In this document: piece after piece, positions 1 through 64,000 of the stretch
Numbering within the stretch: position 1 is the first letter of the stretch
How the letters are laid out: each line of letters begins with the position of its first letter
IMG/VR virus record: IMGVR_UViG_3300045988_179945
Location: 1-64,000 of that record
Length of the DNA stretch: 64,000 bases
DNA from: a virus
Direction: 5' to 3' (one strand)
The notes under the pieces: generated by a model
The model's database searches: none
Told to the model about the DNA's origin: nothing
What the model saw: the letters and a program-made list of their open reading frames with translations, nothing else
Program-made: the position numbers and the translations under genes

Positions 1-68
1 ATTGTTGTGGTGTTTCGTATAGGCGACGCCTTCGATTGAGAATCGTGGAATATTCCATATGTTTTTTC

Positions 69-443
69 CTATTTTGTTTTAGCGAGACTCGATGCATCCG
101 CACGAAAATCAACCATCGGGATACGGGAGCCAGCGGAAAGTTGACAGGCATAAGGGTCGATTGTCCTATGATGCCAGACGACTCCGCCTGTTTTAGGCCA
201 CCCCAACCGGCCTATCCCATCCAGATAGTTCAGGATGCTCATGTGTGCCATCCACCGGCACCATCCCTTTGGGCATATCGCGTCGAACATGGGAGTGTCT
301 TCCGCTTCCGGGCGGCAGGAGTGTCGTTGCCAAGAACGTAGGTACACGCGGTAGAGCGCGTAGTGGCCGTTCGTGGGAAGTTCCACGGTGTCGAACACGG
401 CGCGGGTCGGGTGGTCGTCGAATCGTATTCGTCTGCCAAGCAA
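69..443 (-). CDS. hypothetical protein (124 aa)
   Basis: ORF directly downstream of the ATP-grasp gene on the same strand; no recognisable motifs. Confidence 0.35.
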   Translation of the reverse strand: MLGRRIRFDDHPTRAVFDTVELPTNGHYALYRVYLRSWQRHSCRPEAEDTPMFDAICPKGWCRWMAHMSILNYLDGIGRLGWPKTGGVVWHHRTIDPYACQLSAGSRIPMVDFRADASSLAKTK

Positions 444-444
444 A

Positions 445-1479
445 CTATCCTCTCCTTTCTTCCTTTGGCTTCCCCTTCCGACTGGAGTCGGGGGAGGAAG
501 CCAGAACGGGCGGAACGCATTGCTCCCAGTTAAGCCTTAAAGCGATGGTCAAGTCGTTCATGTTCAATGCGAACAGTCCGGCGTTCATCATGCCGTTCAA
601 TTCGACAATGGAAACCTCATTATCAATAAGACACAGGTCGAGGACATACGCGGCGTAGCCGCAGTGTGAGAGCATGCGTCCGGCTCTTACCGCGAATTCG
701 CGATACCGTTCGACCAATTCGGGTTTGACTACGACATTATCCGTCGTACCGTCGTCACGATGCTCCTGTACTTGAGGGTCGAATCTTGTATGCATGTTGT
801 CGATAGGAGTTTTCATGCCAATATTGCCAGCGCCGCATACGGGCTGGTCGCCTACCATGAACATGCGGTATTCGTATCGGATGTCCGCATACTGTTGGAT
901 AAGCAGTGCGTTCGGGTCGTCATCCGCCATGATGAACGCCCATTCACCCCAGTCATGTACCTGCTGGACGAGCTGGTCAATGTCGGTGCCGGACAGTTTC
1001 AAGTTCGGCAGTCGTTTGCTCTGGTGCATGTATTTGACGAAGAAGTCGGATACTCCTTCGTCGATAAGGGAATCGAACGCTTGACTGACATCATCCTCGT
1101 GAACCGAACTGAGTCGTGTCTTACGGTGCATGAGCATACGCACGTTCGGATTGATGGCGTACATGTCCGCTTTGGAAGGGTCGCCAATCTGGTCGATGCT
1201 TGGCACTCTCAACACCGGTCCGAAGTGGGGGAGGCCAATCAGGTCGCGGGGGTTGACGTCATCCCTGTCGCAAATACGGACAATGGCGTCATCTCCCAGA
1301 TTGCGGGTACCCCAGTAGAGGCGGGAGCAGAGTTCAATCCAATCCTCTCGGTCTCCTCCTTCCGGTTGGACTTTGCCGACGTATTTTTCCCACGCGTGAA
1401 TGTAATAGTCGGGGATTCCGTTCAAATTGTCCGGACATTTGAACGGTGGGATGGAAATGACCCACGGTTTCCCATTCAT
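445..1479 (-). CDS. ATP-grasp domain protein
   Basis: C-terminal ATP-grasp-like signature (YEYRMFMVGDQ...VLDLCLIDNEVSIVELNGMMNAG); start overlaps the upstream small ORF by 4 nt. Confidence 0.6.
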   Translation of the reverse strand: MNGKPWVISIPPFKCPDNLNGIPDYYIHAWEKYVGKVQPEGGDREDWIELCSRLYWGTRNLGDDAIVRICDRDDVNPRDLIGLPHFGPVLRVPSIDQIGDPSKADMYAINPNVRMLMHRKTRLSSVHEDDVSQAFDSLIDEGVSDFFVKYMHQSKRLPNLKLSGTDIDQLVQQVHDWGEWAFIMADDDPNALLIQQYADIRYEYRMFMVGDQPVCGAGNIGMKTPIDNMHTRFDPQVQEHRDDGTTDNVVVKPELVERYREFAVRAGRMLSHCGYAAYVLDLCLIDNEVSIVELNGMMNAGLFALNMNDLTIALRLNWEQCVPPVLASSPDSSRKGKPKEERRG

Positions 1480-1709
1480 CTACTGACTCCTTTGGAATGC
1501 TTGTTTGCGTATGTGATTCCGGCTGTGAATGCTTCCACCGCATAGTCGTGCAGGATTTCCAACTGTTTTAGGCTGAAGCCATCCTCCAAATGAGGGGGCA
1601 GTTCCGGCAGGTTCTTTTCAATCTCCTGTTCGGAGACGGTCTGAATGTGCAAGGTTCCACTTTCGACGTTTGGTCGGCGGACTCTCCAACAGGGAAAGTC
1701 CGCCGACAT
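1476..1709 (-). CDS. small hypothetical protein (77 aa)
   Basis: ORF overlapping the ATP-grasp start (likely translationally coupled); weak RBS. Confidence 0.4.
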   Translation of the reverse strand: MSADFPCWRVRRPNVESGTLHIQTVSEQEIEKNLPELPPHLEDGFSLKQLEILHDYAVEAFTAGITYANKHSKGVSR

Positions 1710-1729
1710 ATGTTTAGACTTACAGTCTC

Positions 1730-2092
1730 TTACAATTCTTTTCTTGCCTTGTCCAAGTCTTCGACAATCGCGTCATACAGTCCGTCAACGTCCAACGATT
1801 CCAGCTTGTGCGACGGCAAATCCACGGGAGTGTATTCCCCGTCGTCGAAAACCCAATGCGCGGACGAAACCGTGTATACCCCTCCACTCCAACGGTAGGA
1901 ATGTTTGCCGTTATGTTGCGAGTCTGCCACAAGGTAGTATTCGAACATCTTGCCCATGTATGGGCATTGGAATGCGACTTCGATTCCATCCCCGAAGAGG
2001 GCGTGGGTGGCGTGCGCTCCTGTCACGTATGGGATTTCGGAGAGCTTGTCAATGAGTTTCCGGTAGGTGTCTTCGTTGATTTTCGAGTACAT
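1730..2092 (-). CDS. hypothetical protein (about 120 aa), motif-driven cassette
   Basis: ATG at 2090-2092 preceded by AAGGAAAAAGA; promoter motif copy at 2128-2149. Confidence 0.6.
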   Translation of the reverse strand: MYSKINEDTYRKLIDKLSEIPYVTGAHATHALFGDGIEVAFQCPYMGKMFEYYLVADSQHNGKHSYRWSGGVYTVSSAHWVFDDGEYTPVDLPSHKLESLDVDGLYDAIVEDLDKARKEL

Positions 2093-2127
2093 TCTTTTTC
2101 CTTGTTCTGTATGGGTCAAACCCTTGT

Positions 2128-2149
2128 TTGTGTGGACAGTTCCAGTATA
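2128..2149 (-). promoter_or_regulatory. conserved promoter/operator motif copy (variant TTGTGTGGACAGTTCCAGTATA on + strand)
   Basis: one of at least 15 copies of the TATACTGGAATTGTTCACACAA element; 35-60 nt upstream of RBS and ATG. Confidence 0.7.
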
Positions 2150-2217
2150 TCATATAAATGACAAAAACCTAAAACCAGCACACTCCCTGCGTAAAACGGC
2201 GTAAATCCTTGCCGCAG

Positions 2218-2475
2218 TCAGCAGCAGTATTCGTTGACTGTGTTGACCAGTTCGCTCATGCTCATGCCGTACACGTCGCTGTGGCGGTGGAAGATGCTTT
2301 TGGTGAAGAGCCTTTTTTGCATGATGTCGCGGGCTTCGGCGCTTTGTGCGAGTTTTACGCTTTCGGGGAATGTGCCTGTGGGGTTGTCGTTGATTTGTTT
2401 TGCGTATTCGACTGCTTGGGCTTTGGGCATTTTCTTGACGTTTATTGCGCCGCCGATGTAGTGGATTGCGTACAT
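2218..2475 (-). CDS. hypothetical protein (85 aa)
   Basis: ATG at 2473-2475 with AAGGAG 9 nt upstream; the upstream part of the annotated ORF is just the motif translated (LYWNCSHK). Confidence 0.6.
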   Translation of the reverse strand: MYAIHYIGGAINVKKMPKAQAVEYAKQINDNPTGTFPESVKLAQSAEARDIMQKRLFTKSIFHRHSDVYGMSMSELVNTVNEYCC

Positions 2476-2506
2476 GTTGTGTGCTCCTTGGTTTTCTCGA
2501 CCTTGT

Positions 2507-2528
2507 TTGTGTGAACAATTCCAATATA
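2507..2528 (-). promoter_or_regulatory. conserved promoter/operator motif copy
   Basis: TTGTGTGAACAATTCCAATATA on + strand. Confidence 0.75.
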
Positions 2529-2639
2529 ACACAAGTTGGAGTAAAGTACAACGCAAACCAAAAACGAAGACGCAATCCCCGCCCATACGAAAAAAGGAAT
2601 GCGCCCACCGGTTTCCCTGCGGGCGCATTCCCCATGCTT

Positions 2640-2948
2640 TTAGTTCAGAAGGCCGGAGCGATACAGAATCCTGCGGATATTGATATTGTGAACGAAAGCG
2701 GTGTCAGGCTGTCCAACGAAGTCGGCAAGCTGCTCGTCGGAACACGTCTCGTCAACGACGTCATCCAAAACCACCTCAGTCGGAGAGTCGAACATCCTAC
2801 AGCCAACGCCGTCATGCCCCTCAGTGTGCTCAAACAAGGCGAAGTAGGTCATGTTCTCGTCCGCAACACGCAACATGACATAGGAGGTATTGCCGTTGTG
2901 GAAGATGTTGTAGTCTGCTGCGCCGAATCGTGTGAAATATTCGTTCAT
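2640..2948 (-). CDS. hypothetical protein (102 aa)
   Basis: second ATG after the motif, GAAAGAG RBS; ORF-track start lies inside the motif translation. Confidence 0.55.
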   Translation of the reverse strand: MNEYFTRFGAADYNIFHNGNTSYVMLRVADENMTYFALFEHTEGHDGVGCRMFDSPTEVVLDDVVDETCSDEQLADFVGQPDTAFVHNINIRRILYRSGLLN

Positions 2949-2967
2949 TTTGGCTCTTTCCCTCATA

Positions 2968-2990
2968 TTTGTGTGAACAATTCCAGTATA
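2968..2990 (-). promoter_or_regulatory. conserved promoter/operator motif copy
   Basis: TTTGTGTGAACAATTCCAGTATA on + strand. Confidence 0.75.
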
Positions 2991-3078
2991 GCATATTTGA
3001 GAGAAAGAGCAAAAACACAAAAAACAAAAAGCCGCGCAAACGCAAAAAGCATCCACACGACTTGGGAATTTTTCCCCA

Positions 3079-3378
3079 CTACTGGTCGAAGTCCGACGGT
3101 TCACCATTGACGTAGTTTAAAAACTGGTCGAAGGCATATTGCGCGGTGTCCTCATAACGGCTTGGCTTCGGCTGCGCGTTCTTTTCCCGCTCTTCCTGCT
3201 CTATCAACTGGTCTATTTGGCTTTGTTCATTGCGGTGTTGCCACGCGAGAGGCTCGTTGCCTTGGGCTAGGTTCTCATACACCGTGTATTCGTGCCCGCG
3301 ATAGTTGTAAACGAGATAGACCATATGGGCGTCGTATCCGTGCCCGTGGTATTTTCTAACGAATGTCGCTTTTCGCAT
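3079..3378 (-). CDS. hypothetical protein (99 aa)
   Basis: ORF with AGAGGGG RBS; no motif of its own, probably co-transcribed with 3470-3793. Confidence 0.5.
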   Translation of the reverse strand: MRKATFVRKYHGHGYDAHMVYLVYNYRGHEYTVYENLAQGNEPLAWQHRNEQSQIDQLIEQEEREKNAQPKPSRYEDTAQYAFDQFLNYVNGEPSDFDQ

Positions 3379-3400
3379 TATTGCCCCTCTTGTGAATGGT

Positions 3401-3436
3401 GGGGCGTGTCTGTCATGGCACGCCCCTTTGCGTTTT
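3401..3436 (+). terminator. GC-rich hairpin (GGGGCGTG/CACGCCCC) followed by T-tract on + strand
   Basis: 8-bp perfect stem, 10-nt loop, then TTTGCGTTTT; lies between two minus-strand genes. Confidence 0.5.
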
Positions 3437-3469
3437 GACGGGTATTGCGCCGTGGGAAACCGTATGTTT

Positions 3470-3793
3470 TTAAGCTTCTACCAGCTCCCACCGGTCTCCA
3501 GCCTCTTCGTCGAATTCGCCTAATCGGAAACCATATGCGGCAAGCCTCCTGTCCGCCGTGGCCTCCCATTCGTCCTCGTCATCGCCGTATACATCTTCGA
3601 CCCTCTCGGCATCGGAGTAGGAGTCGGCGCGTCCCAAGTTGATAAGCCATTGGGAGGAGTCAGCCCCCATCCAGATGCCATTGCCGGTGATGGCATCGAC
3701 GATAAGAAGCGTGTCGAATGCATCGCTCCCGTAGACGGCTATCGGCTGAACAGTGACGGTCTCGTTGGTGTTGATGTCAAGTGCGGTAAACAT
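3470..3793 (-). CDS. small highly acidic hypothetical protein (108 aa)
   Basis: ATG at 3791-3793 downstream of motif; D/E-rich sequence. Confidence 0.55.
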   Translation of the reverse strand: MFTALDINTNETVTVQPIAVYGSDAFDTLLIVDAITGNGIWMGADSSQWLINLGRADSYSDAERVEDVYGDDEDEWEATADRRLAAYGFRLGEFDEEAGDRWELVEA

Positions 3794-3818
3794 TTCGGCT
3801 TTGTCTTTTCTTGTGTTT

Positions 3819-3840
3819 TTGTGTGAACAATTCCAGTATA
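3819..3840 (-). promoter_or_regulatory. conserved promoter/operator motif copy
   Basis: TTGTGTGAACAATTCCAGTATA. Confidence 0.75.
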
Positions 3841-3884
3841 CCACATGAATGAAGACATCCCCAAATAGCACACACTCCACTTGG

Positions 3885-4811
3885 TTAAATCTCGCGCTTC
3901 GCACGCTCCCAAATCTTCCGGCGAATCTCACTGTCCTCGGAGAACATCGCACCCAACTTCAACACTTGACGAACCGCCTTGCGATAATCCTCCATACGCA
4001 CACGAAGAGTCCATCGAGCTTCGCCCTTGAACGCCCGATTGATGAACGAATCCGGCATGTCTCTCATATTCTGAACCAGCTCGTAACGCTCTAGTCTGTC
4101 AGCTTCCTCCCACGCTTTCATGATGATTTCACGGGTTGCCCACCGAGGTTTAACGGCCAGCACACTGGCCACGTCTTGCGGTTCGAGTCGTTCGAACACT
4201 TCGTCCACCTCGCTGTCATCGGACAAGAGGGCAGCTTGGGCGCGAATCCCGCTGTAGGGGCTTTCCAGCCAGTGGGACAGGCACTCCTTATCGACGTCAT
4301 GGCTGCGGATGACGTTGCTGACCACGCGCTCATTTTCCTCATTGAAGAAGTTGCTGACGTCGGCTTTTTTCGCCGCGATATAACGAACCTCCCAATCCTT
4401 GTCGTGGGATAGGGCGTTCGATGTTTCCTTGTCGAGCTTGTCGTACTTGTCGAGCAGTTCCACGGCTTTCCTGCGAATCTCCGCGCTCCTGTCTCGCATG
4501 GCCACTTGGGAAAGTGCGTTGACCGGCAGGTTGTGAATATCGTATTCGCCCCAGTCGAAGTAGTAGCGTCGGAGCGTGAGCGGGAGTTCAGAAAGTTTGC
4601 CGGAGTCGAAATGCTGTCTGATGTCGGCTAGTTCCTTTTCGCCTTTTTGGGTGAGCTTCCACGAGTACCTGTCTTCGTTGCGTTGTATCAGTCCGGCGTT
4701 GGCGAGTTTGGTGAGGTTCCGGTCATCGTATGCCGCTTGGCGTTCTGGTTTGTGTTCGAAGCGGAGGAAGTCGTAGATTGAGGTTTCGTTCCAGTTGATG
4801 TTGCCGCTCAT
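3885..4811 (-). CDS. HEAT-repeat-like protein (308 aa)
   Basis: start MSGNINW with AAGGAA RBS after motif; repeated helical DWEVRYIAA / RSAEIRRKAVELL-type repeats. Confidence 0.55.
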   Translation of the reverse strand: MSGNINWNETSIYDFLRFEHKPERQAAYDDRNLTKLANAGLIQRNEDRYSWKLTQKGEKELADIRQHFDSGKLSELPLTLRRYYFDWGEYDIHNLPVNALSQVAMRDRSAEIRRKAVELLDKYDKLDKETSNALSHDKDWEVRYIAAKKADVSNFFNEENERVVSNVIRSHDVDKECLSHWLESPYSGIRAQAALLSDDSEVDEVFERLEPQDVASVLAVKPRWATREIIMKAWEEADRLERYELVQNMRDMPDSFINRAFKGEARWTLRVRMEDYRKAVRQVLKLGAMFSEDSEIRRKIWERAKREI

Positions 4812-4835
4812 TTTCGTTCCTTTTGATTTCCTGTT

Positions 4836-4857
4836 TGTGTGAACAATTCCAGCATAG
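4836..4857 (-). promoter_or_regulatory. conserved promoter/operator motif copy
   Basis: TTGTGTGAACAATTCCAGCATA. Confidence 0.75.
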
Positions 4858-4875
4858 CATAGAATTGACAAACGC

Positions 4876-5136
4876 TCAACCGCGAACCCAATCGACCAAA
4901 CGTCCGAAACCGTTAAACGGAACCAGCGAATACAACAGCCAGCCAACAAGCGCCAGCAATGCAAGCACCGCAATCGCATACACCAGCGTGCCTACGAACA
5001 AGCCAGCCAAAAACACATTCATCTGCCGTTTGCGCAGCTCCAGCAGCTCATACCATTCGCTTTCGCACCGGTCGAATGCGTCCACGTCCATGCCGGTGCC
5101 GCCGTGGGCTTGAAGCCAATCGCGTACGGTCGGCAT
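4876..5136 (-). CDS. small membrane protein (71-86 aa)
   Basis: hydrophobic TM segment FLAGLFVGTLVYAIAVLALLALVGWLL; alternative start at 5091; weak RBS. Confidence 0.4.
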   Translation of the reverse strand: MPTVRDWLQAHGGTGMDVDAFDRCESEWYELLELRKRQMNVFLAGLFVGTLVYAIAVLALLALVGWLLYSLVPFNGFGRLVDWVRG

Positions 5137-5249
5137 GGGAGGCAACGGGTCGGATATGCAAGCGTGCGGTACAAGCGCGGTTTTAAGCCCTTGCCACACG
5201 CCGTTGAAAAAGAACGCGGGAAAACGTGCGGCCTTCACCGTGCTGGGTA

Positions 5250-5969
5250 TCACTTTTCCACCTGCTGCCTTCGTCCGACAATCTTCTTGCCGCCCGCGCT
5301 CCGCAACCATGCCAAGCCATGACCATAGGAGACCATACCGGCTTCGACGGTTGGATTCTGCTGGAACGTGTAATGCACTTCCGTGAGTCCATTGCCTCCG
5401 TTTGTTTGCAGAATGCGAATCCTGTAATCCTTTTCGACTGCTTTGACCGCCATGTCCCGTTCGAGTTCGTCGAACCAGCCGTAGAGCGGGAGCATGGCGA
5501 ATGCGGTCAATGCGCCTATGGCGGTGAACCGCCAACATGTTTTGGCTCCCGCCAGCAATGCGATTGCCGCCATGAGAATTCCGATGACGGCGATTCCCGC
5601 CAATAGTTGACGCCATTTGCCGTTGCAGTCGTATTCGACGGGCGCGTACGGGTTGGCGGGGGTTGGTGTTGGAGGTGCGGTTTTGTTGGTTTTTCGTGTG
5701 GTGGGCTTGTAGGCTTTCGGAGCGTTTTTGTTTACTGTTGGGGAGGGTTTCTCGCTCGTCTTGCTGGCGGTTTCGTCGCTGTTTTCGGTGGACTCGTCCG
5801 CTGTTTTCGGTTCGAATTTCAATGGTGGTGCCGGTGGGTTCAGCAATTTTCGTTCCGTCTTCTTTACGATTTCTTGCAGTTCGATGGTGGTGGACGAGTC
5901 GGGTTCGTCCATTGGTTTCTGACCTAACATCATGAGGTCGTTTTCCAGTGAGATATTCCGTTCCTTCAT
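5250..5969 (-). CDS. membrane protein with Pro/Thr/Lys-rich linker (239 aa)
   Basis: TM helices in the C-terminal half; AAAGAAAG upstream of ATG. Confidence 0.5.
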   Translation of the reverse strand: MKERNISLENDLMMLGQKPMDEPDSSTTIELQEIVKKTERKLLNPPAPPLKFEPKTADESTENSDETASKTSEKPSPTVNKNAPKAYKPTTRKTNKTAPPTPTPANPYAPVEYDCNGKWRQLLAGIAVIGILMAAIALLAGAKTCWRFTAIGALTAFAMLPLYGWFDELERDMAVKAVEKDYRIRILQTNGGNGLTEVHYTFQQNPTVEAGMVSYGHGLAWLRSAGGKKIVGRRQQVEK

Positions 5970-6003
5970 ATTTATTTTCTTTCTTTTTGTCGGATATGAG
6001 AGA

Positions 6004-6045
6004 GGGGAGAAGTGGTCTGGATGCCACTTCTCCCCAAGTTTTTTT
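6004..6045 (+). terminator. perfect 12-bp stem hairpin (GGGGAGAAGTGG/CCACTTCTCCCC) plus T7 tract
   Basis: canonical intrinsic terminator geometry on + strand, A-tract on the other side, located between minus-strand cassettes. Confidence 0.55.
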
Positions 6046-6053
6046 AGTGTGGG

Positions 6054-6362
6054 TCAGAGGATTCGGGTTCCCTTGCGGGTGACGAGCATGATTCTGTTTT
6101 CGTGACGACTTTCGAAAACGTCCCAGTTGCCGCTCAGGACCGCCAAGCATGCGTCGCCCTTGATGAGGTTCCAACGTTCGTCGCAGTTGGATACGACGTG
6201 CTTCCAGTTGGTTGGGTTGGGCTTGCTGTGGGAGGTTTCCACGATAGCTTCGTTCATGGGCTTGTCCGCGTAGGTGTGGTCGTAGGTGTTGTCTCCGGCG
6301 ACCACGCTGATGGTGCCGTTGTCGTGGAAGATTGGCTGGTAGTAGGTTTTGGTGTCGTTCAT
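6054..6362 (-). CDS. hypothetical protein (102 aa)
   Basis: AAGGAG RBS 6 nt before ATG, motif upstream. Confidence 0.6.
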   Translation of the reverse strand: MNDTKTYYQPIFHDNGTISVVAGDNTYDHTYADKPMNEAIVETSHSKPNPTNWKHVVSNCDERWNLIKGDACLAVLSGNWDVFESRHENRIMLVTRKGTRIL

Positions 6363-6389
6363 TCGTTCTCCTTGGTTGGCTCCGCCTGT

Positions 6390-6411
6390 TTATGTGAACA
6401 TTTCCAGTATA
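6390..6411 (-). promoter_or_regulatory. conserved promoter/operator motif copy (variant TTATGTGAACATTTCCAGTATA)
   Basis: motif family. Confidence 0.7.
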
Positions 6412-6456
6412 GCATAAGTAAAGTTCCGACTCCAAAACAAGCATGGAACATACTAT

Positions 6457-6603
6457 CTACGAGTTTTCGTTCTCGTTTTCCCCGAGCGCCTGTTCAACCA
6501 ACAGTCGGATTGCATCGTTCCACGAGACTTCATATCGCTCGGCATACTGCATGGTCTGCCGGTACAGTTCGGCGGGTAACATGACCACACGGTTCACGTT
6601 AGG
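6457..6603 (-). CDS. small ribbon-helix-helix-like protein (about 49 aa)
   Basis: GGAG RBS; C-terminal VSWNDAIRLLVEQAL resembles RHH/CopG-type DNA-binding proteins. Confidence 0.4.
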   Translation of the reverse strand, partial: PNVNRVVMLPAELYRQTMQYAERYEVSWNDAIRLLVEQALGENENENS

Positions 6604-6610
6604 CATCAAG

Positions 6611-6790
6611 TCAACTCCAGAACAGGTGGGCGAGCGAATCGGCGTCGATGTACCGGCGTCGTCCGATTTTGTAGGTGCGTATGCGACCGGCATTCAGCAG
6701 GTCGTATATGTGCTGGCGTGAGCAGGAGAGGTAGGCCATCGTGTCGGCTATGGTGAGGATGGCTGGCAGTTCCTTGGCTTTGGTTCTCAT
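6611..6790 (-). CDS. excisionase/AlpA-like HTH DNA-binding protein (59 aa)
   Basis: LPAILTIADTMAYLSCSRQHIYDLLNAGRIRTYKIGRRRYI is typical of the Xis/MerR-type HTH domain. Confidence 0.5.
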   Translation of the reverse strand: MRTKAKELPAILTIADTMAYLSCSRQHIYDLLNAGRIRTYKIGRRRYIDADSLAHLFWS

Positions 6791-6807
6791 CGTCGTGCTT
6801 TCTTTCG

Positions 6808-7197
6808 TTAATACCGGCGTTCGCAACCGGAATCCAAAAACTCGTGTTCGCCGTCGCTCCACAGCACGGACACTATGGTCGAAGGGTCGTTCAGCTCGAT
6901 AAAAAACGCGGCAAGCTCGTCCACTGACAAGCGGGAGAACTCCTCGCCCACAGCCTCGTAGAATTCGTCCCAAGCGGCTTGGTCGGCGTCCGATTCCATG
7001 AGCGTGGAGAACCGTTCCGCCAGTTGCGTGGATGGGAGTGTGGCATGGGAGAAGCTTTCGTCCGTAATGTCGAGCCAAGCGTTCAAGCACCTGTCGGCCA
7101 GTTCGCCGACCGGAAAGGTCAGCGTTCTCGTGGCGGTGCCCGTCCACTTGGTTTTCTTCAGAAAACTGACTTCTACGGCCTTGGTCTTGTGTTCCAT
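6808..7197 (-). CDS. hypothetical protein (129 aa)
   Basis: AGGAG RBS, motif upstream. Confidence 0.6.
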   Translation of the reverse strand: MEHKTKAVEVSFLKKTKWTGTATRTLTFPVGELADRCLNAWLDITDESFSHATLPSTQLAERFSTLMESDADQAAWDEFYEAVGEEFSRLSVDELAAFFIELNDPSTIVSVLWSDGEHEFLDSGCERRY

Positions 7198-7228
7198 GGT
7201 CTAACTCCTATTCAATGGCTTTCTGTTT

Positions 7229-7250
7229 TTGTGTGAACAATTCCAGTATA
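7229..7250 (-). promoter_or_regulatory. conserved promoter/operator motif copy
   Basis: TTGTGTGAACAATTCCAGTATA. Confidence 0.75.
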
Positions 7251-7269
7251 TATGAATGTACGCGAACGT

Positions 7270-7311
7270 CAAACCAGCTTCCCACCAAGCGCTTTTTAAA
7301 GCATTATGGCG
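7270..7311. repeat. about 42-bp repeat copy A (CAAACCAGCTTCCCACCAAGCGCTTTTTAAAGCATTATGGCG)
   Basis: about 85% identical to 8102-8140; both lie about 20 nt beyond a promoter motif. Confidence 0.6.
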
Positions 7312-7527
7312 TCAAAGCGAACCATGTCCACGTCTCCTCTCCGAGGCGAACCGATGGGCGACCTCATCCAGCTCCTTGGGTTTCAACCCGTCCAGCACGG
7401 CGAGTGCGAACCTCACACGCTCACGGTCATCGACCGGCAACCAGATGTCGTCGGCTCCCGCGACGACGTGAATGCCCATGCCGTCGTTGTCGCTGATGTA
7501 GTCGAATCCGTTGAACTTGACGCTCAT
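7312..7527 (-). CDS. hypothetical protein (71 aa)
   Basis: GGAGGAAGT-ATG; follows 7543-8031 with a short intergenic gap. Confidence 0.5.
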   Translation of the reverse strand: MSVKFNGFDYISDNDGMGIHVVAGADDIWLPVDDRERVRFALAVLDGLKPKELDEVAHRFASERRRGHGSL

Positions 7528-7542
7528 ACTTCCTCCTTTTTC

Positions 7543-8031
7543 TCAGTCTTCCCCGTTGCCTGAACGATGCGACGTAATACGATTCCACTGTTTTGCATAC
7601 ACATCCCACACGTTTTCGGCATCAACGTTCAGCATTTCCTCGAAAGCGGCTTTGCCGACGTCGCTAAGACGGCTGATGTTGCGCAGAATATCCGCCACCT
7701 TGTCCGCTTCGTACAGTTTGTTCTGGCTGTCCTCCAATTCTTGAGATTGGGTGCTGGTGAGGTGTTGGAGATAGTTTTCGAGCAGTTCCCAGCCTTTGTC
7801 TGAGGATGAGATGTAGGCGGGTTTTGTGAGACGCCAGTCTTCGAGTATGTCTTCCCAAGGGTCGGTTTTGACGTCGTAGATTCCGGCGTCCTCTTCGTGG
7901 GGGAGGTTTTTGATTTGTTTCTGGTTGCCGTCTTCGTCCAAGTAGTCGATGGTGAGGTATTCGATTGTGTCGTTTCGGTCGAAGAGGTTGTGTGATGTGG
8001 TGATTTTGAGGCTGGTGATGGTCTTAATCAT
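7543..8031 (-). CDS. hypothetical protein (about 162 aa)
   Basis: second ATG after motif, AAGGGAA RBS. Confidence 0.55.
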   Translation of the reverse strand: MIKTITSLKITTSHNLFDRNDTIEYLTIDYLDEDGNQKQIKNLPHEEDAGIYDVKTDPWEDILEDWRLTKPAYISSSDKGWELLENYLQHLTSTQSQELEDSQNKLYEADKVADILRNISRLSDVGKAAFEEMLNVDAENVWDVYAKQWNRITSHRSGNGED

Positions 8032-8059
8032 TTTGGTTCCCTTGTTTTCCAAGCATGTT

Positions 8060-8081
8060 TTGTGTGAACAATTCCAGTATA
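8060..8081 (-). promoter_or_regulatory. conserved promoter/operator motif copy
   Basis: TTGTGTGAACAATTCCAGTATA. Confidence 0.75.
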
Positions 8082-8101
8082 ACGAGAATGTAGGGGAAAA
8101 T

Positions 8102-8140
8102 CAAATCAGCTTCCAGCCAAGCGCGATTTTAAAGCATTAT
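8102..8140. repeat. about 40-bp repeat copy B (CAAATCAGCTTCCAGCCAAGCGCGATTTTAAAGCATTAT)
   Basis: paired with 7270-7311. Confidence 0.6.
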
Positions 8141-8361
8141 ATTTATTATATTTATTACGGCGAGGTCGCGTTCAAAATGCCGTATCTCAATTGGAAGACT
8201 GTCAAGAATTAACAAGAGGGGAGACCGTGGAATCGCATGTTCCACAGCCTCCCCGTACAGGCGGACACATTTAACGCGCACGCGGCGGCGCGTTGGCTCA
8301 GACCCGCGTTCAGACGGGCGGCACTTATGGTCTCAAGGTTCGGTTCGCCCACATCCGCCTG

Positions 8362-8511
8362 TCATGCGTCGCGGAACGCGCTGAAGCCTTTGCTCAATAC
8401 CTTCGAACGTTCCGCGATGCGCCTCAAAGTTTGGTCGGCGGCCTGTCTGAACGTGAGCTTGCCGTCAAAAGCCTTGACCAGACGACGGCCTGACAGAAAA
8501 CCTAAGCCCAT
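8362..8511 (-). CDS. small hypothetical protein (49 aa)
   Basis: strong GGAAGGAG RBS 7 nt before ATG; downstream of flotillin gene. Confidence 0.3.
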   Translation of the reverse strand: MGLGFLSGRRLVKAFDGKLTFRQAADQTLRRIAERSKVLSKGFSAFRDA

Positions 8512-8582
8512 GGTTTGCTCCTTCCGATACGAAAACAGTCGGGTCGTCTCGCATCCGACGTCCCGACTGTCAGACGGTTGGA

Positions 8583-9962
8583 CTACTCGGCGTCCTGCAT
8601 GGACTTTCCGGCGGCATGTCCGGCGACCATGCTGTTCAGCAACGCTTTCAGGTCGATGCCCAAGGATTGCGACAAGCCTTCGCTCAACTGGCTCACACTG
8701 TTCACCGTGTCGCCCACGAGCTTCGTGCTGTTTCCGTCGCCGTACATGGTGATGTGGTCAACCTTGGTGAGCGGTTCGGCGGCTGCTCGAATCATGTCGG
8801 GGAGAATCTGAATGTACTGTTGGGCGAGGATGTACGTGTTGTTCATCGCATTGTAGGCTTGGCCTTGGGCGCGGATTGCCTCGGCTTCGCCGACACCCTT
8901 CGCCTGTGCGGCGGAACCCTCGGCCTTGCCTTTGACCTCGGTCGCGTGTGCGTCCGCGTCGGCTGTGGATTGGATGGCCTGAGCCTCCTGCTGGCGTAGG
9001 TACAGTTCCGCGTCGGCGTGTTTTTGGGTTGTGTACATTTGCGCGTCGGCCTGCTGTTCGGCGGCGTAACGGTCGGCGTCGGCCTTCTTGCAGATGGTCG
9101 CGTTCAGTTTTTGCTCTTCGATTTCAGCGTTCTTCTGTTCGAGCACTGCCCTCTTCTCAGCGGCGGCGATTTCAGCCTCCTGCTCCTTGACCTTAAGGGT
9201 CTTGGACTGTTCGGCGCTGGTGATGCCCTTTACCGCGTCGGCCTCGGCTTGCGCCTTGTCGGCGATGGACTGGAGTTCCGCACGCTTCAGGTCGAGCTGG
9301 TTCTGGCGGACGGCCACATCCTGTTCCGCGTTGATGGACGCGAGTTTCGCGTTTCGGCTGATTTCCGCCGCCATCTCCGCGCCCATGTTGGCGATGACGC
9401 TTTGCCGGTCGGTGAAGTCCTGAATGTTGAACGTGGTCAATTGCAGTCCGAGCCGTTCCATGTCCACACGCGCGGATTCGGCAACGGTTTCGGCAAATGT
9501 GTCCCTGTTCTCCATTAGTTCCTTCAACTCGGTCTTGCCGATGACCTCGCGAAGCTTACCTAGGAGCACCTGAGTGACGTCCTTCTCCATGCGCTCCTTG
9601 GACTGGTTGAGATAGTTCTTGGCGGCGTTCTCCAACGCTTTGACCTGTTTGCCGTTCTCGTCCACGGTCGTGGTTTCCGACGCTATCTGGAAGTTCGCCA
9701 CGGCGTTCACGTCGATGAGGATGGCGTCCTTGGTAGGAATCGCCGTATCGGTTGACAGCAGGGATTGCACCGCGCCCAAGCTCAGCCAGTCCACGCGCAT
9801 GATGAACGGGATGATGAACGCGCTTCCGCCTGAGACGAAGCGTCTTCCGCCCGGTCCGGTGATGACCATGACCTTGTTGGCGGGGCAGACCTTGTAGCTT
9901 GCGGTTGCGAGAAGTGCGACAAGTACTACCGCTACCGCGCCGATAATGAGTGTTGTCGGCAT
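8583..9962 (-). CDS. flotillin/SPFH (band-7) family protein
   Basis: N-terminal TM, SPFH-like core, long A/E/Q/K coiled-coil region typical of flotillin/YqiK. Confidence 0.8.
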   Translation of the reverse strand: MPTTLIIGAVAVVLVALLATASYKVCPANKVMVITGPGGRRFVSGGSAFIIPFIMRVDWLSLGAVQSLLSTDTAIPTKDAILIDVNAVANFQIASETTTVDENGKQVKALENAAKNYLNQSKERMEKDVTQVLLGKLREVIGKTELKELMENRDTFAETVAESARVDMERLGLQLTTFNIQDFTDRQSVIANMGAEMAAEISRNAKLASINAEQDVAVRQNQLDLKRAELQSIADKAQAEADAVKGITSAEQSKTLKVKEQEAEIAAAEKRAVLEQKNAEIEEQKLNATICKKADADRYAAEQQADAQMYTTQKHADAELYLRQQEAQAIQSTADADAHATEVKGKAEGSAAQAKGVGEAEAIRAQGQAYNAMNNTYILAQQYIQILPDMIRAAAEPLTKVDHITMYGDGNSTKLVGDTVNSVSQLSEGLSQSLGIDLKALLNSMVAGHAAGKSMQDAE

Positions 9963-9980
9963 GTTTTTCCTTTCTCTTTT

Positions 9981-10000
9981 TTGTGGGCGAACCCACTATA
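9981..10000 (-). promoter_or_regulatory. degenerate copy of the promoter motif upstream of flotillin gene
   Basis: TTGTGGGCGAACCCACTATA against the TTGTGTGAACAATTCCAGTATA consensus. Confidence 0.45.
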
Positions 10001-10013
10001 ACAAAACTCGTTT

Positions 10014-11354
10014 TCAGACTTCGGAACCGAAGTCTGCGGCCATGTCCGCGAACTTGGAGCATTCGCCCATGAACGCGAGGTTGAACGTGTCGGTCGGACC
10101 ATTGCGATGCTTGGCGAGAATCACGTCGGCCTCGCCCGGACGTTCCTCACGGTCGTAGTATTCGGGACGATGCACGAGGAACACCATGTCCGCGTCCTGT
10201 TCGATGGAGCCGGATTCACGCAGGTCGGACAGTTCCGGTCTTTTGTCGGCACGTTGTTCCGAGTTGCGGTTCAACTGGGAGAGCACGACCACGGGGCATT
10301 GCAGTTCCTTGGCGAGCATCTTGCATTGGCGGGAGAAGTTCGACACTTCCTGCTGGCGGTTCTCGACGTTCTTGCCTGAAGTCATGAGTTGCAGGTAGTC
10401 GATGACGACGAGTTTCAGCCCGTTGACCTTGCGGCTGAGAGCACGGCATTTCGCTCGGATGGTGCTCATGTTGATGATGGCGGAATCGTCAATCCACAAT
10501 GGTGCGTGTTCGACGTGACGGCAGAGGTTGTCGAGCTTGTCCCAATCGTTCCGGTTCAAGTATTCGGGGTGTTGGAAGGATGCGAGCCGGATTCCTGTTT
10601 CCGCGGCGAACATGCGTTGCATGAGTTCGTGTCCGCCCATCTCCAGACTGAATATCACGGTGGGCAGGTTGTTGTGCAGTGCGGCGTTGCGGGCGAAGTC
10701 CATGCCGAGCGTGCTTTTGCCCATGCCCGGACGTCCGGCGACAATGACCATCTGTCCGGCTTGCAGTCCATGCGTCAAAGTGTCGATGTCACGGAAGCCG
10801 GTGGGTGTTCCGAAGTTGTTCGGATGCTGTTGCATGTCGTCCAACTGTTGGAGCATTTCGTCGGACAACCGGTATGCGGTCTTCAGTTCGTCGTCTTCGT
10901 TCCGGCTTGCGTCCTCCAACTCGAACGCGGCCTCCAAGGATTTGCGGAGCACGTCTTCGGCGGAAGCGTCGGTCACGCCGCTCATCTGCTGCAATTTTTG
11001 GCCGGTTTCGCCGATACGACGCAGGATTGCCGCGTCCCTGACCTGTTTGACGAAATAGCCGCTGTTGCTTGTGGATGGTGCGGCGCTTACGAGCTGGGCT
11101 ATGTAGTCGATGCCGCCGACCTTTTCCAACTCGCCGTTGTCCATCATGTGCGAGGACAGCATTTGCGCGTCCACACGGTTGTTTTCGGCCGCCAGTTCCT
11201 TGATGTTGTGGAAGATGGTCTGATGGTTTGGCTGGTAGAAATCATGTTCGGACAATTGTCCGATGACCTTGTCCAAGGTCTCAGGGTCTTGGAGCATGGC
11301 TCCGAGCACGACCTGTTCGGGCATGTCCTTATGGATTGGAGTGGTGTCGCTCAC
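10014..11354 (-). CDS. dnaB: replicative DNA helicase DnaB
   Basis: N-terminal DnaB domain (QVVLGAMLQDPETL), Walker A AGRPGMGKSTLGMDFA, RecA-like C-terminal domain; probable GTG start with AAGGGG RBS. Confidence 0.85.
   Translation of the reverse strand: MSDTTPIHKDMPEQVVLGAMLQDPETLDKVIGQLSEHDFYQPNHQTIFHNIKELAAENNRVDAQMLSSHMMDNGELEKVGGIDYIAQLVSAAPSTSNSGYFVKQVRDAAILRRIGETGQKLQQMSGVTDASAEDVLRKSLEAAFELEDASRNEDDELKTAYRLSDEMLQQLDDMQQHPNNFGTPTGFRDIDTLTHGLQAGQMVIVAGRPGMGKSTLGMDFARNAALHNNLPTVIFSLEMGGHELMQRMFAAETGIRLASFQHPEYLNRNDWDKLDNLCRHVEHAPLWIDDSAIINMSTIRAKCRALSRKVNGLKLVVIDYLQLMTSGKNVENRQQEVSNFSRQCKMLAKELQCPVVVLSQLNRNSEQRADKRPELSDLRESGSIEQDADMVFLVHRPEYYDREERPGEADVILAKHRNGPTDTFNLAFMGECSKFADMAADFGSEV
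10015..10036 (-). terminator. perfect 10-bp palindrome CAGACTTCGG-AA-CCGAAGTCTG at dnaB stop
   Basis: hairpin overlapping dnaB stop codon, followed by a U-rich stretch on the minus strand. Confidence 0.45.
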
Positions 11355-11719
11355 TTGTCGGAATTCCCCTTATCCGCGATATGCTTCCAATGTTTTCTCA
11401 ACTCCGCGTAGCATCGGTGCTCTTCCTCCAATCGGCTTGCCCGACCGTCGCATGGGTGGCTGGCCCAATGGTAGATGCAACGTTCGATGCGTTTGTATCC
11501 GAGGATTTCCGGTCCGAGATTGTGGCTGCGGAAGATGCTGGCGGGCTTCTCTCCCCGCAGGTATCGGAGGGTCACTTCGTCTTGGAATTCAGTGGTGAAG
11601 ATAATCCACCAGCCGCGACGGGTGTTGCGCACGTCCGCGACTTCCGGTCGTTTCGCCTCCTCCAAGGCTTCCTTGGAGGAGAGTTTTTTCGATAGGCTTG
11701 GTTTAGTCTTTTCAGCCAT
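11351..11719 (-). CDS. small HTH-like protein (122 aa)
   Basis: overlaps dnaB start by 4 nt; segment resembling IS3-OrfA-type HTH. Confidence 0.4.
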   Translation of the reverse strand: MAEKTKPSLSKKLSSKEALEEAKRPEVADVRNTRRGWWIIFTTEFQDEVTLRYLRGEKPASIFRSHNLGPEILGYKRIERCIYHWASHPCDGRASRLEEEHRCYAELRKHWKHIADKGNSDK

Positions 11720-11738
11720 TTCTGACGGTTCCTTTCTT

Positions 11739-13502
11739 TTAGATTGCGTCGGGGAATTGTTCGGTCGGGGAGAATTTCAGAAGCTTCACCGTCGCCCCTT
11801 CACGCCACTTGTTCCACGCCTTGACGGTGATTCCTATGATGCGTCGGCGGCTTGTGCGGTCGCTGTGCGCTCCACGCTTGTTGATGTCGAACAGTGTGTT
11901 TCGCAACACGAGGATGGGATTCCCTTCGTCAAGGTTCGCACCGGTGGCGAGCATGTCGAAGAACCTTTCGCACGCCTCCCCGTCGATTTCGGAGAACGTC
12001 CAGTAGATGAGCGCGGCCATGCTGACGGACATGAGATGGTTGCTTTTCGCGTAGAACGCGCTGGCCTGTCGTAGCGTGTCCTCCAATCGTGGAGTGTTCT
12101 CGATGAAAGACAACAGTTCGTTGCGGGTCGGGGAAGCGCTGTTCAGGCATGCCGCCTCGACGCCCAATTGTTCGCTTAGATAGATGGAACGGGCGACGGT
12201 GGCGAGCTGTTTAGTGTTGGAACGGCCTTGTAGTTCGAGCACGTTCGCCATGGTTCGTGTCTTGCCCGCGTCCATGGTCTCCTGTGTTTCCTCCGGCAGT
12301 CCACGGATGACGAGGGTGCGGAACGGCACGCCGGATTCGACGCAGGCGAGGAGCCTGTGCTGTCCGTCCAACAGACGTCCCGTGCTGCTGAATTTGATTG
12401 CCTCTCCGTTCATCTGCCATGCCTGTTGCGCCATGGTGCGGGCGAACAGTTCGACCTGTTTGCGGCTCACGTTGCGGTTGTTGGTGTTCGAGCCGAGCAT
12501 TTCCTTCGCCATGTCGGGCGTGATGGTCTCGACTCGTCCGGTGATGGTGTCCCAATTGGTTTCGCCGGTCGTGGCGGCACGGTTTGGAGTGGCTTTCTCC
12601 ACCGGTTCCTCCGGTTTCAGGTGGATAAGCAGAGTGGTTTTCGGCTTGCCGGAATGCCGTCTGGTTTCGGCTTTCGGAGGCTTCACTTCGACCGTCTCGT
12701 ATTGTTCCGTCGTGTCCGCCTGATTCGCGGCGAAGGCGTACGCGGTCATGGTGAACGCGAGCATGAACCTGTCCACCGCCCGCTTCGGCGGGAACATGCC
12801 CATCTCGTCCACGATGCGGGAGATGTTCGACGGGGTGATGTACGGGCAATGGTTGACGACCGTATCCAATCCCGTCTCGTATTCCCTCTGTCCGAAGAAT
12901 ACGAACGGCGCTAGGGGAGTGCGGGCCTGAGCCATGCCACGGTAGCATTGTCCGACCTCATCGTAGATTTCGTTGATTTTACGGAGTGAGGATACGGCGT
13001 CGATACCGTTCCCGTTCACGGCTTCCGAATAATCGTATCCGCTGCTTTTGAACAGGCGCTCATTGTATCGGCTGGTGTCTCGCAGTCCGGGGCATCGTCC
13101 GAAGCCGAGCGTTGTCCCGTTGCCTTTCGTACCGTCCGCTTTTTTCAGATTCCCCTTGTTGAACCAGTATGCCTCCATGTCGGCTGAGAACGGTTTCGCC
13201 GTTACCTGTTTGGTGAGGTTGCGTCCGGTCATGCGACCGAAGTATTCGCCGTCCATGTTGACGAGCACGGGAAGTCCGGTGCCGATGAAAATGTTGTCTG
13301 GAATCAGGTCGTACCATTCCGGCATGATGTCGTGGCCGTCCATGTAGTTGAGGATTCGTCCTACGCTGGCACGGTCGATGAACACGGTGTCGGCTTTGGC
13401 GAACAGGTCGATGTCGAGGGTCAACGCTTTGCATACGGGTTGCAGGTCATGCTGAATCATGGTCATGAACCGTGGCTCGGTTTTCATGTCTTTGCTGGAC
13501 AT
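11739..13502 (-). CDS. ParB/Srx-like nuclease-domain protein with long N-terminal extension
   Basis: C-terminal ParB-like domain with LLDGQHRL motif; probable start MSSKDM, the ORF-track start being a TTG further upstream. Confidence 0.7.
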   Translation of the reverse strand: MSSKDMKTEPRFMTMIQHDLQPVCKALTLDIDLFAKADTVFIDRASVGRILNYMDGHDIMPEWYDLIPDNIFIGTGLPVLVNMDGEYFGRMTGRNLTKQVTAKPFSADMEAYWFNKGNLKKADGTKGNGTTLGFGRCPGLRDTSRYNERLFKSSGYDYSEAVNGNGIDAVSSLRKINEIYDEVGQCYRGMAQARTPLAPFVFFGQREYETGLDTVVNHCPYITPSNISRIVDEMGMFPPKRAVDRFMLAFTMTAYAFAANQADTTEQYETVEVKPPKAETRRHSGKPKTTLLIHLKPEEPVEKATPNRAATTGETNWDTITGRVETITPDMAKEMLGSNTNNRNVSRKQVELFARTMAQQAWQMNGEAIKFSSTGRLLDGQHRLLACVESGVPFRTLVIRGLPEETQETMDAGKTRTMANVLELQGRSNTKQLATVARSIYLSEQLGVEAACLNSASPTRNELLSFIENTPRLEDTLRQASAFYAKSNHLMSVSMAALIYWTFSEIDGEACERFFDMLATGANLDEGNPILVLRNTLFDINKRGAHSDRTSRRRIIGITVKAWNKWREGATVKLLKFSPTEQFPDAI

Positions 13503-14110
13503 TTCACTTCTTTCAAGTGTTTCAGCATACGGTAGGTTTTCGGAGCGCAACCGGAGGGATTGTGTTCCTCCTGCCGATACTGTTCTTCGATTTCATCCCA
13601 ATGTCTGACGATGGTTTCCCAGTCGGCTGACACGTCGCCCATGAGGCTCAGATACGCTCGGGCGGCGGGCACCATGTCGAACATTGCAAGTATCCGGCGT
13701 ATGTCGCCGGGGTCTATCGGCGTGTCCTCGCATCCGTCTTTCCGTACGCCGTTCGCGGTCATGGTGATGCCGGTGAGTCGTTGGACGATGGCGAGGGAGC
13801 TGAGTCCCACGTCTCCGTTGGCGAGCCATTCCGAGAAGGATTCCAAGGGGAGGACTGTCGTGCAATTCATGTCCGTAATCGTTGGCGCGAGACCGGTGAC
13901 GAGTCTTGTCTTCGGGACTGTCAGAACGTATAGGGGACGTTCGTCTTTGTCGGGCATCCGCCCGTGTATGAGGTGGCCGTTGACGAATACCGTGGGTTGC
14001 TCGTCGTCGTAGATGCGGATGGTGCAGGTGTCTTCGTCCAATGTTTCAGGCTTCCATCCAGCGAAGGCTTTCGTCCATGTAGTCTCTGATTTTCCGGAGG
14101 TCTTCCGCAT
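13484..14110 (-). CDS. hypothetical protein (208 aa)
   Basis: ORF in the same minus-strand operon; start uncertain. Confidence 0.4.
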   Translation of the reverse strand: MRKTSGKSETTWTKAFAGWKPETLDEDTCTIRIYDDEQPTVFVNGHLIHGRMPDKDERPLYVLTVPKTRLVTGLAPTITDMNCTTVLPLESFSEWLANGDVGLSSLAIVQRLTGITMTANGVRKDGCEDTPIDPGDIRRILAMFDMVPAARAYLSLMGDVSADWETIVRHWDEIEEQYRQEEHNPSGCAPKTYRMLKHLKEVKCPAKT

Positions 14111-14270
14111 TGTTGACGACGACGCTGGATGCGATTCCGTCTCCGATGGTAGTGAACATGAGTTCCTTGCCGAAGGCGGTGAATTGGATGATGGTGAGCT
14201 TGTTGTCGGACTCGTTGTCGATGACTTGCAGGGTGTTTGTATTGCCGTTGCAGTATTCGCGTGCGCTCAT
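14046..14270 (-). CDS. hypothetical protein (74 aa)
   Basis: AAGGAAAAAA upstream of the ATG; overlaps the next ORF, so the start is uncertain. Confidence 0.35.
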   Translation of the reverse strand: MSAREYCNGNTNTLQVIDNESDNKLTIIQFTAFGKELMFTTIGDGIASSVVVNNAEDLRKIRDYMDESLRWMEA

Positions 14271-14400
14271 TGTCTGCGTTTTTTCCTTGTCCTGTTGGCT
14301 GGTTTGTATGTGGGCGCGTCCAGCTTAACACACTATGTGGGGGTATGCAAACGGCAGCAGGTTGCGAGGTCGCGAAGTTGCGTATGGCAATACTCTTTGT

Positions 14401-14422
14401 TATACTGGAATCGTCCACAAAA
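14401..14422 (+). promoter_or_regulatory. conserved promoter/operator motif copy (plus orientation)
   Basis: TATACTGGAATCGTCCACAAAA. Confidence 0.7.
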
Positions 14423-14469
14423 AAAGGGAGCCACACACTCCCAACCACGCCAGAAAAAAAGAAGAAACC

Positions 14470-14646
14470 ATGAGCAAGCAGACGGAAAACAACATCAACC
14501 TGACATTGACACTCATCGCAATCGTCAGCGCATTCCTCATGTGGAGACAGGATTACGGCCACGTGGTCATGGCAATCACCAGCATCACGTTCCTACTCAG
14601 CTCCGCCGCACTGCTCGCTCACTTCCTCAACGGATTGGACGCCTAA
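14470..14646 (+). CDS. small membrane protein (58 aa)
   Basis: first ATG after motif; two hydrophobic helices. Confidence 0.5.
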   Translation: MSKQTENNINLTLTLIAIVSAFLMWRQDYGHVVMAITSITFLLSSAALLAHFLNGLDA

Positions 14647-14718
14647 CAAGAACAGAATGCCCCAGCCTGAAAAAGACTGGGGCATAGGCATGTCACCACA
14701 CAGAAAAAGGCAACACAC

Positions 14719-15099
14719 ATGGAAACCAAACCCAAAACGGAACAGAAACCGAAAACCGAACTCGACCGACTCCTAGAAAAAAACGAGCGCATGCAGGACG
14801 CGCTGCTCGACCTCAAAGACACGATAAGCCGAATGATTGGCGAGGGCAGACTGCCGAACGACGACGAAACCCGACAGTGGCTCGAAGGAATCGACAGCAA
14901 GCTCAAAAACGAATACGCAGACCGTGACGTCCTGCTGTTCAACCATGGTTCGATGACCACGGTCGTTCCACCGGCGACGGAACGCTACCGCCCGGATTTG
15001 AACATCCGCTATCAGGAACTCGCCTCCACCATCAACGAAACGTATGCGTCCGCCGACCGCAAGTACTGGCTGGGACGTATTCAGCAAGCCGGACTGTGA
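14719..15099 (+). CDS. hypothetical coiled-coil protein (126 aa)
   Basis: ORF in + operon. Confidence 0.5.
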   Translation: METKPKTEQKPKTELDRLLEKNERMQDALLDLKDTISRMIGEGRLPNDDETRQWLEGIDSKLKNEYADRDVLLFNHGSMTTVVPPATERYRPDLNIRYQELASTINETYASADRKYWLGRIQQAGL

Positions 15100-15470
15100 A
15101 CGCAACCAAGAAGGAACCCCACGGGAGAACAATGCCGGAGCCGATACAGACATACCATCCAACATTGGAAAAAACAAGGAAGCTTTTCCAACTGCGGGAA
15201 AGGCTTTGCGAGATAGCGGACGGGAAAAACGAAGGGTCAATCCCCTACGACGAAGCCAACAATCTGGCAGTCGAAGCCGTAGTGACAGCCAACGGAGGAA
15301 TGCCGAAAGCGACAAGCGGTCCAATGGTTCGTCTCTGCAAACTCTGCCGCAACGGTTGGATTCGCGAAGCGGCGGATGAAATGAAAATCGTATACCCCGA
15401 CTTGGATTCTCTCGAACAGTGGAGCAATCGTCGAGACCATCGCAAGAAGGAAAGGAAGCAAAAGGGTTGA
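15096..15470 (+). CDS. hypothetical protein, paralog 1 (124 aa)
   Basis: shares a LCKLCRNGWIREAADEMKIVYPDLD segment with the next ORF (LERICRNGWVSEAVKRIPELYPYLD). Confidence 0.5.
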   Translation: MNATKKEPHGRTMPEPIQTYHPTLEKTRKLFQLRERLCEIADGKNEGSIPYDEANNLAVEAVVTANGGMPKATSGPMVRLCKLCRNGWIREAADEMKIVYPDLDSLEQWSNRRDHRKKERKQKG

Positions 15471-15808
15471 GCGAGAACGAGTCCAACAAAGAGAATAAGG
15501 GCAGGACTTCCACTCCGGCACGACCGTACGCCAACGACATGGAGGCAGTCAATCGGCTCAGAAGACAGTTGACCGCCATCTCCGCCAGCAAAGACAGTGG
15601 ACTAATCACATCCGAACAGGCCAACGCGAAAGCCGTGGAAGCCATCGGAAAGACCCGAGAAGCAAAATCGAAATACCTCCAACGCAAGCCGTTGGACTAT
15701 CTGGAACGCATCTGCCGCAACGGTTGGGTCAGCGAAGCGGTAAAGAGAATTCCCGAACTCTACCCGTATCTAGACCATCCCGACCGGTGGATTCGCAAGG
15801 ATGAATAG
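15419..15808 (+). CDS. hypothetical protein, paralog 2 (start uncertain)
   Basis: duplicated C-terminal domain; overlaps the previous ORF. Confidence 0.4.
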   Translation: MEQSSRPSQEGKEAKGLSENESNKENKGRTSTPARPYANDMEAVNRLRRQLTAISASKDSGLITSEQANAKAVEAIGKTREAKSKYLQRKPLDYLERICRNGWVSEAVKRIPELYPYLDHPDRWIRKDE

Positions 15809-16041
15809 TGTTGCCTGACGAGCGTTCCCAAGTGTCACTGCTTCTCATACTGCTGTCCATTCTGAGCTTGTCCGCAATGGTTCATTACGCCCGTCTTTCC
15901 CTTGGACGCATGAGCCGTATGCCTGATGAGGAGTCCCGTTCCGACCTGTTCAACTATCGGCTGATGACTGTGATTTCACTGTTGGTGTTGACCGTCTCGG
16001 TCGTAGCCATCATCGCGTACAACAAGTCTTTTTACCAGTGA
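15808..16041 (+). CDS. small membrane protein (77 aa)
   Basis: two TM helices. Confidence 0.45.
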   Translation: MLPDERSQVSLLLILLSILSLSAMVHYARLSLGRMSRMPDEESRSDLFNYRLMTVISLLVLTVSVVAIIAYNKSFYQ

Positions 16042-17045
16042 CCCTACGGTTTTCCACGAGGACACGTGAACCAATTCCCGAAAGGTGGAGCATATTGAAC
16101 AAAACGGAGATTCTGCGTCTGGTCAAAGCCGCATGCGACGAAGACCATTTGAGATTCGCGCAGCAAATCAGATTATTGGCCGACTCCTACGAGCAGGAAA
16201 AGCCATCCGCCTCCGTTGACAGGCTGCGACGGCTAGCCGAACTGGAACAGGCGAAAGGGCAGTCATCCAATCCGAACCTGACCCCGGTGGACGGGTTGAC
16301 CGAACCGCTGCCGGTATTGGACGGAACGCACGAGCCGGTCTGGGACAAGACCGTAGAGGAGACGCTGGATGGACTCGTGGAGGAGCACCGTCATTCCGAC
16401 GTATTGGTTTCGCACAATCTCACCCCACGGAACAAAATCATCCTTACCGGAGCGCCCGGCACGGGCAAGACCACGTTCACATCCATACTCGCCGAACGTC
16501 TCGGATTGCCCGGCATCGTTCTTCGTGCTGACCGTGTGATAAACAGTCAGCTCGGCAAGACCTTGAACAACATCGCATTGGTGTTCGACCGGCTCCACGC
16601 GGAACGTCGGCTTCTTTTCATCGACGAATGCGACATGCTTCTCGCCCGTCGAGACAACGTTCAGGATGTGGCGGAGATGCGCCGCGCAACCAATTTCATG
16701 TTGCAAAAAATCGACTCGCTTCCCGACGATTGCGTGCTCGTCTGCGCGACCAACATGACCAGTCTCATTGACCGTGCCGCATGGCGACGGTTTGACGTGA
16801 GAATCCGGTTGAACATGACGGACAAGCCCGCCTCAAGGATTATCGTCGTCCGTCGTCTTAAGGAACTGAACGTCAAATCCGATGTTCCAGCCGATTTCGA
16901 CATGTCCGGCGTCAGCCCATCCCTGCTTGTCCAAACCGTAGACGGTTTGGCTCGTAACGCTTTGATTTCCGGGTCGGAGACCATTCCCACGGAAACGCTT
17001 CTCAAAGCTTTTGACTCTTTGAAAAAGGAGATTCCAAACCTGTGA
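16038..17045 (+). CDS. AAA+ ATPase
   Basis: Walker A GAPGTGKTT, Walker B LLFIDECD, second region of homology CATN...AAWRRFD; alternative TTG start near 16095 with GGTGGAG RBS. Confidence 0.75.
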   Translation: MTLRFSTRTREPIPERWSILNKTEILRLVKAACDEDHLRFAQQIRLLADSYEQEKPSASVDRLRRLAELEQAKGQSSNPNLTPVDGLTEPLPVLDGTHEPVWDKTVEETLDGLVEEHRHSDVLVSHNLTPRNKIILTGAPGTGKTTFTSILAERLGLPGIVLRADRVINSQLGKTLNNIALVFDRLHAERRLLFIDECDMLLARRDNVQDVAEMRRATNFMLQKIDSLPDDCVLVCATNMTSLIDRAAWRRFDVRIRLNMTDKPASRIIVVRRLKELNVKSDVPADFDMSGVSPSLLVQTVDGLARNALISGSETIPTETLLKAFDSLKKEIPNL

Positions 17046-17049
17046 AAAA

Positions 17050-17379
17050 GTGGGTGAATCGTCAAAACGCCCACGCCGACGAAAAGGAAAGGCGGGTGGA
17101 ATGCAAGACGATGGACAACAACGAAAACAAATACCGTCGAAGTCGCTGAAACGTTCTGACAGGCAACCGAAACTATCGGACATTGCCATGCTTGACCGTG
17201 GCTGCCAGTTGTGGATTCGTGAAGCCCGCAAGGGTAATATAACGGACACGTCCAAGACGTTGGAGCGTATCCGCTACCAGCTTCGATTGGAACGCAGGGC
17301 GTCCGGCGAGTCGGGACGAAATTCGTGCAGACCTGTTTCGGAGGATAAAAAACCTGACGTGGACGACACGTCTGAATAA
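17050..17379 (+). CDS. basic hypothetical protein (109 aa)
   Basis: ORF only; Arg/Lys-rich. Confidence 0.3.
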   Translation: MGESSKRPRRRKGKAGGMQDDGQQRKQIPSKSLKRSDRQPKLSDIAMLDRGCQLWIREARKGNITDTSKTLERIRYQLRLERRASGESGRNSCRPVSEDKKPDVDDTSE

Positions 17380-17413
17380 AAGGCGGATAGGAGGAAATTC
17401 TAGGATTTTCAGT

Positions 17414-17446
17414 CCGGTGGTTGATATTGACCACCGGCTTTTTTCG
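17414..17446 (+). terminator. intrinsic terminator CCGGTGGT-loop-ACCACCGG plus T6
   Basis: 8-bp stem plus U-tract after the AAA operon. Confidence 0.65.
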
Positions 17447-17523
17447 TCTTCCAACCTTAACGTGGGGGTATGATTGTCTTATCGGCGGAAACCACACTCC
17501 GTCCACATCATTAAGGAGACACC

Positions 17524-18294
17524 ATGAACGAAGGAACCTACGGGTTGGAAACCATAAAAGCCGACTATCATACGATACTCGGCTACGACATCGGATACGT
17601 CACGGCGGAATCATACCCACTGTTCGCCCCATACCGTGCGAAAGACAAGCAGACATTCTCGGGACGAGTACCACGTCTGTTAAGCATCATCATCACCACG
17701 CTCGTCAACACTCCCAGCCGCGAATGGAATGCGGAAACCAGAACCCTCACCATCGGAGAGGACTTCTTCTATCTGGCGAACAAATGCGGGTTGAACAGTG
17801 GCGGCGACGGACGAACCACGGTACATGACCGACTGCTCATGCTCACCGAAATACAGTTCACCGACATGGATGGGAACAAGGTAACTCCCGTGTCGCATAC
17901 GGACATCAGCCCGGATTTCCTGACAGTCGAGCATCGTAGAATCACATTCACGGAGCAGTTCGTCCGTATGATGACAAGAAACGTCCGCCAGCTTCCACTG
18001 AAGTGCCTGTATCCGAACGCGGGAAGCGCCATCGGCATCGACCTGCTCGTGTTGTCCGCATTGTATTGTCCGGAAAACCATCGTCTCATCATCGAGCGTG
18101 AAGACCTTTCGTCATTGCTTCCGGCGAGCAGTCAGAGCCTTTCCACGCAAAGCCTGTTGAAGAGGTTCAAGGAGTTGAACGACAGTCAGAACGAGTGGAC
18201 GTACCGGATGACGAAGCACAGTGTGACCATCAGTCCGTTCGGCGTGTACTCGTCCGAAGATGCGATACGTTTACGTCGTAAAAACCGGTCTTGA
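17524..18294 (+). CDS. hypothetical protein (256 aa), possible plasmid initiator-like protein
   Basis: TAAGGAG RBS; no firm motif, the Rep-like guess is weak. Confidence 0.5.
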   Translation: MNEGTYGLETIKADYHTILGYDIGYVTAESYPLFAPYRAKDKQTFSGRVPRLLSIIITTLVNTPSREWNAETRTLTIGEDFFYLANKCGLNSGGDGRTTVHDRLLMLTEIQFTDMDGNKVTPVSHTDISPDFLTVEHRRITFTEQFVRMMTRNVRQLPLKCLYPNAGSAIGIDLLVLSALYCPENHRLIIEREDLSSLLPASSQSLSTQSLLKRFKELNDSQNEWTYRMTKHSVTISPFGVYSSEDAIRLRRKNRS

Positions 18295-18356
18295 ATGCAA
18301 GAGAGGGGAGTCGGCCATCACGGTCGGCTCCCCTCAATGGTATTGGAGTTGGAAAC

Positions 18357-19076
18357 TTAGATTTTCAGCTCGTCAATGACGGAAAGGTCAACTCCGTCAC
18401 CCCAGTTATCGACAATCTTGCTCAGGTTCTTGCGCATTCCGATGGGGGACTGGTCGTCAACCGGACGTCCGAAATTCTTCTCCGGAGCGACCGCGTTCAA
18501 CACTGCGAACAGCAGGTTCGTCATATCCTTGCCCTGTGCGAACACAAGCGTCACCTCCGCTGCAATCATGCCCGGCTCGGCGGTGGTCAATCCCTCCAAG
18601 GCGGACGTGAAATCGGAGATTCGGCGTTGGTTCTTCGGTTCGGTCAACGCGTCCAGCACGGCTTCCGGAGTGCTCTTCTTCGTGTCGGTCAACGCTTTGG
18701 CGAGGGCAATCACACGCTCATCGTCCAACGATTTGATGAGGGGAATGAGCTTCTTTCCGAACTGTTCCTCGATATGCGGCATGGTTTTTTCACGAGGTTT
18801 ACGGTTTGCACGAACCTTGGATTTGCCTTTCGGCTTGTCTTCCGTTTCGGTCGGCTCGTCAGTCGCGCCAACAGACTCATCGTCGGCTGGCGTCGGAGTC
18901 TCGGCTGCGGAATCCACGCCGTCCTGAACAAGCCCGGACACAGGCTGTTCCTCTTCGGCGGGAGACTGCTCCGGTTCGAAATAATTGCCGGAACCATAAC
19001 CGTTGTTCTGCTCCGACTGTTGGTTGTTGTTGAAACCCCAATTGGTGAAGTCTGGCATCATACCTTCTTTCGTCAT
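18357..19076 (-). CDS. hypothetical protein with Q/N/G-rich acidic N-terminus (239 aa)
   Basis: convergent with 17524-18294 and sharing an imperfect hairpin between them. Confidence 0.5.
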   Translation of the reverse strand: MTKEGMMPDFTNWGFNNNQQSEQNNGYGSGNYFEPEQSPAEEEQPVSGLVQDGVDSAAETPTPADDESVGATDEPTETEDKPKGKSKVRANRKPREKTMPHIEEQFGKKLIPLIKSLDDERVIALAKALTDTKKSTPEAVLDALTEPKNQRRISDFTSALEGLTTAEPGMIAAEVTLVFAQGKDMTNLLFAVLNAVAPEKNFGRPVDDQSPIGMRKNLSKIVDNWGDGVDLSVIDELKI

Positions 19077-19139
19077 CCAGCGAACACTCCGGTCAGACAG
19101 GTTGTTAGTAGTCGGAACGAGGTGTTCTGTATTTTCAAT

Positions 19140-20060
19140 TTACGAGTGTAACGGCTTTCGCCATTCCAAAACAGAGAAAACGGGAAACAACCCTCCCTTC
19201 CAAGCCGGTAGGTTCCACCCGAAAAACGGAACCAAGAGAAAGAGTCCGATGGCGGGAACGAAAAAAACAGGAACGACGATTAGGGCATCGCCTGAAGAAG
19301 AACAGGGCAAGCCGTCCGCCGCGCCGGTAGGTCAGCATGAACAGCGGACTTCAAAAAAAGAGAGAAGAAACCACACTGAAAACAAAAATCCAAGAACACC
19401 ATGCCATCAAAAAGAAGAACCAAGAAAAACAGAAAAGAAGAACCAAAAGAATAAAACCCGATAGGAAAAAGAGACCACATCAGAAGAAAAGAAGACAGCA
19501 ACGACACAATCAAGAAAGAACACCGGTACAAGAGAAAAAAGAACAGAGGACAACGGCAGAACAAGAAGAACAATCCATACCGTAAATCAGGACACGACGT
19601 AACTAAAGAACCAAACGCAGAGCAACCAGCCACCACAAGACAACAGGACAAGCGCATACGACCCAGCAGAGAAGAAAAAGCACAGCACCAAACACTCGAA
19701 GAGCATAAGGCGACAAACAAAAGAACCACAAGGCAACAGGACGCAACAGACAAAAGCCCACACAGAAGAACAGACTGCAAAAACACTCGACAGCAAAAAC
19801 GCAAACAGCAGAAAGCCACGCCACATAAGACGGCAACAAACCCAGAGAAGAAAGAACCGGCACGCCAGCAACCACATCACAATCGCAACAACGCCCCACA
19901 CAGCCAACCAGACAACAAAAAGGTCAATAGTCACACCAACAAGGTCAACAACAAACAAAACAAGGTAACATCAATACAGGAACAGCCAATGCAATGAAAA
20001 AGCAACAGCAGAACCAACCAAAAAACCAAATATCAAAAACTATAAATGCCAGAACTTGGA
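19140..20060 (+). other. about 900-bp T-depleted (A+C-rich) tract on + strand
   Basis: + strand almost devoid of T by eye over 19340-20060; non-coding; only a lysine/arginine-rich low-complexity ORF (19337-19585) and Cys/Leu/Phe-rich antisense ORFs. Confidence 0.7.
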
Positions 20061-20095
20061 CAAAACCGTGAACGTTCCGATGAAAACAACGGAAC

Positions 20096-21310
20096 ATGAC
20101 CCATCAGGAGGCGGTCTTATTGGAAAAACGGACGATTTCCCTGATAATCGGCTCCGGAGGGCTACTTACGACCATTAAAAAAGCCCTCACAAGAGTCGGA
20201 AACATGCGCTGGCAGGTACCCGCCGCAGACAACATCCAAGCTCAGGCCGACTATCTGGTCAGACACCCGGTACCATCCGGGTTCAAAGGAATCATCTTCA
20301 CCGACAGGGCAGGAAACTGGCTTCCGATAGCGAACGCCGGTTACATCGTCTACTGGTGCGACACGGGACAGATACCTGTGGGAACCATGGGCATGAGCGA
20401 GCAGATGCTACGGATGAGCGTGGCTGATTTCGCCCACGCATATTGGGGAATCCAACTTGCCGACAAGCGTCTTGTGGTAGATATTCTCCAAAACAAGGTG
20501 AAGGAGACTGCGGTTCTCCTACCCATCACATCCAACACTGGAGGCGTCGGGAAAACCACTTCCAGCAGACAGCTGGCAGACCGTGCGTCACAGGCCGGAC
20601 TGCGTGTCCTACTCATCGACGGCAACATTCGCCAGTCCAGCCAACGTAGCTTCTTCGACCCGAAACAGGACAAGCCGTTGCATACGATAGCCGACTGGCG
20701 ACCGGGCATGCAAGCGCAGGTCGGAGCCAATCGCGGACGCAATCTCGGAGTTCCCTACGATATTTGTTTCGCACCTCCGGCAGGTGTCGGAGTGGACTGG
20801 CAGATATACCGTCAGTACATTCAGGCGGCTAGGCGGTTATGGGATTTCGTGGTGCTCGACCTCGACCGAATCAGCGCGGACGACTTGGACGACAGGGAGA
20901 ACATAGCCAACGGTCTGCTTCTCCCGTACATTCAGGCTGGCGACCCTTGTCTGGTCATCGTCAAGGCCGGAAGACAGACGCAGATTGACGCGTTGAATCT
21001 GCTGACCGCGATGGCGGAGCATCATCTTCCGAAGGAACTCATCGGAATCAAAGACACGGTTCCGGTCGGACTGCAAGACTATCGGCGACTCGACTACACG
21101 CGGTACGGAACGTTCCTCGGAACCGAATACCAGACGGTGGAGGCGAGCAACCATATCGCCAACGGTGATATCCGATGGGATGACCCCGGGCTTGCCTTCG
21201 CACGGGAAAACATTCTCAACTGGGCGTTGCCCGACCGTGGCTTCAATCCTGACAGGTTCAATCCGAACGCGAACGACGATGACAGAAGGAAAGGTCGTGG
21301 ACGCAGATGA
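20096..21310 (+). CDS. ParA/MinD-family ATPase (CpaE/VirC1-like)
   Basis: deviant Walker A TSNTGGVGKTTSS; first gene of a transfer-type operon with overlapping start/stop codons. Confidence 0.6.
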   Translation: MTHQEAVLLEKRTISLIIGSGGLLTTIKKALTRVGNMRWQVPAADNIQAQADYLVRHPVPSGFKGIIFTDRAGNWLPIANAGYIVYWCDTGQIPVGTMGMSEQMLRMSVADFAHAYWGIQLADKRLVVDILQNKVKETAVLLPITSNTGGVGKTTSSRQLADRASQAGLRVLLIDGNIRQSSQRSFFDPKQDKPLHTIADWRPGMQAQVGANRGRNLGVPYDICFAPPAGVGVDWQIYRQYIQAARRLWDFVVLDLDRISADDLDDRENIANGLLLPYIQAGDPCLVIVKAGRQTQIDALNLLTAMAEHHLPKELIGIKDTVPVGLQDYRRLDYTRYGTFLGTEYQTVEASNHIANGDIRWDDPGLAFARENILNWALPDRGFNPDRFNPNANDDDRRKGRGRR

Positions 21311-22503
21311 CTTTCGATGACCGGTACCTGTTTGACCCGAACGACGAGAATCTTTGGAAGACCGGAAGCATTGCCGACTGGTATAAAGGCAACGACATGT
21401 ACGAGATGGAGCATCCCGGACTGTTCGCGCAAACGCACCCGTGGTTCGTAGCCAACAAACTGTTCGCGGAGACGATGGTCAAAGCGAACAGCGAACTCGT
21501 GTCAAGCATCCTTGGCGCTTTGTTCACATGGAAGACCTGCACGGTTGACCAGTTGCGTGCAGGACTTTCCATCAAAGGTGCTCCCGCTTTCGAACGTGAA
21601 GAGCCGAACCTGTATGGGGCGATGAACCGTTTGGGAATCATCAACGTCGGCTTCAGTCAAGCGGAACGCCTTTACGGCAAAACCGTGAACCATGTTTGGC
21701 TGTCCCCATCGAACAGTCCACGACTCATCAACCGTGCGATGAAAACGTACGGCATGGAGAAGTGGATGCGTGAGACAATGGCAGCTTCCTATTATGCGGG
21801 AAACCGTTTCCATGTACGCCATAACACCTATGCGGCGCACGCGGGATTGATGCTGGCCCGCGACTCCCGCGTCAGGTTTTCCTCCGGCGACGGTTGGGGA
21901 AAATTCCGTAGCGTTGACCCACAGGCGGTTGCCGAGTCGAAAGTCGGCAAGGCGTGCGCGACCGACGTGGTCACACTGTGCCGCAACAACGTGCTTGCCG
22001 GTATCGAAATCCAAACGTCGAACAGCGAATTGGACAGGAAGATGCAGAACTGGGCGAAGATGCTCGCCTACTCTCCAATGAAACGTCGCGGTCTCATCTG
22101 CGTATGGTTGCAGATACCCAAAGCGAACGAAGGGTATGAATCGTTCAACGCGGTGGTGCAGCGTACGCAGGGTATGACGGAAATGGTCGTAGGCAATCCG
22201 ACCGTTTCGCAAAGAATGGGAGTCGCGGTCTGGGATGAATGGTTCGAGCATAGTGTCCCGACCGGCAGGTTCGGCGACTACACGGACATGAGCGGAATTC
22301 GCCGCAACATTTTCTCCGACGAGTGGACGCAATACACTCCGCAGGTTCGCGACGTTCGCAAAGTCAGCGAATGGGGTTGGGATGTGACTCGCGACATCAT
22401 AAAAAAGGATTGGGGCTGGGATGTTTCCGGCTGGACAATGCCGGAAGCATACCGTGGCGGCTTCTACGGTTTCATCGGAAAGGATTGTGATGGCCTCCAC
22501 TGA
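21307..22503 (+). CDS. hypothetical protein (398 aa), possible DNA-processing component
   Basis: ATGA overlap with the upstream gene; no confident relaxase motifs. Confidence 0.5.
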   Translation: MTFDDRYLFDPNDENLWKTGSIADWYKGNDMYEMEHPGLFAQTHPWFVANKLFAETMVKANSELVSSILGALFTWKTCTVDQLRAGLSIKGAPAFEREEPNLYGAMNRLGIINVGFSQAERLYGKTVNHVWLSPSNSPRLINRAMKTYGMEKWMRETMAASYYAGNRFHVRHNTYAAHAGLMLARDSRVRFSSGDGWGKFRSVDPQAVAESKVGKACATDVVTLCRNNVLAGIEIQTSNSELDRKMQNWAKMLAYSPMKRRGLICVWLQIPKANEGYESFNAVVQRTQGMTEMVVGNPTVSQRMGVAVWDEWFEHSVPTGRFGDYTDMSGIRRNIFSDEWTQYTPQVRDVRKVSEWGWDVTRDIIKKDWGWDVSGWTMPEAYRGGFYGFIGKDCDGLH

Positions 22504-22951
22504 AGAATCATTTCAACAGACACAAGAAGCGTTGGATACGGCGAGACTGGAACGGGCGCGAGCATTGCAACAGGTTCAGACATTATGCGAGACGGGACGC
22601 AGACATTTGGTCATTCCGTTTCTGATGGCTAACATGCAGCGCGTTCCCTCGTTACGGAAAATACGACTCTGGCAATTGGATTCGATAATGTTCAACACTT
22701 CCAGACGGGTTGCGAACAAGACCATCCGTATCATGCGTGAGACCATCAACGATGATTCGAGCGTGAACGACGGGTACGTGACTTTGGGCTGGGCGTTGGA
22801 GTCGAAGGAGAAAACCGTCCGTATGACGACGTGGCTTCTTCAATTGTCATTGCGCGAGAAGCTTTCCACTTTCCAAAAGCCGGAAGGCTTCCCATATGCG
22901 CCGTTATATCAGCAAAGCACAGACGACCAACAGAAAGAAGGTAGCGCATGA
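22490..22951 (+). CDS. hypothetical protein (about 153 aa)
   Basis: AAGGA RBS; overlaps neighbours. Confidence 0.4.
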   Translation: MASTEESFQQTQEALDTARLERARALQQVQTLCETGRRHLVIPFLMANMQRVPSLRKIRLWQLDSIMFNTSRRVANKTIRIMRETINDDSSVNDGYVTLGWALESKEKTVRMTTWLLQLSLREKLSTFQKPEGFPYAPLYQQSTDDQQKEGSA

Positions 22952-25608
22952 GCGGCCAGAACTGGTATCAGATAACCAGAACATTGCAACAGCTTGACGC
23001 GGACGAGCAACGTTCGAAAGTGGAGAGCATTCCCGCCGAACTGGACGGTTGCACATTGCTCCTCATCAAGAAAGGCGAGGAGCCGGTCAAGGAATACATT
23101 TACGGCGACGGCGAGGGAATCATCAACGCCGGACAGTTGGCTGGATTCGACGCGAAACTGGTCGAAGACGATGATGGGCCGGTGTTGCCGGACGGTGTGG
23201 ACAGTGCGGCGCATCCTCTCGTCCCGTTCCGTGCCCGGTTGAATTCGAAAAGCAACATGGAAAAAATGCGGACGAACTATTCCGGCATTCGCACAAGCAT
23301 CGAGAAGGTCATGCCGCCGGACAGTTACGTGAGCGTCACCCTCCGCAATCAGGGATACTTCGAACAGATACGCGTCCGCAATTGGATTAGCGACGAATAC
23401 AATACCGTCGAGGATTCAAGCGAACTCGCTTCAACCAACACGATGTGCGCCCGAGTGAGTTTCGGCTGTAGACAGGCTTCCCGCAACCGGCAGCTTGCGC
23501 AGAAGATTGGCCAAATCATCTGTCCGCTCATATCCAACATGTCAAGTCATACGAGCCGTCCGAAGTTCGGGCTGCTGTTCGTCGGCATGTTGCTGGAAGC
23601 GTTGTCTTTGATTTGGAGCGTGTGCGGTCTTGCAAGAGGATACGTGATGGATGGCGTGTTCCCGCTGTTTCATTCCGCTTGGGGTTTCGGCGTGGCTCTT
23701 CCACTGCTTGCTGTGACATTGGTAGCGTTCCTGCTCCTAATGCTGCTGTCATGCATTCCGTTCGTCTATCTTCCGCGACCTCAGATTGCGGGAGTGTCCG
23801 TTGCCTTCGCCTTTTACCTGCTGTTGGGGCTGCTTCCTCTCCCCACGTTCGTTCCGGTTCTTCTCATCCCTCTTCTCGTATTCGCGTTCATCCGTTGGAG
23901 GAACTGGACGCTGTGGGATGATATTTTCCAGACTCCGCGCAGATATTATGCGATTGCGAACGACCGTGGCGCGAACGATTCCGACAACCATACGCGTCTT
24001 GGCGTCAGAACGAAGGAGTCGCGCGTATCCGCTTACGGTGCGCAGAGAACCACGTTGATTCTTCCTCCGATTATCGTAAGCTCCGTGTTCACCCCGGTCA
24101 CTCAGGGAGTGGCGATGAAACAGGAATTGCATCCCGTTCCGGAAGTGTTGGCGCATGACGGTATCTTCCTTGGAAAGGACGATACCGGACGTGACTGCTA
24201 TCTCGATCCGTCGCAACTGTTCGGCGGTATCGCAATCAACGGCGAGGCCGGTTCCGGCAAGACGGTGCTCACTCATGGCATCAGCCAGTGGGCCATCAGC
24301 GCACGCGAGACCACCAGTCCGAAAATCTGGGGACGCGACTCGCGTATCATCCACTTCTGGATGAAGGATGATACGGGAGTGAACGTGTTGGAACGTTACC
24401 GTAAACACCACGGTTTCACCAGTCCGCAACGCGTCGTCTATTTGGCCGACCCGAACAGTGTGTGCTTGGACATGCTCGGCATGAAGGATGGAAACAATGC
24501 CATGGAGACTGCGGCGAGCGTTGCCAAGACCATGCGCTACTCGTTCGACGACGGCGACATTCTCAATGATTCGCAGAACATCATCACCCAAGCGTTGACC
24601 ATCGGCGTGGCGGTTGACCGTTACGTGCAGGAGGAACGCAAACGCAATCCCGACTCCAACGACGCGGGTTGGGAGAGTGAGATTGTGAAACGCTGCCATC
24701 AGCTCGAACAATCTTATCCGGGTGCGGAACAGTTACGGATGCAGTTGAGTCCAATCGGATGGGCAGTCGTCGCATTGTGTGGCTCCGACGGTCAGGCGGG
24801 TTCCGCCAAAGCGTTGGGGCATGTGTGCCGCGCGTTGACCATGGAGTTGAAAAGCGGCTACATGTTCGATGAGATGACGCATGCCGCCCGTGCCGCCGAA
24901 CAATTGTATGGCCGTCCTGATGCTGCCGGACATACGGTTCGTTCCGACCGTGACATTCTCGCCAAGACTAACGCCTCGTTGAACAAGGTGAACCAGTTCC
25001 TTCCCATCGAACACATGTTCACGGCACGTCGCGGCAGAGTGACTTGGACGAACATTCTCGACCATGCCGGAGACTACCACATCGTTCTCGCGCCGCATGA
25101 GGGTTATTCGCTGCCGGAACGTATGGATAAGATTCTCGGCGGATGGCTCATGTACCGTTTCTGGAACACGGTGTTCTCGCATTGCAAGGATTGGGACAAG
25201 GCTGGAAAGTGGACGATGCTTGTATGTGACGAGCTAAGTCTGCTGGCGAACGGCAATGATGGCATCATGCCCGCCTTGCGTGAGCAGGGTCGTTCGTTCG
25301 GATTGCTTCTCGTGTTCGCCACTCAGTATCCGACGCAGTTGTCATATGCGATGTTGGATTCGTTCATCGGCTATTCGACGTTCATCACATACAATACGAC
25401 GATTCCCCGTATAGCCGACATGACGGCGAAACGTCTGACGAACAATGATGGCGAGGATGGCTGGCGTTCCGGCGCGGTCATGAACCTTCCGCGTTATGCG
25501 GCGGCTGTGCGAACGCGCACTCAGGAGCAGTTGCAGCCGACGTTCCTTGTCCATGTGCACGATTTCGATGACGGCTATCGTGATGGCGACGTGGAGGAGG
25601 ATGACTAG
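22948..25608 (+). CDS. FtsK/VirD4/TraG-like T4SS coupling ATPase (DNA translocase)
   Basis: about 4 TM helices (residues about 210-330) then P-loop INGEAGSGKTVLTHG, Walker B MLVCDE, LLVFATQYP motif. Confidence 0.7.
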   Translation: MSGQNWYQITRTLQQLDADEQRSKVESIPAELDGCTLLLIKKGEEPVKEYIYGDGEGIINAGQLAGFDAKLVEDDDGPVLPDGVDSAAHPLVPFRARLNSKSNMEKMRTNYSGIRTSIEKVMPPDSYVSVTLRNQGYFEQIRVRNWISDEYNTVEDSSELASTNTMCARVSFGCRQASRNRQLAQKIGQIICPLISNMSSHTSRPKFGLLFVGMLLEALSLIWSVCGLARGYVMDGVFPLFHSAWGFGVALPLLAVTLVAFLLLMLLSCIPFVYLPRPQIAGVSVAFAFYLLLGLLPLPTFVPVLLIPLLVFAFIRWRNWTLWDDIFQTPRRYYAIANDRGANDSDNHTRLGVRTKESRVSAYGAQRTTLILPPIIVSSVFTPVTQGVAMKQELHPVPEVLAHDGIFLGKDDTGRDCYLDPSQLFGGIAINGEAGSGKTVLTHGISQWAISARETTSPKIWGRDSRIIHFWMKDDTGVNVLERYRKHHGFTSPQRVVYLADPNSVCLDMLGMKDGNNAMETAASVAKTMRYSFDDGDILNDSQNIITQALTIGVAVDRYVQEERKRNPDSNDAGWESEIVKRCHQLEQSYPGAEQLRMQLSPIGWAVVALCGSDGQAGSAKALGHVCRALTMELKSGYMFDEMTHAARAAEQLYGRPDAAGHTVRSDRDILAKTNASLNKVNQFLPIEHMFTARRGRVTWTNILDHAGDYHIVLAPHEGYSLPERMDKILGGWLMYRFWNTVFSHCKDWDKAGKWTMLVCDELSLLANGNDGIMPALREQGRSFGLLLVFATQYPTQLSYAMLDSFIGYSTFITYNTTIPRIADMTAKRLTNNDGEDGWRSGAVMNLPRYAAAVRTRTQEQLQPTFLVHVHDFDDGYRDGDVEEDD

Positions 25609-25639
25609 CTGTCAGATTCCGGCTTGACAAGTTGAAGTG

Positions 25640-25679
25640 AATCCGTTCGGAACATCCAGTTTCCGGACGGATTTTTTTA
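25640..25679 (+). terminator. intrinsic terminator (AATCCGTTCGGA...TCCGGACGGATT plus T7)
   Basis: near-perfect 12-bp stem plus U-tract after the coupling-protein gene. Confidence 0.65.
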
Positions 25680-25694
25680 GCTTAAAAACCCCGT

Positions 25695-25716
25695 TATAAC
25701 TGGAAACAGCCGTGTA
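25695..25716 (+). promoter_or_regulatory. degenerate promoter motif copy
   Basis: TATAACTGGAAACAGCCGTGTA, about 60 nt upstream of 25777. Confidence 0.4.
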
Positions 25717-25776
25717 GGTTGATAGGATGAAGAACGCAGGAGAGTTCCGTTTGGAAAAACGAAAGGGAACTCAAAA

Positions 25777-26121
25777 ATGGGTGGAACCGTCACCTTGGCT
25801 GGAAGCAGTATGGAGAACACCTATCATAGGATGTTCGACACTATTTTGAGCAGTAGCGCGGGAACCGTGCTGACCAATATTGGTCTTGCTGCGGCAGTGA
25901 TTCTCGCCCTCGGTCTTATCGGCGGTGGTATCTGCAAGGCGTTGGGACGTCAGAACAAACTCGTGCAGATGTTCTGCCCGACCATCGGTCGTGTTCTCGT
26001 CATTCTCGCAGTCGGCTTCATTCTTGCAGGCCCGACCGTCACCATTCCGGCAATCCTGAAATTGCTCGACTGGTTCGTTGACGCGCTCGGCGGCAGTGGA
26101 AAGTCTTATCTGGGAATCTGA
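25777..26121 (+). CDS. small membrane protein, pilin/VirB2-like (114 aa)
   Basis: two long hydrophobic helices; GAAAGGGAA RBS. Confidence 0.45.
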   Translation: MGGTVTLAGSSMENTYHRMFDTILSSSAGTVLTNIGLAAAVILALGLIGGGICKALGRQNKLVQMFCPTIGRVLVILAVGFILAGPTVTIPAILKLLDWFVDALGGSGKSYLGI

Positions 26122-26226
26122 CGTCCGCAGAAGTAATGCCGGAGTGGATACATGAAAAGAACCTTTCCTATTCTGTCCCCACTCCGGTTTTCTTTTACAA
26201 GCTTTGCATACGAAAAGGGTTGAATC

Positions 26227-26649
26227 ATGAGCGACGAGGAAGACGAAGGATATAAAGGCCCATTGCATCCAAGATTGACGATGGACGACATCACCGAAGT
26301 GTCCGGCCCGGAGGAAATCGAACGGAAGAACACGTTCCAGATAACCAAGAACACCGAAGCGCGTTCCAAAACCGTGTTCTCCGTCATCGTCGGAGCATTG
26401 GTGGGCTTGGCGCTCTGCCTCATGTTCGCTCCGCTGCTTGGATACATGTTCAGCTCGTTCTTCGTACTGTTGGGCGGCGCGTTGGCCCCGTTCTTCGCAG
26501 TTGGAACCATTCGAGACCGCACCCAGCAGACACGGTGGAAAAGGGCCTTGCAGGACATGAAGAGCCGCAAGATTGAAGGACAGGTCTTCTATCCGAATTC
26601 CACCCAGCCGGAAAACATCATCGACCTTCAGGAAATGGAAATCCGTTGA
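26227..26649 (+). CDS. membrane protein (140 aa, 2 TM)
   Basis: TM hairpin; translationally coupled to the next gene (TTGA overlap). Confidence 0.45.
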   Translation: MSDEEDEGYKGPLHPRLTMDDITEVSGPEEIERKNTFQITKNTEARSKTVFSVIVGALVGLALCLMFAPLLGYMFSSFFVLLGGALAPFFAVGTIRDRTQQTRWKRALQDMKSRKIEGQVFYPNSTQPENIIDLQEMEIR

Positions 26650-29600
26650 ATACAAAATATCGAGACCCAGTGAGACGGGCTGGCGGAAGGAACCTGCTCG
26701 TCATTCTGATGTTGTGCATGGTCATGACATTGTTCGTATTACCTGACAGCGTGTTCGCCGCGCCGTCCGACGGTTCGATAACGACGGCGACATGCGCCAA
26801 CGGTGGGACGGGTGGTGCGACGTCGGACATCGCAAGCTGTCTTCCTTCCGGACGTTGGGGAAACTATGTAGGCGAAATCATTTCGCGTACCGAACCGTAC
26901 AGTGGCAGTGACGTCGCGGGCTGGTTCTCCAATGTCAAGCAGACCATCAATTCGCAGATGCATGTCGTTCTTCCCAACGTTCTGATGCAGTTGACTCAGG
27001 TCTGCTGGTCATCCGCATTGTCCATCAGCCAGTTCGCCGCTTCGTTCGAACCGATGAAACAGGCTGGCGCGAACATTGACTCCGCAGTGGCCACTCTGGT
27101 AACGAGTCTGATGAACGGAGGGATTCCCGCCACCATCGCAGTGCTGGGCATCGTCGCTTGGGTTGGCGCGGCCGGATTCCAAATCGGCACCGTCAAAGAG
27201 GCAAGCAAACGAATCATCATCATGGTTCTCTGCTTCGCTTCAATCACGATACTTGGCACGGGAGCCGCGAAAACGGGGAGAAACGCCACGGAACCTGCGA
27301 CCGGAAGCCCATGGTGGGTCGTGCAGACCATCAACAACACCATCAACAAACTGTCGGTCAATCTTGACCTTGACGGCATGGCCGACGGCGATAAGAATAT
27401 GATGTCCTATTACCATAGCGGCGATGGAGCAAAAACCAACTGTCAGGACTACCTGTACTACATGCATCAGGCGTATGACGAACAGGCCGCATCCTATGGC
27501 AATCAGGATACGAGCAACATCACCAAGGCCATCAACCGTATTTGGGAGGAGACGTCTCTTCGCTCGTGGGTGACCATGCAGTATGGAAACCCGCAGGCCA
27601 CCGGAACATCCTCGTTCCGAATCGCGGAGAACGCGCGGCAGGGATACTGCCACGTGTTGGAAATGAAAGCCAATACGAACACCACCATCCAAAAGGATTT
27701 GACCAACAAGGCCATGTCGTTGCATATCAGCGACCAGAGGGCTAAATGGCTGTTCTCTGTAGACGGTTGGGTTGACCCTCGTCACCCTTACTTCACCGAC
27801 AAGCCGTTGGAAAGGGAGAATGCGACGTATCTCAGCCGTGCGGGAGTGTTCTGGGAGACATGCGGAACGAAACGCAATCAGGAAATCTACGCACGTTCCG
27901 GCTGGGCCACGCTCATCAACAATCTTGGCGATGCGGGAACCAAGGACATAAAGAACGGCAGCACGAAGGTACGTGTCAAGATTAACGACTTGGACAATGT
28001 GAAACCGACTAACGGTGGCACGGGGTTGATGGACGCCAAACAGAGCGGAACCGAAGCCGAGACCATTCAACAGACCACATCGGTCTGCCAGACGATTCTC
28101 AAACAGGATTCCGCAATCTTCGCCCGTAGCTCCGACATCGACAAGAATGATGACGGCGGTTACAAAGACCAGCAGAACAACACCAATTGGGGTGATTCCG
28201 CAACGGTCGGCTGGCGTTTCGACGTGCCGAACGTTTCCGGAACTTGGAGCGAAGCCAATCTTCGTGACGCTCAGGATGATTCCACCGTCACAGGCGGCGC
28301 GAAGAAAACCCTCGACTACATGTACGGGAACAACAACGTTGACACGTTGGGGGCTTGCGGAAGTCTCCTTGGCGGCATCGTCAATCTTGTGGTCTGGGGA
28401 TTGTTGAGCCTTGTCCTCATCCTGACGAAGCTCATGCTGATAATGATGGCTTTGTTCCTCGTGGTCACGTTCCTCATCCAAGCGTTCCCTATAGGCGAGA
28501 AGCCGAAGAAGGCGTTGAAGAATTGGACCGCATACACATGCCAGTTGAGTATGGTCGGCGCATTGTATGGAGCGTTGGGCGCTCTCGCCACGTTCATCTG
28601 CGGTCTGACGTTGAAGTTCACGTCCGCCAGTAGCGGCTCGTTCACCTACCAGCTGATTGCGGGGGTGAGCCCGCTGCTGGCCTTCGCGTCCATAAGCATG
28701 TTCTGCTCAAAGGTGCTGAAGTGGGGTAATCCGTTCAGCATCAACGCCCTCATGGGCATGGCCGGAGGAACCGCCATGGCTTCCGGCATCCGCACCGGCA
28801 TGCGCATGATTGGACAGCACCGTATGATGCAAGCCATGCGTGGCGGCTTCCGTCGCGGAGGCGATGGTGCCGGACGCTTGTCCACGAACGGTACCGGCGC
28901 TGGCATGGCGCATAGCGGAGCACGTCAGAGCGCGACCGTCCTGAGCAAGATGAGCCGCGCACAGCAGGAGGCGTTGTCCAACGGCGACAGGAACCTGCTG
29001 AACCGTAGTCAGAGCGAATTCGAAGCGCTCCAATCCCACGGACGCAAGAGCAGGACGTGGGCAAGAATGGACGCCAACACGGTGAGGGGAAGTCTCGCCG
29101 GTGCTCGACTCCACATGGAAGAGTCCCACGACAAGTTCCGGCAACGGTTGAACACCGCCGCCTCCAAGTTCAAGGGAGCGGACAACACTGAAGCGTTCGC
29201 GCATCGTATCGCGCAACGTCATCCGGGCATGTCTCTCGACAAGGTTCAGCGTAGGGCGGAGATGATGAATCATCTGAACAATGCTGGACGTGCGCTTCAA
29301 GGTGCGGCCAGAGTCGCAGGGGCGGGTGCCGCAATGGGCGGAGCCGGTCTCGCGTTCGCCGTACGCGCAGCGAAGAGCGCTCCTTTGCGTAATGTCGCCG
29401 CACGCGGTGCGAAGGTAGCGGCTAAGGCCGCCGTCACCGGAGCTTTGTTCTCCAATCCGATTACCGCACCGTTGGGATTGGTCGCAGCCGGAAAGCTGGC
29501 CGCCGACCGTAACCTGCATCATGGTCTAGCGGTGGGTGCGGGAGCCGCGATGGACAAAATCCGCGACATCAGGAACGCCGCTCCCGGCAGTGTGAGGGAA

Positions 29601-30680
29601 CGCGACCAGTGGCGTCGCAACGTGTTGGGCATGGCTAATGGTGACGCTCCGTTGTCGTCTCCGTTCTCCGGCACCGGTGACGGTGGTTCCGCCAATGGTG
29701 ACAGTCCTATGCCTTCTCCGACAGCTCCGACTCCGAACACCCCGACCCAAACCGGTGGTGTCGGTGGCGCGTCGCCGATTCCGACTGACGCTCAGACCGA
29801 GACGATTCCGATTGACGGACAGACGGAAACGATTCCGGTGGGCACTCCAACTGAATCGGTTCCGGCCGACACTCAAGGACAACAGTCTCCGGTGTTGACT
29901 GAACAGTCCGCGTTCAATCAGGTTCGCGAGGGAATGATGGCAGATTTCACGAATAACCAGCACATGTCCCAAGAAGAAGCGGAACAAGCGTTCCAAGAGG
30001 CCGTCTCCTCCGGCGAGGTCGATAATTCCGTCCAAGCGTACATGCGCCAGAACAATCAATCCTCCAACGAGAACGTGACCGCCCAACCTGAAGCGGACGC
30101 CAACCAGCCGGTGTACAACACCGAGACGGGAGAGGTTGTCGGGGAGACTCTGCCGTCCGGAACGATGGACGCCGCCGTGTCCTCCGCCTCCACTTGGCAG
30201 AACGCGACCGGAAACACGACTCCGATTCCTGAATCGGTGAACGACGCACTGCAACAGGCGTACATGCGCGAGAATCCGGTGCAGCAGTCTCCGAAGGAGC
30301 ATTTGCGGATGGCGCAGGAGGAGTGGACTAGGACGACTGGTCTTCCGGGCGATATGATGCCTGCGAGTGCGGAACGTGCCATGAATCCGAATGGAATTCA
30401 GCCGAGTAGAGAATTCACGGTTGATTCCGGTCGGACGCAACAGCAGGGTTCGGTACAGGCGCAAGTTCCGCGACAGCAGTCTCAACCGCAGCCACAAGCT
30501 CAGGTAAGACAACAGCCGTCGGTTCGAATGCAACCGCCAGCCACACCGTCTCCGACCGTCAAACCGCCGGTGGACGCCAACCCGTCAAACCTGACAGGTT
30601 TCCCCGTCGTAGGCAATCTTCGTATGAAGAAACCGCCGACCGGAGGACAGCCGACATCCAAGCCGCCGTTCATGAAGTGA
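26646..30680 (+). CDS. large polytopic membrane protein (1344 aa), putative T4SS channel component (VirB6/TcpH-like)
   Basis: TTG start; signal peptide; about 600-aa exported domain; 5-6 TM helices; Pro/Gln-rich C-terminal tail. Architecture only. Confidence 0.55.
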   Translation: MNTKYRDPVRRAGGRNLLVILMLCMVMTLFVLPDSVFAAPSDGSITTATCANGGTGGATSDIASCLPSGRWGNYVGEIISRTEPYSGSDVAGWFSNVKQTINSQMHVVLPNVLMQLTQVCWSSALSISQFAASFEPMKQAGANIDSAVATLVTSLMNGGIPATIAVLGIVAWVGAAGFQIGTVKEASKRIIIMVLCFASITILGTGAAKTGRNATEPATGSPWWVVQTINNTINKLSVNLDLDGMADGDKNMMSYYHSGDGAKTNCQDYLYYMHQAYDEQAASYGNQDTSNITKAINRIWEETSLRSWVTMQYGNPQATGTSSFRIAENARQGYCHVLEMKANTNTTIQKDLTNKAMSLHISDQRAKWLFSVDGWVDPRHPYFTDKPLERENATYLSRAGVFWETCGTKRNQEIYARSGWATLINNLGDAGTKDIKNGSTKVRVKINDLDNVKPTNGGTGLMDAKQSGTEAETIQQTTSVCQTILKQDSAIFARSSDIDKNDDGGYKDQQNNTNWGDSATVGWRFDVPNVSGTWSEANLRDAQDDSTVTGGAKKTLDYMYGNNNVDTLGACGSLLGGIVNLVVWGLLSLVLILTKLMLIMMALFLVVTFLIQAFPIGEKPKKALKNWTAYTCQLSMVGALYGALGALATFICGLTLKFTSASSGSFTYQLIAGVSPLLAFASISMFCSKVLKWGNPFSINALMGMAGGTAMASGIRTGMRMIGQHRMMQAMRGGFRRGGDGAGRLSTNGTGAGMAHSGARQSATVLSKMSRAQQEALSNGDRNLLNRSQSEFEALQSHGRKSRTWARMDANTVRGSLAGARLHMEESHDKFRQRLNTAASKFKGADNTEAFAHRIAQRHPGMSLDKVQRRAEMMNHLNNAGRALQGAARVAGAGAAMGGAGLAFAVRAAKSAPLRNVAARGAKVAAKAAVTGALFSNPITAPLGLVAAGKLAADRNLHHGLAVGAGAAMDKIRDIRNAAPGSVRERDQWRRNVLGMANGDAPLSSPFSGTGDGGSANGDSPMPSPTAPTPNTPTQTGGVGGASPIPTDAQTETIPIDGQTETIPVGTPTESVPADTQGQQSPVLTEQSAFNQVREGMMADFTNNQHMSQEEAEQAFQEAVSSGEVDNSVQAYMRQNNQSSNENVTAQPEADANQPVYNTETGEVVGETLPSGTMDAAVSSASTWQNATGNTTPIPESVNDALQQAYMRENPVQQSPKEHLRMAQEEWTRTTGLPGDMMPASAERAMNPNGIQPSREFTVDSGRTQQQGSVQAQVPRQQSQPQPQAQVRQQPSVRMQPPATPSPTVKPPVDANPSNLTGFPVVGNLRMKKPPTGGQPTSKPPFMK

Positions 30681-30783
30681 CGTCGGTTTGACCATCCGGC
30701 GTCGAATGTTTTGAAAATCTTCAGCAGCATTCGACGCCGGTTTCCCTTTCGCAAAACCTTCCGACCGTCAAGGAGATTAGAAA

Positions 30784-31137
30784 ATGGAAGAGGTAGGAAA
30801 CCAAGCCGCCGATACCGCCGGGCAAACATTGGGCGACGTGCTCACCGTGTTCTTCTCATGGGTGTTCACGCCGACTGGCGCAATCCTCACACTGTTGATG
30901 ATTATTATTTGCGCTGGCAGCGCCGTGTTCGCCATCTTGCAGAAAAGCACTCGCGCGTTGATGACAGCGTTGACCATTTGCGCGTTCCTGCTGTTCGTGT
31001 GGATTATCACCGGCGTGCTGGAAGTGATGGGATTGCCGGTACGTCAGTGGATGCAGGATGTCGCGGCTCAATTGCCGGATATCGGCTCGCTGTTCATGGA
31101 GTTCCTGCGCCGTCTGGTGTTCACCGCGACTGAATAG
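30784..31137 (+). CDS. small membrane protein (117 aa, pilin-like)
   Basis: two TM helices. Confidence 0.45.
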   Translation: MEEVGNQAADTAGQTLGDVLTVFFSWVFTPTGAILTLLMIIICAGSAVFAILQKSTRALMTALTICAFLLFVWIITGVLEVMGLPVRQWMQDVAAQLPDIGSLFMEFLRRLVFTATE

Positions 31138-31321
31138 TTTTCGTCGCCGGACTTTCGGATGCCGTGTCCGTTTTTCTGCGGGCACGGCATTTTGTTTTCC
31201 TGTTTCGCCGTTCAGCCTGTATGCCGGTTCGCCGTTTTGTCGGAACGTTGATGGAAATGGTTTTATGGTTCGGCGTGCCGACTGTTCCACGTTGTTATCC
31301 TTGATTACGAATCCATACCCC

Positions 31322-31346
31322 CACTATGGTTTCGTCCACACCGAAA
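31322..31346 (+). promoter_or_regulatory. degenerate promoter motif copy upstream of parA
   Basis: CACTATGGTTTCGTCCACACCGAAA. Confidence 0.4.
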
Positions 31347-31366
31347 GCCGAAAAAGGAACACAGGC

Positions 31367-32029
31367 ATGAGAATCAAAAACGATACGGTCATCATCACCG
31401 TCGCCATCATCAAGGGCGGTTCAGGCAAAACCACTACGGCAATGGCATTGGCCGAACTGTTGCACAAGCGCGGCGAACAAGTCACGGTCTTGGATTCCGA
31501 CAACACGGGCGGCGCGACCATGTGGGAAATGTACGTCGAACAGGAAAACCGGCGACGTAAAACAGAAAACCCAGACGCGGAAGACTATCATCTCGGATTC
31601 CCCGTCGTGCAGACCAATGAGGCCGTATTGAACAATCCCGAACTCATCCGTGAAAAATATTCCGGCTGGGTCATCATCGACACCCCGCCATCCGACGCCG
31701 GTGTCGTACAGGCTGCGATAAACGCGGGAGACGTGGTGATAATCCCATGCCAGCCGTCCGTCTCCGATTTAACCCATGCCGGACGCACGTATGCGGCGGC
31801 ACGAAACGGCATCGTCCTGCTGACCCGCGTGAAACCGCGAACGAAACTCGCCCGCAACAGCATCAGCGAACTCGACGAGGAAGGCATCGCACGATTCGAA
31901 ACCGTCATCACGGAACGTGAGGCCATCAAGAACATGTATGGCACGACCGAAATCGACAACAAGGAGTATTCCAGCGTCGTGCATGAACTCATCGACTATC
32001 TGACGGCAATCAATCTGGTGGAAGAATAA
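31367..32029 (+). CDS. parA: ParA partition ATPase
   Basis: KGGSGKTT deviant Walker A at N-terminus; AAGGA RBS. Confidence 0.85.
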   Translation: MRIKNDTVIITVAIIKGGSGKTTTAMALAELLHKRGEQVTVLDSDNTGGATMWEMYVEQENRRRKTENPDAEDYHLGFPVVQTNEAVLNNPELIREKYSGWVIIDTPPSDAGVVQAAINAGDVVIIPCQPSVSDLTHAGRTYAAARNGIVLLTRVKPRTKLARNSISELDEEGIARFETVITEREAIKNMYGTTEIDNKEYSSVVHELIDYLTAINLVEE

Positions 32030-32056
32030 ACGGGAGCAGGGGAGCAGTAGACAATC

Positions 32057-32557
32057 ATGGTCAAGAACATCAGACGCAACGCCTTCGCCACGGGGTTGCA
32101 GGACAAGCGTGACATGCGCCCATTGGAGTCGCCGGAGATTGAACAATCGACGCCGGTCGTGGAACCACAGGCCGGACAGTCGGTGCAGGAGCCGACGGTC
32201 ATGGTCCAACCACAGGCTCCGATGGAATCGCAGAACATTCCGACAGCCGTGCAGACGCCCGTCCAGCCGGTCGTCACACAATCCATGCCTCACAACGTGG
32301 AGCCGACACAAGCCGTTCAACAACAACCGCAACCAGCCGTCGCCAACACAATCCAAGCCCAACCGGAAACGCACCAGCCGCCGAAAGAGAAACGAATCGG
32401 AAGCAACGTCACCGTCGAAAACTGGCGTGCATGGAAGATGAGAAGCATCGAATACGGGACGAAACAGGCTGTCCTGTTGAACGCCGCGATGGACTACTGC
32501 TTCCAGCAGGGGCACTTCGACCAGACGCTCATCGACAAATACGAGCAGAAGGATTAG
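32057..32557 (+). CDS. ParG-like (RHH) centromere-binding partner
   Basis: immediately downstream of parA; Pro/Gln-rich linker; C-terminal RHH-like segment. Confidence 0.5.
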   Translation: MVKNIRRNAFATGLQDKRDMRPLESPEIEQSTPVVEPQAGQSVQEPTVMVQPQAPMESQNIPTAVQTPVQPVVTQSMPHNVEPTQAVQQQPQPAVANTIQAQPETHQPPKEKRIGSNVTVENWRAWKMRSIEYGTKQAVLLNAAMDYCFQQGHFDQTLIDKYEQKD

Positions 32558-32678
32558 GCTCCGGTATATTAATTTTCGGATGAACAAAAAGACTTCATCG
32601 AAGTCTTCCAGATGGGGGCTGCTGCCTATTGCTGAACTGTTTTGTTTTCTTAAGTAATCCTATGTTATAATAAATCTC

Positions 32679-33272
32679 ATGTTGGTAAAGGAATGGGCCA
32701 GACTGGAAGGATTGCATCCGCAGACCGTGTGGAAATGGTGTCGTCAGGGCACCATGCCCGTTCCTGTGGAGCAGACGCCCACAGGCATGTGGCTCATCCA
32801 CGACCCGAAATACGAGACAGCATCGCAGCTGAATCCTGCGGATTCTCGCACCGTCTGCTACGCGCGAGTGTCCAGCGGCGACCAAAAGAACGACCTGCAA
32901 CGTCAGGCCGACCGGTTAAAAGCGTTCGCTCTTAGCATGGGCGTCGAACATCCCGAAATCGTCACGGAGACGGGTTCCGGCATGAACGACAAGCGACGCA
33001 AGCTCAACCGGCTATTGTCCGACCCGACCGTCGGCACGATAATCGTGGAGCATCGCGACCGGCTCGCCCGCATGAACATGGGACTCGTGGAGAGCGCGTT
33101 GAAGGCGCAGGGACGCCGAATCATCGTGGTGGATGACACGGAGCTGGATGACGATTTGGTACGCGACATGACCGAGGTGCTGACCTCGTTCTGCGCGAGA
33201 CTGTACGGACGCCGCGCAGCCAAACACCGTGCGGAGAAGGCGTTGGAGGCGATGCGCGATGAGCGCGTATGA
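32679..33272 (+). CDS. tnpA: IS607-family serine recombinase TnpA
   Basis: MerR-like HTH at N-terminus, catalytic VCYARVSSGDQ motif. Confidence 0.8.
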   Translation: MLVKEWARLEGLHPQTVWKWCRQGTMPVPVEQTPTGMWLIHDPKYETASQLNPADSRTVCYARVSSGDQKNDLQRQADRLKAFALSMGVEHPEIVTETGSGMNDKRRKLNRLLSDPTVGTIIVEHRDRLARMNMGLVESALKAQGRRIIVVDDTELDDDLVRDMTEVLTSFCARLYGRRAAKHRAEKALEAMRDERV

Positions 33273-34581
33273 GGCCGTTAGAATTCGGCTCGACCCAACC
33301 CCACGGCAGACACGGCTGTTGGAGTCCCATGCGGGTGGTGCGCGTTTCGCGTACAATCTGATGCTCGCGCACGTCCAGCGCCAAATCTCCTTGGGTGAGA
33401 AACCGGACTGGACGTTGTACGCGATGCGCCGCTGGTGGAACGAGTGGAAGGACGAAATCGCCCCGTGGTGGCGAGAGAACAGCAAGGAGGCGTATAGCAG
33501 CGCGTTTGAATGGCTGTCCCAAGCGTTGAGGAACTGGTCGGACAGCAGGAAGGGCAGGCGTGCGGGACGTAGGGTGGGCTGGCCGAAATACAAGTCGAAA
33601 CGCTCCAGTGTCCCGCGTTTCGCATACACGACCGGCAGCTTCGGCCTTATCGAGGACGACCCGAAGGCGTTGAAACTGCCACGCATCGGACGCGTACACT
33701 GCATGGAGAACGCCACCGAACGCGTCCACGGCAGACGAATCGTGCGCATGACCGTCAGTCGCCATGCGGGCTTCTGGTATGCGGCCCTCACCGTCGAACG
33801 TCCCACCGAAAGCGTTCCAGCGAAAAACAGAAAACAGGAGAACCGTAATCGTCAGGTCGGCGTGGATTTGGGCGTCAAGACCCTCGCCACCCTATCGGAT
33901 GGCACCACGTTCCCCAATCCACGCAACTACGTCCGCACGCAACGGAAACTCCGCCATGCCCAACAGTCGTTGAGCCGCCGCGATAGGGGCATGAACCATG
34001 GATGCGGGTCGAAACGGTACAACAGGGCGTTGGAGCGTGTGCGCCGAATCCACGCTCGCATAGCCGCCCAACGAGCCGACAACATCAGCAAGCTCACCAC
34101 ATGGCTTGCCGACAATTATTCCGACATCAGCATCGAAGACCTCAACGTGCAAGGCATGAGCCATAACAGGAGGCTTGCCAAACACATACTGGACGCGGAC
34201 TTCCACGAGTTCCGCCGCCAACTGACCTACAAGACCGCACGCACCGGCACGAGGCTCCATGTCATCGACCGCTGGTATCCAAGCTCGAAGACCTGCTCGG
34301 ACTGTGGGACGGTGAAAGCCAAGCTGTCCCTGTCCGAGCGTGTCTACCATTGCGAGGAGTGCGGGCTTGTCATCGACCGTGATGTGAACGCGGCCATCAA
34401 CATCCAAGTCGCCGGGAGTGCCCCGGAGACGTTAAACGCGCGTGGAGGAAGCATAAGACAGGCCCGCCCAAAAGGTGGGACAATGCGGCATCCGGCGAAA
34501 CGCGAACCAAGCGGCGGCGAGAGTCGCGTGAGACTTGGAGCTGGCCTTGGCAACGAGGCCATGCAGATGACTTCGCTCTAG
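33259..34581 (+). CDS. tnpB: TnpB (IS605 OrfB family RNA-guided nuclease homolog)
   Basis: OrfB N-terminal domain, RuvC-like core, C-terminal zinc finger CSDCG...CEECG; overlaps tnpA. Confidence 0.85.
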   Translation: MSAYEAVRIRLDPTPRQTRLLESHAGGARFAYNLMLAHVQRQISLGEKPDWTLYAMRRWWNEWKDEIAPWWRENSKEAYSSAFEWLSQALRNWSDSRKGRRAGRRVGWPKYKSKRSSVPRFAYTTGSFGLIEDDPKALKLPRIGRVHCMENATERVHGRRIVRMTVSRHAGFWYAALTVERPTESVPAKNRKQENRNRQVGVDLGVKTLATLSDGTTFPNPRNYVRTQRKLRHAQQSLSRRDRGMNHGCGSKRYNRALERVRRIHARIAAQRADNISKLTTWLADNYSDISIEDLNVQGMSHNRRLAKHILDADFHEFRRQLTYKTARTGTRLHVIDRWYPSSKTCSDCGTVKAKLSLSERVYHCEECGLVIDRDVNAAINIQVAGSAPETLNARGGSIRQARPKGGTMRHPAKREPSGGESRVRLGAGLGNEAMQMTSL

Positions 34582-34659
34582 CGACAAGCTAAAACAAAGT
34601 CATCTACAACGGCGGCACTCACAACAGAGCGTACGCCCATTGGTTTTTCTAAAACACAT

Positions 34660-35529
34660 TCAGGATACGAACGGGTTCATCGGCTCTTCATCATCTGCCA
34701 CGCCCGCGTCCGTGTCGGCATCATCGTTACCCGACTGGATGGAAGGGAGACTAGGACGGACTATGACGCCGGTTTCCGTGATTTCGACTTTCAGCTCCGG
34801 CCACGCGAGCTGAATCTTCTCCAACGCTCTCTTGAACTTGCGTTTGAATTCACGCATCGGATACCCGTCATACTTGAACTGCATCAACAGAGCTTCCCAT
34901 GTTACGCGGGTTTCACGTCGGGCACCGTTCGCGCGGAACGCGAGCCACTGGTACACGTCCAACGCGAGGGCGTCGCCGCGCAGTTGGCGGACGATGGACG
35001 GGTTGAGTGGTACGCAGTTCTCGGTCAGCAGCGCCCACATCTGGGGAGAGAATTCTATGAACGACTTCTTGTTTTCGTCTGTCCCGTAGTTGAGCGCCAC
35101 GGTGTTGGCGACAAAGAACGAGTGGGCTATGAATCCGTCTGCTGACCAGTTTTGGAGGATGATGGAAGTGGTGGCTAGATTCTTAACCATCTGCATCACA
35201 TTATCCTTGCTGGACCCCGAATAGTGGATTCCGGCATTCTTGCAGAACGAGCTATACGTGTCGTCCAAGTAGACGGTATGATGCTCCGCGTCCACGCAGT
35301 CGCTTCCATTCTTGATGAGCGAGCGAATGTGGAGGAGGAACATTCTGGGGGCAGCACCGTAAGCCCATTCGCCATTAGATGCCGAAACTGTGATTGACGA
35401 GCGTCCGTTGGTTTTCGTCACGCTGGGTGTAGTTGGTTTTGTCTGGGGGAGGAAGCTCAGCTTCGACATCACGGACGGCGTATAGCGGTATGAGTTGTTG
35501 TTGTCTGCGGGGACGATATCATGGTTCAA
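34660..35529 (-). CDS. rep: plasmid replication initiator (Rep, iteron-binding type)
   Basis: TTG start after AAGGAG; winged-helix-like C-terminus; sits next to the 22-bp iterons and an AT-rich region. Confidence 0.6.
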   Translation of the reverse strand: MNHDIVPADNNNSYRYTPSVMSKLSFLPQTKPTTPSVTKTNGRSSITVSASNGEWAYGAAPRMFLLHIRSLIKNGSDCVDAEHHTVYLDDTYSSFCKNAGIHYSGSSKDNVMQMVKNLATTSIILQNWSADGFIAHSFFVANTVALNYGTDENKKSFIEFSPQMWALLTENCVPLNPSIVRQLRGDALALDVYQWLAFRANGARRETRVTWEALLMQFKYDGYPMREFKRKFKRALEKIQLAWPELKVEITETGVIVRPSLPSIQSGNDDADTDAGVADDEEPMNPFVS

Positions 35530-35683
35530 GTGACCATAGCTCCTTTATGGTTGCCGACGCCCCGGCTGTTGACCCAGCGCGGGGTTTTCTTTTTCTTCGA
35601 TTCTAACCGGTGCTTCTGACCCTCCCGCTGTTGTATTCAACCTTTCGGGCGTGCGTGAGAAAGTGACACACAGAACATGAAAA

Positions 35684-35793
35684 AAGTTGGCACTTCTGAC
35701 ACGGAAAGTTGGCACTTCTGACACGGAAAGTTGGCACTTCTGACACGGAAAGTTGGCACTTCTGACACGGAAAGTTGGCACTTTCGACACGCT
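35684..35793. repeat. iterons: five tandem 22-bp direct repeats (AAGTTGGCACTTCTGACACGGA)
   Basis: four perfect copies and one degenerate copy upstream of rep. Confidence 0.9.
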
Positions 35794-35819
35794 TTCGACC
35801 CGAAACGCCTACTCCCATA

Positions 35820-35960
35820 AGGGATTCCGACACCTGCAAAAGGTATACAAAAGGTTACAAAAGATATTAATAACCCTTATATTCCCTTCTTTTTAAAAAA
35901 ACAGGTTTTTTCACAAAGAAGCAAAAAATCAAAAAATTGGAATAAAACCATTTTTCAGAT
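35820..35960. other. AT-rich DNA-unwinding element of oriV
   Basis: conspicuously A+T-rich stretch next to the iterons in a high-GC replicon. Confidence 0.6.
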
Positions 35961-36217
35961 TCCATGTTTGGTTAGGTCTGAACCCGCTTCAGGGTATCCT
36001 CAATGCTTCTAGAAAAATCAGGTCACGTGAACGTTAGACATGTCCGAATGCTTTCGACGGAAGAGAGAAAAAGAAAAGTTCCGGAAAAAGAAAAACAGAG
36101 AAGCCGACATCGGCGGCAGACACTTTTCCGAAAACCTCGAAGACAGTGAAATCAACCTCCGATGAACGGTAGACTGGAGGATGCAAGTCAGACGAAAAAC
36201 GGATTCGGAGCGGGACT

Positions 36218-37477
36218 GTGTTCGGAAACAAGAAAGACAAGAACGGCAATCAGCCGATGGGCCAGCCGAAGGCGTGGCAGAATCCGAACAATGAGACCGA
36301 CCTGTTCGCCGACGAGAAGGAACGCAAGAACGAGATAGAACTTACCGCTTGGAAGAAGGCGTTGAAGAACACTCGGAAGTGGAAGGTTCTCATCGTCCTG
36401 TTCGTCTGCACCGGTCTGGTCGCGCCGATGATTTCCGTCCGTGCAATCAACACGTTGACCGACATGGGTTCCTACCTGACGGAGAAGTACAAGGAAATCA
36501 GCGGCGACAAGCCCGGCAAGCAGGTCGCGTTGCAATCCGTATACGGTTGGTTGGATGACGACAACGGCGCGTTCCAATACGGGTATGCGAACCTGTGGTG
36601 GAACGGTGCCACTGAAGTGGGCACTTCCACTTCGGACGGTTCCGATGGGGAAACCACCCAATATTGGAGCCACCAGATGTCCCTCACTGACAAGTCGGAC
36701 GGAAGCACGAGGGACATCACCCAGCTTGTCGCCGTCACGGACGGAGTGGCTACTGCGGTGGGAACGCCGACCGTGCTGCCCAAGACCGTCACTTCGACCA
36801 GCGGCACCGACACGTATCGTCCCGACGGGTACGTTCAGCTTGACCAGAACACGAGCCTGACGACCGTGGTCGGCGCGTGGGCAAAAGCGTACGTCGGCAA
36901 GGACCCCAACGCGTTGACCGTACTTGTCGGAGACCCGAACAGCGAGCACGTGTACCAGCCAGCAAGCTTGGGTTCGTATCTGAACTCGTCCATCGAATGG
37001 CTGGTGCAATGCACCAAGGACGGCAAGGTCGTTGACAAGAAGAACAAGTCCGACAATCCCGAATGGGCGGCGGCGAGCGTCAGCATCTCGTTCAAACCCT
37101 ATGAGAAGAAGGTTGACGCGAGTGCCGCGAACAATCCAAGCGCGGACATCAAGTCGGTGAGCAACGTGGATACGAGCGTCACGGTTCTTATCCACAATCC
37201 GACCCGTGGCAGCGCGAAAATCGTTGACTGGGGTGCGGAGGGCAGTCTGACCACGTTGAAGGCGTTCAACAATGCCATCGACCGTTCTCTGATTGGCTCG
37301 TCCGGCAGTGACGACGAGGAGGATGCGGCGTCCGATTCCGGTTCGTCGGATTCCGCCAACGGTGTCGGCGGCTCCGGTTCGTCCGACGGCCAGCCATCCG
37401 ATAACGGCGACAGCCCGTCCCAGAATTCAGACGATGGTTCCGTAACCGGAGACCCCAATGAGGGTCCGAACGACTAA
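36218..37477 (+). CDS. membrane-anchored exported protein (419 aa), Ser/Asp/Gly-rich C-terminus
   Basis: GTG start with GGAG RBS; single N-terminal TM. Confidence 0.5.
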   Translation: MFGNKKDKNGNQPMGQPKAWQNPNNETDLFADEKERKNEIELTAWKKALKNTRKWKVLIVLFVCTGLVAPMISVRAINTLTDMGSYLTEKYKEISGDKPGKQVALQSVYGWLDDDNGAFQYGYANLWWNGATEVGTSTSDGSDGETTQYWSHQMSLTDKSDGSTRDITQLVAVTDGVATAVGTPTVLPKTVTSTSGTDTYRPDGYVQLDQNTSLTTVVGAWAKAYVGKDPNALTVLVGDPNSEHVYQPASLGSYLNSSIEWLVQCTKDGKVVDKKNKSDNPEWAAASVSISFKPYEKKVDASAANNPSADIKSVSNVDTSVTVLIHNPTRGSAKIVDWGAEGSLTTLKAFNNAIDRSLIGSSGSDDEEDAASDSGSSDSANGVGGSGSSDGQPSDNGDSPSQNSDDGSVTGDPNEGPND

Positions 37478-37496
37478 TCCGAAAGGAAGAAGAAAA

Positions 37497-37631
37497 ATGG
37501 CAGGACGCAACAAGCCCAGTGAGGGCGACAAGTTCGCTGAGTTCATCAACAGCAACGGCCCGTTGACCGGTGCGATTATCGCCATCGCGTTCATCGTGTG
37601 TCTCGTCATCAGCATCATCTTGAACCTGTGA
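37497..37631 (+). CDS. tiny membrane protein (44 aa)
   Basis: GAAAGGAAG RBS; one TM; too short for the six-frame track. Confidence 0.35.
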   Translation: MAGRNKPSEGDKFAEFINSNGPLTGAIIAIAFIVCLVISIILNL

Positions 37632-37652
37632 TGAGTTTTTTGGAGGTCTCTT

Positions 37653-38678
37653 ATGGCTAGGAAGAAGGGCGGGATGTCCGCCGGTTCGTTGATTGGCGGC
37701 ATTCTGGTCGTGTTGACGGCCATGGTGCTCATCGTGAACTTGGGATTGTGGAAGCCCATGTCGCAGATTTTCGGACTGCCGGAAATCAATGACTTGTCCC
37801 AGTTGATGCCGGGGGAGGATTCCAAGGTCAAACCTGATGTGAAACTGGGGTTGAAGGAGCCTTCCTCGAAACCGTCCGACCCCAATACGCGGACAAACAC
37901 TCCAGAAGCCACGGAAACGCCCTCAGAATCGACGCAGACGCCAAACGGGGACAATTCCTCAAGTCAGGAACAAACGGCCTCTACAGGCGTTCCTGAAGGC
38001 GCTTTAAGCCCCATCACCACGCAACAGGCGCTCGACAGGCTCCCCAACATCGAAACCGCCGTCCCCCACACCAAAGGCTACGACCGCAAAAAAGACTTCG
38101 GCACATGGCAGAACAGCAGCCAACTATGCGGCTACGGCACCACGAGAGACTACATCCTCAAACGCGACATGTCCGACGTGACCATGGACAAGAACTGCAA
38201 GGTACTCACCGGAACCCTGCAAGACCCGTACACCGGCAAGACCATCAGATTCCAGCGCGACACCTACGAGACCGTCAACGGCAAGCAGAGGAAGACCGGC
38301 GGAGACAGCATGGCCGTCCAAATCGACCACGTGGTCGCCGTCAACGACGCTTGGGCCAGCGGCCTATGGAAGGACTCACGCAAAGGCGACCGCATCGCCT
38401 ACGCGAACGACCCGGAAGTGCTCGTCGCGTCCGAAGGCGAGGCAAACAACGTCAAACAGCAGGGCGTGAACCTCGTGAGGGACGAGGCGTTGAACGGCTC
38501 CAAAACCAAATGGCAGGACGGCACTCCAAGCGTGTGGCTTCCATCTAACAAGACGTACCAATGCTCGTACATGGCGAAACGCGTGTACATCAAAGACAAG
38601 TACAAGCTGTCTATGAGCGGTTGGGAGAAGGCGGAGACCAAATCGTTCCTCGCGCAGTGCGTCGCGGACGGGAACTGA
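37653..38678 (+). CDS. membrane-anchored DUF1524/HNH-family nuclease (341 aa)
   Basis: N-terminal TM; C-terminal QIDHVVAVNDAWASG...WLPSNKTYQCSYMAK resembles DUF1524 (GmrSD C-terminal type) endonucleases. Confidence 0.55.
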   Translation: MARKKGGMSAGSLIGGILVVLTAMVLIVNLGLWKPMSQIFGLPEINDLSQLMPGEDSKVKPDVKLGLKEPSSKPSDPNTRTNTPEATETPSESTQTPNGDNSSSQEQTASTGVPEGALSPITTQQALDRLPNIETAVPHTKGYDRKKDFGTWQNSSQLCGYGTTRDYILKRDMSDVTMDKNCKVLTGTLQDPYTGKTIRFQRDTYETVNGKQRKTGGDSMAVQIDHVVAVNDAWASGLWKDSRKGDRIAYANDPEVLVASEGEANNVKQQGVNLVRDEALNGSKTKWQDGTPSVWLPSNKTYQCSYMAKRVYIKDKYKLSMSGWEKAETKSFLAQCVADGN

Positions 38679-38849
38679 ATTGCCAAGAAAAAACTGCAAA
38701 GAAAATTTTTCCTGTTTTTCCGGTTTCTCGCCAGACGAATGTTCGAGGTCGTTTAATGTGTTGATTGAGACCGGGTTTTTTGGCCGTTTCCCGCCATCTT
38801 GGTTTCTTCCCCGGTCTCGGCTGGGACTCCTTAGCGGGAGTGTTTTTGC

Positions 38850-38900
38850 GGTTCCGTCGCCCGTGTGTGGATTTTGGGGCGACGGAACCTTTTCTGTCTC
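38850..38900 (+). terminator. intrinsic terminator (13-bp stem GGTTCCGTCGCCC/GGGCGACGGAACC plus T-tract)
   Basis: perfect stem plus U-rich tail. Confidence 0.7.
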
Positions 38901-38932
38901 TGTTGCCGGTTTTCTAAAACAGAAGATGATGT

Positions 38933-38956
38933 TATACTGGAATTGTTCACGCAAAA
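38933..38956 (+). promoter_or_regulatory. conserved promoter/operator motif copy
   Basis: TATACTGGAATTGTTCACGCAAAA. Confidence 0.75.
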
Positions 38957-38985
38957 AAGGATAAGCCAAAACCAAGGAGACGAAA

Positions 38986-39357
38986 ATGAGCGACTACTTC
39001 AACAGCATCGACTACCAAATCAACCTCATGCTCGACCGCGAACAAGACCTCCAAGACGAATACGACCGGCGACTGCGGGACGTGCGCGAAGGCGTCGGAG
39101 ACTACGTGCTCCTCCCCGAAGGCGACCCATGGAAACTCGACGATTACGAGCAAGACCCCCAGCCGACCAACATCCTCGACACTTGCAGCCATGGATTCTA
39201 CATCGCCGAAGGCGCGAAGACGGGAACCATGTACCACCTCAGCCCCGACCTCGGACTGTGGGAGGCGTGCGACGACTACGAGGACATCGAGCAGATGGTC
39301 TCGGACGGCAGACCGCTCACCCAACCAATGGACAACTTCGAATCCACGCTCGGCTGA
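38986..39357 (+). CDS. small acidic hypothetical protein (123 aa)
   Basis: AAGGAG RBS; D/E-rich. Confidence 0.6.
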   Translation: MSDYFNSIDYQINLMLDREQDLQDEYDRRLRDVREGVGDYVLLPEGDPWKLDDYEQDPQPTNILDTCSHGFYIAEGAKTGTMYHLSPDLGLWEACDDYEDIEQMVSDGRPLTQPMDNFESTLG

Positions 39358-39401
39358 GGAATATTTTTTCAGGAACCTTCCTCGTTCTCAAAATACTGCG
39401 T

Positions 39402-39425
39402 TATACTGGAATCAGCCGCAAACAA
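39402..39425 (+). promoter_or_regulatory. conserved promoter/operator motif copy
   Basis: TATACTGGAATCAGCCGCAAACAA. Confidence 0.65.
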
Positions 39426-39438
39426 GGAAGGTTTCTTC

Positions 39439-39780
39439 TTGACCATCGAAACAGGCAATACGGGCAGTCAACCCCAACAACGCTCCCGCCCACGCCGAGA
39501 CCTCGACACCATAGGAGGATTCCTCGACTCCTGCAAGGACGAGACGCCAATCCTTCTCTACTTCGACACCGCCGAAGGCATCCAACGCGTCCCCACGCTT
39601 CTGGGAGACCCACCCACCGTGGGACAGCTCCGACTCAACAACTATCTACGTCCGCTTCTCATACACGAGCGCGAACGCTACCAGATAGCCGGAACCAGCG
39701 ACACCGGTTGGGTTATCAGAGTCAGCAGCCGATTCGAGCCGGAAGAATATCTCAGAGAGTCGAAAGTCCTAGCCTCTTGA
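39439..39780 (+). CDS. hypothetical protein (113 aa)
   Basis: TTG start with AAGGAAGG RBS. Confidence 0.5.
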   Translation: MTIETGNTGSQPQQRSRPRRDLDTIGGFLDSCKDETPILLYFDTAEGIQRVPTLLGDPPTVGQLRLNNYLRPLLIHERERYQIAGTSDTGWVIRVSSRFEPEEYLRESKVLAS

Positions 39781-39794
39781 ACGACCAGAACAAT

Positions 39795-40526
39795 ATGGCA
39801 GAAGGAAGCGTTCTGGCTTCCAACGGAAACCGTCAGGACGTGCTTAAGGCCATCTTCCGCAGGGGAGTGTTGCCGCAGTGCGTCGTATACGTTTTAGTTG
39901 TGTTCGTCGCGGGGTGGCTCCTCGCGTATTCGAACACGCTCGCCGGAGTGTGGAGAATCGTGTTCCTCCTCCTGTCCTGCCTGAACGCCGTTACGGGAGT
40001 GCGTGGATTCGTCAAAGCGTGCAACAGTTGGACAACCCTCCGCGACTGCGCGTATCCGAACATCGACGCGAACGCGGCTGAAACATGGGATTTGGCCGTG
40101 TGGCTTGCCAACAGTCCGCAGTTCGGAGGAACCCCCATTCGTGCCATGCGGCAGCAGGAATTGCGGGACGCGTTGGCTGAATACGGTCCATTGTTCCAAT
40201 CGCACGCGCCGGAGGACGTCACCGTGCAGTTGAACCGACTCGAACGGCTCATGCACGACGTTGACTGGACGGGACAATACGTGCATGCGTTCCTGCTTTT
40301 CCGTCAAATGAAAGACTCCCATTTGAAATACTGGCGGCAGTTGGACGAAGCCTACTGGCAGACCTTGCGAAAACTGGGCGACGGCATGCGTTTGGAGGAC
40401 ATACGTGAGGACGTGCAGCTCTCCCCGCATCGCATGGTCATTTTGGATGGATTGCAGATTAACTGCGGGTCGCACGGCACCGCCGGAAAATACACGGTTG
40501 GTTATGAGGATGGCGGAGTCCTGTGA
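39795..40526 (+). CDS. membrane protein (243 aa)
   Basis: two TM helices; the long ORF-track frame (38865-40526) is Arg-rich read-through upstream of the real start. Confidence 0.45.
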   Translation: MAEGSVLASNGNRQDVLKAIFRRGVLPQCVVYVLVVFVAGWLLAYSNTLAGVWRIVFLLLSCLNAVTGVRGFVKACNSWTTLRDCAYPNIDANAAETWDLAVWLANSPQFGGTPIRAMRQQELRDALAEYGPLFQSHAPEDVTVQLNRLERLMHDVDWTGQYVHAFLLFRQMKDSHLKYWRQLDEAYWQTLRKLGDGMRLEDIREDVQLSPHRMVILDGLQINCGSHGTAGKYTVGYEDGGVL

Positions 40527-40840
40527 ACTATCAGATGCTACGAGACGTTCGCACCGGACGAATCCACATGTTCTCCAGCAATTGTTGGATGCTTCGGGAT
40601 TGGGTGGCGAAAAACATCGGACTGGAAGAGAACGGCGTAGCTCTCATACGCAGACTCGACCTGTTGGAAATGGAAAAATACTCCACCAAAATGATGGACA
40701 ATCCTGAATCGTCCAGCGAGGAATACTGGCAAGCCAAAACCATGCATGACGGCGTGGTCAGAACATTCAAGGAAATGTCGCCGGTGTCGCGACTCGAATA
40801 CTGGGACTGTCTGAACGACACTCCCGTCAACATCCTCTGA
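40523..40840 (+). CDS. hypothetical protein (105 aa)
   Basis: ORF, overlapping stop/start. Confidence 0.4.
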   Translation: MNYQMLRDVRTGRIHMFSSNCWMLRDWVAKNIGLEENGVALIRRLDLLEMEKYSTKMMDNPESSSEEYWQAKTMHDGVVRTFKEMSPVSRLEYWDCLNDTPVNIL

Positions 40841-40877
40841 GCTTAGAAAAAACATTAAACCTCTGAAAGGAGCAGCA

Positions 40878-41318
40878 TTGGACGAACAATCCTCTACCCA
40901 ACGTTTCCGCGTCCTCTTGGCCGGTATCAGCGAAGGCGAGACCAGAATCCTGTACAGCGTCGAAAGAGGACGGTTGACCGCCGACGTCCTCAAAAGCAAC
41001 ATCGGCAGACGACTGCTGGATGCCGGACTCATCCGATGTAACGGGCAATCGGCCCCATCCCTCACCAAGGATGGCATGCGCCTCGTATCCACGCTCGCCC
41101 AAGGCGAGGCAGACCGTCCAATCCGACTATACGAGCGCAACAGCGAAACACTGCTCCGCCAAGCCGGACAGGGAACGGCCAACGCATACAAGGCCGGTTT
41201 CGAAAACGCCGCCGTCGAACTGCTGAACGACAAGCTGGTTCGCCTCGACATCGCAACGGGCGCTCTGACGCTGCTCCCTGCGGGACGGGAACTAGTGACA
41301 TTCTCCCCCGCCTTATGA
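40878..41318 (+). CDS. hypothetical protein (146 aa)
   Basis: TTG start with AAGGAG RBS at 6-nt spacing. Confidence 0.5.
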   Translation: MDEQSSTQRFRVLLAGISEGETRILYSVERGRLTADVLKSNIGRRLLDAGLIRCNGQSAPSLTKDGMRLVSTLAQGEADRPIRLYERNSETLLRQAGQGTANAYKAGFENAAVELLNDKLVRLDIATGALTLLPAGRELVTFSPAL

Positions 41319-41411
41319 GAGGCGGGGGCTTCCTGCTCAAGAACCCCAATGGGTTCAGTATCGACAGGCTATCCCCACATGCCCTGTGGTTCGCACGATT
41401 TATGAGTCGTG

Positions 41412-42626
41412 CTACTCGATGATTCTCATTGCCTCATCCCGAATATTCCGGGCGGCGTTCACGTCACGGTCATGCAACACTCCACATGATGGGCACGCCC
41501 ATTCGCGGACGCTTAAATCCTTGACCAGAGGATTCTTGTAACCGCAGTCGTGGCATAGTTGACTGGACGGATACCATTTGCCCACATGAACCAACCGTTT
41601 GCCTTGACGGGCGAGCTTGTATTCCAACATGGTGCAGAACATGCCGTACCCGTTGTCCGACGTGCTTTTAGCCAAACCTTTTCTGGCTTTGCGACCATTG
41701 GGAAGATAATGTCCCTGACGTTCGGGGTCTGGTTTCGGCTCGGGTTTCTTCATCATGCTTTTCATGCTCAGAGCCTCCACGCCGACCATATCGTATGATG
41801 CGACAATCCTGTCGGCTTTCTTATGCTGGTAGTCGCGTCTTTGATTGGCGGTCTTCTCATACAGTCGGGCGACCCGCTTGCACTGTTTACGCCAGTTGGC
41901 GGAACCTTTGACCATATGGGAAAGCTTGCGTTGCTCTCTGGCGAGCTTGTCCTGCATTTTTCGATAGTATCCCGGATATTCGGCGTGCTCCCCGTCACTG
42001 GAAACATACAGGCCGTGAGACGCGTAGTCCAATCCGACAGTCTTCACCGGCCTCACTTTTTCGGGTATTTGGGTCTCGTACTCGAAAAGGATTGTCGCGG
42101 TGTATCTTCCGGAAGGGCAATGCTCCACGGTGACGGATTTCAGTTTCCAATCGTCGGGGATACGCTTGTGTTGGCGGACCGCCAACCATCCGAGCTTGGG
42201 TAGTTTCAACCTCCTTGCCTTGTCATCCAATTCGATGTTGCCGTGGGACAGATTCGTCGTGTATGTCTTCCTGCCCCGACGTTTCGACTTGTACTTCGGA
42301 AAACCTGTTTTCCTGTCCTCGAAGAACCTCTTGTACGCCTTCTCCAATGCGAGTTGCGCGTTGCAAAGAGCGAAGCTATCCACTTCGCGTAGGAACGGGT
42401 ACGTGTCCTTGTACAGGGCGGGCGTGGGACGGCATGATTCCCATGTGGCCTGATAGTGGGCGATGCGGGTTTCGAGCATGAGGTTGTATACGAAGCGTGC
42501 GCAGCCGATGGTGCGGTCTATCAGCCGCGCCTGTTCTTCGGTGGGATATGCGCGGAACCTCACGGCGATATGTGTCTTCATGCTTGGGTTCGGCTCTTCT
42601 CGCCTTGGTTCTCGATGTATTTGCAT
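41412..42626 (-). CDS. tnpB: TnpB (IS605 OrfB family)
   Basis: OrfB domain plus C-terminal zinc finger CHDCG...CPSCG. Confidence 0.85.
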   Translation of the reverse strand: MQIHREPRREEPNPSMKTHIAVRFRAYPTEEQARLIDRTIGCARFVYNLMLETRIAHYQATWESCRPTPALYKDTYPFLREVDSFALCNAQLALEKAYKRFFEDRKTGFPKYKSKRRGRKTYTTNLSHGNIELDDKARRLKLPKLGWLAVRQHKRIPDDWKLKSVTVEHCPSGRYTATILFEYETQIPEKVRPVKTVGLDYASHGLYVSSDGEHAEYPGYYRKMQDKLAREQRKLSHMVKGSANWRKQCKRVARLYEKTANQRRDYQHKKADRIVASYDMVGVEALSMKSMMKKPEPKPDPERQGHYLPNGRKARKGLAKSTSDNGYGMFCTMLEYKLARQGKRLVHVGKWYPSSQLCHDCGYKNPLVKDLSVREWACPSCGVLHDRDVNAARNIRDEAMRIIE

Positions 42627-42991
42627 ATCACCTCGACGGGTGCGCCACCCGTGGTGAGCAGGCAGAAGCTACGGCTCCAGAAACACTCCTTCCAAAGCTT
42701 GCGTCTGATTCCGGGGAACTCCTGTTTCAGCAGTCGGCTGCTGGCGCTCTTGTAAGCGTTGATGAACTTCGACAGTTCGCTTTTCGGCTGGGCGCGGAAC
42801 AGGACATGCACGTGGTCCACGTCATGGTTCCATTCCTCCAACGTGATGCCGTACTTGGGTGCGATGTACTCGAAAATCTCCCGTGCGCGATTGGAAATCG
42901 TGTCATCGAACACTTTGCGACGGTATTTCACGACGAGCACGAGATGATAATGCATGAGGAACACCGAATGATGATTTGATTCAAGTTTCAC
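42578..42991 (-). CDS. tnpA: IS200-family HUH (Y1) transposase TnpA
   Basis: HYHLVLV HUH motif and conserved Tyr region; probable GTG start with AGGTGA RBS. Confidence 0.8.
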   Translation of the reverse strand: MKLESNHHSVFLMHYHLVLVVKYRRKVFDDTISNRAREIFEYIAPKYGITLEEWNHDVDHVHVLFRAQPKSELSKFINAYKSASSRLLKQEFPGIRRKLWKECFWSRSFCLLTTGGAPVEVICKYIENQGEKSRTQA

Positions 42992-43157
42992 AGCAATCAC
43001 CTCGTTTCTGATGAGTACGACTGAATACCAGTATAGCATAGGATTATGTCAATTCACCACCCGCCTTAGAGGCGGGTGAACCCTTGACAAACCGGCGTTA
43101 GAATTGAGTCTGCGAGACCGTCTGAATCAGCTCGCGTTCGTATAGGAGATTGGAAAA

Positions 43158-43361
43158 ATGCTGTCGCTATTGTCGCAGCAGAATGTGCTTATCGCTTTGG
43201 CTGTGGGAGCTATCATATTGGCGTTCATGTTCCTCGTGTCCGCATTGGAAGACTTGTTGGATAGGGATACGAGACTAGGGGAGTTGTGCAGTCGCAGGAA
43301 CCTGAGATGGGCAGTGGTCATCCTGACCGTCGTCGTGGTTCTCGCGGTGGTGTCCGTCTGA
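43158..43361 (+). CDS. small membrane protein (67 aa)
   Basis: AGGAG RBS; two TM segments; followed by a terminator. Confidence 0.45.
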   Translation: MLSLLSQQNVLIALAVGAIILAFMFLVSALEDLLDRDTRLGELCSRRNLRWAVVILTVVVVLAVVSV

Positions 43362-43376
43362 CGGTTTCTTGGTTTG

Positions 43377-43402
43377 GGGCGGCTTTTTTGCCGCCCTTTT
43401 TG
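43377..43402 (+). terminator. intrinsic terminator GGGCGGC-TTTTTT-GCCGCCC plus T5
   Basis: 7-bp GC stem. Confidence 0.6.
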
Positions 43403-43432
43403 TTTGTGTTGGTGGTTTCCTAGGTTAGGAAC

Positions 43433-43456
43433 TATAATGGGATTGTTCACACAAAA
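43433..43456 (+). promoter_or_regulatory. conserved promoter/operator motif copy
   Basis: TATAATGGGATTGTTCACACAAAA. Confidence 0.7.
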
Positions 43457-43482
43457 CAAAAAATGAAAGTCACGGAGAAAAA

Positions 43483-44205
43483 ATGTCTGGCAAAAAAACC
43501 ACTCCCAAATCACCGGAATACAAGAAAACCATCGACACCACCGGCTTCGGACTCACCTGCGTCACGGAACATGGATTCGACAACGATGGACTGTTCCACC
43601 ACGAATACGCCTACACTCACGGAAACAGGAAGGCCGTCGTCCAAGTGACAGGAAGCCGGAAGCCCGCCGACTGGCACACCCGCCAAAGCGCCTACGCCTC
43701 CTACTATGAGGACGGACGTCAGGTAGGGAAGACCCGCGCCTACAACATCTACGAAAACGCGCAAATCAAAGCCGTCCGATGGGTCATGGGCTATGGTTCC
43801 GACAGCAAGGCCGATGAAGCATGCCGTGCGATGCGATTGGCGAAAAGCCGACGAAACCAGCGAATATGCCAGAGAATCCCCGAAGCGCTCCGTATAGAAG
43901 TGGACGGATTGGCCAACACTCTCGGGTTGAGGATTCACGGCAACGAGGACAACGAAACCGTCGAAACGTTCGTGGACGCCTATATCGCCGCCGCTGAAGA
44001 CAATGGTCTTATCGAGCTGAGGGCACGCCAGCACGAGTACGAGACCTCAATCACCGCATGGCTGGACATGGCCGCCGGACGAAAGACGGAGGACGCTCCC
44101 GACTGGGAGAAGTTCAAGGCGACCGCCACGGCAATCGTCCCGCTCTATCAGGAGTGCAGGCGCAAGGCTGCGGAAAGCGTCGGACTCGCCGAAAAACTGG
44201 ATTGA
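43483..44205 (+). CDS. hypothetical protein (240 aa)
   Basis: GGAGAAAAA RBS after motif. Confidence 0.55.
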   Translation: MSGKKTTPKSPEYKKTIDTTGFGLTCVTEHGFDNDGLFHHEYAYTHGNRKAVVQVTGSRKPADWHTRQSAYASYYEDGRQVGKTRAYNIYENAQIKAVRWVMGYGSDSKADEACRAMRLAKSRRNQRICQRIPEALRIEVDGLANTLGLRIHGNEDNETVETFVDAYIAAAEDNGLIELRARQHEYETSITAWLDMAAGRKTEDAPDWEKFKATATAIVPLYQECRRKAAESVGLAEKLD

Positions 44206-44624
44206 GGACAACCTTTCGTTTCGACCGCCAATGTGGGAGCATCTTCCAGAATCGACCTGTAGTCCTCCAACACTCCGACCGTCACGTTCAAATCGACGGC
44301 CACGAGGAACGCTTCGCCCTCGTACACTCGTTCGGACTGTATGTAGTCGAACGGATTGATGAGCAGTGTCGCGGTCTCCTTGCGCACATGCGTTTCGGCC
44401 TTGTCGTCGTATTGGCTCTGGCAACGGGCGTCCCCATGCGTCCAGTGGAGCAGTTCGTGGGCCAGCGTGCATCGTTTTTGCCGTTCGTTCAGCCGTGGGT
44501 CGATGATGATGATGTGCGTCAACTCGTCGTATACGCCGTTGATGTTTTCAGGCAGTTCCTCTTCGAATATGTGTGGTGCCGGTCGGGTGAGTTCCACGGC
44601 GTGTCGCATGCACTCGTAGCTCAT
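44148..44624 (-). CDS. ImmA/IrrE-family metallopeptidase-like protein
   Basis: HEXXH motif LAHELLHWTHGD; directly downstream of an XRE HTH gene. Confidence 0.5.
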   Translation of the reverse strand: MSYECMRHAVELTRPAPHIFEEELPENINGVYDELTHIIIIDPRLNERQKRCTLAHELLHWTHGDARCQSQYDDKAETHVRKETATLLINPFDYIQSERVYEGEAFLVAVDLNVTVGVLEDYRSILEDAPTLAVETKGCPQSSFSASPTLSAALRLHS

Positions 44625-44668
44625 ACGCCTGTCGAGGGTGACGTTTCTGCCGTCCAATGGGGGATGGT

Positions 44669-45040
44669 TCAGCAATCGTCCTCGCTTTCCGCTTCCGCCT
44701 GTTTGTTCGGGTCGTGGTTCGCGGCCAAGGTGAGGTCTCCCGCATTGATTCTGCGTAGTACGTCTTGTAGCTGTTGTTCCACGATAGAAGGTTTTGTCTG
44801 GTAGCCGTTTTGTCCGGCGATTAGCTCCTCTGGCTCCATGTCCCATGCGTGGGCGAGTGTTTCGATGTCGGCGGGGAGCCATTCGACGGTTTCGTTGTAT
44901 CGTGTGGTGACGTAGCTGGGGCTTTTGCCGAGTTGCCGTGCGATGTCCCGTGCGGAGAGTCGTCGGATTCCGGCTTCCGCTAGGATGCGTTGGTTGATTC
45001 GGCGGTTGAACTCACTGGTCTGGTTTTTTCTTTTTCCCAT
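44669..45040 (-). CDS. XRE-family HTH transcriptional regulator (ImmR-like)
   Basis: HTH SARDIARQLGKSPSYVTTRY; divergent AT-rich promoter region upstream. Confidence 0.7.
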   Translation of the reverse strand: MGKRKNQTSEFNRRINQRILAEAGIRRLSARDIARQLGKSPSYVTTRYNETVEWLPADIETLAHAWDMEPEELIAGQNGYQTKPSIVEQQLQDVLRRINAGDLTLAANHDPNKQAEAESEDDC

Positions 45041-45345
45041 ATTTTTATGATAGCTGGTTTTTAGCGCGAAACGCTTTGTTTTAGATTTGACTGTGTATTT
45101 TTATATGCTATTGTCTGTAAATACAAACACATGTTTAGTATGACGAACGAGAGAAGGATGCAAACCGGATGGCATGGAGAACAAGCCCCGGCCGACCGCG
45201 ATAGGCGAGCGCCGCGAAGCGATGCATGTCACCGCATGGGATTGGGACACGCTCCCGATTTTGTGAGCGTGTCCAGTATGACTAAAATAAAAACGTCCAC
45301 ACACAACAACGAAACCACTACACAGGCCAGACCAAAAGGAAAAAT

Positions 45346-54227: not shown

Positions 54228-55301
54228 TCACCACATATTCCCATGGGAATCCATCCCTGTAGTAATAGACCCATCTGGGTTGATGTTGTCCTTGGTGATG
54301 GGAGCGAAACCCCCTCCCATAGAGTCCTTATCATTCTTCCAATCCCAAGTGCCACCAGTAGATGTTCCACCGCTGACAGAGCCTCCTGAAGAGGAGCCGG
54401 TGTTCGAATACGATGGGGCGGACTGGCTCGTCCTTCCGGAATACGAGCCGCCTACGTTCGGATATGCGTAACCGGAATAACCGCCTGACGGGGTGCCTAC
54501 AGACTGGGCTTGAGCCTGAGCCTGTTGCGCCTGTTCCTGAGCTTGCTTCTGCGCGTCGGCCTGAGCCTTGGCGTTCTTGGAATCGTTCACGGACTTCACG
54601 GCCTTGGAGAGCGTGTCATTGGCGGCGGTCAACGATTTCACGTCAGCCTTCTTGTCGCTACTGGTCTTCTTGGCGTTGTCGATGGCGGTTTTCAGGCTTT
54701 CGCGGGTCTTGTTGTCCTGTACCTTGCCTTCGGAATCCTTGTACAGGTTTTCCGCGTCGGTAATGGTCTTGTCGAGAGCAGCTTTCGCATCCTTGACCTG
54801 CTTGGCGGTCTTGGACGCCTCCACCCCGCGCATGGCCTTGCCGATGGCGTTGATGGAATCGTCAGCTTCGGTCATGTCATTGGAGATGATGGTTTTGGCC
54901 TTGGATATGCTCCGCAGATTCCACTTGGCGACGTTTCCGACGTCCGGAATGCCCTTCCGGGTTTCACTGGTCTTGACGCTCTTGTTCAACGAGTCCAACA
55001 CGGTCTTGTCAAGCACGTCCGACTCCTTCGTGGCCTTGACAAGGGATTGCGCTTCCGCAATCTTCTTCACAAGCTTCGAATCAGACTCCTTGGCCGACTC
55101 AACCCGAGACTCGTAGGAACCATACGCACTGTTCGACGCATACGCGTAGCCACCAACACCAGCGAGGACTACGATTGCCGCGATGGTGCTGGCGATGATG
55201 ACTGTCTTTTTGCTTGGCTTTTTCTTCTTGTTCTCGTTTTCCTCATCCAAGTCAAGTGGGGAGATGGTCTGGGTCTCCTCAAGGTCTTCGTTCTTTTCCA
55301 T
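54228..55301 (-). CDS. membrane-anchored coiled-coil protein with Gly/Ser-rich C-terminus (357 aa)
   Basis: AAGGAG RBS; N-terminal TM; Lys-rich helical repeats. Confidence 0.6.
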   Translation of the reverse strand: MEKNEDLEETQTISPLDLDEENENKKKKPSKKTVIIASTIAAIVVLAGVGGYAYASNSAYGSYESRVESAKESDSKLVKKIAEAQSLVKATKESDVLDKTVLDSLNKSVKTSETRKGIPDVGNVAKWNLRSISKAKTIISNDMTEADDSINAIGKAMRGVEASKTAKQVKDAKAALDKTITDAENLYKDSEGKVQDNKTRESLKTAIDNAKKTSSDKKADVKSLTAANDTLSKAVKSVNDSKNAKAQADAQKQAQEQAQQAQAQAQSVGTPSGGYSGYAYPNVGGSYSGRTSQSAPSYSNTGSSSGGSVSGGTSTGGTWDWKNDKDSMGGGFAPITKDNINPDGSITTGMDSHGNMW

Positions 55302-55369
55302 TGTTTTTTGCTCCTTCGTTTTTCTGATTTCGATTTTCCCATGGGGGGTAGGCGAACACTACTCTTTGA

Positions 55370-55391
55370 TGTGGACAAGCCCACTATAGCA
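55370..55391 (-). promoter_or_regulatory. degenerate promoter motif copy upstream of 54228-55301
   Basis: TGTGGACAAGCCCACTATAGCA on + strand. Confidence 0.4.
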
Positions 55392-55451
55392 CAAGATTGG
55401 GTGTGTTGCAATATTTACGCAAGGCAGTGAGTGTAGGAAAAATACGAAAAT

Positions 55452-55793
55452 TCAGCAATACCAACGCCTACGACGCTGATAGACGACAGGCTCATCCCAA
55501 TCCTCGTCCATTCTACCACCGTTGTATGCGACTACGGCGGCACGCAACGCGTCTCGAATCTCCGTCTCACTCCCGTAATCCGTGTACCAGTCGTCCTCAA
55601 TCCAACGCCAATCACACCATCGACGTGCGGGAACATGCGGATTCCTTTTTCTCGAATACGCGTAGCCTTTCAAGTCGATTTCCTCGAAGGAATATCCCCA
55701 ACCGAAAGTGCGGGTGCGGGAGAAATCGCATGAGCGAGCGTCCTCCTCGATGACGGAATACGGTCTGTCCTTGAATGTCCTCGACAACGGCAT
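55452..55793 (-). CDS. Trp-rich hypothetical protein (113 aa)
   Basis: ORF only; RBS spacing is poor. Confidence 0.25.
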   Translation of the reverse strand: MPLSRTFKDRPYSVIEEDARSCDFSRTRTFGWGYSFEEIDLKGYAYSRKRNPHVPARRWCDWRWIEDDWYTDYGSETEIRDALRAAVVAYNGGRMDEDWDEPVVYQRRRRWYC

Positions 55794-55819
55794 CTCCTTC
55801 CGATAGGTTACTATCCAAT

Positions 55820-55840
55820 GATAGTGGAACTGTCCACAAA
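55820..55840 (+). promoter_or_regulatory. degenerate promoter motif copy upstream of giant surface protein gene
   Basis: GATAGTGGAACTGTCCACAAA; a TTGACT-N16-TATATA sigma70-like promoter lies further downstream. Confidence 0.4.
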
Positions 55841-55960
55841 TTCAAGAACAGCGTAAAAAGCGCCTTCTCATTGTAAGAAAATCCCTTTTTTCAAAAGGTT
55901 GACTGTAACAAGTCTGATATATATGAAAGATGATGATGACAAACCTCTAGAGGAGTATCT

Positions 55961-58900
55961 ATGGTTAATCCATTGAGTAAGACTCTCCGGAAAGACAAGC
56001 CACCCATTCTGAAACGGGTAGGCAGGGCGGCTGCGGCTCTTGCAACGGCTACCGCCACATTGCTTTCGGGAGTGTTGACTACCGGGACTGCTTTTGCTAC
56101 TACGACTCTGGGACTGCCGGGGTACAACACCAACGCCAGTTTCAGCGTGACATTCAGTAACGGTCTTTCCATGTATGGCGAGCAGGTCATCGGTCCTATC
56201 GCTATGAAGGATGGCCGCTATGCCTACTGTCGAGAAGCCAGCGTCGTGACCGACCAGAATCCGAATAATGGAACTTGGTCAGAGACGTCCGACCCGACGG
56301 CGCAGAAACTCGCCTACATTGCCGATAAATATAGGAACGACGGTAGCGATTTGACCCAAGCGGCCATCACCTATCTGGTTCACATGCACTTCGATAACAG
56401 TGGTGGTCAGGAGTATATGGCCGCCGTCGGTAGGGCAGGTCTTAAGAACGGCAACTGGAATGACGTGGTCAACACCGCCAACAGGATGTGGAACGAGGCC
56501 GCCGTTCCGGCAGGAGCCAACGCTTCGGTAGCCTACACCCAAGGCAAGCGTAGAGGAACAGTGAACCCGGGCATCCTCGATTCCTCCAGACATTACATCG
56601 GCGGCATCCAATACACGCTTCACCTGAACGGTCCGGCGAAGTTCGACCAGAACAATTCGAACACCCTTTCTGGCGTCACGAACGGAAGCGAACAGCATAT
56701 TCCTTGGACCGCCACAGGAAACGGCAACGTCACAGCCACCGTGTCATACCCGAAATACAAGGCGACGCTGCTCAACTCCCCATCACAGGATTTGTTCCGA
56801 GCCGCTGACCCTGAAAACGCTACTTCCAGCGTGTCATTCAAGGTTGAAAGGGACTTCCAGCCGACCGTCACCACCAGTGTCAGCAAGAAACAGTTGACCC
56901 GTGGCTCACCGGTTCAGGACAATGTGACCTCCGGCGTCGCAACCTCCGACGACGAGTGGGCGGACGGCGTGCCCGTCAAATTCAAAGGCTACTATTTCGT
57001 AGGCGACTCCAAGCACATCCTCCAAATCATCAAGAAGAACAATGGCGAGAATCCGACCGACTATCTGAAACGTCTGCGTGAAACCGACGGCATCCGACAG
57101 GTAGCCGCCGCCACCGCCAGCTTCACCAACAGCGGCCAGACCAACAAGGTCACGGCGAAAGCCGCAACCGGAGCCATCGACTACGACACCGTGAACGGTT
57201 TGGACGACTATCAGGTGTCCGACGAGGACGCAGGACTGTTCGGAACATGGGTTTGGGTCGAAGTCAAATCCGACCAGTCCCAGCAGGACTACATCAAAGG
57301 CGATTACATCGACGAGTTCGGCAAGGCTCAGGAAACATCCGTGAGCGTTCTGCCGCCGAACCACGACTCCACCGTATTGGAGCAGGAGTCCGGCATGAAC
57401 AAGGACATCCTCGATGAAATCAACATCAGCCGACTGCCATCCGACTACAGCAAGTTCACCGGCAATACGGATTACGGTTTCAACGCCGACGCGAAAGCCA
57501 AGATTCGTGTCTGGTGGACCGGTTCCGGCACCGGCAACAAGCAAGAGGACGAGAAATACGTTCCGACCACCGAGGAGGAGCCGACCCCGGACGCCAACCA
57601 TAAGCTGATTGGCGAATGGGAGGTTCCAGCCATGAACGGCAAGTACAAGGTCGGCGGCGGCAAAATCATCCTCTATCCGAGCGACGGCAGCGACGCGAAG
57701 ACCGTAGCCGACAACGTGAACATCAAAGCGACCACCAAAGCCGAATGCGGCTACTACGTGTTCATCTACGACTTCCCCGGCTCCGACCGCGCCCAAGGGT
57801 TCAAAAGCGCGTACAACAATCCGTGGGAACGTTCCTTCATCAGTCAGGACGCCCAGACCGTCACACTGACCACCAATGTGAACAAGACCACCGTCACCCA
57901 AGGCGAGAAGTTCTACGACACGGCCACCATCGCGGGTTCCGTCCCGCGCGGCTCCTACGTCACGTTCACCGCCTACGACGCTGTGACCGGAAACCCGGAC
58001 GTGTCCACCAACAAACTGTTGGATAACAATCGTGTGAATGTCACCGACGAACAGGCCGACCATTCCGACACCACACAGTTCGAAGTGAAGTCTCCTGAAA
58101 TCAGCACCAGCAAGATTGGCAAGGTCTATTGGGTCGCCAAACTCTACAATAACAAAGGCGACGCCCTCGCTGGCCACGCCATCGGATTGGAGAACGAGAC
58201 CGTCGAAGTGGTAGGACCATCCCTCACCACCAAGACCAGCACCCAGCAGACCTACGTCGGACGTCCGTTCCACGACACCGCCGTCATCAACAACAAGATT
58301 GACGCCGGAGCCTACCTGACGTTCACCGCCTACGATGCGGTTTCCGGCAAGCCGGACACGAATGCCACGAAACTGCTCGACAACAAGCGCGTAGACATTC
58401 CCGCCGACAAAATCGCCTCCTCCGGCGCGGGCAAGAGCATCACCGTCGATTCCCCGGACGTGACCGCCACCAAGTCCGGTATCGTCTACTGGAAGGCGAC
58501 GCTCTACAACAGGGACGGCATGGAACTCGCAACCCACGAGCTTGGCGCGACCGGTGAAAGCGTCCTCATCAAGAACCCGTCCATCACCACCAAGGTCAGC
58601 AAGGAACAGGTTTCCATCAACGAGGAGTTCGCCGACACCGCCACCATCAACGGTGAATTGTCTTCCGGCGATTACGTCACCTTCGACGCTTACGCCCCGG
58701 TCTCCGACGCTCCGAACGCCCAAGGTGCGAAACTGCTCGATTCCGAGCGTGTGAACATTCCGGCAAAGGATGTTTCGGCAAGCCAGAACGGTCAGGCCAT
58801 CACCGTGACCAGTCCGAAGACCCACGCCGCCGAAGGCGGAAACGTGTATTGGAAGGCGACCCTGCACCGTGCCAACGGTGCCGTGCTCGCCACCCACGAT

Positions 58901-61900
58901 TTGGGTGTGGCCGGTGAGACCGTTCAGGTCAAATATCCGACCATCACCACGCACGTGTCCTCCACGAGCGTTGGTGTCGGCGAGGACTTCTCCGACACCG
59001 CCGAAATCAAGGGTGTCGTCCACGCGGGTGACTTCGTGGTGTTCCGCGCCTATGACGCGGTGGGCGAGAAACCGGACACGAACGCCAGCCTCCTGCTGAA
59101 AGACCAGAAAGTCAACATCACCGCAGCTCAGGCCGAAGCTTCAGCCCAGAACAAGACCGTGACTGTCAAATCCAAGACCGTCAACACCATGAACGGTGGA
59201 AACGTGTATTGGAAGGCGACCCTGTACGACAGGCAGGGACGCCAGCTCGCGACCCACGACCTTGGACTGCCGGAGGAAACCGTCACGGTTCGTCCTCCGA
59301 CCATCACCACCCAAGTGACCAAGACCAAGGTCAAGCCGAGCGAGGAGTTCTCCGACAAGGCGACCGTCAACGGCAAGGTGCTCAAAGGCTCCTACGTCAC
59401 GTTCACGGCCTACGACGCCGTGTCCGGCGACCCGGACACGAACGCTCTGAAGCTGTTGGACAACGTTCGCGTGAACATCAAGGACGCCGACGCGGAAGCG
59501 TCCGCAACCAAGAGCTTCACCGTCACCAGCCCCGTCACGCACACCGACAAGTCCGGTTCCGTGTACTGGGTGGCGGCACTGTGGTCTCCGCAGGGCAAGC
59601 AGCTCGCCACCCACGAGTTGGGTCTGCCGTCCGAAACCGTTCAGGTGAACCCGGGTGGCATCGTCACGTCCAACGCCCAGAAGATGGGTGCGACCGGCGA
59701 ACAACTGTACGATGAAATCACCGTGTACGACGAGACCAGCGAAGCCGAGTCCGCCGACGGTCAGGTTCACGAGGGCGAAGGCAACAGCAATCCGACCGGC
59801 GTCATCGGCCGAATCCCGCAAGGCTCCACCGTCACCGTGGAAATGTACCGTCAAGCCAAGGAGGACAACGGCGACAACGGCCTGTTCAAGATTGCCGAGA
59901 AGACCGTCACCTTGGACACCAACAATTTCACCGCAATCAAGGCCGGTCAGGAAGGCAACCGTCCGGGCAAGCTGACCTTCAAGGTCACCGACCCGAGCTT
60001 CAAGACCAGCAAGGCCGGAATGGTGTACTGGAAGACCACGTTGAAGACCCCGCAGGGCGGCGTGCTCGACCAGCACATCTACGGCGAATACGGTTCCGAC
60101 CACAAGACCGGCTACAAGAGCTACGAACGCACTCCGGTGCAGAAGTACTCCACCACCGTGTCCAAGAAGTGGCTGAGCGACGCAAACGGCAACTACGAGG
60201 ACAAGACCACGCAAATCTACGACGTGCTCCACCAGACCTCGTACGAGCAGTATGACGGCGAATCCATCAACGGCGACACCTACACCACCGGCGATTCCGC
60301 ACAGACCGCGAAAGGCGCCAAAGTCCAGTTCGAAATCTGGGCGAAGGACGGCGCGAACGCCGGAAGGATGGTCAAACAGTACAATGCCGAAGACCTCCCG
60401 AAGGTGCGCACGCTCGCCAAGAGCGAAGACCCCGACGAGAACCATCCATACGTGGGCGAGGACATGCTGGACAACTACCAGAACGTCAAATCCTCCACGT
60501 TCACGATTCCGTCCGACTGGTCTGCCAACAGGTACTACTACCGTGTGAAAATCACCGTTCCGACCACCACTCCGGGCACCGGCAACGACCCGACGGACAA
60601 CAATCGTGATGTCGTCTGGTACGGCGGCGACGACGAGTCCGAAGAGTTCGACGTGATTCACATGGACACCACAAGCACCGAACCCCTGTGGCTCGACAGC
60701 ATGAACGTGTCCGACGAAATCACGTTGAAGGGCAACATTCCGGCAGGTTCCCAGTATGAGGCCGAACTGTGGCGCACCAGCAAGGACGGCAACGTACGCA
60801 AGGACGCCGCCACCAAGCAGGATGATTCCGACCACAACGGCATCGCCTCCGAAAAGGTCGCCACCACCGGTCGCGTGGACGTCCCGTCCAAGGCCGTCGG
60901 CGCTCACCTCAACGGAGTCACCTTCCGTTCCAAGAGCGTGAAGAACCCGGGCGTCGGCTCCTACATCTGGCGTGTGAAAATCTACACTCCGGAAATGCCC
61001 CACAAGGATGGCAACGGCGTCGGAACCGGTGGAGACACCAGCATGAACCCGTCGTTCGGCGTCATCACCAAGGAGTGGATGACCGCCGCAAAGGCTACCA
61101 CTCAGGCCGATGACACACAGGCTGGCGACTACTGGCAGAACGCCACCGCCAAGCAGAAAGGCAACGGCGACGGCTACGCCGACCGTTGGCTCCTGTTCGA
61201 CGGACGGAACGTCGCATCCGAGAAGTTCGAGGTCGTGAAGCTGACCACGAACGTGACCGGCACTCCGAACATCCACACCAGCGAAGGCGAGCATTACGTC
61301 GATGTCACCAACGGCAACGACGTGAACGACAAGCTCACCATCACCGGCTACATGCTTAGGGATTACAAGGTCGCGTTCAAGCTGTACAAGCAGGCCGAGA
61401 ATCAGACCGCCGACAAGGACACCGTCGTCAAGACCCTCGACCCGGTTGCCCTGACCGAAGCGCAGAAGACCCTCGACTCCGCCACCGTGCATCTGACCGA
61501 ACCCGCCGACTACTACTGGCAGTGGGTGTTCACCAAGCCGGATGGCACCGCCTTCCAGCCTGACAACACCAATCCTGCGGTCTCCGACAAGCGCATCAAG
61601 GACGAGTCCTTCCACGCCGTCCGTGTGACCACCAGCACGTACAAGTGGGCTTCCAAGAACGGAACCGTTCAGGATGTCGCACGACTCGAAGGCCACCTGC
61701 CTGAGAACGCGACGCTCACCTTCGAAATGCACGACTACGCTACCGGAAAGAAGGTCGCCTCCACCAAGGCCGCCACCCTCAAGGAGCTTGGCTTCGACAA
61801 GTCCAGCATCGACCAGCAGTTGACCAGTCCGAGCCTCAAGGTTCCGGACGCCATCGACTATTACTGGGTCGAGGTTCTGAACCTGCCGAAGGACGACCAG

Positions 61901-64000: not shown

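What the first reader, a model, noticed from the sequence alone, without database searches (positions are those of the whole stretch)
1476..8150. Minus-strand array of single-gene cassettes, each with its own copy of the motif: candidate establishment / anti-defence island
Eight consecutive cassettes are driven by the motif. They encode small unknown proteins of 85-160 aa, several strongly acidic (for example 3470-3793), a 308-aa HEAT-repeat-like protein (3885-4811), two small membrane proteins, and an Xis-like HTH plus RHH pair (6457-6790). All point the same way and most carry strong AAGGAG-type RBSs. Acidic DNA-mimic-sized proteins and single-gene units under a common strong promoter are typical of leading-region anti-restriction and anti-defence loci on conjugative plasmids. 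No product has a recognisable known function, so this may be a reservoir of new anti-defence or host-takeover proteins.
Basis: partly seen in the sequence, partly recalled or inferred. Interest (0 to 1): 0.75.

Follow-up and report, generated by a model that had tools for sequence, protein, structure and literature searches.

The report
Promoter-tagged gene array on Bifidobacterium megaplasmid
This is a run of small unknown genes on a large gut Bifidobacterium plasmid, each transcription unit headed by the plasmid family's own, already published promoter motif. A few links to phage early genes and an anti-restriction gene make it a plausible but unproven source of counter-defence proteins.

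Summary
Eight near-identical motif copies (0 expected by chance) head minus-strand units between 1476 and 8150. Only 3 of the 8 units are single genes, and together they carry 16 genes.

The window is part of a 188-kb human-gut scaffold, a distant relative of the Bifidobacterium breve megaplasmid pMP7017 (RepA 34% identical, conserved gene order). Its nearest proteins are named from B. catenulatum and B. pseudocatenulatum.

The motif, TGnTATACTGGAATTGTTCACACAAA, is the local version of a 34-bp motif overlapping the -10 that Dineen et al. (2024) described in pMP7017. It reads as an extended -10 promoter with no conserved -35, followed by a conserved box at about +1. It is plasmid-wide (15 copies in this window), not specific to an island.

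The proteins match no Pfam, PHROGs, NCBIfam or PADLOC family. Two confident structure models have no known fold and do not resemble ArdA or Ocr.

Support for the anti-defence reading is indirect:
- A sister plasmid carries ArdC in the same array.
- The 107-aa and 99-aa genes have homologues at the genome ends of lytic Bifidobacterium phages.
- Units are gained and lost at motif boundaries.

No oriT or relaxase is known for this family, so "leading region" cannot be tested. Verdict: a new member of a known kind, with the interpretation partly supported.

The parts
9975..10003 (-). Weaker motif copy (TGTTATAGTGGGTTCGCCCACAAAAAA) upstream of the flotillin gene. It makes a ninth motif-headed unit next to the array.
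   Evidence: Position-weight score 20.9, against a maximum of 16.2 in shuffles.
8583..9962 (-). SPFH/Band_7 (flotillin-like) gene, 459 aa. Present in L002 and L009, absent from the L007 and L008 loci.
   Evidence: Pfam Band_7 E 1.5e-18; presence/absence matrix.
8059..8084 (-). Motif copy 1. It lacks the TG extension but has a TTGATT -35 hexamer at 17 nt.
7543..8031 (-). 162-aa acidic ORFan (pI 4.5, net charge -16), conserved across this plasmid clade. The model has a 3-strand sheet plus a helical bundle and matches no known fold.
7312..7527 (-). 71-aa ORFan, second gene of unit 1. Variable between relatives.
7228..7253 (-). Motif copy 2. It lacks the TG extension but has a TTGACG -35 hexamer at 16 nt.
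6808..7197 (-). 129-aa acidic ORFan (pI 4.4, net charge -14), conserved across the clade.
6611..6790 (-). 59-aa HTH_17 (Xis/MerR-like) DNA-binding protein, in unit 2.
   Evidence: Pfam HTH_17 E 5e-12. Absent from the L007 and L008 loci.
6457..6606 (-). 49-aa weak ribbon-helix-helix protein, in unit 2. A candidate autoregulator, untested.
   Evidence: Pfam RHH_5 E 0.01, below the family cutoff. Absent from the L007 and L008 loci.
6389..6414 (-). Motif copy 3.
6054..6362 (-). 102-aa ORFan, conserved across the clade.
5250..5969 (-). 239-aa protein with a Pro/Thr/Lys-rich N-terminal part and two hydrophobic segments (membrane protein).
   Evidence: Sequence; no family match.
4876..5136 (-). 86-aa small membrane protein. 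A 39% identical homologue in pMP7017 lies within the gene just downstream of the Lar-family gene.
4834..4859 (-). Motif copy 4.
3885..4811 (-). 308-aa protein with a weak N-terminal winged-helix signal and HEAT-like repeats. It is one of only three array proteins still detectable in pMP7017 (24% identity), is motif-headed in both plasmids, and has a paralogue in the L007 array.
3818..3843 (-). Motif copy 5.
3470..3793 (-). 107-aa strongly acidic protein (pI 4.05, net charge -19). The model is beta-rich and matches no known fold. Homologues at 47-48% identity are the terminal gene of lytic B. dentium phages BD811P1-3. The gene is frameshifted in L009.
3079..3378 (-). 99-aa protein in the same unit. 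It is 79% identical to gp26, the first gene at the right end of B. pseudocatenulatum phage BP1.
3029..3063 (-). Hairpin plus T-rich tract that closes unit 5 just upstream of motif copy 6.
2968..2993 (-). Motif copy 6.
2640..2948 (-). 102-aa acidic ORFan (pI 4.4). At this position L007 carries a 321-aa HEAT-like paralogue instead.
2590..2633 (-). Canonical intrinsic terminator (18-bp GC-rich stem followed by TTTTTT) that closes unit 6.
2506..2531 (-). Motif copy 7.
2218..2475 (-). 85-aa ORFan, conserved across the clade. In L009 it is followed by ArdC in the same unit. It has a distant full-length homologue on a phage-sized contig.
2127..2152 (-). Motif copy 8.
1730..2092 (-). 120-aa acidic ORFan, conserved across the clade.
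1476..1709 (-). 77-aa ORF, poor ribosome-binding site, variable between relatives.
445..1479 (-). 344-aa ATP-grasp-like protein (R2K clade, below the family cutoff). 35% identical to an annotated ATP-grasp protein of pMP7017.
14398..14423 (+). Motif copy outside the array, at the strand-switch region. It heads the plus-strand block.
38930..38955 (+). Motif copy outside the array.
43430..43455 (+). Motif copy outside the array (TATAAT variant).
53279..53304 (+). Motif copy outside the array.
54173..54198 (+). Motif copy outside the array. No obvious long ORF follows it.

Best explanation
The region is part of a long one-directional block of small accessory genes. It lies on a roughly 188-kb Bifidobacterium megaplasmid, probably of the B. 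catenulatum/pseudocatenulatum group, that is distantly related to pMP7017.

**Promoter.** Each transcription unit starts with the family-specific promoter element TGnTATACTGG-N4-GTYCACAYAAA. I read this as an extended -10 promoter for the host sigma-A polymerase. It needs no -35 element and is fused to a conserved box at about +1 to +11. That box is most likely the binding site of a plasmid-encoded regulator, and less likely a conserved mRNA 5' leader. The promoter is used all over the plasmid, so it ties many units into one co-regulated set.

**Array.** The 25-90 bp of shared terminator and promoter sequence also mark the boundaries at which whole units are gained, lost or replaced between related plasmids. 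The genes themselves are fast-evolving ORFans under purifying selection. Some are shared with Bifidobacterium phages, where they occupy early or terminal positions. In a sister plasmid one unit holds the anti-restriction gene ardC. The most likely role of at least part of the array is therefore plasmid establishment or counter-defence.

**Status of each step.** Shown: the motif, its distribution, the synteny, the modularity and the phage links. Inferred: the transcription start site, the operator function and the counter-defence function.
For: **Plasmid identity**
- RepA_C, ParA and DnaB genes are present.
- The best RepA matches are the pMP7017-family megaplasmids, at 34% identity.
- The gene order dnaB, small genes, 308-aa gene, 3'-5' exonuclease is conserved.
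- The host is named by 85-89% identical proteins from B. catenulatum and B. pseudocatenulatum, on 175-225 kb contigs.

**Motif**
- 13 copies against 0 expected, plus 2 weaker ones.
- The +1 box never occurs without the -10 half.
- pMP7017 carries the cognate ATGYTATACTGAATATGTCCACATAAAA, published as a 34-bp motif overlapping the -10. The paper reports 19 copies, 56 genes predicted to be driven by it and six highly expressed genes, and proposes it as a transcription-factor site (PMC10832533).
- There is no conserved -35. Information peaks at TG, TATACTG and GTnCACAnAA.
- The two array copies without TG have the best -35 hexamers.
- The predicted leaders are unstructured.
- The motif is present in every locus from 12 further contigs of 104-217 kb, bar one 104.9-kb contig, and absent from all loci on 17-62 kb phage-sized contigs that carry the same genes.

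**Modularity**
- Breakpoints between the window and L007, L008 and L009 fall at the 3' edge of the motif or in the terminator just upstream.
- A presence/absence matrix shows conserved and variable units.

**Function hints**
- ArdC sits in the L009 array.
- ssb, DUF2786 and the 3'-5' exonuclease are motif-headed in pMP7017, and its published list of motif-regulated genes includes a methyltransferase.
- The 107-aa and 99-aa proteins have phage homologues.
- dN/dS is 0.09-0.48.
Against: - No window protein matches any anti-defence, defence or phage family.
- The motif also precedes housekeeping-type plasmid genes, so it does not mark a functional class.
- In pMP7017 six motif-bearing genes are highly expressed at steady state (PMC10832533). 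This argues against tight repression in established cells.
- The candidate regulators in the array (HTH_17 and RHH) are missing from the 20-kb loci of L007 and L008, which still carry the motif.
- The trend for -35 hexamers to compensate for a missing TG is not significant across all copies (p = 0.10).
- The transcription start site is not mapped for this plasmid.
Confidence: 0.6

Rival explanations
1. This is a classical leading-region anti-defence island. The array is the first DNA to enter the recipient next to oriT, and it is transcribed early, possibly from single-stranded DNA, to block recipient defences.
For: - Uniform gene orientation, small acidic ORFans and strong ribosome-binding sites.
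- ArdC, which binds single-stranded DNA, in the sister array.
- ssb under the same motif in pMP7017.
- A PrgA-like protein in pMP7017 suggests a Gram-positive type IV secretion system that transfers single-stranded DNA.
- The 500-nt spacer upstream of the array folds more stably than shuffles, z = -2.9.
Against: - No oriT or relaxase was found in the window's large ORFs or in 10 pMP7017 candidates, and none is reported in the two pMP7017 papers read. PLSDB types pMP7017 as non-mobilizable.
- The intergenic spacers are 19-111 nt with a plain extended -10, and the leaders are unstructured. They are not Frpo-like elements, which depend on a folded secondary structure that mimics double-stranded DNA (PMC11541004).
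- The motif is plasmid-wide.
- pMP7017 genes carrying the motif are expressed at steady state.
Confidence: 0.2
2. This is a backbone or DNA-metabolism module. The small genes are accessory factors of plasmid replication, repair or maintenance, co-expressed with dnaB, the 3'-5' exonuclease, RNA ligase and ATP-grasp genes that flank them. They have no role against host defences.
For: - The array starts directly after the dnaB operon and runs into an RNase_T-type exonuclease.
- Seven units are conserved across the clade.
- All are under purifying selection.
- phi29-like phage early operons, where the 99-aa homologue sits, are replication operons.
Against: - There is high turnover of the other units, a frameshifted 107-aa gene in L009 and an ArdC insertion.
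- Only 3 of 17 proteins are still detectable in pMP7017, although the backbone synteny is kept.
- None of the small proteins has a DNA-metabolism domain.
Confidence: 0.15
3. The conserved downstream half of the motif works at the RNA level. All these mRNAs would start with 5'-GUYCACAYAAA, a shared leader that a plasmid or host factor recognises for stability or translation, rather than a DNA operator. This is not exclusive of the best explanation.
For: - The box begins at the position expected for +1 and is separated from the -10 by a less conserved 5-6 nt.
- It is not a good palindrome.
- It never occurs apart from the promoter.
- The leaders are A-rich and unstructured.
Against: - No RNA structure or Rfam family is found.
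- The transcription start site is inferred, not measured.
- Operators that overlap +1 are common.
- The invariant C in TATACT suggests sequence-specific DNA recognition beyond sigma.
Confidence: 0.15
4. The repeats are copies of a mobile or recombination element (a MITE, or integron-like attC sites), not promoters.
For: The copies are repeated and lie at the boundaries of variable units. An Xis-like HTH_17 protein sits in the array.
Against: - There are no terminal inverted repeats, no hairpin and no integrase or recombinase nearby.
- Every copy is oriented toward, and 15-45 nt from, a start codon.
- The cognate motif in pMP7017 coincides with mapped promoters.
Confidence: 0.02

Closest known systems
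The pMP7017-specific promoter motif and the genes it heads (Dineen et al. 2024, Microb Biotechnol, PMC10832533)
   Same: - Same plasmid family by RepA, DnaB and gene order.
- Same motif core (TGnTATACTG...GTYCACAYAAA) overlapping the -10.
- Many copies within 60 nt of start codons.
- It heads runs of small unknown genes, the 308-aa homologue and the exonuclease.
- The paper already noted that the motif occurs in pMP7017 homologues and not in chromosomes.
   Different: - The clade and host group differ (B. catenulatum/pseudocatenulatum rather than B. longum/breve), and this clade is not in PLSDB.
- The motif differs at about 6 of 26 positions (GGAATTGTTCACAC against GAATATGTCCACAT).
- Only 3 of 17 array proteins are detectably shared.
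- There is no CRISPR-Cas insertion here.
- There are no expression data for this plasmid.
Repressor-controlled establishment genes of p576 in the pLS20 family (EGeRS2 sequences with the Reg576 repressor; Val-Calvo et al. 2021, PMC8708921)
   Same: - Several operons of variable, mostly unknown establishment genes, including ardC, are each headed by the same strong promoter plus operator.
- A small RHH repressor is encoded behind one of those promoters.
- The proposed logic is a burst of expression on entry, followed by repression.
   Different: - The operator there is a dual heptamer flanking the -35, whereas here the conserved box lies at +1.
- No repressor is identified here, and the RHH/HTH pair is not universal among relatives.
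- The motif here also heads non-establishment genes.
- Steady-state expression is reported in pMP7017.
Leading-region anti-defence islands (Samuel et al. 2024, Nature, PMC11541004)
   Same: Co-oriented small genes, a mix of ORFans with anti-restriction, SSB and methyltransferase genes across relatives, and genes shared with phages.
   Different: The oriT is unknown, there is no Frpo-type single-strand promoter, and no recognised anti-defence gene lies in the window itself.
Phage morons and early host-takeover modules, such as the SPO1 host-takeover module and phi29 early genes (from my own knowledge)
   Same: Many short units with strong sigma-A promoters and strong ribosome-binding sites encode small acidic proteins. 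Two of the genes have homologues in phi29-like Bifidobacterium phages at early or terminal positions.
   Different: The element is a plasmid, and the promoter box is plasmid-specific and absent from the phages.

Membership tests
pMP7017-type megaplasmid promoter motif | A conserved motif overlapping the -10 (AWAYATGY TATACT GAATATGTCCACATAAAAWA) | tested here: met
   The window consensus is tG.TATACTGGaAttGTtCACAcAAa. It shares TGnTATACTG, GTnCACA and AAA with the pMP7017 copies.
pMP7017-type megaplasmid promoter motif | Many copies directly upstream of start codons across the plasmid | tested here: met
   15 copies in 64 kb. All but the copy at 54173-54198 lie just upstream of an evident start codon and point toward it.
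pMP7017-type megaplasmid promoter motif | The host element is a pMP7017-related megaplasmid | tested here: met
   RepA is 34% identical to pMP7017-family RepA. The order dnaB, array, exonuclease is conserved, and further genes resemble pMP7017's by annotation and size. The scaffold is 188 kb.
pMP7017-type megaplasmid promoter motif | Absent from chromosomes | tested here: met
   The exact 19-mer has one unrelated match in 185,579 representative genomes. It is present in every locus from 12 further contigs of 104-217 kb, bar one 104.9-kb contig, and in none of the loci on phage-sized contigs.
pMP7017-type megaplasmid promoter motif | Transcriptionally active promoters (RNA-seq) | not testable with these tools
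   Known only for pMP7017 (PMC10832533).
Leading-region anti-defence island | Lies next to oriT on the leading side | not testable with these tools
   No relaxase domain was found in the window's large ORFs or in 10 pMP7017 candidates. None is reported in the literature read.
Leading-region anti-defence island | Contains recognised anti-defence, SSB or methyltransferase genes | tested here: not met
   None in the window array by Pfam, PHROGs or NCBIfam. It is met only in relatives: ArdC in L009, ssb in pMP7017, and a methyltransferase in the published pMP7017 list of motif-regulated genes.
Leading-region anti-defence island | Frpo/ssi-type structured single-strand promoters | tested here: not met
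   The spacers inside the array are 19-111 nt with a plain extended -10, and the leaders are unstructured. Only the 500-nt spacer upstream of the array is unusually structured, z = -2.9, and that was not examined further.
Repressor-controlled establishment genes (p576 type) | A shared strong promoter plus operator before several variable operons | tested here: met
Repressor-controlled establishment genes (p576 type) | An autoregulated repressor encoded behind one of the promoters | tested here: inconclusive
   The HTH_17 and weak RHH pair sits behind motif copy 2 but is absent from the L007 and L008 loci. The 308-aa winged-helix/HEAT protein is universal and motif-headed, but DNA binding is only weakly indicated.
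Repressor-controlled establishment genes (p576 type) | Transient expression after transfer | not testable with these tools
   Steady-state expression of six motif-bearing genes in pMP7017 argues against tight repression.
ArdA/Ocr-type DNA-mimic proteins | Strong negative surface charge | tested here: met
   The 107-aa protein has net charge -19, the 162-aa protein -16 and the 129-aa protein -14.
ArdA/Ocr-type DNA-mimic proteins | Sequence or fold similarity to ArdA, Ocr or another solved mimic | tested here: not met
Integron-type gene cassettes | attC hairpin sites and an integrase | tested here: not met
   The repeats are unstructured promoters and no integrase is nearby.

The most novel reading that the evidence does not exclude
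The +1 box is the operator of a plasmid-encoded global regulator, so the nine or more units fire together when the plasmid enters a naive cell. Several of the ORFans would then be new counter-defence or host-takeover proteins with previously unseen folds. The first candidates are the 107-aa and 99-aa pair shared with phi29-like and other Bifidobacterium phages, and the conserved acidic 162-aa and 129-aa proteins. In this reading the plasmid captures such genes from phages and re-fits them with its own promoter by recombination at the motif.
Probability: 0.3. Interest if true: 0.7.

Novelty: new member of a known kind. Interest (0 to 1): 0.42.

Why it matters
Restriction-modification and other defences are the main obstacle to genetic work in bifidobacteria (my own knowledge; PMC10696588 lists DNA defence mechanisms among the main hurdles). 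A natural, widely distributed megaplasmid family that carries a modular set of strongly expressed small proteins is a concrete shortlist for finding anti-restriction or anti-defence tools that work in this genus. Some of those proteins are shared with lytic Bifidobacterium phages, and a sister plasmid carries ArdC in the same array.

The compact, -35-independent promoter could also serve as an expression part. Its box is specific to these plasmids and conserved across two deeply diverged plasmid clades.

The study also shows that the pMP7017 motif extends to a second megaplasmid clade, in adult-type bifidobacteria, that I did not find described in the literature searched.

Tried and rejected
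**Sequence similarity**
- Near-identity DNA searches of 1-12000 against PLSDB and phage genomes found nothing relevant.
- A concatenated protein query against PLSDB found only one pMP7017 hit.

**Family searches**
- Pfam, PHROGs, NCBIfam and PADLOC gave no family for any small protein except HTH_17.

**Structure**
- Sequence search of the PDB for the 603-aa and 886-aa neighbours found nothing.
- The AFDB50 library was not available.

**Relaxase and oriT**
- No relaxase domain was found in the window or in 10 large pMP7017 proteins of unknown function.
- The 2015 pMP7017 paper is not held in the library.

**RNA**
- An RNA-structure role for the motif was rejected: the leaders are unstructured and there is no Rfam match.

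**Promoter tests**
- The phage promoters of BP1 and BD811P1 share only a generic extended -10, not the box.
- Compensation between TG and the -35 hexamer across all copies goes in the expected direction but is not significant, p = 0.10.

**Chance matches**
- The single genome hit to the 19-mer, in an Aggregatilineales MAG (L001), is an isolated copy and is treated as chance.
- A -10 half without the box at 43028-43038 is the promoter of an IS200/IS605 tnpA gene, not a motif copy.

Full report
**Observation.** On the sense (minus) strand the repeated element reads TGnTATACTGGAATTGTTCACACAAA. The 19-nt core, allowing up to 3 mismatches, occurs 13 times in the 64-kb window against 0.00 expected in dinucleotide shuffles. 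Eight copies (plus-strand coordinates 2131-8081) all point toward minus-strand genes. Five more point toward plus-strand sequence at 14401, 38933, 43433, 53282 and 54176, four of them directly before an evident gene. A position-weight scan adds two weaker copies: 10000(-) before the flotillin gene and 55388(-). They score 20.9 and 24.7, against a maximum of 16.2 in shuffles. Each copy ends 15-45 nt before an ATG that has an AGGAG-like ribosome-binding site.

The eight copies in the finding head 16 genes. Three units are single genes (308, 102 and 85 aa), and the others hold two, three or more. Clear hairpin plus T-run terminators close only some units, for example at 2590-2633 and 3029-3063. 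The ORFs are real genes, with dN/dS of 0.09-0.48 against orthologues. The array is longer than the stated coordinates. It starts right after dnaB and the flotillin gene and continues beyond the left edge of the window.

**What the element is.**
- The window carries RepA_C, ParA, DnaB, two TnpB genes and mostly unknown proteins.
- The 308-aa protein is encoded, with identical sequence, on a 188,194-bp human-gut metagenome scaffold and on shorter contigs.
- The best RepA matches, at 34% identity, are the 169-198 kb Bifidobacterium megaplasmids of the pMP7017 family.
- The 308-aa protein has a 24% identical homologue in pMP7017.
- The order dnaB, small co-oriented genes, 308-aa gene, 3'-5' exonuclease is conserved. 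On the other side of the strand switch, several further genes resemble pMP7017's by annotation and size; this was not tested by comparison.
- Homologues at 85-89% identity are named from B. catenulatum and B. pseudocatenulatum and sit on 175-225 kb contigs.
- This clade is absent from PLSDB, and I found no paper describing it.

**The motif is already known in the family.** pMP7017 carries the cognate ATGYTATACTGAATATGTCCACATAAAA, with 27 loose copies in my scan. Dineen et al. 2024 (PMC10832533) described it as a 34-bp motif overlapping the -10. They reported 19 copies, predicted to drive 56 genes (24% of coding capacity), first noticed in six highly expressed genes. They proposed it as a transcription-factor binding site and noted that it is present in pMP7017 homologues and absent from chromosomes. 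Their list of motif-regulated genes includes type I-E CRISPR-Cas genes, an N6/N4 methyltransferase with SSB, and the exonuclease. My scan also places copies before ssb and DUF2786, with looser matches upstream of the ParA and DUF1524 genes. The motif is therefore a plasmid-wide promoter type, not the mark of one island.

**Anatomy and likely mechanism.**
- Across 59 copies in this clade and 27 in pMP7017 there is no conserved -35.
- Information peaks at TG (extended -10), at TATACTG and at GTnCACAnAA. A less conserved 5-6 nt lies between them.
- The two array copies that lack TG have the best -35 hexamers, TTGACG and TTGATT. Across all copies this trend is not significant (p = 0.10).
- With the usual spacing, transcription would start at about the G of GTYCACA, so the conserved box covers about +1 to +11. 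This is inference.
- The box never occurs without the promoter half.
- The predicted leaders are A-rich and unstructured, and no Rfam family matches.

I conclude that the motif is a -35-independent sigma-A promoter plus a box at +1. The box is either an operator, which I favour in line with the published proposal, or a shared mRNA leader.

Candidate regulators are two. One is the HTH_17 plus weak RHH pair behind copy 2, which is missing from the L007 and L008 loci. The other is the universal, motif-headed 308-aa protein, which combines a weak winged-helix signal with HEAT-like repeats. Neither is established.

**Modularity.** I compared the window with three relatives whose 308-aa protein is 81%, 66% and 60% identical (L009, L007, L008).
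- Conserved units are the 162, 129, 102, 239, 308, 85 and 120 aa genes.
- Variable ones are the flotillin, 71, HTH_17, RHH, 86, 107, 99, 102 and 77+344 aa genes.
- Breakpoints fall at the 3' edge of the motif or in the terminator just upstream. L009 has an extra unit (motif plus a 75-aa gene) bounded by duplicated promoter sequence. L007 replaces the 102-aa gene with a 321-aa paralogue of the 308-aa gene exactly after the motif. L008 lacks three units between two motif copies.
- The shared promoter region therefore also acts as the seam for exchanging units, most simply by homologous recombination. This is inference.

**Evidence bearing on the anti-defence reading.**

For:
- L009 carries a 284-aa ArdC-like protein (ArdcN 48.2 bits, Peptidase_M78 35.8 bits) inserted behind the 85-aa gene, inside a motif-headed unit.
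- L007 and L008 carry a DUF2786/DUF7168 unit.
- The 107-aa acidic protein belongs to a small family, with only 76 representatives among 1.84 billion clusters. Its members at 47-48% identity form the lone terminal gene of the 17.6-kb lytic phi29-like B. dentium phages BD811P1-3.
- Its neighbour in the same unit, the 99-aa protein, is 79% identical to gp26. That is the first gene at the right end of B. pseudocatenulatum phage BP1, at the head of the run of genes that continues into SSB and DNA polymerase.
- On three IMG/VR contigs of 24-53 kb the two genes lie side by side. The 85-aa family has a distant full-length homologue on one of these, a 38.9-kb contig.
- The plasmid motif is present in every locus from 12 further contigs of 104-217 kb, bar one 104.9-kb contig. 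It is absent from all loci on phage-sized contigs. The shared genes therefore carry the plasmid's own promoter only when they sit on the plasmid.

Against:
- No array protein matches Pfam, PHROGs, NCBIfam or PADLOC families.
- Six motif-bearing genes in pMP7017 are highly expressed at steady state.
- The spacers inside the array are too short and too plain to be Frpo-like single-strand promoters.
- No relaxase or oriT is known or detectable, so proximity to oriT cannot be judged.

**Comparison with known systems.** The finding is a member of the pMP7017 motif family; every testable defining feature was met. It works most like the repressor-controlled establishment genes of p576 in the pLS20 family. 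There, several variable operons including ardC share one strong promoter plus operator, and a small RHH repressor is encoded behind one of them (PMC8708921). Here, however, the repressor and the transient expression are unproven. It resembles leading-region anti-defence islands (PMC11541004) in gene character only. The defining features of that class are either untestable (oriT) or not met (recognised anti-defence genes in the window, Frpo).

**Verdict.** The motif is already published for the sister clade. The anti-defence or establishment reading is plausible and gains some new indirect support: ArdC in a sister array, homologues of two genes at phage genome ends, and turnover of whole units at the motif. 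It remains unproven. I classify the finding as a new member of a known kind and score its interest as moderate. The practical value would be a shortlist of anti-defence candidates and a compact promoter for bifidobacterial genetics.

Noticed in passing
window 55961-64000 (+): An open reading frame of at least 2679 codons runs off the right end of the window. It has no Pfam match at E <= 0.01 and has a strong RBS-scored start. The ORF listing omits it because it is open-ended. It may be a giant surface protein like those annotated on pMP7017, but that is not established.
   Followed up: partly
window 33229-34581 (+), 34497-34565 (+), 41412-42626 (-), 42630-43000 (-): There are two IS200/IS605-type TnpB genes. 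The first has an Rfam 'Transposase-2 RNA' match (84 bits) at its 3' end. The second lies next to an IS200-type tnpA gene whose promoter is a generic TGCTATACT extended -10 without the plasmid box.
   Followed up: partly
window 50181-51948 (+): A 286-aa zinc-ribbon protein with a weak Lar (restriction alleviation) hit, below the family cutoff, is followed by an ADP-ribosylglycohydrolase (E 5e-57). pMP7017 has an annotated Lar homologue. This pair may be a more direct anti-defence candidate than the array.
   Followed up: no
window 37653-38678 (+): A GmrSD_C/DUF1524-type nuclease domain protein (E 7e-5), which may be a plasmid-borne type IV restriction enzyme. pMP7017 has an annotated DUF1524-domain protein with a loose motif match upstream.
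   Followed up: no
window 8085-8582 (-): The 500-nt spacer between the flotillin gene and the first unit folds more stably than shuffles (DNA, z = -2.9). It holds two terminator-like hairpins, an AT-rich tract and two small ORFs (8362-8511 and 8209-8352). The second ORF has an XRE-like helix-turn-helix signature. A role as a regulator or single-strand element is not excluded.
   Followed up: partly
window 7255-7310 and 8085-8140 (-): The two motif copies that lack the TG extension share about 80 nt of extra upstream homology (ATAATGCTTTAAAA.GCGCTTGG.GGGAAGCTG.TTTGA), which includes their -35 hexamers. They form a promoter sub-family.
   Followed up: no
IMG/VR loci L016-L020 and L049-L073: IMG/VR lists many contigs of 100-217 kb from this megaplasmid family as viral genomes. 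They carry the motif array and are plasmids, not phages.
   Followed up: partly
L015 (phage BP1, PQ571273.1) about 235-300: The left end of the deposited BP1 genome contains an Illumina adapter sequence (ACACTCTTTCCCTACACGACGCTCTTCCGATCT). This suggests an assembly artefact in that record.
   Followed up: no
window 54173-54260 (+): A perfect motif copy with a good ribosome-binding site (AAAGGAG) is followed only by a TTG and no long ORF. It faces the 3' end of the minus-strand 357-aa gene. It could drive a small RNA, an antisense transcript or a very short ORF.
   Followed up: no
L009 11062-11386: In the sister plasmid the 107-aa acidic gene is split into 44-aa and 66-aa ORFs, an apparent frameshift, while its 99-aa neighbour is intact.
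   Followed up: partly

Follow-up and report, generated by a model that had tools for sequence, protein, structure and literature searches.

The described systems closest to the locus analyzed here are rut leaders, UP elements and other A-tract or poly(dA:dT) DNA, the transfer origins (oriT) of plasmids with MOBC relaxases (TraX of pAD1, MobC of CloDF13), the oriented words associated with FtsK-like motors (KOPS of FtsK, SRS of SpoIIIE, TRS/clt of Streptomyces TraB), and H-DNA. MOBC relaxases combine a winged helix with a PD-(D/E)XK nuclease fold, and pAD1 TraX is reported to bind 5 direct repeats located 70-120 bp from nic (PMC12857230). In the Bifidobacterium megaplasmid pMP7017, the replication origin lies near repB (PMC8313286), and for its family, a 34-bp regulon promoter motif has been published; megaplasmids of this type have been reported from about 10% of the gut metagenomes of infants and mothers (PMC10832533).

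Here we describe, in a relative of pMP7017, a non-coding tract of about 750 bases that nearly lacks T on one strand (T 0.05 versus 0.21 across the whole window) and shares only part of its properties with each of these systems. Like rut leaders, it is a long, untranslated and unstructured stretch ahead of a large operon, with C exceeding G in the window (C.26, G.20) and most relatives; however, the C/G ratio is 0.8-1.0 in the lineages L006, L013 and L014 and in the 49% group, the lack of structure is not universal, and the tract apparently lies upstream of the -10 element of the operon rather than in its transcript. Rut sites, moreover, are not defined by absence of U. Like UP elements and poly(dA:dT) DNA, the tract immediately precedes a core promoter, is rich in A on the non-template strand and would act, if at all, via composition rather than sequence. 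It differs in its length (100-1000 bp versus 20-60 bp), in excluding T, whereas UP elements use both A- and T-tracts, and in the composition of L011, where the tract is not A-rich (A 0.29-0.31, C 0.38-0.39). There is no structural periodicity either: A-runs do not exceed 7 nt and show no 10-11 bp phasing, and curved DNA was rejected given that the summed A-tract spectral power for periods of 10-11 bp is 16.6, where the null model has a mean of 25.3. With the KOPS, SRS and TRS words, the tract shares strand-polar, T-free or T-poor, purine-rich words and the presence of FtsK-like motors, but a scan of 12 lineages for a shared 8-mer, with one mismatch allowed, found none in excess within the tract body. 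The purine/pyrimidine asymmetry (68% purine) between divergent promoters is reminiscent of H-DNA; nevertheless, the longest purine run is 18 nt, mirror repeats are absent, and C makes up 26% of the 'purine' strand, so that triplex formation was rejected.

The T-depleted tract and its genomic setting

The window, that is, the whole 64-kb stretch of DNA analyzed (positions 1-64,000 of the IMG/VR record IMGVR_UViG_3300045988_179945), is a relative of pMP7017 from a gut setting. The ParA-like protein is 58% identical to its pMP7017 homolog, the gene order is the same on both flanks, and the core of the 34-bp family motif occurs 18 times against 0.33 expected; by these syntenic backbone genes and the family motif, the window is assigned to the pMP7017-family megaplasmids of Bifidobacterium. 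Loci 99% identical to the window were found on human-gut contigs of 160-190 kb, and a scan of genome contigs yielded no relatives. To our knowledge, pMP7017-type megaplasmids are the only conjugative plasmids of Bifidobacterium. The replication origin was considered as a function of the tract and rejected because, in pMP7017, it is located elsewhere, near repB (PMC8313286).

The tract fills the gap between a divergent gene for a 239-aa protein and the operon that starts with the ParA-like gene (Table 1), as stated in the first-pass annotation. That annotation described an almost T-free plus strand between 19140 and 20060, and counting bears this out: the composition of this interval is A 47.4%, C 26.0%, G 19.4% and T 7.2%, T drops to 5.7% in 19340-20060, and the AT skew reaches +0.88. 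The left limit was slightly generous, given that 19140-19215 is ordinary sequence holding the probable promoter of the divergent gene. At its greatest extent, the T-poor segment covers 816 bp (19215-20030, T 5.4%), and the tract proper stops at about 19960, where a conserved promoter block starts. The lowest 300-bp window contains 2.7% T (at 19605); for the whole 64 kb, the median is 20% and the 1st percentile 8.3%. No other tract of this type exceeds 300 bp in the 64 kb, where the remaining stretches poor in T or A measure 150-260 bp, and no second non-coding tract of this kind was found in the window or in the 190-kb pMP7017. The tract contains 6 -10-like hexamers compared to 32 expected at equal GC content with A=T. 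Its composition is nearly the same as that of the short 5' UTRs of the plasmid (A.543, C.201, G.199, T.057), which hints at a constraint at the RNA level. The island of T-containing sequence inside the tract is nearly invariant in the alignment of the 99% identical relatives. A scan of the window detected no family regulon motif beside the tract.

Table 1. Features of the locus (coordinates in the window)
Feature	Position	Strand	Description
Divergent 239-aa gene	18357..19076	-	Always the left neighbor of the tract
P_left, probable core promoter of the divergent gene	19137..19150	-	TACACT (19150->19145), TAAATT (19142->19137)
Left boundary element	19211..19233	+	Inverted repeat GGTTCC-N11-GGAACC beside a degenerate GC-rich block
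T-depleted tract	19215..19960	+	A 0.485, C 0.263, G 0.200, T 0.052; non-coding, non-repetitive, indel-rich, sequence poorly conserved
T-containing island inside the tract	19570..19608	+	CGTAA(A/C)T twice, 18 bp apart
Right block: transfer-operon control region and 5' UTR	19916..20119	+	Conserved
Direct repeats AAGGTCA/AAGGTCA/AAGGTAA	19920..19968	+	Starts at 19920, 19941 and 19962; spacing exactly 21 bp
P1, operon promoter: probable -10 hexamer TAACAT	19966..19971	+	At the 3' edge of the tract
Conserved block CTATAAATGCCAG	20040..20052	+	pMP7017 version: TCTAAATCAGTCG
Hairpin/inverted repeat GTTCCG-N10-CGGAAC	20074..20095	+	In the 5' UTR of the operon
ParA/CpaE-like P-loop ATPase, operon gene 1	20096..21310	+	Likely true start TTG 20120
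398-aa protein, operon gene 2	21307..22503	+	N-terminal winged helix and PD-(D/E)XK nuclease fold
886-aa membrane ATPase	22948..25608	+	Weak FtsK/SpoIIIE-like match

Neighboring genes and flanking elements

None of the neighboring proteins of 239, 398, 176, 886 and 1344 aa gave family hits, and the 239-aa protein has no fold match either. The likely start codon of the ParA-like gene is preceded by a Shine-Dalgarno (SD) sequence, AGGAGG, at 20106-20111. The domain architecture of the 398-aa protein is that of MOBC relaxases (PMC12857230), which makes it a candidate relaxase, although no sequence similarity to relaxase families was found; this architecture lends indirect support to the 'oriT-proximal' placement proposed in the first-pass annotation. 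The 886-aa ATPase is presumed to be an FtsK/T4CP-like coupling protein; its pMP7017 counterpart is annotated as 'AAA family ATPase', and FtsK/SpoIIIE-domain proteins are encoded on pMP7017-type plasmids. The conjugation gene cluster of pMP7017 spans about 45 kb, with the operon encoding the ParA-like protein, the nuclease and the coupling ATPase at its head.

The tract appears to occupy the DNA between two back-to-back core promoters, P_left and P1, which were placed by their -10-like hexamers, no clear -35 element being found. P_left would drive the 239-aa gene, and P1 would drive the operon. In every lineage, a minus-strand TANNNT is located 26-103 nt upstream of the divergent start codon; alignment of the window with L003 and L004 shows the P_left block to be conserved, with TAGATT in L004 at the same alignment position. 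Likewise, every lineage contains, at the 3' edge of the tract, one plus-strand TANNNT 102-172 nt upstream of the codons for the conserved SLIIG motif, in the form of TAACAT, TATCAT, TAATAT, TAATCT or TACAAT, usually in the context GG-TAWYAT-CA. At the left edge of the tract, five lineages lack a plus-strand TANNNT within 300 bp.

The left edge is marked in all lineages by GC-rich CCCGCGCCG-type repeats. In the window, a second copy of GCCGGTAGGT occurs at 19322-19331, and a GTTCC-N-GGAAC repeat is present on both sides of the tract; conservation of this repeat outside the subfamily of the window was not found. On the right, the control block is 92% identical to that of L003, compared to 87% for the ParA gene and 61% for the tract center (shuffled baseline 60-61%). 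The 21-bp-spaced repeats, the third of which (19962) overlaps the -10 hexamer of P1, are a candidate operator or relaxase-binding site; they are conserved in L003, L004 and L038, and pMP7017 carries a GTTAAT pair, also 21 bp apart, at the equivalent place. The hairpin in the 5' UTR covaries, that is, relatives differ in sequence at the same place while pairing is kept, with the arms TTATTGGA/TCCAATAA in L006, TCTGA/TCAGA in L008 and TTCCGG/CCGGAA in B. longum. Another strong hairpin, at 18303-18335, lies upstream of the locus.

The conserved block at 20040-20052 is -10-like on the minus strand and could be a leftward promoter. Transcription from 20037-20044 (TATAGT) would yield an A-free, U/G-rich antisense RNA across P1, a long, terminator-rich leader of the divergent gene in a layout that might be compared to prgX/Anti-Q of pCF10. 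On the minus strand, the CTATAAAT block reads TATAGT, TAGATT, TAGAGT, TAGTTT or TATATT in 5 of about 9 lineages, and 5 of the 6 terminator-like sites in 18900-20300 are on that strand. However, the hexamer is not conserved in L006, L011 and L013, the total number of terminator-like sites does not exceed that in shuffled sequences (6 versus 3.6 +/- 2.1), and in every lineage, the divergent gene has its own promoter-like hexamer near the start. We consider such a transcript highly improbable.

Conservation of composition and turnover of sequence

About 80 syntenic loci, with ParA identity down to 44-49%, were compared, and in nearly all of these, a T-poor tract (T 2.7-7.8%, ~100-1065 bp) lies on the sense strand of the operon, the polarity being always the same. 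The tract is present in 13 of the first 15 syntenic loci, being weak in L005 and L009, and in all 62 metagenomic loci with enough upstream DNA (T 2.9-7.8%, 163-807 bp). Neither the sequence nor the length nor the proportions of A, C and G are conserved: across lineages, A varies from 0.29 to 0.55 and the C/G ratio from 0.8 to 1.6, and T depletion alone is universal. Hence the label 'A+C skew' given to the tract at first is accurate for the window (A+C 75%) but does not name the property that relatives conserve, whereas the suggestion made at the same time, that homologous plasmids might conserve the skew and not the sequence, holds. A blastn search of the tract against plasmids produced no match. 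A ParA-like homolog from Paenarthrobacter has an upstream gap of 115 bp without a tract.

Evolution of the tract is no slower than that of synonymous sites, and the promoter blocks on either side are conserved. Identity to L003 at the center of the tract is at the 60% shuffled baseline, compared to 70% at codon third positions; per-site polymorphism in three comparisons is 0.119, 0.193 and 0.107 in the tract versus 0.129, 0.109 and 0.027 at ParA third positions; and 26-28% of the alignment columns in the tract are gapped. Even relatives that are 99% identical differ by tract indels of 8, 55 and 79 bp. Per T site, the rate of T loss is 3.9 times that at third positions (16/63 versus 16/197, p=7e-4), and T is gained at the same rate, which counts in favor of an actively maintained composition. 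We infer that base composition rather than sequence is under selection in the tract; the selective reasons considered below are proposals.

Functionless low-complexity DNA, expanded by slippage and kept T-poor by local strand-biased mutation or repair rather than by selection, would account for part of these observations, namely, substitution at or above the neutral rate, frequent indels between short direct repeats, length polymorphism of A-runs among B. longum plasmids, the tenfold range of length between lineages and the weakness of the tract in two loci; the faster loss of T could equally reflect a mutation bias. However, if mutation were biased regionally, other non-coding DNA would be expected to show it too, so the uniqueness of the tract in both the window and pMP7017 counts against this explanation. 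Furthermore, in about 80 loci, the tract has stayed at one syntenic position although its sequence was replaced completely, the rate of T gain is normal, and duplication alone copies Ts and cannot purge them. Accordingly, we regard a purely mutational origin as quite unlikely.

Coding potential, structure and motifs

The ORFs in the tract had been judged unlikely to be ordinary coding sequence, and our analysis agrees. In principle, the tract might encode a low-complexity basic protein, either the 82-aa K/R-rich ORF at 19337-19585 or the 372-aa ORF of L011; gene callers do call ORFs in T-poor tracts, and pMP7017 has an annotated antisense CDS. However, 3-base periodicity is absent from the tracts of 11 lineages (chi-square p>0.14, compared to p~1e-13 for the flanking genes), the window tract contains stops in all three frames (12, 3 and 10), no ORF is conserved between close relatives, and the indels are not multiples of three. 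ORFs in or across the tract arise as artefacts because its composition yields few stop codons, and a protein-coding tract is, for practical purposes, refuted.

The plus strand had also been considered unable to form A-T paired hairpins and suggested to be 'deliberately unstructured'. The former is correct for the window (-2 to -10 kcal/mol per 150 nt versus -44 +/- 10 window-wide), and plus-strand RNA is unstructured in 9 of 12 lineages. The latter was rejected as a conserved property because the T-poor tracts of L013 (-31.7), L011 (-21) and L085 (-18.6 kcal/100 nt) fold at near-background levels.

The tract is not a tandem or simple repeat: TRF reports only a weak 8-mer with 5.6 copies, and the direct repeats within the tract are two-copy families. 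A protein landing region, another early proposal, found no support in that no motif array was detected in the tract. A dispersed ACAGG/AACAGGA motif is enriched relative to first-order shuffles but is explained by a maximal-order Markov model and is mostly a signal from L008; among 8-mers, enrichment is confined to the family of the GC-rich CGCGCCGC block, which lies at the left boundary. An enhancer of the VirC1/overdrive type was discarded as well: the core TGTTTGTT (AACAAACA on the plus strand) occurs once, at 19950, which is chance level, given that 49% of shuffled sequences carry at least one copy. A search of Rfam 15 with 18800-20400, on both strands, gave no match at E<=1.

A composition-constrained spacer or a single-strand signal

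The reading that we prefer, with a probability of about 0.35, is that the tract is a silent spacer of 'negative design' within the region that controls the transfer operon and that probably is also the oriT region. With the two core promoters both directed away from it, the tract most likely belongs to neither mRNA and, judging from the positions of the hexamers, presumably is not transcribed. A T-poor strand lacks signals that require A and T on one strand, or U in the sense RNA. Thus, -10 hexamers for sigma-70 on both strands, U-tract terminators, start codons, stop codons and palindromic sites containing A and T would all be excluded, which is why such DNA can be read as a silent spacer. 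The sequence would be free to change provided that the near-absence of T on the operon-sense strand, and of A on the other, is kept; the spacer would grow and shrink by slippage between short direct repeats and would be tolerated only while it stays free of stray promoters and ORFs that could de-regulate a costly operon. The conservation of T depletion but not of sequence and the scarcity of -10-like hexamers count in favor of this model. Several points count against it or limit it. Strict strand polarity is not required, given that an A-poor plus strand would serve promoter avoidance equally well, and could be explained only if growth occurs by local duplication. Among the Ts that remain, contexts that could form promoters are not avoided to any additional degree: a specific shortage of the TA steps needed for -10 hexamers (63 versus 124 expected) was rejected because it equals the plasmid-wide depletion of TA (rho(TA) 0.51 in the tracts versus 0.48-0.54 plasmid-wide). 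The model also gives no reason for keeping any spacer. Finally, the resemblance in composition to the short 5' UTRs of the plasmid, with its hint of a constraint on RNA, speaks against the model.

Somewhat less probable is that the tract is a composition-encoded cis element that is read as a single strand, either a U-free RNA or an A-free DNA strand, with selection acting to keep one base off a given strand rather than on sequence. In the RNA version, a U-free RNA that is untranslatable, non-terminating and mostly unfoldable would gate the roughly 45-kb conjugation operon; in the DNA version, an A-free leading end or polar loading track would be handed to the MOBC-like relaxase and the FtsK-like coupling motor.

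The RNA version calls for a U-poor, A-rich rightward transcript, a very long leader or long non-coding RNA of the transfer operon, started at the left edge by a promoter that is non-canonical or depends on an activator. Such an RNA would carry no start or stop codons and no intrinsic terminators, would be unstructured in most lineages and free of ribosomes, and could gate the operon, for example, via Rho or an RNA-binding factor. It fits with the T-poor strand always being the sense strand of the operon, with the match to the 5' UTRs of the plasmid (T 5.7% versus 5.2% in the tract), with C exceeding G and the plus strand being unstructured in most lineages, and, suggestively, with the 2.3-fold depletion of the strong SD cores GGAG and GAGG. 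However, neither C excess nor lack of structure is universal, and NTG start codons are not depleted beyond the depletion of T itself. The upstream position of the tract with respect to both promoters, together with the five lineages that have no TANNNT at the left boundary and the -10-like hexamer at the 3' end, argues against an ordinary long transcript, so the long non-coding RNA suggested in the first-pass annotation gains no support. Transcripts arriving from upstream should be stopped by the 18303-18335 hairpin, Rfam offers no match, and the ncRNAs reported in the pMP7017 transcriptome paper number only two, both of which map to other parts of the plasmid and not to this locus. Overall, we find the RNA version unlikely.

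The DNA version, to which we give similarly little credence, holds that the gap contains oriT and that the tract works as a single strand in conjugative DNA processing. The tract would be either the first transferred stretch, with the A-free, T/G-rich minus strand leading if the transfer genes enter last, or a polar loading track for the relaxosome and the coupling ATPase; in both cases, function would depend on the identity and base composition of the strand but not on its sequence. Like MOBC transfer origins, the tract adjoins genes for a winged-helix PD-(D/E)XK nuclease and a coupling ATPase, preceded by the ParA-like gene at the operon head, and its intergenic region contains direct repeats and a covarying inverted repeat; strand polarity is strict despite complete sequence turnover. 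In addition, plasmid typing labels pMP7017-type plasmids 'non-mobilizable', although pMP7017 is called conjugative in the papers on it. Unlike the MOBC systems, the candidate 398-aa protein resembles no relaxase family in sequence. The unstructured strand is not kept in L013, L011 and L085, an oriented 8-mer of the KOPS/SRS/TRS kind is missing, and tract length varies tenfold. We know of no T-depleted tract at any oriT, and a literature search found none.

The locus comprises a delimited control region at the head of the transfer cluster, with two proposed promoters, operator-like repeats, a covarying hairpin and a candidate MOBC-like relaxase. Between the promoters, one base is kept off one strand family-wide amid complete sequence turnover, an unusual constraint of which we found no comparable description in the literature. 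If this constraint has a mechanistic reader, be it RNA, single-stranded DNA or RNA polymerase, the tract would clearly exemplify, for bacteria, a cis element defined by composition alone, and either single-strand version, if true, would represent a type of signal, for regulation or processing, that has not been described on plasmids. On the practical side, the ORFs that gene callers place in T-poor tracts are spurious.

Composition of the gap

The gap between the gene for a 239-aa protein and the divergent ParA-like gene (Table) is occupied by a tract whose plus strand is strongly depleted in T. The first-pass annotation described this strand as almost free of T, and the counts bear this out: between 19140 and 20060, A accounts for 47.4%, C for 26.0%, G for 19.4%, and T for 7.2% of the bases, and T drops to 2.7% in the lowest 300-bp window, compared with a median of 20% across the window. 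The tract itself (A.485, C.263, G.200, T.052) is the sole such stretch longer than 300 bp within the 64 kb. Inside it, a T-containing island is nearly unchanged among those relatives whose ParA is 99% identical. Both the whole window and pMP7017 are strongly depleted of the TA dinucleotide (observed/expected 0.48-0.54).

Features of the gap and its surroundings (window coordinates unless a record is named)
Feature	Position	Strand	Remarks
Left-hand gene	17524-18294	+	convergent with the 239-aa gene
GC-rich hairpin, 14 bp	18303-18335		fold z-score -5.4; no clean U-tract on either side
239-aa gene	18357-19076	-	divergent from the operon
-10-like hexamers, 239-aa gene	TACACT 19150-19145; TAAATT 19142-19137	-
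CCCGCGCCG-type repeats	19190-19233; 19312-19331		left edge of tract
Maximal T-poor segment	19215-20030	+	816 bp, T 5.4%
T-containing island	19570-19608		CGTAA(A/C)T twice, 18 bp apart
AAGGTMA repeats	19920-19968	+	AAGGTCA, AAGGTCA, AAGGTAA; exactly 21-bp spacing
Putative -10 hexamer, operon	TAACAT 19966-19971	+
Inverted repeat GTTCCG-N10-CGGAAC	20074-20095	+	just upstream of the ParA-like ribosome-binding site
ParA-like gene	20096-21310	+	from ATG 20096
Shine-Dalgarno AGGAGG	20106-20111	+	perfect; in-frame TTG 20120 8 nt later
Second ParA gene	31058-32029	+	MipZ/VirC1/CbiA matches
TnpB genes (OrfB_IS605/Cas12f-like TNB)	33229-34581; 41412-42626	+; -	IS200/IS605 type
Regulon motif, examples	2131-2149; 14401-14419; 54176-54194	-; +; +	each oriented toward the next gene
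ORFs in or antisense to T-poor tracts	L011 2870-3988; pMP7017 record 53034-53309; L005 2863-3788		pMP7017 ORF, WP_172685975.1; most likely spurious
Gap in L005	2621-4000		B. callitrichidarum contig; 1380 bp

T depletion is conserved among relatives, the sequence is not

The window is related to pMP7017, a Bifidobacterium breve megaplasmid: the two ParA-like proteins are 58% identical, and the gene order is alike on both sides. The promoter motif specific to this family and published for pMP7017 (PMC10832533), TATACTGGAATTGTTCACA, occurs 18 times in the window versus 0.33 expected, in each case directed at the next gene; the 5' UTRs that come after the copies are short and A-rich (A.543, C.201, G.199, T.057). 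Human-gut metagenome contigs of 160-190 kb carry loci in which ParA is 99% identical.

A blastn search of the tract against 72,556 plasmids gave no match; the syntenic gap in pMP7017 and in B. longum plasmids is likewise T-poor on the sense strand of the operon. We compared 14 further syntenic loci (ParA identity from 94% down to 44%) and 77 metagenomic loci. A T-poor tract is present in 13 of the first 15 loci, being weak only in L005 and L009, and in every one of the 62 metagenomic loci whose upstream DNA was long enough, with 2.7-7.8% T over about 100-1065 bp. The comparison with homologs proposed in the first-pass annotation came out positive, with the skew kept and the sequence not. The proportion of A in these tracts varies between 0.29 and 0.55 and the C/G ratio between 0.8 and 1.6 (the L011 tract is C-rich, not A-rich); therefore sense-strand T depletion is the sole universal property. 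In the 190 kb of pMP7017, the tract is the only non-coding stretch of its kind, the other sense-strand T-poor stretches lying within large surface-protein genes. In a Paenarthrobacter plasmid encoding a distant ParA-like homolog, the upstream gap is 115 bp long, without a tract. In L005, where the tract is almost missing, the gap instead contains the regulon promoter motif (TATACTGATTATGTCCACA) and, after it, a small ORF.

Compared with L003, a locus with an 87% identical ParA gene (70% at codon third positions), the tract center is 61% identical, equal to the shuffled baseline (60%), and the right-hand 180 bp are 92% identical. Where ParA is 99% identical, the tracts can be aligned and show 8-, 55-, and 79-bp indels between short direct repeats. 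In three groups of close relatives (A, B, and C), polymorphism was 0.119, 0.193, and 0.107 in the tract, 0.129, 0.109, and 0.027 at ParA third positions, and 0.056, 0.049, and 0.065 in the conserved block to the right of the tract, with 26-28% of tract columns gapped in groups A and B. T gains are as frequent in the tract as at third positions (0.032 and 0.036 per non-T site; p=0.71), whereas T loss per T site is 3.9 times faster in the tract (16/63 vs 16/197; p=7e-4). Thus, the sequence is unconstrained while the composition is actively maintained, which could result from selection or from a local bias. A functionless by-product appears quite unlikely.

The tract is non-coding and lacks a shared motif

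The tract had been proposed to be non-coding, and this holds: the tracts of 11 lineages show no 3-base periodicity (p>0.14), compared with p~1e-13 in the flanking genes, and stops occur in all three frames, so that we give a coding tract next to no credence. ORFs in the relatives' tracts, such as that of 372 aa in L011, are artefacts of stop-poor composition; those annotated by gene callers or RefSeq likewise lack coding periodicity. A tandem repeat was ruled out, as was an array of shared motifs, the words enriched over first-order shuffles being explained by sub-words and one lineage. A scan of all 8-mers across lineages, with one mismatch allowed, found a single enriched family, the GC-rich CCCGCGCCG-type repeats, of which 1-3 or more copies border the left edge of the tract in every lineage (L001-L014). 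Phased A-tract DNA (10-11-bp band power below the null) and triplex-grade homopurine DNA (longest purine run, 18 nt) were rejected, Rfam had no match to the tract, and the overdrive core occurs in a single copy, at chance level.

Predicted promoters and boundaries of the gap

On the minus strand, TANNNT lies 26-103 nt upstream of the start codon of the divergent gene in every lineage. On the plus strand, each lineage has one TANNNT, 102-172 nt upstream of the SLIIG codon (a conserved ParA-like N-terminal position), at the 3' edge of the tract; the hexamers of other lineages are TATCAT, TAATAT, TAATCT, and TACAAT, the usual form being GG-TAWYAT-CA. Five lineages lack plus-strand TANNNT altogether within 300 bp at the left edge. 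By this layout, the tract seems to be located upstream of both predicted core promoters. A leftward antisense leader is improbable.

The third AAGGTMA repeat overlaps the putative -10 hexamer of the operon, and pMP7017 has a GTTAAT pair, also 21 bp apart, at the equivalent place; the repeats are a candidate operator or relaxase-binding site. The right block also includes a conserved CTATAAATGCCAG block. The inverted repeat of the window and its equivalents in L001, L002, L006, L007, and L008 differ in sequence and keep the pairing (GTTCCG/CGGAAC, TTCCGG/CCGGAA, TTATTGGA/TCCAATAA, TCTGA/TCAGA). An RNA element is one possibility, a co-evolving operator or oriT repeat another. The probable start of the ParA-like gene is the TTG rather than the ATG, and the pMP7017 protein starts at the aligned position (M-A-S-L-I-I-G). 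The GC-rich hairpin between the convergent genes should stop plus-strand transcripts coming from upstream and is probably a bidirectional transcript boundary.

Possible roles of the tract

In every lineage, the absence of T guarantees the exclusion of signals that depend on T plus A within a single strand, or on U in the sense RNA. One of these signals is the -10 hexamer in both directions (6 found versus 32 expected for equal GC and A=T); the others are start and stop codons, U-tract terminators, and A/T-containing palindromes. Together with the predicted promoter layout, this leads to what seems the most economical reading, that the tract is a silent spacer between promoters, free to drift and to change length while it stays blank (probability about 0.35). 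Three observations speak against a silent spacer: strand polarity is strict at all loci, the composition is nearly that of the short 5' UTRs of the plasmid, and the TA avoidance of the residual Ts does not exceed that of the plasmid overall (rho 0.51 vs 0.48-0.54). These keep a reader at the RNA or ssDNA level in play. We regard a U-poor sense RNA made from the tract as rather unlikely.

Explanations that rest on an unstructured single strand, as suggested in the first-pass annotation, fit the window, where plus-strand folding energies are -2 to -10 kcal/mol per 150 nt vs -44 +/- 10 window-wide, but fail as a universal rule: the tracts of L013, L011, and L085, with 3-8% T, fold at -31.7, -21, and -18.6 kcal/100 nt (background, -27 to -39). 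An excess of C over G is the hallmark of rut sites; it is not conserved among the relatives' tracts either. The tract resembles rut regions, UP or A-tract DNA, poly(dA:dT) promoter tracts, and oriT-flanking DNA but could not be assigned to any of these by their defining features. No description of a T-poor tract of this kind was found in the pMP7017 papers or the wider literature searched, and we file it with compositionally biased promoter-upstream or leader DNA, not in a category of its own.

The operon and a lead to oriT

The divergent 239-aa protein has neither a family match nor a fold match. The second protein of the operon (398 aa), for which a sequence-family search gave no match, has a confident predicted model (pLDDT 86) that combines a winged helix at the N terminus with a PD-(D/E)XK nuclease fold. 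MOBC relaxases are reported to have this architecture, among them pAD1 TraX, whose direct-repeat binding sites are 70-120 bp from nic (PMC12857230). Alongside the ParA-like ATPase and an FtsK/T4CP-like ATPase of 886 aa, this protein gives the operon head the look of a DNA-processing module; the gap would then be the expected place of oriT, which we treat as a lead. A strand-specific oriT function of the tract itself, consistent with its strict polarity, is rather unlikely. Plasmids of this family are typed 'non-mobilizable'; pMP7017 is conjugative according to the papers describing it.

The ParA-like gene of pMP7017 is the first of a co-directional cluster (~45 kb) that encodes an AAA ATPase, a 1252-aa protein, a second ParA, and pilin, sortase, and PrgA-like surface proteins. 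A second, more canonical ParA, which could be the actual partition ATPase, is encoded in the window ~10 kb farther downstream in the cluster. The window contains two IS200/IS605-type TnpB genes, and pMP7017 also has several.
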